Of a DNA stretch of 32,000 nucleotides, positions 1 to 32,000 are shown one piece after another; positions within the stretch are counted from its first letter, which is position 1; each line of letters starts with the position of its first letter. Made by a program: the position numbers and the translations under genes. A model generated the notes under the pieces. It worked only from the letters and a program-made list of their open reading frames with translations. It made no database searches and had not been told where the DNA came from. The stretch is taken from NCBI RefSeq assembly GCF_014197795.1, contig NZ_JACIGI010000007.1:1-32000 (forward strand), read 5' to 3'. The DNA comes from Roseospira goensis (lineage in GTDB: Bacteria > Pseudomonadota > Alphaproteobacteria > Rhodospirillales > Rhodospirillaceae).

Positions 1-487
1 CAACGGGGCCTCCCTGGCAGTCTGTGTCGTGTCGCAACTACCAGTGTGTCAGACCGTCCCGTTGTCCGCCCCTCCCCGATTTTCCGTCATGAACCTTTTT
101 TATGCTTCCGATGTCGGTCAATCGGGACCATTGTTGACGGTCTGAAGAGGGGCAAACAAGCTCATTTGCGACGCGAAAACGACGCACGGGATGCGGCCAA
201 CAGGGTGAAAAGCAGACAGCGCCCGGACGGAATCACAGAGCTTATACTGACGAAGGGGTGCGCCCTCGCGCCACGACAGGCGCCCAATAACCGAAAGGGG
301 CGACCTCCGCCGGTGGGATTCAACGGCTGCAATCGGAGCGGGCTTGTGGCAATAACACGTGAAGGTGTGCGGTCTTCATGGCTCATGAGATGTCCGCTGC
401 TGATGTTGGGTCTGTGGGGTTGTGGGCGGGGCGAAGCGCCGTCCAAAAACCGACTGACCGGACCGCCGGGCGGAAGGCGAGCCCACA

Positions 488-3400
488 TTGGTTGCGGTTT
501 CGCATAACACTGATCAAGCGCTTGGGGGCCAGGGGACTGTGGCTGAGCAGAGAGACTTCAAGGACACGCCGGGCCATTCCGATCCAGAAAGCCCGACGCA
601 TTCGGTGGTTCTGCCGCTCAATGATCTGGAGGCGCTGACGATCCTGCACCTCGTCGAGCGCCTCGAAAAGTCTCCCAACCGCAAGGCGATTCGGCCCAAG
701 GCGCACCCGCTTAACGTCGGCTGGGGCGGACGCGCGACGATGACAGGCGCCCAGATTGATGCCCTGGCCGACACCGTCATCCTGGTCGAAATCCCCGACG
801 GAGACCTGGCCCGCCGCATCACGCGGACCGGCCGAACGGTGACGATCGTCGACCACCACATCTATGCCGGTGCGACGGGCGGGCCCATCGACCGCCGTTC
901 CGGGCTGTCATCCCTGGAACAGGTCATGCGCCATCTGGATGTCCGCCCGGAGGAGCTTGAGCCCGATTTCGCGGTTCACTGCCGGGCGGTGGCCGCGAAC
1001 GACCGCGGCTTCATCCCGCACCTGACCAAGGAGCTGGAAGGGCACGACGCTCGGATCGCGGACATCCGCGCCCGGGATCTGACCATTGCCCGCCTCGCGT
1101 CGGACGACGGGGCGGACCTGGATCTCTCGACGTTTGACCCGGCGGTTGCCCCCTGGCGAGCCGAATGCGAAGCGACCCGCACCGCCATCGAAGTGGCCCG
1201 GGGGGCGTTGTGCGAGGCGCTGCGGGCCGGTGAGGCGCGGATGTTGGACACCGGCGGGATACCGACCGGGACGACGCCGCCGCGTCTGCTGCTGGCGCGG
1301 CTGCCGGACACCCACCGATTCGTCATGGCCGACGCCGCCGTCTGGGCCTTCAAGGAAACGGAAGGCCACAAGCTGACAGACCCACTGGAAATGCTGTTGG
1401 TCTTTCATGCCGCCGATGACAAGGCGCGACTCACCCAGATCGAATTCTCCGGCGCGCCGGATCGCGCCGACCAGGTCGCCCAGTGGTTCGATCCCCTGGT
1501 TCGCCGCGCATGGCCGGAGGGGACAGAACGCCTTGTCACCTATGCCGGCGGGATGGGGAACTACTTCGGCGCCCGGGATCCGATCGGCGGGGGGGCCGAG
1601 GCGCTCTCCAAGCTGGTCGATACCCTGCTGGGCGACCTGTTGACCGGCAACCGCCCGGTCACGGCGTGGCGCACCAGTTTCGTCCAGGCGCTGAGCCTCG
1701 GCGACCCGCTGGACAGCAAGGCCCCGGCGAACCCGGAAAACGAGACACCCCAAGAGCGGCCCCCGGCGACGCTCAAGATGCGGATCCTGGACCACTTGTC
1801 GGAGCGGCGCGCGGCGGATCCCGGGTTCGTGACGCCTGTCGCCTTCGAAGCCCAGGAGGCGCATTACTTTCTGCCCCATCTGCGCGATCTGCTGGCATGG
1901 CAGCCGAAAACCGCCCCTGAATCCGGCGAGGCCTGGGAGGCGGCGGGGAACCAGATCAAGGCCGGCCGGGCCTTCATCTCCCTCGCGCTGGCCGCGCCGT
2001 CGCTGTCGTTCACCATCGAATGGCCACGGAACACAGGCAGCAAGACGCCCATCAAGGTGGCCGTGGAGGAGGTGCGGCTTCATTTCGCCTATAACGATGT
2101 CCTGCTGATCGAGTTGACGGTGGGGGAGCAGATCCCGGAGTTCGGCGCGCATTCCGGTCTATGCTGGAAAGACCTGCTGAAGGCATCCCACCCGGCGTTC
2201 CATCGGCCGCTGGGGCAGGTGATGGAGGCCAACGCGAAGCTGCGCTACACCCATTGCGCCATGATACTGGGGGACGACGAGCAAACCGCCATCACCCTTC
2301 ACCACAAGGGCACGGCGCTGGGAACACTGGTTCACGGCAAGCACATCGATCCCGATCCCTTCACCGGCTGGTTCAAGCCGTTCCTGCGAGAGATGCTGGG
2401 CCTGTCGGACGCGGACCTCTGCCAGGATGGCTGCCTGCCGAAAGACAAGCCCCAAGCCCGCCTGTTGTTCGACGACCGCGCCCGCGTCGTCACCTCGGTC
2501 GTGGTGCACGGCGCGCAACCCTGCAGCCCGAAGGGCAAGGCGGACTTCGACGTCATGCTGGCACGGCTGACCACCGTGGACGGCCACGGCACCACGCACA
2601 CCTGCGATCCCGCCGCCGCTGTCAAGGAAGTCGAGGACGGGCGCTACAACCGCTACCGGTCCTGGGGATCCTGGTACACGGCCACCTCGCACAGCTTCGC
2701 TTTCCTCGGCTTCGACGGCTTCTTCCCGCGCGACATCATCCACCGCCTTCACATGCACACCATGTACCGGCGCATGGCCATCCTGGCGCAGGCCAACGTC
2801 GCCATCCTGGGCTCGTTCTCGCTTGAGGTCAGCGACGCCCTGCGGTTCGCGGCCCCGACGGACGCCACGCCGGCGCAACGGAACGAGGCCCTGACCCGCT
2901 ACTACCGTCACCTTCACTGGGTCCAGTTGGAGTTCACCAACCACATCTGGTTCGATCGTGTAACAAGCCAGATCCAGGGCATCGAGCTGTTCGACCTGAT
3001 GAACCGCCGCACCGAATGCCGCCGCGACTATGACCTGGTGCGCGACGAGATCGAGCAGATGCAGGGGGTCCTGACGGCCGAGCAGGACAAGCAGGAAGAC
3101 CGCAACACCAAGGAGGAAGAGCGTCGCGAACGCACCCTGGCGGGCATCGGCCTGCCCTTCGTCCTGCTGTTCGCCTTCCTGGGCAGCCAACAGATCGAGG
3201 CCCACTTCTTTCTCTGGCCGTTGCTGGAATGGGGGACCGAGGCCCTCGGCTTTGACCCGGCCTACACCTGGGTGGTCGCCAGCGTCGCCGGCGCACTCGT
3301 CTCTGCCGTCGTGCTCCTGGCCGTCAGCCCGAAGTTCTTCGAAAACCTGCCCTGGTTCCGCGACAGACTGAAGGACAAGACCGGCGCGCAGGACCGATGG

Positions 3401-3565
3401 CGACGTCGGGCACGCAACGCCATCCTGATCGGAACGTTGGCGACGTTCCTTCTGGGCTATGGCTTGCAGTGGTCGGGCCGGATCATGGTGCAGGAGACTG
3501 AATCGGGCTTAAGCGTTGGGCAGACCGATCCCGGCGCGCCGCCGGCACCGGGGGATGGCGGTTAG
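488..3565 (+). CDS. Large membrane protein: N-terminal DHH/DHHA1-like (NrN-like) phosphoesterase region fused to a CorA-like C-terminal membrane domain; candidate type III CRISPR accessory effector
   Basis: Uninterrupted 1025-aa ORF with a TTG start in the track; the true start is uncertain. N-terminal motifs in DHH-family order and spacing: LPLNDLEA (aa 43-49), VILVEIPD (aa 97-104), TIVDHH (aa 119-124), then AANDRGF and YAGGMGNYFGA (GGGH-like). The C-terminus has a charged helix (EQDKQEDRNTKEEERRER) followed by LAGIGLPFVLLFAFLGSQ. This aligns by eye with the CorA TM1 LP...GMN signature, with GSQ in place of GMN. Two further hydrophobic helices follow. The gene sits beside a type III CRISPR locus. 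Confidence 0.5.
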   Translation: MVAVSHNTDQALGGQGTVAEQRDFKDTPGHSDPESPTHSVVLPLNDLEALTILHLVERLEKSPNRKAIRPKAHPLNVGWGGRATMTGAQIDALADTVILVEIPDGDLARRITRTGRTVTIVDHHIYAGATGGPIDRRSGLSSLEQVMRHLDVRPEELEPDFAVHCRAVAANDRGFIPHLTKELEGHDARIADIRARDLTIARLASDDGADLDLSTFDPAVAPWRAECEATRTAIEVARGALCEALRAGEARMLDTGGIPTGTTPPRLLLARLPDTHRFVMADAAVWAFKETEGHKLTDPLEMLLVFHAADDKARLTQIEFSGAPDRADQVAQWFDPLVRRAWPEGTERLVTYAGGMGNYFGARDPIGGGAEALSKLVDTLLGDLLTGNRPVTAWRTSFVQALSLGDPLDSKAPANPENETPQERPPATLKMRILDHLSERRAADPGFVTPVAFEAQEAHYFLPHLRDLLAWQPKTAPESGEAWEAAGNQIKAGRAFISLALAAPSLSFTIEWPRNTGSKTPIKVAVEEVRLHFAYNDVLLIELTVGEQIPEFGAHSGLCWKDLLKASHPAFHRPLGQVMEANAKLRYTHCAMILGDDEQTAITLHHKGTALGTLVHGKHIDPDPFTGWFKPFLREMLGLSDADLCQDGCLPKDKPQARLLFDDRARVVTSVVVHGAQPCSPKGKADFDVMLARLTTVDGHGTTHTCDPAAAVKEVEDGRYNRYRSWGSWYTATSHSFAFLGFDGFFPRDIIHRLHMHTMYRRMAILAQANVAILGSFSLEVSDALRFAAPTDATPAQRNEALTRYYRHLHWVQLEFTNHIWFDRVTSQIQGIELFDLMNRRTECRRDYDLVRDEIEQMQGVLTAEQDKQEDRNTKEEERRERTLAGIGLPFVLLFAFLGSQQIEAHFFLWPLLEWGTEALGFDPAYTWVVASVAGALVSAVVLLAVSPKFFENLPWFRDRLKDKTGAQDRWRRRARNAILIGTLATFLLGYGLQWSGRIMVQETESGLSVGQTDPGAPPAPGDGG

Positions 3566-3659
3566 CTCTGTCCGACCGCGTGCGAGGTCGAAGCGGCACG
3601 AAACGGCGCCGAAGCCCGGCAAGAACCAAATGGCGCTGCCCGATCAAAGGGTTGGCTCT

Positions 3660-3779
3660 TAATCAGCGCAAACGACGGTCAGTGGAAACAGCGGAAGCTA
3701 TTGGAAATAATAAAGAAATGATGCCCGGGACTGCGCTTTTTCTATCTAGGGATGCAAACGGTGACTCTGAACTCGCCAT
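3660..3779 (+). promoter_or_regulatory. Putative leader of CRISPR array 1 (AT-rich)
   Basis: AT-rich stretch (ggaaataataaagaaatgatg...ctttttctatctaggg) immediately upstream of the first repeat. Contains the TCAGTGGAAAC motif at 3679-3689 that also occurs in the other two leaders. Confidence 0.6.
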
Positions 3780-4314
3780 GGTGACCACCCTTCCGCTTAT
3801 CCACGCGGACTGAAACTTCATCTCCAGCACGCGACCGCGCACGACGTCGGGTGACCACCCTTCCGCTTATCCACGCGGACTGAAACTGATGGGCTCGACG
3901 CGCACGCGCGTCTTCCCCGAGGGTGACCACCCTTCCGCTTATCCACGCGGACTGAAACTACATCCGGCCGCTCGACCAGATCCCCGGAGGGTGACCACCC
4001 TTCCGCTTATCCACGCGGACTGAAACTCGATTGCATTCCGCGACAAGACCATCGTGATGCGGTGACCACCCTTCCGCTTATCCACGCGGACTGAAACTGA
4101 GTGGTGACGTCTTCCCACGCCACCAGGAAATACGGTGACCACCCTTCCGCTTATCCACGCGGACTGAAACCGCCCGCAAGTGCGGAAACGAATTCCTGCT
4201 GCCGGTGACCACCCTTCCGCTTATCCACGCGGACTGAAACATCGTCGGCCAGCCGGCGTCCGCGGCCAGGGCGGGGGGGTGACCACCCTTCCGCTTATCC
4301 ACGCGGACTGAAAC
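3780..4314 (+). CRISPR. CRISPR array 1: 8 identical 37-bp repeats GGTGACCACCCTTCCGCTTATCCACGCGGACTGAAAC, 7 spacers (31-37 nt)
   Basis: Repeats counted directly at 3780, 3850, 3922, 3990, 4061, 4134, 4204 and 4278. Spacers are unique. The repeat ends in ACTGAAAC, a typical type III 8-nt crRNA 5' tag, which gives + strand polarity. Confidence 0.97.
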
Positions 4315-4323
4315 GGCCTGTTC

Positions 4324-4352
4324 CAGTGAAACACCGTTGACGGTTTTCACTG
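4324..4352. other. Inverted repeat/hairpin between array 1 and the next gene
   Basis: CAGTGAAACACCG-ttga-CGGTTTTCACTG forms a ~12-bp stem with one bulge. It ends 1 nt before the ATG at 4354. There is no clear T-tract, so a terminator role is uncertain. Its arms resemble the leader motif TCAGTG(G)AAAC. Confidence 0.35.
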
Positions 4353-4353
4353 A

Positions 4354-5454
4354 ATGGAGCAGTTTCAGCGGATGATGAAATCGCCGCATTCGGTGAAAGA
4401 GGTCGAGGCCGAAGCCGCGACCGCGCTCCGCGCTCTCCTCGACGAGGTCGAAGCCGTCGAGGTGGAGGCGGTGGACGGGGAACCGCCCGCAACCGATCCT
4501 GGAATCGACATGGTCGTGCGTCTCACGGCCTGGCACGGCCCGCACGTGCTCGTCTGTGCGATCAAGACGAACGGACAGCCGCGCGAGGTCAGGCTGGGCC
4601 TGCATCGACTTAGCGAAACCGCCGCACGGTTCGGTAACGGCGCGACGCCCGTCTTCATCGCCCCCTACCTCTCGCCGGCGGCGCGGGCACTGTGCCGGAA
4701 CCACGGGGCGGGTTATCTCGACCTGCACGGGAACGCCCGCATCGTCTTCGGCGGCGTGTTCATCGAGCGCCATGTTCCGGGCAAGCCGCCTACGGAGCGG
4801 CGCGCACTCAAATCCCTGTTCCGGCCGAAGTCGGCCCAGGTGCTCCGCATGCTGTTGCGTGACCCCGGGCGGTCATGGCGCGTCGCCGAGCTTGCGGAGG
4901 CCGCCCAAGTCAGCCTCGGCCATGTCAGCAATGTCCGATCGGCCCTGATCAACCGCGCGTGGGCAGAGGTTGCGGACGACGGCCTGCGCCTGTCCAGTCC
5001 CGGCGCCCTGCTCGACGCCTGGCGCGACGCGTATGCCCCCCCGGTGGGGCAGCGAGCCGGCTTCTACACAATCCTGCATGGCAGTGCCTTCGAGGACGCC
5101 GCGCGCAACGCCCTGGCGTCGGCATCGGGGAAGGGACGGGCCGTCTTCGCGTCCTTCTCGGCGGCGCAATGGCTTGCGCCCTATGGCCGGGTCGGAAGCC
5201 AGCAGTTCTACGCGGACTCCGAAGGACTCAAGGTCCTCAAGGCGGGCTTGAGACTGGCGCCCGCGTCGAAGGGGGAGAACGTTTCCGTCACGCTGCCCAA
5301 GGACGAGGGCCCCTTCCTTGATGCCATCGAGCCCGCCCCCGGGATCGTCTGCACGAGCGCGGTGCAGACCTATCTGGATCTGTCCGTCTCGGGCGAGCGC
5401 GGCCGGGAGGCTGCGGACCATCTGCGGCGGGAACTGTTGCGATGGCAGACCTGA
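4354..5454 (+). CDS. Hypothetical HTH-containing protein, AbiEi-like (putative type IV antitoxin/regulator)
   Basis: 366-aa ORF with an ATG start. A central helix-turn-helix-like segment (WRVAELAEAAQVSLGHVSNVRSALINRAW) is present. The ORF overlaps the downstream nucleotidyltransferase-like gene by 13 nt, which suggests translational coupling. The pairing and sizes resemble AbiEi/AbiEii modules. Confidence 0.4.
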   Translation: MEQFQRMMKSPHSVKEVEAEAATALRALLDEVEAVEVEAVDGEPPATDPGIDMVVRLTAWHGPHVLVCAIKTNGQPREVRLGLHRLSETAARFGNGATPVFIAPYLSPAARALCRNHGAGYLDLHGNARIVFGGVFIERHVPGKPPTERRALKSLFRPKSAQVLRMLLRDPGRSWRVAELAEAAQVSLGHVSNVRSALINRAWAEVADDGLRLSSPGALLDAWRDAYAPPVGQRAGFYTILHGSAFEDAARNALASASGKGRAVFASFSAAQWLAPYGRVGSQQFYADSEGLKVLKAGLRLAPASKGENVSVTLPKDEGPFLDAIEPAPGIVCTSAVQTYLDLSVSGERGREAADHLRRELLRWQT

Positions 5455-6290
5455 CGCCCCATTATGACGACCGGGCGACGGGCGCCGTCAAGAGCGTTCC
5501 GGTTGAGATCGCCCAGACGATCGGCAGCTTTCGAGAAAAGTTTGCGGTCATCGGTGGGGCTGTTCCCTGGCTCCGACTTGACAATCCGGACATGCGGCAT
5601 GTCGGCACACTCGATGTGGACCTCGCCCTTCATGCCGAGGCGCTCGGCGACGGCGAATACGCAACGCTGATCGAGGCGTTGAAGAAGAACGGGTATCGCC
5701 AGAGCCAAGACCACCGCCCTTTCCAGCTTGTGCGCCGTGTGCCCGCGCCGGATGGTGGGCCGCCCATAGACGTCGTTGTCAATTTTCTGATGCCTCGCGG
5801 TGTCGATATTGAGCCTCACAAACCCCTGCTCCTTCCCTACTTCAATGTGGTCAGGGCCGACGGCGTCGATCTTGCGCTGCTTTTCAACGATATTGTCATG
5901 GTTGAGGCGTCGATGCCGGACGGCGGGCGAAACCGGGTTGAGGTCGCGGTCTGTACGATCCCGGCGTTGATCGCCATGAAGGGACATGCCCTGCGCGGCC
6001 GGAACGAGCAGAAGGATGCCTATGACGTCTACTACAGCATCCGCAACTATGACGGTGGCCCCGACGCCCTCGCCGTGGCCTGTCGTCCGCTTCTGGAGCA
6101 CGAGAGCGCGCTCAACGGCTACCGCATCGTCGCGGAAAAGTTCGAGACACTGGAAGGATACGGGCCAACCTGTGTCCGGCGATTTGTGGAGGAGACGCAG
6201 GTCCTGGATGACCGCACGCCGGAGCAATGGCAGATGGACGCCTTCGGGCAGGTCGATGCGTGGTGTCGGGCCCTGGGCCTAAGGAATTAG
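5442..6290 (+). CDS. Nucleotidyltransferase-fold protein, AbiEii/AbiGii-like (putative type IV toxin)
   Basis: 282-aa ORF. VIGGAVPWL...HVGTLDVDLAL matches the G[GS]-x(n)-DxD pattern of Pol-beta-type nucleotidyltransferases. The size and the overlap with the upstream HTH gene fit the AbiE family. Confidence 0.5.
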   Translation: MADLTPHYDDRATGAVKSVPVEIAQTIGSFREKFAVIGGAVPWLRLDNPDMRHVGTLDVDLALHAEALGDGEYATLIEALKKNGYRQSQDHRPFQLVRRVPAPDGGPPIDVVVNFLMPRGVDIEPHKPLLLPYFNVVRADGVDLALLFNDIVMVEASMPDGGRNRVEVAVCTIPALIAMKGHALRGRNEQKDAYDVYYSIRNYDGGPDALAVACRPLLEHESALNGYRIVAEKFETLEGYGPTCVRRFVEETQVLDDRTPEQWQMDAFGQVDAWCRALGLRN

Positions 6291-6408
6291 TCGATCCGGC
6301 CATTGGCTCCCGCCAGGATCGCAGATCCTCTCGTGTTTCCACCCCTTGTCTGAACCGGACAGTCGGGCTACCGTCCCTTGATAAGGCTCATGGTTGCATC
6401 CGGGGGGC

Positions 6409-8175
6409 ATGATGGGGACATGGCTGTGTCGCGTCGAGGGCGTGAACTTCAACACAACCGTGTTCGACACCAATGACTTGTCCACGGTGCGCGGTGCGTC
6501 CCTGGGCTTGCTGCACCTTGACCGCGCGGTGACGCAGACCTTTCCGACATGCAAAACGATTTTCTCCGGCGCCTCTCAATGCGCGGTGGTCGTGGAGCGT
6601 GACGGCGACGAGGCGACGGTTACCCAGGCGGTCCGCAAAGAGATCAACGCGGTGCTGAGCGACCGGGCGGCCGTGCGGGAAGGTCTGGACAAGAAGGGCG
6701 AGGCCGCGCCGCCCTTCCCGGCCCTGACGACGGTCATTGATGTCGTACCGGTGGCGGACGAGCGGAAAGAGACGGTCGCCGCCGCGCTCCGCATTGCAGA
6801 GGCCCGCAACCGCTCCCGCCAGTTTCGGCAATGGACCCTTGACCCCCTGGAGGTTTCGACGGACGGGAAGGACGTGGGGGCGTTCGAGCACGGACGCCCC
6901 GGCACCGTCGCGGTTCCTCTACCGAAGGACAAGGGGCGGCCCCGGGTGCTGACGGGCGACGGGGACGACACCCTGACGGACGCCGAGACCGAGACGGCAG
7001 CCCCCAAGAGACTGTCGTTCGCGGTGGCCGCCAAACGCGAATACGGACGGACCGCGCGGCAGAAATTCTATGCCCATGAGCTGGGCTCCGATGCGTTGTT
7101 GACCAAGAACGGCGACCGCCTTGGGTTCGTGGACAGCCTGGAGGACATGCCCCACGCCGACTGGACCAAGGACGCCCTGAAGGCCATGCCGCAGTCCGTG
7201 CGCAACAAGATCGCGGTCGTCTATGCCGACGGCAACGGCTTCGGGGCTATCCGGGAACAGGTGGGGGTCGAGGCGTTCTCAAAGGCCCTTGCCCCCCTGC
7301 GCAAGGCGCTCCTGAAGGCGATCATTACATGGTTCGTCGGCCATGCGCGCGGTGCAAAATACGACGAACTATTCTTGATCGAATCGGAAAAGCGCCATGG
7401 CCGGGTCCGGCGCGGCCTGCGTCTGGAAACACTGATGTGGGGCGGCGACGAACTGCTGTTCGCCATGCCGGCCTGGCTGGCGCTGCCCTTCGTCGCCGGG
7501 CTTCACGCCGCGACCAGGGACTGGACGATCGGCGGCCACGCCCTGACCCAGGCCATTGGCGTGACCATCGCGCACCACAAGACGCCGATCCGCCAACTCA
7601 CCCGCCTCGCCCACGAGGCGGCGGACGGCGCCAAGGCCGCCGACCTGAAGAACCGGACAACGGTTACCGTGGACGTGTTCGAAAGCCTGGCGCCGCCCGA
7701 CGCCGGCAACGGCCTGGACCGCGCCCGCGACCGCCTGTTCGGCGCGCCCGATCCATCCTCGGGCGAGGCCGCGATCGGGGAGACGGAGCGCGCGCGCCTG
7801 CTGGCCATGCCGGGGGATTCGCTGGAGGCGTTCATCGTCGCCCTTGGCTCGGAAAAACAGAAGGACGAAGACAACACCGCGCTGCCCCGCTCCCAAATGT
7901 ACGCGGCCTTGCGCGCCGCCCGCGCGAAGACACCCTGTCTGGCCGACGACAAGGCAGCAGCAGCCGTGCGCGACGCACTCGACACCTACGCCGAGCGCAT
8001 GGGCAAAGGCGGGCTCGATGACGTGTTCCCGGCCAGAAACCGCCCGCCGTCCGTCGCCGAGCGGCCTCTCGGCCTGGAACTCGCGTTGGTCACCGAACTG
8101 TGGGACTACATCCATCCGGGCGGACTGGATATTCCCCCCATGACGGTCACCGGGGACGCGGGGGACAGCGAATGA
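6409..8175 (+). CDS. cas10: Cas10-like type III large subunit, short form without HD domain, GGDE palm motif
   Basis: ATG at 6409 (a second at 6412) lies inside the 6394 TTG ORF. The N-terminus WLCRVEGVNFNTTVFDTNDLSTVRGASLGL resembles the start of the first Cas10 palm domain. The palm/cyclase motifs VVYADGNGFGAI and WGGDELLFAMP are present. No H-D dipeptide motif precedes them. The stop overlaps the next start as ATGA. Confidence 0.8.
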   Translation: MMGTWLCRVEGVNFNTTVFDTNDLSTVRGASLGLLHLDRAVTQTFPTCKTIFSGASQCAVVVERDGDEATVTQAVRKEINAVLSDRAAVREGLDKKGEAAPPFPALTTVIDVVPVADERKETVAAALRIAEARNRSRQFRQWTLDPLEVSTDGKDVGAFEHGRPGTVAVPLPKDKGRPRVLTGDGDDTLTDAETETAAPKRLSFAVAAKREYGRTARQKFYAHELGSDALLTKNGDRLGFVDSLEDMPHADWTKDALKAMPQSVRNKIAVVYADGNGFGAIREQVGVEAFSKALAPLRKALLKAIITWFVGHARGAKYDELFLIESEKRHGRVRRGLRLETLMWGGDELLFAMPAWLALPFVAGLHAATRDWTIGGHALTQAIGVTIAHHKTPIRQLTRLAHEAADGAKAADLKNRTTVTVDVFESLAPPDAGNGLDRARDRLFGAPDPSSGEAAIGETERARLLAMPGDSLEAFIVALGSEKQKDEDNTALPRSQMYAALRAARAKTPCLADDKAAAAVRDALDTYAERMGKGGLDDVFPARNRPPSVAERPLGLELALVTELWDYIHPGGLDIPPMTVTGDAGDSE

Positions 8176-10037
8176 CCCTCGCCCTCATGACCTACACCTG
8201 CAAGGTCGCCGTCCGTTCGCCGTTCCTGTTTCGGGGCCTCGCGGCCGCGCCCTTCGGGGTTGACGCCACCGCGCTGCGCGACGATCAGGGCACGCCGATC
8301 ATCCCCATGGACCAGATCCGGGGCGTGCTGAAGGAAGCCCTGCGCGATCTGCCCGAGAGCGTCGTGCCGGCCCAGGGGCCGCTGTCCATCGACAAGTTGT
8401 TCGGCGTGAAAAGCGAGCGGGAAGACGCGGCCGGTACCGCCAATGAACCCGTCAGGCGCCGCATTCATTTCTCCGACCTCGTGGCCAAGGGGATCCTGCC
8501 CGATCCCACCGAGCCGGATGTGATCGAGGATCTTCCGGCGAACGGCGCCCACCATACCCGCATCGAAATCGACCCCAACAAAGGCACGGTGAAGACAGGC
8601 GCGCTTCAGGTCGTGGAGCTTGTCGCGCCCATGGGCGCCACGGTCCTGTTTTCGGGCACGGTAGAGGTTCTGGCGCCCGCCGCCGATCACGACCGCGTCA
8701 CGGACATGCTGTCCAAGGCCCTGGCGCTGGTCGGCTCCATCGGCGGCCTCAAAAGCCCCGGTTTCGGCGAGGTCGTGGAAGAGGCGACGTGCCTGACCCA
8801 CGAGAGCGGTGCGGTGACGTTGACCGAACCTGTGCCCAGGGACCTCGCCCGCGACCGCCTGCGCCTGAGTGTCACCTTCGACCGGCCGATTCTGGTGAAC
8901 ACGAAGCGATTGGCGGACAATGCCATCGAGAGCGCCCAAGTGATTCCGGGGGCGGTTTTCAAGGGCACGCTGGCCGACCGGCTGACCCATGCCGGCGCGC
9001 AGCCGACCAAGGGATTGCTGGGCGATGTCCTGGCCGTCCTCTCGGTCTCTCACGCTTGGCCGCTGTCCCGCGCGGGCGACCGGCTGTGCCGCCCACTGCC
9101 CCTGTCGCTGGTCGGCGCGGACGCGGACGGAACCCTGACGTTCGGCGATGCCCTCAGCGTACCCGACGGACGGGGCGCCATGATCGGCGGCCGCCCGGCG
9201 TGGTTCGTCGGCGACTGGAAGAGCCCGTGGTTCGAGCCGGGTGCCGAGGCGGCCGGATATCCGACGGCACAGGTCCGTGACCCGGTCGCCCGCACCCACA
9301 CCGAGATCCATTGGGATACCGGGACGGCCGCCGACCACATGCTCTACACCACGCTTCTTCAGCCAGTGCGGGAGATCGACGGCACACCCATCGCGTGGTG
9401 TCTCGACATCGACCTGGGCCAGGTTCCGGAGGGTAATAAGCGGCGGGTTGCCCAGGGCCTGATCGACCTGTTGACCACAGAGGGGTTGTACGGCGTCGGC
9501 GGTACCGGCGCGCGCGCCACTTTCACCGAGGACCCTGGCACCGTTGCGCCACCCCACGCGGCCCCGGTGCATGGAACGACCAACCGGTTCGCGCTGATGC
9601 TGGAAACGCCGGCGGTGCTGTTCGATCCGCGAGACGCGTGGCCGGCGGACGGATCGACCGTGCCGGCGCGAACGGTGTACGAAACGGCATGGGCCAGGCT
9701 GGTGCCCGGCGCCCGGCTGCTCTCGTTTTTCGCGGCGCAAAGCCTGGCCGGCGGGTACATCGCGCGTCGGCGCCGGGCGTACGGCAAGGACTGCTATGTT
9801 CCTTTTGTGCTGACCGATCCGGGCTCGATTTTCCTGATTGAGGTCAAGGACGACGCCGGCCGGGCGGCCCTCGACCAAGCGGTGCGGTTCGGCTTGAAAC
9901 CGGCTGCGTTCGGCACCGAGACGGTGACTTGGCGCACCTGCCCCTACATGCCCGAGAACGGCTACGGACGGGTGTCCACCACCTACCTGTCCCAGGCGAA
10001 TCAGGCCCGGCTTATGGAGGCGGTGACCCATGCCTAG
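8172..10037 (+). CDS. Fused RAMP protein (Cas7-like + second RAMP/Cas5-like + C-terminal region; possible Cas7-Cas5-Cas11 fusion)
   Basis: ATG at 8172 overlaps the cas10 TGA; 621 aa. First RAMP: PIIPMDQIRGVLKEALR, KLFGV, HTRIEIDPNKGTVKTGALQVVELV, G-rich loop GSIGGLKSPGFGEV. Second RAMP: LRLSVTFDRPILVN...IPGAVFKGTLADRL. The domain assignment beyond RAMP is inference. Confidence 0.65.
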   Translation: MTLALMTYTCKVAVRSPFLFRGLAAAPFGVDATALRDDQGTPIIPMDQIRGVLKEALRDLPESVVPAQGPLSIDKLFGVKSEREDAAGTANEPVRRRIHFSDLVAKGILPDPTEPDVIEDLPANGAHHTRIEIDPNKGTVKTGALQVVELVAPMGATVLFSGTVEVLAPAADHDRVTDMLSKALALVGSIGGLKSPGFGEVVEEATCLTHESGAVTLTEPVPRDLARDRLRLSVTFDRPILVNTKRLADNAIESAQVIPGAVFKGTLADRLTHAGAQPTKGLLGDVLAVLSVSHAWPLSRAGDRLCRPLPLSLVGADADGTLTFGDALSVPDGRGAMIGGRPAWFVGDWKSPWFEPGAEAAGYPTAQVRDPVARTHTEIHWDTGTAADHMLYTTLLQPVREIDGTPIAWCLDIDLGQVPEGNKRRVAQGLIDLLTTEGLYGVGGTGARATFTEDPGTVAPPHAAPVHGTTNRFALMLETPAVLFDPRDAWPADGSTVPARTVYETAWARLVPGARLLSFFAAQSLAGGYIARRRRAYGKDCYVPFVLTDPGSIFLIEVKDDAGRAALDQAVRFGLKPAAFGTETVTWRTCPYMPENGYGRVSTTYLSQANQARLMEAVTHA

Positions 10038-11424
10038 GCTGCGCTACGACATCAAAGGCACCCTGGAGACCCTGGCACCGCTGCATGTCGGAACAGGCGA
10101 ATGGCGCAAGGTGGCGACGGTCAAGGGCAAGGACGGCGCCAACACCCGACCCGACGTCGCGGCCCTGATGCGGGACGCGACCGGAACGCCGATGCTGCCG
10201 TCCACCACGCTCAAGGGGATGCTGCGCGGGTTGGCCGCCTCCCTTGGGAACAAGATTGCCAAACTCGACGCGGATGCCTTGATGGGAGAGATCAAGGGCA
10301 CCGCCGAGGAGGATGAAAAGGGCCGGCCGTTGCCTCGGGGCAGCATGGGCCTGCTGACCGTGTTCTGCGCCCCACGCACCGACGCGGTGCCGGACGCAAG
10401 CGCGATGCCCTTCGCCGATGCGCGCCCGATTGCCCAAGAAGGCCTGGGGGACGGCGTGTTCGTCGCCGCGCGCACCAGGATTGACGGGGCCAGCGGCACC
10501 GCCTCCGACGCGACCCTGTTCTTCCAGGAGATGGTCGCCAAGGGCACCCGCTTCGCGTTCCGTTGCCGGATCGAGGCCCGGGCGGGGCGGATCGACAAGG
10601 CCGAACAGGCCCTGGAAACGCTCAAGGTCCTGCTGGCCGCGTTGACGGCGGACGAAGGCGTGCCCCTGGGCAAGGGCCAGGCGGACGGCCTGGGGCGGGT
10701 CCGGTTGCGTCCGCAAACCCTGTCCGTGACGCGGCGAACCGTGGCCGACGACGGCACGTTCACCAAGACGCCGGTTGAGGATTTCGCCCTGCCGGAAGTG
10801 ATCGCGCCGCCCGAGGTGGACCGCATCCCCATCCGCCTGCGCTGCGACGGTCCGTTCGCCGTGATCGACGCCTCCCACAAGCGGGAGCGCGGTCGGCATG
10901 AGGGGGAAGAAGAGACACCGCATCTGAGTGCGCAGCGTGAAACCGAAGCCTTGCCTCTTCTGCTCGGCACGGGCGTTTCGGGAGCCCTGCGGGCGCGCGC
11001 GGCGTGGCTGTGGGCCCGCGACGCAGCGACCATCCGGGCGGCCGCAGGGGAGACCGAGGGACCGGTTCTGGACGACACAACGGTTGGACCGAAGGATCCC
11101 GTGGAGCGGCTGTTCGGACGGACGGGATTCCGTGGTCTGCTCTCCCTATCCGGAATGACCATTGCGGCGGATGCGCCCCTGAACCTTACGTCCGTGCGGA
11201 TTGATCGCTTCTCCGGCGCGCCGGTGGACAATGCCCTGTTCACGACAGCCGCGTTTATTGGGGTCGATCTGAGCTTCACGCTAACGCTCGGAGGCAGCGC
11301 CACGACGATAGACAGAGCGCTATTCAATGCTCTGTGCAGGGACATCAAGGCCACGGGCCTCATGCTGGGCCACGGCACAAACAAGGGCTTCGGCTGGTTC
11401 GACTGGACGGAGGACGCGGCATGA
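10030..11424 (+). CDS. Double Cas7 (Csm3/Cmr4-like) fusion protein
   Basis: 464 aa; the start overlaps the upstream gene by 8 nt. Two RAMP modules are visible. The first has LETLAPLHVGTGE...PMLPSTTLKGMLRG. The second has LLLGTGVSGALRARAAW...ERLFGRTGF...SVRIDRFSGAPVDNALFTTAAF and ends in the G-rich GHGTNKGFGWF. Confidence 0.7.
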   Translation: MPRLRYDIKGTLETLAPLHVGTGEWRKVATVKGKDGANTRPDVAALMRDATGTPMLPSTTLKGMLRGLAASLGNKIAKLDADALMGEIKGTAEEDEKGRPLPRGSMGLLTVFCAPRTDAVPDASAMPFADARPIAQEGLGDGVFVAARTRIDGASGTASDATLFFQEMVAKGTRFAFRCRIEARAGRIDKAEQALETLKVLLAALTADEGVPLGKGQADGLGRVRLRPQTLSVTRRTVADDGTFTKTPVEDFALPEVIAPPEVDRIPIRLRCDGPFAVIDASHKRERGRHEGEEETPHLSAQRETEALPLLLGTGVSGALRARAAWLWARDAATIRAAAGETEGPVLDDTTVGPKDPVERLFGRTGFRGLLSLSGMTIAADAPLNLTSVRIDRFSGAPVDNALFTTAAFIGVDLSFTLTLGGSATTIDRALFNALCRDIKATGLMLGHGTNKGFGWFDWTEDAA

Positions 11425-13796
11425 CCCTATCGCCCGACCTGATCGAAAAGGCCGTCGCCCTTCTTGAAACGTTTTCCAACATGCCGTCCCTTGAAGACGC
11501 CATGGATCACCTGTCGGAAGCGTACGAGCTGTCCGAGGCGGATCTTGAGGAGCTTGCCCGGCGGGCGATTTCCAGGCTCTCGGCGCCCCAACAGGCGAGG
11601 CCAGCCAGAAGCGGTCACCGCGAACGGCGCACCCTGAACGCCGACGTCGGCGCCCCCTTCCGGTTCGTGACCCTGAACGACATCGTCGCCCCCCGGGACA
11701 CCGACGCCGGCGCCCTCGATAAACCGATTCCCGGTGGCCTGTCCGCCCATATCGAGGTCCAGTGGATCGCCGAAACGCCCTTGCTGATCGGGGTCAAGAA
11801 TGCCCGGGGAATCACGGAGCCCATGACCCTTGGACCGGACGGACCACCGGTGATCCCCGGCGCCAGCCTGCGGGGGATGGTGCGGGCGGCCACGGAAATC
11901 GTTGCCATGGCACGCCTGGGCAGTGCCAACCTGCACCACAAATACGGTCTGCGTGACTTCGAGCACCCGACCTATGGCCAGGACCTTCCCGTGTCCGACG
12001 TTGATCAAGTCAAGGCCGGCTGGTTGACGTTGCGGTGGGACAACGACGTTGCGAGGAAAACCCCTGAAAACGCTTCCTGGGAAATCGCCTCTATTGGGCA
12101 CGAATGGTCCCATATTCCGGTGGATGATCTCGGAGCCGTCGTCGGGTCCGCCTTCACGGACAGAGCGAACTGGATTCAGACGTCACTTGAGGAAAAATAC
12201 GACCATCTCGGCATGACCCGTTCCCACGGCCATGACACTCTTTTTGACTTTGACAGGACCGTTTCTGTTTCCCATCCCCGCAAGGAAGAGACCGGCAATC
12301 GCCGCATGGTGCATCCGGGCGGTCCGGTCGAGGGCGTGGTCGTCTGTTCCGACAAGCTGCCCGGCAGCGGCGGCAACAAGAAGCTTGAATACGTGTTTCA
12401 CGGCCGCCCTGAGCCGGGCGTTGCTCTGAGCCCAGAGGTCGTGGAGACCTTCCTTCGCCTGTCCTGCAAGCCGTCGCGCAACAAGCCGGAACCGGACGGC
12501 TCGTTCAAGAAACTCCTGCCGACGTTGATGCGGGGGCATCGCGTTCCGGTCTTTTTCGTCGGCGATCTGAACCGGCAGGACGATAGCTTCTTCTTCGGGC
12601 TGACCCGTCTGTTCAAGGTTCCGCACAGATACAGTGTGGGCGACATTCTGGCCCGCCAGAAGGCCCACACCGAAGGTCGCGTGAACAAACGGGACGGCAC
12701 GGTCGTGGCCTACAATGCCGATTTCGTCGAGCACCTGTTCGGGTACGTCGTGGAGCGCGAGGACCTGGGCCTTGACGAAACCGACCGCATCGACCCCAAC
12801 CTCGCCGGCCGCAAGGGGCGCGTCGCGTTTTCCTTCGCCACGCTGGAGCCGGGGCAGACCCATCGCCTATCCGGCGAGGTGAGAGCGGCCATGATGGCGC
12901 CGCGCGCCTCCTTCGCGCCCTTCTATCTGCGCGGTCAGGCCGAACTCGACTACAGTTATCCCAATGACGTCCGCCTGGCGGGTCGCAAGCGGTATCTACC
13001 CCGGTTTCCGGAGGGGCGCACGCAGGAGGCCATGGCCGCCATAGAGGGCATGGCGGATCGCCAAAGAGCGCAGATTCAGGGCGCACGGAGCTCCGAGATC
13101 TTCTCCAAGATGCGCTTCCTGGTGCCCGGCCCGGGGCGAACCGACCTGCGGTTCCGCAGCCGAATCCGGATGCACAACGTGACGGCGGCGGAACTGGGGG
13201 CGGTTCTGTTCGCGCTGACGCACGGCGGCGATCGGTCGAAACCCTGTCGCCACATGCTGGGTCATGCCCGCCCATTCGGAGCCGGACAGATTCGCGTTGG
13301 CCGCGTCCGCCTCGTCGTCGACCCCAACGACGCCGACGCGGCGAAACACTGCTGTGAACCAGCCGGCCCGGACGACCTGATGTCCGAGGACGGCAGGACC
13401 GGCTTCTGCCCCCCGCATACGGATCAACGCCCCAGTCACGCTCTCCGGCCTTTTCTGGCCGCTTTCACGGCCTTCATGCGCCGGTCGAGGGCATCGAACG
13501 GGGCGGGCGTGCCCCGTTTCCCGGACGTTCCGGAAATCCGAGAGTTCGTTGGGGCCAGCATGCCGGAGGTGACGGCGCGGATCGGTCAGGCGCCCCTGGA
13601 TTACATGCGTTTGACATCGTTCAATGCCATCCGGAAGGCGACGAAGCCCCGCGAGGACCAGACGCGCCCGGCGGCCATCACCCCGGCTAATGGCGCGGCG
13701 CCGGTCCCGAGCGTGCGCGACCGTTTGCTTCCGGCGCCGCCGGCGGAGGTGCCGGCCGTGCCGACAAGTCCCAAGGGCGTTTCGACGAAGGGGTGA
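11421..13796 (+). CDS. Large Cas7-family RAMP protein with long insertion and N-terminal helical extension
   Basis: ATG at 11421 overlaps the upstream TGA (ATGA); 791 aa. RAMP hallmarks: HIEVQWIAETPLLIG, PVIPGASLRGMVRAATE, HLFGYV, GRKGRVAFSFATLE, MMAPRASFAPFYL, G-rich MLGHARPFGAGQIRV. A large insertion separates these motifs. Confidence 0.65.
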   Translation: MTLSPDLIEKAVALLETFSNMPSLEDAMDHLSEAYELSEADLEELARRAISRLSAPQQARPARSGHRERRTLNADVGAPFRFVTLNDIVAPRDTDAGALDKPIPGGLSAHIEVQWIAETPLLIGVKNARGITEPMTLGPDGPPVIPGASLRGMVRAATEIVAMARLGSANLHHKYGLRDFEHPTYGQDLPVSDVDQVKAGWLTLRWDNDVARKTPENASWEIASIGHEWSHIPVDDLGAVVGSAFTDRANWIQTSLEEKYDHLGMTRSHGHDTLFDFDRTVSVSHPRKEETGNRRMVHPGGPVEGVVVCSDKLPGSGGNKKLEYVFHGRPEPGVALSPEVVETFLRLSCKPSRNKPEPDGSFKKLLPTLMRGHRVPVFFVGDLNRQDDSFFFGLTRLFKVPHRYSVGDILARQKAHTEGRVNKRDGTVVAYNADFVEHLFGYVVEREDLGLDETDRIDPNLAGRKGRVAFSFATLEPGQTHRLSGEVRAAMMAPRASFAPFYLRGQAELDYSYPNDVRLAGRKRYLPRFPEGRTQEAMAAIEGMADRQRAQIQGARSSEIFSKMRFLVPGPGRTDLRFRSRIRMHNVTAAELGAVLFALTHGGDRSKPCRHMLGHARPFGAGQIRVGRVRLVVDPNDADAAKHCCEPAGPDDLMSEDGRTGFCPPHTDQRPSHALRPFLAAFTAFMRRSRASNGAGVPRFPDVPEIREFVGASMPEVTARIGQAPLDYMRLTSFNAIRKATKPREDQTRPAAITPANGAAPVPSVRDRLLPAPPAEVPAVPTSPKGVSTKG

Positions 13797-13840
13797 CCAG
13801 AGCCAGCGCGACCGGCCGGGACGGCCATTCCGACGAGTGT

Positions 13841-13875
13841 CCGGGCCTGCGCCCGGCAGGCCCGGGATTTCGTGA
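13841..13875 (+). terminator. Possible intrinsic terminator of the effector operon
   Basis: Perfect 10-bp GC stem CCGGGCCTGC-gcccg-GCAGGCCCGG followed by gatttcgtg, 45 nt after the stop at 13796. The T-tract is weak. Confidence 0.45.
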
Positions 13876-14080
13876 AAAAAGGCATTTATATCAGGAGGTT
13901 ACGGTTCATTCCATCGGATTGAAGATCAGTGGAAAACTGCAAGGCCATGTACTACCTGAAAGATTTTGACATGAAAACACGTCATTATAGATTTCTAAGG
14001 GTGAATCGCTCATTGGTTTTGCGTATGGGTGGAAAGTGGCCTAAAACATCGGCCTTGATCAGGGGGCTGCAAGGGGGTAA
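13876..14080 (+). promoter_or_regulatory. Putative leader of CRISPR array 2 (AT-rich)
   Basis: The most AT-rich segment of the window. TCAGTGGAAAAC lies at 13926-13937. The repeat-proximal part (tcggccttg...gggggt) is similar to the array 3 leader. Confidence 0.65.
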
Positions 14081-15924
14081 GGTGAACACCCTTCCGCTTA
14101 TCCACGCGGACTGAAACAGCTCCTCACTGGGGCCGGCCGGGAACGCTCGCCGGGGGGGTGAACACCCTTCCGCTTATCCACGCGGACTGAAACCACCATC
14201 CCCGGCACCCGGGTGTTCACCTGGAGGTGAACACCCTTCCGCTTATCCACGCGGACTGAAACTCTCCTCGGTGGAACCCCCCACTATGGGGGTTCGGTGA
14301 ACACCCTTCCGCTTATCCACGCGGACTGAAACATGATGATGCGTCCACACCGAGGGCGGCAGGGGTGAACACCCTTCCGCTTATCCACGCGGACTGAAAC
14401 ACACCATCGTTCTTGGTTGCAATCTGCTCGGGATGGTGAACACCCTTCCGCTTATCCACGCGGACTGAAACGCCGTTGTTCTGGTTCCAGCCCAGCTGGC
14501 TGATGGTGAACACCCTTCCGCTTATCCACGCGGACTGAAACGTACGATGACCATCCTTCATCACCAGCACCAAATCGGTGATGGTGAACACCCTTCCGCT
14601 TATCCACGCGGACTGAAACACATCCGCCTCAGGCAGAGGCTGCAACAGGGCATGCAGGTGAACACCCTTCCGCTTATCCACGCGGACTGAAACGCGCCGC
14701 GCGCAACCCCCGCCGCCGATCTTCGGGCAGGTGAACACCCTTCCGCTTATCCACGCGGACTGAAACGCGACCTCGTTGGACCCGCGCAGAGCGGCAGGTG
14801 AACACCCTTCCGCTTATCCACGCGGACTGAAACCCAACCCTGACCTCTTTTGCGACGCCTTTCGTCTGGGTGAACACCCTTCCGCTTATCCACGCGGACT
14901 GAAACTTGTACTGGGCCACGATGAAGCAGTCGCCAGACGCCAGGTGAACACCCTTCCGCTTATCCACGCGGACTGAAACAGATCCGCCGGTGCCGGCGGT
15001 TCCTTCTGGCCCTGGTGAACACCCTTGCGCTTATCCACGCGGACTGAAACGGCGTCCTGCAGGGCCTGGGCACCGATCGCGGTGCCGGTGAACACCCTTC
15101 CGCTTATCCACGCGGACTGAAACCTCCTGCCGGCGTGCGGCAAAACCACGGAGGGAAAGGTGAACACCCTTCCGCTTATCCACGCGGACTGAAACACCGG
15201 GCTGTCCACGTTCAGGTTCAGCGCCGCCTGGGCGCTGAAGGTGAACACCCTTCCGCTTATCCACGCGGACTGAAACAAGCGCGGCAACCTTCGCCATGAA
15301 CTTGCGCGTGGTGAACACCCTTCCGCTTATCCACGCGGACTGAAACACGAACCGGTCACGCACATGCACGCCATGTTGGGCGTGGGTGAACACCCTTCCG
15401 CTTATCCACGCGGACTGAAACTTTCAATGCCCGCACCTCCCTTAGAGTCGCTTGGGTGAACACCCTTCCGCTTATCCACGCGGACTGAAACGATGATCGC
15501 CAGGTACGCCCACTGCCAGAGCGCCAGGTGAACACCCTTCCGCTTATCCACGCGGACTGAAACACAGATACGATTTCCGCGACGGTTTTGTAATCCTGGA
15601 ATGGGGGTGAACACCCTTCCGCTTATCCACGCGGACTGAAACCTGTGTGTAGCCCTCTGTAGAGAAGATCTCGAGGGGTGAACACCCTTCCGCTTATCCA
15701 CGCGGACTGAAACTTTGTACGCGGCAATATCCACTTCGAGCCAAGGTGAACACCCTTCCGCTTATCCACGCGGACTGAAACTCCACATTGAGACGTTCAA
15801 TCTCGCCCTTGCCTTCAGGTGAACACTCTTCCGCCTATCCACGCGGACTGAAACGGCAGCGACCCAGGCAGCGTCCTCGGCAGCGGTGGTGAACACCCTT
15901 CCGCTTATCCACGCGGACCGAAAT
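14081..15924 (+). CRISPR. CRISPR array 2: 26 repeats of GGTGAACACCCTTCCGCTTATCCACGCGGACTGAAAC, 25 spacers (30-44 nt)
   Basis: Repeats located one by one: 14081, 14157, 14226, 14296, 14364, 14435, 14505, 14583, 14657, 14730, 14797, 14869, 14943, 15014, 15087, 15159, 15240, 15310, 15385, 15455, 15527, 15606, 15677, 15745, 15818, 15888. Variant repeats occur at 15014 (one substitution) and 15818 (two). The terminal repeat at 15888 ends in ccgaaat. This distal decay fits a leader on the left. Confidence 0.98.
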
Positions 15925-16118
15925 GGCCGGCGACGGCCGGCCATCCCGAGGGAGCGCAGCGAGCCGAGGGACCTCGTCCGGCCGGGCAATCCGATGAGGG
16001 GCGCGCGTTTTTGCTTGGGAGATCCCGCGCCTCCCGTGGAGGCTTCGCAGTGAAGTGCGGACGCTACCCGATTGTCCACGCGGCCAGGGGCGGAAAGGGA
16101 GCGCCCGGTCTGGCACCG

Positions 16119-16430
16119 TCACAGCAGCCAGAAGTCCTGGTCCTCGGCCAGCGGCGTGCCGGTGCCGTGCACGGCGCAATGCGGTCGGCCGTCGGCCGAT
16201 ACCGCATAGACGCGCAAGGAATCCCCGCCCTCCAGGTGAACCGCCGCCTCCCGCGCCAGCCGGTCGGCACGCGACGGCGTCATGCGGGCCTCGAACACGC
16301 TCTTCTGCACCCGCGTGGCGTGGTCCTCCAGCACCGCCGCCACCCGCCGCCGCGCCGCCGCGCGGGCGATGTCGTAGCAGAACACCATCAGCATCTCGGT
16401 GCGGCTCACCGTCCCGTCCTCCCGGCCCAT
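16119..16430 (-). CDS. cas2: Cas2
   Basis: MLMVFCYDI...RRRVAAVLEDHATRVQKSVFE is the classic Cas2 N-terminal beta-strand/ferredoxin pattern. The gene lies directly downstream of RT-cas1, whose stop is at 16438-16440. The start is ambiguous: ATG at 16430 (103 aa) or at 16394 (91 aa, beginning MLMVFCYDI). Confidence 0.85.
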   Translation of the reverse strand: MGREDGTVSRTEMLMVFCYDIARAAARRRVAAVLEDHATRVQKSVFEARMTPSRADRLAREAAVHLEGGDSLRVYAVSADGRPHCAVHGTGTPLAEDQDFWLL

Positions 16431-16437
16431 GCCACGC

Positions 16438-18447
16438 TCAGTAATCCATGCGGTACGGCACGTGGACATGATCACCGGCGGCATGGCGGGCGAAGGACAG
16501 CACCTCCTCCTCCATCAGGCCGCGCCATTTCAGCCGCCGCCCCGACCGGGGGCTCTGGATCGGCCGGTCCAGCCACGCCTCCCACTCGCGCAGGATGGTG
16601 CGTCGCCCCTCCGGCATCACCCGGCAATGGCCGTCCTCGGTGGTGAGGAAGTGGTCCGGCTTCAGGTGGCGCTGGTTGAACAGCGTCAGGGTGGCCGCCT
16701 CCGGCAGCGGACCGCGCAGCGGCTCCAACAGGTCGAACACACAGCCGGCATGGTAATCCCGCGTGCCATGCAGCACGCCAAACCCCGGATGCAGCCCGTG
16801 GCGCACCACCAGCACCTCGACCTCCCGCGTCAGCAGCGCCGACAGCCACGACAGCACCAGATTGACCGGGTCCGGCGGCGGCCGCCGCAACCGCCGGTCC
16901 AGCCGCCATGGTGCCCGCAACAGGCGCGCCAGCGCCGGCCAGTACAGGGCCGTCGCCTCGCCCTCCACCCCCAGCACGGCCGCCACGTCGCCCTTCACCG
17001 CCACCTTGCGCAGGATGCGGCCGATGCGCGCGGCGGCCTTCGTGACCTCGGTGTCCTTCAGCGAGCGGTTCAGCCGCCGCAGCAGGGCGCGCTGATTGTG
17101 GATGCGGGCCGCGACCAGCGCGCGGGCGGCCTCGGTCCGCGCCCCCTCGTCCAGCACCAGGCGCGCCTGGGCCAGGTGCAGGCCCGCGCGCTCGCGCGGC
17201 GCCGGCAGGCACGCACCCACGGCGCGACCCCAGCCGTCCACCAGATGCACCGGAATGTCATCCAGCAGGCAGGCGCGCAGGGCCTCGTCGTCAAAGCCGG
17301 CGCCGGGACCGATCTCCACCCGCCCTGCACGGCCGGGGCCAATCGCCAGCAGATCGTGGCCGGCCTCCTCGACCGTCAGGCTCTGGTTGCGCAGGCCGAG
17401 GCGCCGCCCCGGCTCCATGATGTAGAGCACCCGGGTCACGGCGGCCAGACCGGCGGCCTCTTCCTCCTGGCGGCGCGCCTCGGCCGCCGTCTCCGCCGCG
17501 TCCTGGCGGGCGATGGCGCGCAGCACCGCCGTGGCGGGGTCGTCCTCGGCCGGCTCGCCACCCGGCGACGGCATGACCAGCGACTTGACGAACAGGTGGC
17601 CCAGGAACCGGAAGCCCTGGTCGAACGAGACGATGCGCGTCTTATCGGGATTGAGCGACAGGCCAAGCCGCTCCAGCGCCGTGCCCACGCCGGCCAGCGC
17701 CCGCCGCGCCGCCGCCTCGCTGCGGCACAGCAGCACGAAATCGTCGGCGTAGCGCACCAGGCGCACTCCGGGGCCGAAGGTCGCCGCCAGGGCCTCCTCG
17801 TCGAGGGCATCGAGATAGAGGTTGGACAGCAAGGGCGACAGCGGCGAGCCCTGCGGCAGCCCCGCCCCGCCCTCGCCGGCGTGCTCCAGCCACACGGCGA
17901 TCAGGTCCATCAGCGCCGGGTCGTCGATGTGGGTCTCCAGCACCGCCAGCAGGGGCGCGTGCGGCACGCGGTCGAAATACCGCTCGATGTCGCCGTCCAC
18001 CACCCAGGTGTGGCCGGCCCGCCGCAGCGCCTGGATGCGGGCCACCGCCTGCGCCACCGAACGGCCAGGGCGATAGGCGAAACTGACCTCCTCGAACGCC
18101 GGCTCCAGCACAGGCACCAGCGCGTCGGTCACCGCCGTCTGCACCACCCGGTCGCGGACGCAGGGAATGGTCAACACGCGTTCGCCGCCGTCACGCTTCG
18201 GCACCGCCACCCGCCGCAACGGCCCGGGGGCGTAGCTGCCGTCGCGCAGGGCCTTGTGAAGGCTCAACAGGCGCACGGCGGCCCCGTCGTCGAACTGCGT
18301 GACGGTCAGGCCGTCGCCCCCCGCCGCGCCGGCGTTGGCCCGCACCCGATGCCAGGCGCGTTCCAGGCTGTCCAGCCGCGTCGCGGCGTCGTACAGTGCG
18401 TGACGGGCCGGCCGGCGATCGGACGGGCGGGAGGCTCGGGGTGCCAT
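16438..18447 (-). CDS. cas1: Reverse transcriptase-Cas1 fusion (RT-Cas1)
   Basis: Group-II-intron-like RT N-terminus (LERAWHRVRANAGAAGGDGLTV), RT motifs LPQGSPLSPLLSNLYL and YADDFVLL, and a thumb-like region LSLNPDKTRIVSF..GFRFLGH. The C-terminal ~300 aa are Cas1-like and are followed by cas2. The ATG at 18447 is preferred over the ORF-track start at 18618, because the RT homology begins just after it. Confidence 0.9.
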   Translation of the reverse strand: MAPRASRPSDRRPARHALYDAATRLDSLERAWHRVRANAGAAGGDGLTVTQFDDGAAVRLLSLHKALRDGSYAPGPLRRVAVPKRDGGERVLTIPCVRDRVVQTAVTDALVPVLEPAFEEVSFAYRPGRSVAQAVARIQALRRAGHTWVVDGDIERYFDRVPHAPLLAVLETHIDDPALMDLIAVWLEHAGEGGAGLPQGSPLSPLLSNLYLDALDEEALAATFGPGVRLVRYADDFVLLCRSEAAARRALAGVGTALERLGLSLNPDKTRIVSFDQGFRFLGHLFVKSLVMPSPGGEPAEDDPATAVLRAIARQDAAETAAEARRQEEEAAGLAAVTRVLYIMEPGRRLGLRNQSLTVEEAGHDLLAIGPGRAGRVEIGPGAGFDDEALRACLLDDIPVHLVDGWGRAVGACLPAPRERAGLHLAQARLVLDEGARTEAARALVAARIHNQRALLRRLNRSLKDTEVTKAAARIGRILRKVAVKGDVAAVLGVEGEATALYWPALARLLRAPWRLDRRLRRPPPDPVNLVLSWLSALLTREVEVLVVRHGLHPGFGVLHGTRDYHAGCVFDLLEPLRGPLPEAATLTLFNQRHLKPDHFLTTEDGHCRVMPEGRRTILREWEAWLDRPIQSPRSGRRLKWRGLMEEEVLSFARHAAGDHVHVPYRMDY

Positions 18448-18710
18448 GGGGCCGCTCTCCGGAGGCGGCGGGCGCGGCGCGGGATCGGAAACCGGGCGAC
18501 GGAAAGGATGGCCCCGGTCGCGCCACACCGATCTTTGGTTTGGTTTCCGTATATCAGTGGAAAGGGCGGAAGGCAATGATCGCATTGATGAATCGGCGTC
18601 CACAGCAAGCGCGATCAACCCAAGGGTGTTTTTGTTCGCCTTTTGCGTGTTCTATCAGTGGAAACCGGGGGGTGAAATTCGGCCTTGCGCAAACCCTTGC
18701 GAGGGGGTGG
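18448..18710. promoter_or_regulatory. Divergent intergenic region: RT-cas1 promoter side and leader of CRISPR array 3
   Basis: Lies between the RT-cas1 start (minus strand) and the first repeat of array 3. Contains two copies of the TCAGTGGAAA motif (18554-18564 and 18655-18665). Its repeat-proximal segment is similar to the array 2 leader. Confidence 0.6.
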
Positions 18711-19459
18711 GGTGAACACCCTTCCGCTTGACCACGCGGACTGAAACTCCGGCCGGCAGGCCGAATCCACCGGGCACCCCGCGGTGAACACCCTTCCGCT
18801 TGACCACGCGGACTGAAACCTACGGCTTGTGATCCCCGCTTCTTCTGCCATTGGTGAACACCCTTCCGCTTGACCACGCGGACTGAAACAGAATGCCGAC
18901 CGACGCGATGGTCCCAATCGACGGTGAACACCCTTCCGCTTGACCACGCGGACTGAAACATCGCACCGCGAGGTCGCCGGGAGGCACTGAATCGGGTGAA
19001 CACCCTTCCGCTTGACCACGCGGACTGAAACTTCATCTCGGCATCCCAGCCGCCGAGAAAGAACTGGTGAACACCCTTCCGCTTGACCACGCGGACTGAA
19101 ACCATCGCCATTGTCGGCGAGGCGGACAGCCGCGGGTGAACACCCTTCCGCTTGACCACGCGGACTGAAACTTCTTCTTGTGGCGTTGCATCGCCACGTG
19201 CTCCTCGGTGAACACCCTTCCGCTTGACCACGCGGACTGAAACCAAGCTTTGCAGCCAGTAGAGGAGCGCATCCCAAAAGGTGAACACCCTTCCGCTTGA
19301 CCACGCGGACTGAAACTTGTCGATGAACCGCAGTCCGATCCGCCGGGTATGGTGAACACCCTTCCGCTTGACCACGCGGACTGAAACAACTGCGTCACTG
19401 CATCACTAATCGCCGCAGACACGGTGAATACCTTTCCGCTTATACAAGCGGACCGGGCG
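18711..19459 (+). CRISPR. CRISPR array 3: 10 repeats of GGTGAACACCCTTCCGCTTGACCACGCGGACTGAAAC plus one degenerate terminal repeat, 10 spacers (32-36 nt)
   Basis: Repeats at 18711, 18783, 18853, 18923, 18995, 19066, 19135, 19207, 19280 and 19351. A decayed copy at 19423 reads ggtgaatacctttccgcttatacaagcggaccgggcg. The repeat differs from the array 2 repeat only at positions 20-21 (AT to GA). Confidence 0.97.
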
Positions 19460-19526
19460 CCGGCGCCGCCCCACCCGAGCCCACCGACCCACGCCCTCTG
19501 ATTGCACTCCGACCCGCCCCGCCGTT

Positions 19527-20534
19527 ATGCTGTCGTCCGCATCAGGGGGCAGCCGGAGGGCGGCGATGGAGGGCTCGGACGCGCGGTGGACCACCCACCC
19601 CAACCGTCTGCGACAGCGATTGGCGGCGCCGCTCGACCACGCCACGGCGGACGACCTGCTCGCCCGCTGGTTCCAGGCCGAAATCGTGGCGCGGCTCGGC
19701 CCCGGTCTGAGCCCGGATCGGATCACCGACCCGCGCCTTCCCGGCCGCCTGCGCGGCGCCCTGGGCGACGCCCTGCTGGAAGGCGCCAGCGCCGAGGCCC
19801 GCGCGGAACAACCCTGCCCGTGGGATCCGCCCTGCGCGCTGGACGTGCTGTGGGGCGAGACCGGCAGCGTGCGCCGGGGCGTGGAGATCCCGCGCCCGTT
19901 CGTGATCCGCGTCGATCCCGATCCGCCGGACGGCGGCCGCGTCACCCTGTCGCTGTTCGGCTTCGCCACCGATTGGGCGGAGGGCGTGGCGGACGCCCTG
20001 GTGCGCGCCCTGCGGGGCGGCCTCGGCGGCGGGGCGGACGGCGCCCGCCTGACCCTGGAGCCCCGACACCGCGCCATCGTCACGCCGGAGCCCCCCGCGC
20101 CGGTGATGCCGGAGGTCGTCGAACCGGGCCTGGGGGTGGTGGCGCTGACTGTGCGCACGCCCCTGGTGCTGCGGCGCCGGTCCGCGCTGGTGCTCGACCC
20201 CCTGGCCCTGCTGACCAGCCTGTCGCGGCGCGCGGAGGGCTTCGCGCGCTGGCACGACACCGCGTTGACGGTGGACGGCGATGCCCTGGCCGAGACGGCC
20301 TCGGCCCTGACGCTGGATGGTCAGGGGCTCAGCCCGGCCGGCTGGACCCGGGGTTCGGCGCGCCAACCCGGGCGAAGCATTCCGGTGACGGGGGTTGTGG
20401 GCCGGCTGGTGCTGCGCGGCCCGCCGGAGGCCCTGGCGCGCGCGGGGGCGCTGCTGGCCCTTGGCAGCCGATTCGGCGCCGGCGGTCATGCCGCGCAGGG
20501 GATGGGACGCTACGACATCGATCGCGGCGCATGA
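19527..20534 (+). CDS. cas6: Cas6-like RAMP endoribonuclease (divergent)
   Basis: 335-aa ORF immediately after array 3; an alternative ATG lies at 19566. The C-terminal G-rich loop LGSRFGAGGHAAQGMGRYDI fits the Cas6 GxGxxxxxGxG-type motif. It is the only candidate pre-crRNA processing enzyme in the locus. The rest of the sequence is too divergent to judge by eye. Confidence 0.55.
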   Translation: MLSSASGGSRRAAMEGSDARWTTHPNRLRQRLAAPLDHATADDLLARWFQAEIVARLGPGLSPDRITDPRLPGRLRGALGDALLEGASAEARAEQPCPWDPPCALDVLWGETGSVRRGVEIPRPFVIRVDPDPPDGGRVTLSLFGFATDWAEGVADALVRALRGGLGGGADGARLTLEPRHRAIVTPEPPAPVMPEVVEPGLGVVALTVRTPLVLRRRSALVLDPLALLTSLSRRAEGFARWHDTALTVDGDALAETASALTLDGQGLSPAGWTRGSARQPGRSIPVTGVVGRLVLRGPPEALARAGALLALGSRFGAGGHAAQGMGRYDIDRGA

Positions 20535-20602
20535 CGGATCGGCGGCCCCCAGCAAGACGCCCGGCCCAGCCCTCCCTTCCCGGAGTCCTTACCAGGTGCC
20601 GG

Positions 20603-21886
20603 TCATGGGGAAGGCGCTCCACGGGCGGATCGCGCCCCTGCAAGCGTGACCAGGGTACCACCGGCCTCCGAGCCCCGGACCAACCGCATAACGTGCGCCT
20701 CCCAGGCGTCCCAGGCCATGCGCTTTTCGGTCGCGAAATCGTGATGCTGGTAGACGCCGACCACCCCGGAAAAGGTGCCCGAGACGTGGTTCAGGCACTT
20801 CTCGACGGTGGCAATGTTGATGCCCAGCCGGGCCATGCCGGAGGCGACGGTTCGCCGGATATCATGCACGCGCCACGGCTGGATTTCGTCGCCCGTGAGT
20901 TCGGCCATGAGGCGGTCGCACTGTTTCTTGGCGACGCTATGCCCGGAAATGGGCGCCGTTCCGCCGGTCGTGAACACATAGACGGGCTTCCTGCCGCGCT
21001 CGGGCGCGATTTTCGGCTGGGCCTCGATCATCTTGATGGCCGTGTCGGTCAGGTGGACGGCATGGGGCCGGCTGTTCTTGGTTCTGGTGCCCGGGATGGT
21101 CCAGGTCCGTTTGTCCAGGTCCAGTTCATCCCAGCGCATCCCGCAGACTTCATCTCGCCGGCATCCGGTCAGGACCAGCAGCTTATATGTAGGACCGAAC
21201 GCGCCCATGCGGTCGGTCGCGGCCCACAGGGCTTTCAGTTCAGTATCGGTCAGGGTGCGGTCTCGCGTCACCTTCGGCGCCGGGGCCGACACGTCGGCAC
21301 AGGGCGACGTTTCCAGGATGCCCCGCTCGACACACCACGCGCACATCTTCCGCAGGGCGGCCAGGACCCGGTTGCTCAGGGTCGGGCACCCCCGGTCAAC
21401 GATGGCGTCCAGGATTTCGATAATGTCGCGCCGCTGCACCTCCTGGATGGTCTTCCCCTTCAGGAGGGGCAAAGCCTCCTTGCGCAACAGGCGTTCGGTT
21501 TCCGCCCAGGACTTGTTCCGGCCCTTGGCGTACCGCTCGACAAACAGGGTAATGACGGCGTCCACGTCGTCCCGTTGCCGGGCCTGCTCGGCGTCCCGTT
21601 CGGCCCGCTCGGCGGCCTCCCTGGCCTTGCGCGGGTCGGCGCCGGCGGCCAGCAAGCGCAGCCCCTTCTTCGCCATGTCGCGCGCGTCGGCCAGCCCCAG
21701 GGCCGGATACGGACCCAGGCGGAACTTTGCGGGTTTGCCGGCCCATCGGTAGCGCAGGGACCACGATTTCCGGCCGGTCGGTTCGACCGTCAGATACAAC
21801 CCGTTGAGGGCCGCGTCGGGGATTTCCTGGCGCTTGTCGGTCGCCTTCCTGGCCTTCACCGACCGCTCGGTCAGCACCTCACCCAT
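20603..21886 (-). CDS. int: Tyrosine recombinase, P4-type phage/island integrase
   Basis: N-terminal arm-binding (DUF4102-like) signature LTERSVKA...GLYLTVEPTGRKSWSLRYRWAGKPAKFRLGPYP. Catalytic motifs TGCRRDEVCGMRWDELD, HDIRRT and LNHVSG..GVYQHH. The ATG at 21886 is preferred (427 aa). Confidence 0.9.
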   Translation of the reverse strand: MGEVLTERSVKARKATDKRQEIPDAALNGLYLTVEPTGRKSWSLRYRWAGKPAKFRLGPYPALGLADARDMAKKGLRLLAAGADPRKAREAAERAERDAEQARQRDDVDAVITLFVERYAKGRNKSWAETERLLRKEALPLLKGKTIQEVQRRDIIEILDAIVDRGCPTLSNRVLAALRKMCAWCVERGILETSPCADVSAPAPKVTRDRTLTDTELKALWAATDRMGAFGPTYKLLVLTGCRRDEVCGMRWDELDLDKRTWTIPGTRTKNSRPHAVHLTDTAIKMIEAQPKIAPERGRKPVYVFTTGGTAPISGHSVAKKQCDRLMAELTGDEIQPWRVHDIRRTVASGMARLGINIATVEKCLNHVSGTFSGVVGVYQHHDFATEKRMAWDAWEAHVMRLVRGSEAGGTLVTLAGARSARGAPSP

Positions 21887-22051
21887 CCTCTGATCTCCGG
21901 CTCTGGGTAACAGCTGGGTAACGCGCGACACGATATCGTGTGTTACCCAGCGATGCTATCTTGCCATATCGGAGGGCATCATGACTATGAAAAACAAGCA
22001 TTTTATGGCGGCAAAATGCTATGACATGAGACCCCTGGATATGGGTCTACC

Positions 22052-22101
22052 TCTCACTACGGATCAGAAGGTTGGGAGTTCGAATCTTCCCGGGCGCGCC
22101 A
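22052..22101 (+). tRNA. 3' half of tRNA-Arg(ACG), not a complete gene; probable att junction
   Basis: Read by hand: anticodon stem TCTCA/TCAGA (4 of 5 pairs), loop CTACGGA (anticodon ACG), variable AGGTT, T-arm GGGAG-TTCGAAT-CTTCC, acceptor 3' strand CGGGCGC, discriminator G, then CCA. No complementary 5' acceptor strand (GCGCCCG) and no canonical D-arm lies at the required distance upstream. Confidence 0.6.
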
Positions 22102-22471
22102 TATTTTCCAAGGGCTTAGCCCTCAAAACGGCCTCGCAATGCGGGGCCGTTCTTCGTTGGGGTGAGGCGAGCCCGCATGCCTCACCACTGGAGCCGGGCG
22201 CGGGATTTGGCACACCGGCCGGGCGTCTGGGGACCGGGGTCACCACGGGCTCCGGCGGCCAGGGTCGCGATCTGCCGTCTTCCCGATAGGGACCTGTGTC
22301 ACCAGGGGCTGGCAGGCGCGGGGCGCGGCTGGAGGGAGACGCGCATCAGGGCCCGGCCGCTTTCGGGCCGGGTCGCTGGTGTCAGGTCTGTTCCCCTGCC
22401 GTTGGCGATGGGGTGACGGGGCCGCGTTACGCCCCGGCGGTCGGGGACAGGCCGGCGGCTGTCCGCTGCCG

Positions 22472-23080
22472 TCACCGACCACCGGGGCGCTGGGCACGGT
22501 TGAACTCGACCTGATCGGCGGTGAGCTGGAAGCCGATGTAGATCGGATAGTCCAGCGCGCTCTCGCCCGCCGCCATGGGCACGGTGACACTGACCTCCTC
22601 GCCCACGTAGCGCACCCGGTCGGTGCCCTCGGGGAACAGGATGCTGGTCTCGAACACCTGCTTGCCGGCGGGCGCGGGATAGAAGCGCGGGATGGCGACG
22701 AAGTAGCGGATGTCCTGGCGCCGCCCCTCGGCCGCCGGCCCCAGCGCCGCCGTCATGTCCAGGACCAGATCCACGCGCGCGGCCGTCGTCGCGTCCTCCG
22801 CATCGTCGTCGAGGTACTGGCACTCGCCCTGGAAGCCGGCCAGTTCGGCCTCCAGCACCACGTCCGTCAGGTCGCGGCCGGGCCCCGGGCGGAAGCGGGT
22901 CAACTCGGCGGTCGAGGCCTCCAGCCGCACCGGCGGACAGGGCCGCGCCTCGCGGTTCTCGAACACGTTGGCGCACCCGGTCAGCAGGCCCCCGAGAAGC
23001 AGGACGGGCAGCAGCAGCGGCACCAGGGCCAGGGCGCGGGCAGCACGGGGACGGCGACGGAGGGGCAGGGCGGCGGCCAT
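22472..23080 (-). CDS. Putative lipoprotein
   Basis: 202-aa ORF with a signal peptide and lipobox (LLLGGLLTGC). No family recognised. Confidence 0.6.
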   Translation of the reverse strand: MAAALPLRRRPRAARALALVPLLLPVLLLGGLLTGCANVFENREARPCPPVRLEASTAELTRFRPGPGRDLTDVVLEAELAGFQGECQYLDDDAEDATTAARVDLVLDMTAALGPAAEGRRQDIRYFVAIPRFYPAPAGKQVFETSILFPEGTDRVRYVGEEVSVTVPMAAGESALDYPIYIGFQLTADQVEFNRAQRPGGR

Positions 23081-23137
23081 GGGACGGGTCTCGCGACGAA
23101 GGAACGGGAACGGGAACGGGAGCAGCGGCCCCGCGTC

Positions 23138-23398
23138 TCAGGACGCGGGCGCCGGCGGCAGCGTGGTGTGGGTGCCGTCGCAGAACGGCGGATCGGCGGT
23201 CTGCTTGCAGCCGCACAGGAACACCGTCTCGTCGGCCTCGGCGGTGAACCGGCGCGGCGCCAGCCCGCTGCCCTTGTGGGCGCCGTCGCAGAACGGTTGG
23301 GTCGCGGAGCGGCCGCAGGCGCACCAGAGGTAGCGCTGGCCGGCCTTGAGTGTCACTTCGAAGGGATGGCGCGGCGGGGTCGGTTCGGTGTCGGTCAT
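23138..23398 (-). CDS. CDGSH iron-sulfur domain protein
   Basis: Two CDGSH-type motifs: C-x-C-GRS...FCDGAH and C-x-C-K...FCDGTH. Confidence 0.85.
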   Translation of the reverse strand: MTDTEPTPPRHPFEVTLKAGQRYLWCACGRSATQPFCDGAHKGSGLAPRRFTAEADETVFLCGCKQTADPPFCDGTHTTLPPAPAS

Positions 23399-23574
23399 CG
23401 CGGCGGCCTCCGGTCGGGAACGGGAACGGGGACGGCGAGCGGCGGGGAGTGGCGCCGGCGGGCGGGATCGGCTACAACCCCCGGACCCGTCGGGCCGCGG
23501 CCACCATACCCGCGCCGGCCGTCCCCGTCTGCCCCGAATCGCCCGCCCTCCATCGCCTGTCCGACCCGATCCGC

Positions 23575-24537
23575 ATGGCCGTCTACACCGAAGTCAGCGA
23601 CGACGCCCTGGACGCCTTCCTGGAGCAGTACCGGGTCGGGCGCGCCCTGTCCTGCAAGGGCATCGCCGAGGGGGTGGAGAACTCCAACTACCTGGTGCAG
23701 ACCGAGACCGGGCCGCTGATCCTGACACTCTACGAAAAGCGGGTGGATCCGGGCGACCTGCCGTTCTTCCTCGGCCTGATGGACCACCTGGCGGCGCGCG
23801 GCATCCCGTGCCCGACGCCGGTGCGGGGGCGCGACGGCGAGACCCTGCGCCTGCTCGCCGGGCGGCCGGCGGCGCTGGTGAGCTTCCTGTCCGGCATGTG
23901 GCCGCGACACATCACGCCGCACCATTGCGATCGCCTGGGCACCGCGCTGGCCCGCCTGCACGCGGCCGGGCGCGACTTCCCGATGACCCGGCGCAATGGC
24001 CTGGGTCTGCCGGACTGGCGCCCCCTGTTCGACCGCTGCGCCGATCACGCCGACGAGGTCCACCCCGGCCTGGCGGCGGAGCTGGACCGCGATCTGGCCG
24101 ACCTGGAGGCGGGCTGGCCGGTGGGGCTGCCCACGGGCGTGATCCACGCCGACCTGTTCCCGGACAATGTGTTCTTCCTGCGCGACGAGATTTCGGGCCT
24201 GATCGACTTCTATTTCGCCTGCACCGATTTCCTGGCCTACGACGTCGCCGTGTGCCTGAACGCGTGGTGCTTCGAGCGCCCGGGCGAGTTGAACGTGACC
24301 AAGGCGCGCCGGCTGCTGGACCGCTACCGCGCCACCCGACCGGTGACGGACGCCGAGGTGGCGGCGCTGCCGGTGCTGGCCCAGGGCGCGGCCATCCGGT
24401 TCCTGCTGACGCGCCTGTACGACTGGGTGAACACGCCGCCCGGCGCCCTGGTCAAGCCCAAGGACCCGTTGGAGTACCTGCACATCCTGCGCTTCCATCG
24501 CGGCGTCGACGGCGCCGCCGCCTACGGGCTGGCGTAG
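23575..24537 (+). CDS. thrB: Homoserine kinase, type II (ThrB, APH-like)
   Basis: [22 protein letters not shown]...[11 protein letters not shown]...LTLYEKRV is the characteristic N-terminus, with the catalytic region [14 protein letters not shown]. The ATG at 23575 is chosen over the 23350 track start, whose N-terminal extension is Arg/Gly/Pro-rich. Confidence 0.9.
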
Positions 24538-24541
24538 GGCG

Positions 24542-25015
24542 ATGGCGGCGGCATCCGACGCGGGGGCGGGGGACGAGGTCACGCTGGTGACCGACGGGGC
24601 CTGTTCGGGCAATCCCGGCCCGGGCGGCTGGGGCGCGCTGTTGATCTATAAGGGCCGCGAGCGCGAACTGTCCGGCGGCGAGCCCCTGACCACCAACAAT
24701 CGCATGGAACTGATGGCGGTGATCGCCGGAGCGGAGGCGCTGAAACGGCCGTGCCCGGTGCGCATTGTCACCGACAGCCAGTACGTGATGAAGGGCATCA
24801 CCGAATGGCTCGCCGGCTGGAAGCGCAAGGGCTGGAAGACGGCGGCCAAGACCCCGGTCAAGAACGCGGATCTGTGGCGCCGCCTGGATGCCGCGCTGGC
24901 GCCGCACACGGTGCGCTGGGAGTGGGTGCGTGGCCATGCCGGCCATCCCGAGAACGAGCGCGTCGACGCCCTGGCGCGGGCGGCGGCGCGTGACGCCGCG
25001 GCCGCGGGCGGCTGA
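24542..25015 (+). CDS. rnhA: Ribonuclease HI
   Basis: [35 protein letters not shown], and [19 protein letters not shown]. Confidence 0.93.
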
Positions 25016-25368
25016 TGGCGACGGCCGCGCAGCGGGGCGCGATCCTGGCCCAGCTTGACGCGATCGAGGCGGAAATGAAGCGCATCGGGCTGTGGACCGA
25101 CCGCCTGCCCGATCCGCCCGCAACCGGACCGCTCGACCCCGCCGCCGGCTTCGACGCGTGGCTGCAGGGGGTGTTCCTGCCCAAGGCGCGGACCGCCGCC
25201 GAGACCGACACCCTGCCCGCGCGCAGTCAGGTGGGCGTGCTGGCCCTGCGCCAGTACGACCACCACAGCACGTGGGCGGCGGCGCGGCCGCTGCTTCGCC
25301 TGCTGAACGACTTCGACCGCATGGTGGAGGCGGCCGCTCCGCGCGGCCGGCGGCGGTCGGGCCGGTGA
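25015..25368 (+). CDS. YqcC-like (DUF446) protein
   Basis: 117 aa. The pattern L..LDAIEAEMKRIGLW...P...FDAWLQGVFLPKAR...LP matches the E. coli YqcC layout. The start overlaps the rnhA stop (TGATG). Confidence 0.65.
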   Translation: MATAAQRGAILAQLDAIEAEMKRIGLWTDRLPDPPATGPLDPAAGFDAWLQGVFLPKARTAAETDTLPARSQVGVLALRQYDHHSTWAAARPLLRLLNDFDRMVEAAAPRGRRRSGR

Positions 25369-25373
25369 CGGGC

Positions 25374-25857
25374 GGTCCCACGCCGGAGCGTGGGACCGAG
25401 ACAGGGGTGGTCTCTCTCGCGCCCACGCTCCTGCGTGGGCGCCCGCGGTCGACAGATGGTCCCACGCGGGCGCGTGGGACCGAGACAGGGGTGGTCTCTC
25501 GCGCCCACGCTCCCGCGTGAGCGCCCGCGGTCGACAGATGGTCCCACGCGGGCGCGTGGGACCGAGACAGGGGTGGTCTCTCGCGCCCACGCTCCTGCGT
25601 GGGCGCCCGCGGTCGACAGATGGTCCCACGCGGGAGCGTGGGACCGAGACAGGGGTGGTCTCTCGCGCCCACGCTCCTGCGTGAGCGCCCGCGGTCGACA
25701 GATGGTCCCTCGCGGGAGCGTGGGACCGAGAAGGGTGGTCTCTCGCGCCCACGCTCCTGCGTGGGCGCCCGCGGTCGACAGATGGTCCCACGCGGGAGCG
25801 TGGGACCGAGAAGGGTGGTCTCGCGCCCACGCTCCGGCGTGGGCGCCCGCGGTCGAT
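25374..25857. repeat. Six tandem copies of an ~82-bp palindrome-rich unit (REP/BIME-like) between convergent genes
   Basis: Units start at 25374, 25458, 25540, 25622, 25704 and 25784, with periods of 84, 82, 82, 82 and 80 bp. Each unit holds three hairpins: GGTCCCACGC-gggc-GCGTGGGACC, GAGAC-aggggtg-GTCTC and GCGCCCACGC-tcct-GCGTGGGCGC. Each unit ends in ccgcggtcgacagat. Confidence 0.9.
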
Positions 25858-25882
25858 AAGAGAGCTGACGGAAGGCCCGGCC

Positions 25883-27808
25883 TCAGGCCCGCGCCGGGGC
25901 GTCGACGGCCGCCGACCCGTTCAGCAGCGCCAGCACGGTGGCGGCGATGCCGCCGGCGTCGAAGCCGGCATCGACGGCCTGCTGCTCCGGCTTGCCCTGT
26001 TCGACGAAGCGGTCCGGCATGCAAAGGGTACGCACCTTCAGGCCCTGGTCCAGCAGCCCCTCGGCCGCCAGCGTCTGCAGCACATGGGCGCCGAAGCCGC
26101 CGTGCGCGCCTTCCTCGACCACCACCAGCGCTTCGTGCTCGGCGGCCAGCCGGCGCAGCAGGTCGCGGTCCAGCGGCTTGGCGAAGCGGGCGTCGGCCAC
26201 GGTCGGCGACAGGCCACGCTGGGCCAGGTCCTCGGCTGCCCGCAGGCAGGGGAACAGCCGCGTCCCGATCGACAGCAGGGCCACCACCTTGCCCTCGCGC
26301 ACGATGCGGCCCCGGCCGATCGGCAGCGGCGTGCCGCGCTCGGGCAGGTCCACCCCCTCGCCCTCGCCGCGCGGGTAGCGCAGCGCCGACGGGCCGGCGT
26401 CGTAGGCGGCCATGGTGGCGATCATGTGCATCATCTCGCCCTCGTCCGACGGCGCCATCACCACCATGTCGGGCAGACACAGCAGGTAGGGCAGGTCGAA
26501 GGCGCCGTGGTGGGTGCCGCCGTCGGCGCCCACGTAGCCCGCGCGGTCCAGGCACAGCCGCACCGGCAGGCCCTGCAGGGCGACGTCGTGCACGATCTGG
26601 TCATAGGCCCGCTGCATGAACGTGGAGTAGATGGCCACGAACGGCTTGAAGCCCTCGCTGGCCAGGCCGGCGGCGAAGGTCACCGCGTGCTGCTCGGCGA
26701 TGCCGACGTCGAAGCAGCGCCTGGGGAAGCGGGCGCCGAACTTGTCCAGCCCGGTGCCGGCCGGCATGGCGGCGGTGATGCCGACCACGCGGTCGTCGTG
26801 CTCGGCCTCGGCGATCAGGCCCTTGGCGAACACCCCGGTGTAGCTGGGGGCCTGCGGCGCCGGCTTGTCGAGGGCCCCGGTGATGACGTTGAAGCGGCCG
26901 ACACCGTGATACTTGTCGGGGGCGGTCTCGGCCGGCTCGTAGCCGTGGCCCTTCTTGGTGACCACGTGCACCAGCACCGGGCCGTCCTGACGGGTTTCGC
27001 GCACGTTGCGCAGCACCGGCACCAGGTGATCGAGGCGGTGGCCGTCGATCGGGCCGACGTAGTAGAACCCCATCTCCTCGAACAGGGTGCCGCCGGTGAC
27101 GAAGCCGCGCGCGAACTCGTCGATCTGGGCCGCCGCGCGCTCCATCGGGCCGGGCAGGTGGGCCACCAGGTCCTTGGCCATGTTGCGCACCGAGACCCAC
27201 GGCTTGGACGACAGCAGTCGCGACAGATAGCCGCTCATGGCGCCCACCGGCGGGGCGATCGACATGTCGTTGTCGTTGAGGATGACGATCAGGCGGCTGT
27301 TGGTGTCGCCGGCGTTGTTCATGGCCTCGTAGGCCATGCCGGCGCTCATGGCGCCGTCGCCGATCACCGCCACCACGTTGCGGGTCGCGCCGGCCAGGTC
27401 GCGCGCCACCGCCATGCCCAGGCCGGCGGAGATGGAGGTGGAGCTGTGCCCGGCGCCGAAGGGGTCGTAGGGGCTTTCGGCGCGGCGCGTGAAGCCGGAC
27501 AGGCCGCCGGGCTGGCGCAGGGTGCGGATGCGGTCGCGCCGGCCGGTGAGGATCTTGTGCGGATAGCACTGATGGCCGACGTCCCAGATCAGGCGGTCGT
27601 CGGGGGTGTCGAACACGTGATGGAGGGCGATGGTCAGCTCCACCACGCCGAGGCCGGCGCCCAGGTGCCCGCCGGTACAGGAAACCGCCTCGATCACCTC
27701 CTGGCGCACCTCGTCGGCGAGGCGGGTCAGGTCGTCCAGCGACAGGTGACGGAGATCCTCGGGGTAGGTCACGGTGTCGAGCACCGGGGTGTTGGGGCGT
27801 CCGGGCAA
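25883..27808 (-). CDS. dxs: 1-deoxy-D-xylulose-5-phosphate synthase
   Basis: [48 protein letters not shown], and the TPP-binding [15 protein letters not shown]. There is no in-frame ATG near the conserved N-terminus. A TTG at 27808 preceded by gaagga gives 641 aa. The 726-aa track ORF is over-extended. Confidence 0.95.
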
Positions 27809-27896
27809 CGCTCTGGTCCTTCTGTTGCGGCATCGGCACGGCGGGAGCGGGGCCGGCGCCGCAGGCCGGCCGGCGTGCCCGCCCCCGGTCGATGCG

Positions 27897-28871
27897 TTAC
27901 CTGTCTCGTTCCACCACGTAGCGGGCCACCGCGCGCAGCAGGTCGGCCTCGGGGCCGAACACCTCCAGGTGCCCGACCGCCTGGTCGGACAGCAGGCGGG
28001 CCCGCTCGCGGGCGCCGTCCAGCCCCAGCAGGGTAACGAAGGTGGTCTTGCCGGCGGCGGCATCCTTGCCGGGGGTCTTGCCCAGATCCTGGGCGCTGCC
28101 GGTCTCGTCCAGCACGTCGTCCGCGATCTGGAAGGCCAGCCCCAGGTCGCGCGCGTAGGCTTGCAGGCAGGCGCGCATGCGCGCCGGCGCCTTGCCCATG
28201 ATCGGGCCGGCCAGACAGGCGAAGCTGATCAGCCGGCCGGTCTTGAGCTGGTGCATGCGGGTGATGGCGGCGACGTCCATGGACAGGTCGCCGATGCCGC
28301 GCTCGACCATCAGGTCGACCATCTGACCGCCGACCATGCCGCGCGCCCCGGCCGCCTCGGCCAACTCCCGCACCAGCTCGCAGCGCACCGCCGGGTCGGC
28401 GTGGCTGGCCGGGTCGGCCAGGATTTCGAAGGCCCGGGTCAGCAGGGCGTCGCCGGCCAGGATGGCGGTGGCCTCGTCGAACTGGCGGTGGCAGGTCGGC
28501 CGGCCGCGGCGCAGGTCGTCGTCGTCCATCGCCGGCAGGTCGTCATGCACCAGCGAATAGGTGTGCACCATCTCCAGCGCCGCGGCGACCGTCAGGGCCG
28601 CGCTGGGCGAGACGTTGAACAGCGCCGCCGAGCGCACCACCAGGAACGGCCGCAGCCGCTTGCCGCCGCCCATGGCGGCGTAGCGCATGGCCTCCAGCAC
28701 CCGCGCCTCGGGGGCGTCGGGCGGCGGCAGCAACTCGGACAGACGGGTGCCGACGGCCTCGCTGGTCTCGGCCATGGCGGCCTTCAGGGCGTGCGCCAGG
28801 GCGTCGCTCAGGCCGGTCACGGCCCGGGGGCGGGTGGTCGTCTCGGACAGGGTCCCGGGATCGGCGGTCAT
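27897..28871 (-). CDS. ispA: Farnesyl/geranyl diphosphate synthase (polyprenyl synthetase)
   Basis: GGKRLRP, first DDxxD region [20 protein letters not shown], and second motif FQIADDVLD. The ATG at 28871 gives 324 aa. Confidence 0.93.
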
Positions 28872-28957
28872 GAAGCGGTCCTTGGTCTGGGCCTGGGATC
28901 TGGGCTTTGCGGGGGCCGGCGCGCCCGCACCGGGGCGGGGCGAGTCGGGGCGGCGGG

Positions 28958-29338
28958 TCACTCCACGTCGAGGGGCGCGGTGGTGACGCCGCCATCGGCG
29001 CCGGTGCTGGTGCCCGTGCCGATGCGCTCGACCTTGGCGCGGGCCTCGCCGAGCCGCGCCTCGCAGTGCTTGCGCAACCAGACCCCGCGCTCGTAGGCGG
29101 CCACGGCGGCGTCGAGGTCGACGCGCCCGGTCTCCAGGTGCTGCACGATCTCCTCCAGCGCCCGCAGCGCCTCCTCGAACGACAGCCGCGCGATGTCCTC
29201 GGGCGGACCGGACGGCGGACCGGACGGCGGATCGGCGGACGATCCCGGCGCGGCCGGATCGGCGGACGCGGCGGCCGCCTTGGGGGGCGGGTCGCCGGAC
29301 GAGGCGGAAGCGGACGGTTTGGACGTCTTGGAGGCCAT
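28958..29338 (-). CDS. xseB: Exodeoxyribonuclease VII small subunit
   Basis: LSFEEALRALEEIVQHLETGRVDLDAAVAAYERGVWLRKHCEARLGEA is the XseB core. It sits in the conserved xseB-ispA-dxs order. It has a Pro/Ala/Ser-rich N-terminal tail; start at ATG 29338. Confidence 0.85.
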   Translation of the reverse strand: MASKTSKPSASASSGDPPPKAAAASADPAAPGSSADPPSGPPSGPPEDIARLSFEEALRALEEIVQHLETGRVDLDAAVAAYERGVWLRKHCEARLGEARAKVERIGTGTSTGADGGVTTAPLDVE

Positions 29339-29657
29339 GGAAACCGGAGTCCGGGTAAGCGGTGGGCCGGGCGGGGACTCGGGGCGCCATCCGGCCCGGA
29401 CGGACTCCTCGCGGCACCCGTGCCCGTGGCACAGCCGCGATGGTCCCCCGGCTGGACGGACCACAGCCCCCCGCTGCGGTCCGGGGTCCCGAAACCGCGG
29501 GTCGGTGGGACCGGCCCCCTCGGCGCATCATACGCCTATGTCCCTGAGTCGCAACAGGGCGCGGTCCCTGTGTCAAGGAAAGGCGACAGTTTTGTGTCCG
29601 TGGTGTCAGACCACCGCGACGGTCAGCGCCACCCCACCGCCCGGGCCGCGCGGCCGG

Positions 29658-30326
29658 CTACTCCACCGCCTGCTTGAGCGCCGCGCTGGCGGCCCAGGGG
29701 CACAGCACCAGCCCACCCAGCAGCAGGGCGCCCAGGATCATGAGCTGTGGGCCGTAGTCCAGGCCCATCACGGCCGCATCCACGGCCGAGACGCCGAACA
29801 CCAGGACGGGAATATACAGCGGCAGCACCAGCAGGGACAACAGCACCCCGCCGCGGCGCGCCCCCAGCACCAGGGCGGCGCCGACGCTGCCGATCAGGCT
29901 CAGGGTCGGGGTGCCCAGCGCCATTGCCGCCAGCAGCACGCCGTAGCCCTCGGGCCGCATCGCCAGCAGCACCGCCAGCAGCGGCGAGGCCACGATCAGC
30001 GGCAGCCCGGTGGTCAGCCAGTGCGCCGTCACCTTGCCCAGCACCAGCGCCACCGTGGGCGTCGGCGTCAGGGTCAGCAGATCCAGGCTGCCGTCCTCGT
30101 AGTCGGCCTGGAACAGGCGGTCCAACGACAGCATGGCGGCCAGCAGCGCGGTGACCCAGACCACGCCGGCGCTGATCCGTTCCAGCACCGCCAGCTCGGG
30201 GCCGACCCCGAACGGGAACAGCGCCACCGTGATGACGAAGAACGCCACCACCATCAGGCTGTCGGCCCCCTGGCGCAGGGCCAGCCGCAAGTCGCGGCGC
30301 AGCACGGCGAGCACGGCGCCGGTCAT
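29658..30326 (-). CDS. ccmB: Heme exporter protein CcmB
   Basis: 222-aa polytopic membrane protein. LRRDLRLALRQG...FPFGVGPE...WVTALLAAMLSLDRLFQADYEDGSLDLL is the CcmB signature. Its start overlaps the ccmA stop (ATGA). Confidence 0.9.
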   Translation of the reverse strand: MTGAVLAVLRRDLRLALRQGADSLMVVAFFVITVALFPFGVGPELAVLERISAGVVWVTALLAAMLSLDRLFQADYEDGSLDLLTLTPTPTVALVLGKVTAHWLTTGLPLIVASPLLAVLLAMRPEGYGVLLAAMALGTPTLSLIGSVGAALVLGARRGGVLLSLLVLPLYIPVLVFGVSAVDAAVMGLDYGPQLMILGALLLGGLVLCPWAASAALKQAVE

Positions 30327-31213
30327 GGCCGGGCCTCCGCCTGCGGCGCGAACGCGCCGCCGTGTGGAGTCTGCGGCGCGTCCGCGCCGCCGTGTGGAGT
30401 CTGCGGCGCGTCCGCGCCGCCGTGTGGAGTCTGCGGCGCGTCCGCGCCGCCGTGTGGAGTCTCGTAGAGGTCCTCGTGCAGGCCCCAGGCGGTGGCGGCG
30501 TCAACGGCGAAGGCGTCCAGGTCCAGCACCCGCGCCCCGGGCAGGGTGACGCCCTGGTGGGTCGACAGGGCGATCATGCCGCCGGCGGCGCGGTGCTCGG
30601 CCATCACGGCCTCCAGGACGGCGATCGACGCCTTGTCGAGCGCCGTGGTCGGCTCGTCCATCAGCCACAACGGCGCCGGCGCGGCCAGCAGGCGGGCCAG
30701 GTTGAGCCGGCGCTTCTGCCCGGCCGACAGCATGCGCCCCGGCACCTGGGCCAGGTGGGTCAGGGTCAGGCGCTCCAGGGCGGCGTCCACGCGCGCGGCC
30801 AGGGTGGCGGGGGTGTCCGCCGGTCCGGCGCAGACCCGGGCCCAGAAGGTCAGGTTCTCCCGCGCCGTCAGCACCGGCTTGATGGCGTCGCTGTGGCCGA
30901 CGTAGCGGGCGCGGGCGTGGTGGCGCTCGGGGTCGTCGGCCACCGGGCCGTCGTGCCAGGCCAGCGTCCCGGCGGCCGGGCGCAGCAGCCCGGCCATCAG
31001 GCGCAGCAGCGACGACTTGCCGGAGCCATTCGGCCCCAGCAGCAGCAGGGCCTCGCCGGCGGCGAGCGAGAACGCCAGGTGGGCGAACACCAGCCGCTCG
31101 CCCCGGATGCACACCAGCCCGCGGCCCTCGAAGCGGGCGGCGCTGGGATCGGCGGCGGCAGCGGTGGCAGCGGCAGCGGAAGACGCGGCGGGCGCGGAGG
31201 CGGCGGCAGTCAT
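30323..31213 (-). CDS. ccmA: Heme ABC exporter ATP-binding protein CcmA, with Ala-rich N-terminus and repeat-encoded C-terminal extension
   Basis: Walker A GPNGSGKSSLLR, signature LSAGQKRRLNLA, Walker B LWLMDEPTTALD, H-loop STH. The start is ambiguous (ATG at 31213 or 31225). The C-terminal ~45 aa are TPHGGADAPQ repeats. Confidence 0.9.
   Translation of the reverse strand: MTAAASAPAASSAAAATAAAADPSAARFEGRGLVCIRGERLVFAHLAFSLAAGEALLLLGPNGSGKSSLLRLMAGLLRPAAGTLAWHDGPVADDPERHHARARYVGHSDAIKPVLTARENLTFWARVCAGPADTPATLAARVDAALERLTLTHLAQVPGRMLSAGQKRRLNLARLLAAPAPLWLMDEPTTALDKASIAVLEAVMAEHRAAGGMIALSTHQGVTLPGARVLDLDAFAVDAATAWGLHEDLYETPHGGADAPQTPHGGADAPQTPHGGADAPQTPHGGAFAPQAEARP
30341..30460. repeat. 4 x 30-bp perfect/near-perfect tandem repeat inside the ccmA 3' end
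   Basis: The unit ctgcggcgcgtccgcgccgccgtgtggagt occurs at 30371, 30401 and 30431, and these three copies are identical. A variant copy (aac for tcc) lies at 30341. The repeat is in frame and encodes TPHGGA(D/F)APQ on the minus strand. Confidence 0.95.
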
Positions 31214-31359
31214 GCGCGGGACCATACGGGAGGGCGCGCCGGTTGGGAAGCGGGGCGCGGTCGCGACCGCCTCACCGGCGGCCGCGCGCCCGGCGGTGTC
31301 AGCGACGGACGGACGATCGGCTCTAGCCACCGCCGGGCGGCCTCCGTACACTTGCGGCC

Positions 31360-32000
31360 ATGCGACACCTTTATCATCATTGGTTGGTGCCCGGCGCCCG
31401 GCTGGCCCGTCTGGTGCTGGGCGAGAAAGGGCTGGCGGCGGAAATGTGCGCCGTGACCCCCTGGGTGCGGGACGAATCGTTCCTGGCGCTCAACCCGGCC
31501 GGCGAGGTGCCGGTGCTGATGGAGGCTGACGGCAGCACCGTGGCCGGAACGATGGCCGTGGCCGAGTACCTGGACGAGGTCTATCCGGACCCGCCGCTGC
31601 TGGGGACCGAGCCCCGGGTGCGGGCGGAGGTGCGCCGGCTGGTGGCCTGGTTCGGCGACAAGTTCCGCCAGGAGGTCACCGAGCCCCTGGCCGGCGAAAA
31701 GCTGCTGACCCGGGTGATGGGCGGCGGCACCCCGGATTCGCGCGCGCTGCGGGCGGGCCGCGCCAACATCCACATGCACCTGGAGTACATCGCCTGGCTG
31801 ACCCAGGCCAACCGCTGGCTGGCCGGGCCGCGCCTGACCCTGGCGGACCTGATGGCCGGGGCCCACCTGTCGCTGGTCGACTACGCCGGCGACGTGCCAT
31901 GGGACGACCATCCCGCGGCCAAGGAGTGGTACATGCTGCTCAAGTGCCGGCCCGGCTTCCGGCCGTTGTTGGCGGACAGCGCGCCCGGCTTGCGCCCGGC
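31360..32000 (+). CDS. Glutathione S-transferase family protein (3' end outside the window)
   Basis: Hand-translated from the ATG at 31360: MRHLYHHWLVPGARLARLVLGEKGL...LNPAGEVPVLMEADGS...VAEYLDEVYPDPPLLG...LAGPRLTLADL. This is a thioredoxin-fold GST N-domain followed by the helical C-domain. It is open to the window end, so it is absent from the ORF track. Confidence 0.7.
   Translation, partial: MRHLYHHWLVPGARLARLVLGEKGLAAEMCAVTPWVRDESFLALNPAGEVPVLMEADGSTVAGTMAVAEYLDEVYPDPPLLGTEPRVRAEVRRLVAWFGDKFRQEVTEPLAGEKLLTRVMGGGTPDSRALRAGRANIHMHLEYIAWLTQANRWLAGPRLTLADLMAGAHLSLVDYAGDVPWDDHPAAKEWYMLLKCRPGFRPLLADSAPGLRP

What the first reader, a model, noticed from the sequence alone, without database searches (positions are those of the whole stretch)
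488..3565. Candidate NrN(DHH)-CorA-like fusion membrane effector next to a type III CRISPR locus that has no CARF or SAVED gene
Seen in sequence:
- A 1025-aa ORF carries DHH-family motifs in the correct order and spacing: LPLNDLEA, VILVEIPD, TIVDHH, NDRGF, and a GGGH-like YAGGMGNYFGA.
- A ~600-aa region follows and ends in a charged stalk helix.
- After the stalk comes LAGIGLPFVLLFAFLGSQ, which lines up with the CorA TM1 LP...GMN signature (GSQ instead of GMN).
- Two more hydrophobic helices follow.

Established knowledge: CorA-family membrane proteins and NrN DHH phosphodiesterases are recurrent accessory genes of type III-B CRISPR systems. In Bacteroides fragilis, Cas10 makes SAM-AMP, which activates CorA, and NrN degrades the signal.

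Inference: this gene may be signal receptor, membrane effector and off-switch in one polypeptide. It would be coupled to a differently organised effector (fused multi-Cas7, III-D-variant-like) and to RT-Cas1. The Cas10 here has no HD nuclease and no other second-messenger receptor is visible, so this gene is the best candidate for the immune output.
Basis: partly seen in the sequence, partly recalled or inferred. Interest (0 to 1): 0.85.

Follow-up and report, generated by a model that had tools for sequence, protein, structure and literature searches.

The report
NrN–CorA fusion effector, type III CRISPR
This gene encodes a membrane protein of the CRISPR-associated CorA family fused to an NrN-type signal-degrading enzyme; it is very probably the immune output of the neighbouring type III-D2-like CRISPR system, but this kind of fusion and its signalling pathway are already described, so it is a well-supported annotation rather than a discovery.

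Summary
ORF 488–3565 (probable start GTG 539) encodes about 1008–1025 aa.

- **N-terminal domain (aa ~39–388).** It is an expanded NrN-type DHH phosphodiesterase. Its motifs NDLE, VE, DHH, SSLEQ, NDR and GG..FGA are invariant in 11 homologs. The domain profile hits only PDB NrN. The AF2 model (pLDDT 86) matches RecJ/Cdc45.
- **C-terminal part (aa ~450–1000).** It belongs to the CRISPR-associated CorA-like family (PADLOC, E = 8e-41), with a stalk helix and two to three TM helices. "GSQ" sits where distant homologs keep CorA's GMN.
- **The locus.** It is a complete type III-D2-like system: an HD-less GGDE Cas10, Cas7-5, Cas7, a TIGR03986 RAMP, Cas6, RT-Cas1/Cas2 and 40 repeats. No CARF or SAVED gene was found. 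Homologs sit next to the same cas module in 7 of 9 informative loci.

DHH–CorA fusions were reported in 2018 and 2023. SAM-AMP, CorA and NrN were characterised in 2023. CorA as the III-D2 effector was shown in 2026. The fusion is also common: 99 of 155 family representatives have it.

Calling NrN an "off-switch" needs a caveat, because published work found NrN activity to be required for immunity.

Verdict: a new member of a known kind, of modest interest. Ligand identity, channel activity and hydrolysis are inferred here, not shown.

The parts
488..3565 (+). nrn–corA fusion gene (1025 aa from TTG 488; probable start GTG 539, giving 1008 aa)
   Evidence: ORF list and translation. Identical 1008-aa database protein P0001. 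Candidate start codons.
593..1702 (+). N-terminal NrN-type DHH phosphodiesterase domain (aa 36–405). Motifs: NDLE at 620–631, VE at 785–790, DHH at 851–859, SSLEQ at 908–922, ND at 998–1003, GG..FGA at 1541–1573
   Evidence: Profile A2 hits only PDB NrN 9lq9 (E = 2.4e-4). AF2 pLDDT 86, pTM 0.87. Foldseek finds RecJ/Cdc45 (E = 3e-5, probability 1.0). Motifs are invariant. jackhmmer started from the L017 stand-alone NrN-like protein gives 197 bits over aa 39–388. Weak PADLOC hits to C3a116 and DHH_CorA.
1703..1834 (+). Poorly conserved Pro/Glu-rich linker (aa 406–449)
   Evidence: Gappy, variable columns in alignment A1. pLDDT below 50 at the end of the N-domain model.
1835..3133 (+). CorA-like cytoplasmic α/β domain, the presumed ligand sensor (aa ~450–845), followed by the charged stalk helix (aa ~845–882)
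   Evidence: PADLOC CorA-like PDLC01174 (E = 8e-41, aa 453–921) and PDLC01043 (E = 7e-31, aa 658–941). AF2 secondary structure. Conserved YFLPHLRDL, FDDRARV and FTNHIWF blocks.
3134..3190 (+). TM1 (aa 883–901), ending in GSQ (nt 3182–3190) at the position of CorA's GMN
   Evidence: Hydropathy. Aligned GMN in P0009, P0010 and P0016, and (Y/F)FGMNF in other fusions. Those fusions hit Pfam CorA PF01544.
3263..3328 (+). TM2 (aa 926–947)
   Evidence: Strongest hydrophobic segment, Kyte–Doolittle 2.47. AF2 helix.
3416..3481 (+). Possible TM3 (aa 977–998). It follows an Arg/Lys-rich loop and is specific to the close clade
   Evidence: Moderate hydropathy here, but above threshold in P0003 and P0005–P0007. 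Absent in distant homologs.
3780..4318 (+). CRISPR array 1 (8 repeats; repeat GGTGACCACCCTTCCGCTTATCCACGCGGACTGAAAC)
4354..6290 (+). AbiEi (4354–5454) and AbiEii (5442–6290) toxin–antitoxin module, inserted between the effector gene and cas10
   Evidence: Pfam AbiEi_2 (E = 5.6e-6) and AbiEii (E = 5.4e-5). Absent at this position in R. trueperi (L007).
6394..8175 (+). cas10 (593 aa, no HD domain, GGDE Palm2 motif, N-terminal RVEGVN motif)
   Evidence: PADLOC Cas10 (E = 3e-42). Its only PDB relative is the III-D2 Cas10 9wxh_B (E = 3.5e-16). The SAM-site residues E8, N11, S29 and L33 align with E15, N18, S36 and L40.
8100..10037 (+). cas7-cas5 fusion (Cas7-5, 645 aa)
   Evidence: 9wxh_C at E = 1.6e-33 over the full length. 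Catalytic D29 corresponds to D55, and W351 aligns with Tyr. PADLOC Csm3/Csx10.
10030..13796 (+). cas7 (10030–11424, 464 aa) and the TIGR03986 multi-Cas7 RAMP (11334–13796, 820 aa)
   Evidence: Pfam RAMPs (E = 3e-23). NCBIfam TIGR03986 at 167.6 bits, above the cut-off of 161. PADLOC Cas7_IIId.
14081..15659 (+). CRISPR array 2 (22 repeats)
16119..18618 (-). cas2 (16119–16484) and RT-cas1 (16438–18618)
   Evidence: Pfam Cas2 (E = 1.6e-14). Pfam RVT_1 (E = 1.6e-37) plus Cas_Cas1 (E = 2.5e-63).
18711..19387 (+). CRISPR array 3 (10 repeats)
19527..20534 (+). cas6
   Evidence: PADLOC Cas6 (E = 2.6e-28) and Pfam CRISPR_Cas6.

Best explanation
**What it is.** The gene encodes a single-polypeptide NrN–CorA ancillary effector of a type III-D2-like CRISPR-Cas system.

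**Proposed mechanism**
1. The crRNA-guided complex (Cas10, Cas7-5, Cas7, TIGR03986 RAMP) binds a complementary foreign transcript.
2. The HD-less GGDE Cas10 conjugates SAM and ATP into SAM-AMP, and possibly SAM-AMP2.
3. The signal binds the cytoplasmic α/β domain (aa ~450–845) of the CorA-like protein, which is presumably a pentamer.
4. Its C-terminal stalk/TM module perturbs the membrane and arrests growth.
5. The N-terminal NrN-type DHH phosphodiesterase (aa ~39–388), tethered 1:1 to the effector, hydrolyses the 3'–5' phosphodiester of the signal. That limits or resets the response, or enables it in some way not yet understood.

**Shown here:** the domain homologies, conservation of the active-site motifs, membrane topology features, completeness of the locus, and gene-neighbourhood conservation.

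**Inferred from published work on homologous systems:** the identity of the signal, ligand binding by the CorA domain, the membrane effect, and hydrolysis by the NrN domain.
For: **CorA-like part**
- PADLOC CorA-like, E = 8e-41.
- A stalk helix and two to three C-terminal TM helices.
- GMN at the aligned position in distant homologs.
- GMN-type fusions from the same family hit Pfam CorA PF01544, best 27.3 bits against a cut-off of 27.

**NrN part**
- The profile hits only PDB NrN 9lq9.
- A stand-alone family member matches NrN across DHH, SxLEQ and NDK.
- The fold is DHH/DHHA1-like, matching RecJ and Cdc45.
- Catalytic motifs are kept in about 90% of 134 relatives.
- A CorA-adjacent stand-alone NrN-like protein aligns end to end with aa 39–388.

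**Signal generator**
- The only PDB relatives of this Cas10 and Cas7-5 are the SAM-AMP/SAM-AMP2-producing III-D2 complex chains 9wxh_B and 9wxh_C.
- The GGDE motif and the N-terminal SAM-site residues are conserved.

**Context**
- 7 of 9 informative homolog loci carry the same four-gene effector module.
- No CARF or SAVED gene, or other effector, is detectable in the window.

**Literature**
- PMC10600005: SAM-AMP activates CorA, NrN degrades it, and fusions exist.
- PMC13294483: III-D2 makes SAM-AMP and SAM-AMP2 and needs CorA.
- PMC12255297: degradation of the signal is required for immunity.
Against: - No biochemical data exist for this protein or its clade.
- The protein itself has no Pfam CorA or DHH hit.
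- The CorA-part model has only medium confidence (pLDDT 66), and its match to T. maritima CorA is not significant (E = 0.047, TM ≤ 0.17).
- The GMN selectivity motif is replaced by GSQ, and most fusions have lost it. Ion-channel function is therefore uncertain.
- Cas10 is only about 25–30% identical to the characterised III-D2 enzyme. One SAM-site residue (Q186) could not be aligned.
- The effector module has an extra separate Cas7 gene compared with the published III-D2 system.
- Three related loci have CorA without any detectable NrN, so a cis or adjacent NrN is not obligatory in this Cas10 clade.
Confidence: 0.72

Rival explanations
1. The architecture is the same, but the signal differs. 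This Cas10 makes a cyclic or linear oligoadenylate rather than SAM-AMP. That molecule activates the CorA-like part, and the DHH domain acts as an oligoadenylate or pApA-type phosphodiesterase.
For: A CorA clade in Actinomyces has been proposed to respond to cA6 (PMC11229360). The closest structural relatives of NrN are pGpG/pApA phosphodiesterases (PMC10600005). This Cas10 shares only about 25–30% identity with the characterised III-D2 enzyme.
Against: The only PDB relative of this Cas10 is the III-D2 enzyme, which makes no cOA. [quoted passage not shown] NrN-type enzymes are the published markers of SAM-AMP-type CorA loci. No Csm6-2 or CARF gene is present.
Confidence: 0.12
2. The N-terminal DHH-like domain is not a catalytic off-switch. 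It is the ligand-sensing or regulatory module of the effector: either a pseudo-enzyme, or an enzyme whose turnover gates the membrane domain.
For: NrN or lyase activity is required for CorA-mediated immunity, for unexplained reasons (PMC12255297). The 1:1 fusion is the dominant architecture, found in 99 of 155 representatives.
Against: All putative metal-binding and catalytic residues are conserved, which argues against a pseudo-enzyme. Unfused CorA homologs without any NrN exist in the same Cas10 clade. A chemically unrelated lyase can replace NrN, which argues against a specific structural role for NrN.
Confidence: 0.1
3. The gene is a passenger, unrelated to CRISPR immunity. The real output of the locus would then be the AbiEi/AbiEii module or RNA cleavage by the complex alone.
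For: A TA module is essential in the published III-D2 system. AbiEi/AbiEii lies between this gene and cas10.
Against: The gene is conserved next to the cas module in 7 of 9 informative loci across proteins only 25–82% identical, whereas AbiE is absent from the closest relative. In the published III-D2 system, CorA and not the TA module mediates growth arrest.
Confidence: 0.04

Closest known systems
Bacteroides fragilis type III-B CorA plus stand-alone NrN (SAM-AMP signalling; Chi et al. 2023, PMC10600005; NrN structures PDB 9lq9–9lqc)
   Same: It pairs a CRISPR-associated CorA-like membrane effector with an NrN-type DHH phosphodiesterase. The NrN-specific motifs (H/N-DLE, DHH, SxLEQ, ND(K/R)xxIP) are shared. 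The Cas10 has a Palm/GGD(D/E) signalling site.
   Different: Here the two proteins are one polypeptide. The NrN part is expanded to about 350 aa, against 260 aa. The cas module is III-D2-like rather than III-B. The published III-D2 and III-B CorAs share only about 15% identity.
Published DHH/NrN–CorA fusions: Beggiatoa sp. PS EDN71418.1 (Shmakov et al. 2018, bioRxiv 10.1101/270033) and Aliarcobacter butzleri (Chi et al. 2023)
   Same: The domain order and concept are the same: DHH at the N-terminus and CorA at the C-terminus, in a type III locus. My family census shows this architecture in 99 of 155 representatives.
   Different: The published examples are described in type III-B loci. This clade sits in III-D2-like loci with RT-Cas1, has GSQ instead of GMN, and has a probable third TM helix. 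I could not retrieve the published sequences to measure identity.
Type III-D2 system of Gammaproteobacteria bacterium HyVt-522 (Nat Commun 2026, PMC13294483; PDB 9WXH)
   Same: An HD-less GGDE Cas10 and a Cas7-5 fusion are the only PDB relatives of the proteins here. CorA is the growth-arrest effector. A TA module is present in the locus.
   Different: That system has a single Cas7x3 protein, whereas this locus has Cas7 plus a TIGR03986 RAMP. Its TA module is VapBC-like and is proposed to be the signal degrader. Here the TA module is AbiEi/AbiEii, is not conserved, and an NrN domain is fused to CorA. Whether the HyVt-522 CorA has an NrN domain could not be determined here.
Self-limiting cOA effectors such as Csm6/Csx1, whose CARF domains degrade their own activator, and ring-nuclease fusions. 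This is a functional analogy drawn from my own knowledge, not tested here.
   Same: The sensor/effector and the signal-degrading activity lie on one polypeptide, giving a built-in timer.
   Different: The folds and the ligand are unrelated: CARF and cOA there, DHH and SAM-AMP here.

Membership tests
NrN-type CRISPR-associated DHH phosphodiesterase | Sequence similarity to characterised NrN | tested here: met
   Profile A2 against the PDB finds only NrN 9lq9/a/c (E = 2.4e-4). Stand-alone family member P0113 matches NrN at E = 4e-6 across DHH, SxLEQ and NDK. jackhmmer started from a CorA-adjacent NrN-like protein gives 197 bits over aa 39–388. The direct PADLOC DHH_CorA hit is weak (E = 4.8e-3).
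NrN-type CRISPR-associated DHH phosphodiesterase | Two-lobed DHH/DHHA1-type fold | tested here: met
   AF2 pLDDT 86, pTM 0.87. Foldseek top hits are RecJ, archaeal RecJ and Cdc45 (E = 3e-5 to 6e-3, probability ≥ 0.98). TM-scores are only 0.38–0.48, which I attribute to differences in lobe orientation and to insertions; that explanation is an inference.
NrN-type CRISPR-associated DHH phosphodiesterase | Catalytic and metal-binding motifs, including DHH and the Asp that depositors mutated in 9lqc | tested here: met
   D46, E48, E101, D122-H123-H124 and N171-D172 are invariant in 11 homologs and kept in about 90% of 134 relatives. D172 aligns with the Asp that is replaced by Ala in 9lqc.
NrN-type CRISPR-associated DHH phosphodiesterase | Match to the canonical Pfam DHH (PF01368) or DHHA1 models | tested here: not met
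   No Pfam hit for this protein. PF01368 appears at E = 0.18 in 1 of 11 members. The family is too divergent for the generic model.
NrN-type CRISPR-associated DHH phosphodiesterase | Hydrolysis of SAM-AMP to SAM and AMP | not testable with these tools
   Requires biochemistry.
CRISPR-associated CorA-like effector | Match to CRISPR-associated CorA profiles | tested here: met
   PADLOC PDLC01174 (E = 8e-41, aa 453–921 against profile positions 49–413 of 446) and PDLC01043 (E = 7e-31).
CRISPR-associated CorA-like effector | Large cytoplasmic domain, a long stalk helix and two C-terminal TM helices | tested here: met
   Hydropathy gives TM1 at 883–901 and TM2 at 926–947, with a possible TM3. AF2 shows an α/β domain, then a 55-residue helix, then TM helices.
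CRISPR-associated CorA-like effector | Genomic association with type III cas10 | tested here: met
   cas10 lies within 3 kb in the window. 7 of 9 informative homolog loci carry the cas10/cas7 module. In the reverse direction, 4 of 4 Cas10-homolog loci encode a CorA-like protein.
CRISPR-associated CorA-like effector | Activation by SAM-AMP and membrane disruption | not testable with these tools
   Inferred from PMC10600005 and PMC13294483 only.
Canonical CorA Mg2+ channel (Pfam PF01544) | Match to PF01544 | tested here: not met
   This protein and its 10 closest homologs have no hit, even at E ≤ 10. The link is only transitive: 7 of 10 GMN-type fusions from the same family hit PF01544, best 27.3 bits against a cut-off of 27.
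Canonical CorA Mg2+ channel (Pfam PF01544) | GMN signature at the end of TM1 | tested here: not met
   This protein has GSQ (aa 899–901). GMN is retained in only 11 of 95 fusions.
Canonical CorA Mg2+ channel (Pfam PF01544) | Pentameric funnel fold | tested here: inconclusive
Type III-D2 CRISPR-Cas | HD-less Cas10 with a GGDE motif, plus a Cas7-Cas5 fusion related to the characterised complex | tested here: met
   9wxh_B at E = 3.5e-16 and 9wxh_C at E = 1.6e-33 over the full length. These are the only PDB hits.
Type III-D2 CRISPR-Cas | A single Cas7x3 fusion as the only other backbone subunit | tested here: not met
   This locus has two genes: a 464-aa Cas7 and an 820-aa TIGR03986 RAMP. The RAMP's only PDB relative is the III-Dv chain 8s9t_E, at E = 5.6e-5. 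For that reason I call the locus 'III-D2-like'.

The most novel reading that the evidence does not exclude
The covalent 1:1 tethering of NrN to CorA is the dominant architecture in this family. It could mean that hydrolysis of the signal is mechanistically coupled to gating, so that the effector works as a turnover-driven membrane device rather than as a channel with a separate off-switch. That would explain the published but unexplained requirement for SAM-AMP degradation in CorA immunity. In III-D2-like systems the expanded NrN domain might also convert SAM-AMP2 into SAM-AMP, tuning a two-messenger response.
Probability: 0.12. Interest if true: 0.7.

Novelty: new member of a known kind. Interest (0 to 1): 0.3.

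Why it matters
The finding gives a confident functional annotation to a family that public databases label "hypothetical protein", for example in Rhodospira trueperi, Roseospira navarrensis, Roseospirillum parvum and Desulfarculus baarsii.

It also shows that within one Cas10 clade of III-D2-like systems, CorA occurs in three forms:
- fused to NrN;
- next to a stand-alone NrN;
- with no detectable NrN.

That natural variation is useful material for two open questions in SAM-AMP signalling:
- why signal degradation is required for CorA-mediated immunity;
- what degrades the signal in III-D2 systems, where a TA module has been proposed.

The finding does not reveal a new kind of system.

Tried and rejected
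- **Conserved upstream partner gene.** The 153-aa ORF at 46–507 is unrelated to the 154-aa ORF upstream of the R. parvum homolog. Rejected.
- **Direct PDB sequence searches.** The whole protein and the CorA-part profile gave nothing meaningful.
- **Pfam and NCBIfam on the target.** No hits.
- **Is the published HyVt-522 III-D2 CorA fused to NrN?** No supplements are held for that paper. The Cas10 homolog search did not identify that organism by name. Unresolved.
- **A correction to my own work.** I first concluded that the unfused-CorA loci have no NrN within ±10 kb, using my N-domain HMM. That was wrong for L017, where PADLOC identified an adjacent stand-alone NrN-like gene. A jackhmmer-broadened search confirmed absence only for L018–L020.
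- **Word-indexed homolog search with the CorA-part profile.** It added almost nothing.
- **Genome-contig scan.** It returned only 7 loci because the peptide patterns were narrow.
- **Rfam and tRNA scans of the window.** Nothing found.

Full report
**1. The observation**

The ORF at 488–3565 (+) is real and encodes 1025 aa from TTG 488. An identical database protein of 1008 aa starts at GTG 539, and sequence conservation begins near aa 36.

In an alignment of 11 homologs down to 27% identity, these residues are invariant: N45, D46, E48, E101, D122, H123, H124, S141, S142, E144, Q145, N171, D172, G354 and G355. The core residues tested in the wider set (N45, D46, E48, E101, D122, H123, H124, S141, E144, Q145, N171, D172) are retained in about 85–95% of 95 fusion proteins and 39 stand-alone relatives; S142, G354 and G355 are kept less often in the fusions (65–77%), and the stand-alone proteins are mostly unaligned at the GG motif. 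This is not a chance pattern.

Hydropathy gives two clear C-terminal TM helices, at aa 883–901 and 926–947. A weaker third lies at about aa 977–998 and follows an Arg/Lys-rich loop. TM1 ends in G899-S900-Q901.

**2. The N-terminal domain**

Generic libraries do not recognise it: Pfam and NCBIfam give no hit. PADLOC gives only weak hits, to C3a116 (E = 1.8e-4) and DHH_CorA (E = 4.8e-3). More specific tests are clear.

- A profile of aa 36–405 searched against all PDB sequences finds only NrN (9lq9, 9lqa, 9lqc; E = 2.4e-4). The shared segments are H/N-DLE and SxLEQV…AAND(K/R)xxIP. The Asp that depositors mutated in 9lqc aligns with D172.
- A stand-alone 265-aa member of the same family matches NrN across "IDHH", SxLEQ and NDK (E = 4e-6).
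- The AlphaFold2 model is confident (pLDDT 86, pTM 0.87). Its best structural matches are RecJ, archaeal RecJ and Cdc45, which are DHH-superfamily two-lobed proteins (E down to 3e-5, probability 1.0).
- A 268-aa NrN-like protein lies immediately next to an unfused CorA in Pleomorphomonas (PADLOC C3a116 2.8e-57, DHH_CorA 1.7e-29). After jackhmmer iteration it aligns end to end with aa 39–388 of the window protein (197 bits).

The N-terminal region is therefore one expanded NrN, with helical insertions. It is not NrN plus an extra domain.

**3. The C-terminal part**

- PADLOC's CRISPR-associated "CorA-like" profiles match strongly: PDLC01174 at E = 8e-41 over aa 453–921, and PDLC01043 at E = 7e-31.
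- The AF2 model has only medium confidence (pLDDT 66). It shows an α/β domain, a ~55-residue helix running into TM1, and further TM helices.
- T. maritima CorA is the top Foldseek hit but is not significant (E = 0.047, TM ≤ 0.17). More sensitive structure libraries were unavailable.
- Neither this protein nor its 10 nearest homologs hit Pfam CorA.

The connection to canonical CorA is transitive but solid. Distant homologs P0009, P0010 and P0016 have GMN exactly where this protein has GSQ. Other fusions in the family carry the textbook (Y/F)FGMNF motif. Seven of ten of those have PF01544 as their top Pfam hit over the stalk–TM1–GMN–TM2 region, the best at 27.3 bits against a cut-off of 27. They also score 95–154 bits against this protein's own CorA-part profile.

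Only 11 of 95 fusions keep GMN. GSQ is specific to the Rhodospirillales-like clade, with 8 representatives. Mg²⁺-channel selectivity should therefore not be assumed.

**4. The locus**

The window holds a complete type III system.

| Feature | Coordinates | Evidence |
|---|---|---|
| nrn–corA | 488–3565 | |
| CRISPR array 1 (8 repeats) | 3780–4318 | |
| AbiEi / AbiEii | 4354–6290 | |
| Cas10 (593 aa) | 6394–8175 | |
| Cas7-5 | 8100–10037 | |
| Cas7 | 10030–11424 | |
| TIGR03986 multi-Cas7 | 11334–13796 | |
| CRISPR array 2 (22 repeats) | 14081–15659 | |
| Cas2 and RT-Cas1 (minus strand) | 16119–18618 | |
| CRISPR array 3 (10 repeats) | 18711–19387 | |
| Cas6 | 19527–20534 | |
| Integrase | 20603–21931 | |

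No CARF, SAVED or other known effector profile matched any ORF.

The only PDB relatives of Cas10 and Cas7-5 are chains B and C of 9WXH (E = 3.5e-16 and 1.6e-33). 9WXH is the type III-D2 complex shown in 2026 to make SAM-AMP and SAM-AMP2 and to need CorA for growth arrest (PMC13294483).

- Cas10 here has GGDE ("WGGDELLF") and "YADGNGFG".
- Its N-terminal "RVEGVN…S…L" aligns with E8, N11, S29 and L33, which contact SAM in that structure.
- It begins directly with Palm1, so it has no HD domain.
- The Cas7-5 catalytic Asp is conserved (D55).
- W351, which is linked to SAM-AMP2 synthesis, aligns with a Tyr.

The backbone differs from the published III-D2 system in having Cas7 plus a TIGR03986 RAMP instead of one Cas7x3 protein. 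I therefore call the locus III-D2-like.

**5. Conservation of the neighbourhood**

Seven of nine homolog loci with at least 5 kb of flank carry the same module: a Cas10 of about 550–590 aa plus three RAMP fusions, often with RT-Cas1/Cas2. These homologs are 25–82% identical to the window protein. The seven loci are:
- a Deltaproteobacteria MAG;
- Roseospirillum parvum;
- Rhodospira trueperi;
- Defluviicoccus;
- three metagenome contigs.

The other two loci have the gene at a contig end and are uninformative.

AbiEi/AbiEii is absent in R. trueperi, where cas10 follows the gene after 840 nt. The TA module is therefore not a conserved component here.

Starting from Cas10 homologs instead, four of four loci encode an unfused CorA-like protein of 565–706 aa. 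One has an adjacent stand-alone NrN-like gene. Three have no detectable NrN within ±10 kb. My first, narrower search had wrongly suggested four of four without NrN, and I corrected that.

**6. How common is the fusion?**

An exhaustive search of 1.84 billion representatives with the N-domain profile found 416 relatives at E ≤ 1e-3. Of the 155 sequences examined, 99 combine the N-domain with the CorA-like part. About 40 are stand-alone proteins of 190–320 aa.

**7. Comparison with the literature**

- DHH–CorA adjacency and fusion in type III loci were reported in 2018, for example Beggiatoa EDN71418.1 (bioRxiv 10.1101/270033).
- Chi et al. 2023 showed that Cas10 makes SAM-AMP, that SAM-AMP binds CorA, and that NrN degrades SAM-AMP. 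They also noted nrn–corA fusions in A. butzleri (PMC10600005).
- The 2025 lyase paper stresses that degradation of SAM-AMP is required for immunity, for reasons still unknown (PMC12255297).
- The 2026 paper established CorA as the type III-D2 effector and proposed the TA module as the degrader.

It describes a known kind of protein.

**8. Mechanism, confidence and verdict**

The most likely mechanism has four steps:
1. Target RNA activates Cas10.
2. Cas10 makes SAM-AMP, with or without SAM-AMP2.
3. The signal binds the cytoplasmic domain of the CorA-like multimer, which perturbs the membrane and arrests growth.
4. The tethered NrN domain hydrolyses the signal.

The domain identities and the genomic linkage are shown here. 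The chemistry and physiology are inferred from homologous systems. My confidence is about 0.9 for the identity and about 0.7 for the full mechanism.

Features specific to this clade are GSQ in place of GMN, a probable third TM helix, the expanded NrN domain, and the III-D2-like/RT-Cas1 context.

Novelty: a new member of a known kind. Interest: modest, about 0.3. The main value is as comparative material on why CorA systems need a signal-degrading enzyme.

Noticed in passing
window 25374–25856: An 82-bp unit is repeated 5.9 times in tandem at 95% identity. Each unit folds into two perfect 10-bp GC-rich hairpins (MFE −52.8 kcal/mol, z = −3.7). There is no Rfam match. It lies directly beside dxs (25883–28063, minus strand). 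Its function is unknown.
   Followed up: partly
window 4354–6290: An AbiEi/AbiEii (type IV TA / abortive-infection) pair sits between CRISPR array 1 and cas10. The published III-D2 system also carries an essential TA module, but of the VapBC type. This AbiE pair is missing at the same position in the closest relative, R. trueperi (L007), so it looks like a recent insertion.
   Followed up: partly
window 3780–4318, 14081–15659, 18711–19387: Three CRISPR arrays (8, 22 and 10 repeats) are all on the plus strand and end in ACTGAAAC. Each has its own repeat variant: GGTGACCACCC…, …CTTATCC… and …CTTGACC….
   Followed up: no
window 20603–21931 (minus strand): A tyrosine integrase (Arm-DNA-binding plus Phage_integrase domains) flanks cas6, which suggests the CRISPR locus lies on an integrated island. 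No tRNA gene is present in the window. L017 and L020 also have integrases near their loci.
   Followed up: no
L018:17624–21393: Next to an intact unfused CorA-like gene (642 aa) lies a second CorA-like gene split into two ORFs. The 361-aa ORF matches the N-terminal half of the profile and the 234-aa ORF matches the C-terminal half. This could be a disrupted tandem duplicate or a two-part CorA.
   Followed up: no
L017:245–3928: In Pleomorphomonas sp., an unfused CorA (706 aa), a stand-alone NrN-like gene (268 aa) and a 241-aa CARF/PD-DExK-like fragment lie in a row next to a Cas3 gene. That places a possible cOA-type effector remnant beside a SAM-AMP-type module.
   Followed up: no
L018, L019, L020 (±10 kb around cas10): These III-D2-like loci have an unfused CorA but no detectable NrN, and none of their scanned or annotated neighbours matched another signal-degrading enzyme. 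The published view is that CorA always comes with a signal-degrading enzyme. An unrecognised degrader may be present, or it may lie further away.
   Followed up: partly
window 30341–30462: A 30-bp unit is repeated 4.1 times in tandem at 97% identity, inside or overlapping the ABC-ATPase ORF (30323–31351, minus strand).
   Followed up: no
window 21981–25370: About 3.4 kb with long ORFs on both strands has no Pfam or PADLOC match. The content between the integrase and the tandem repeat is unassigned.
   Followed up: no
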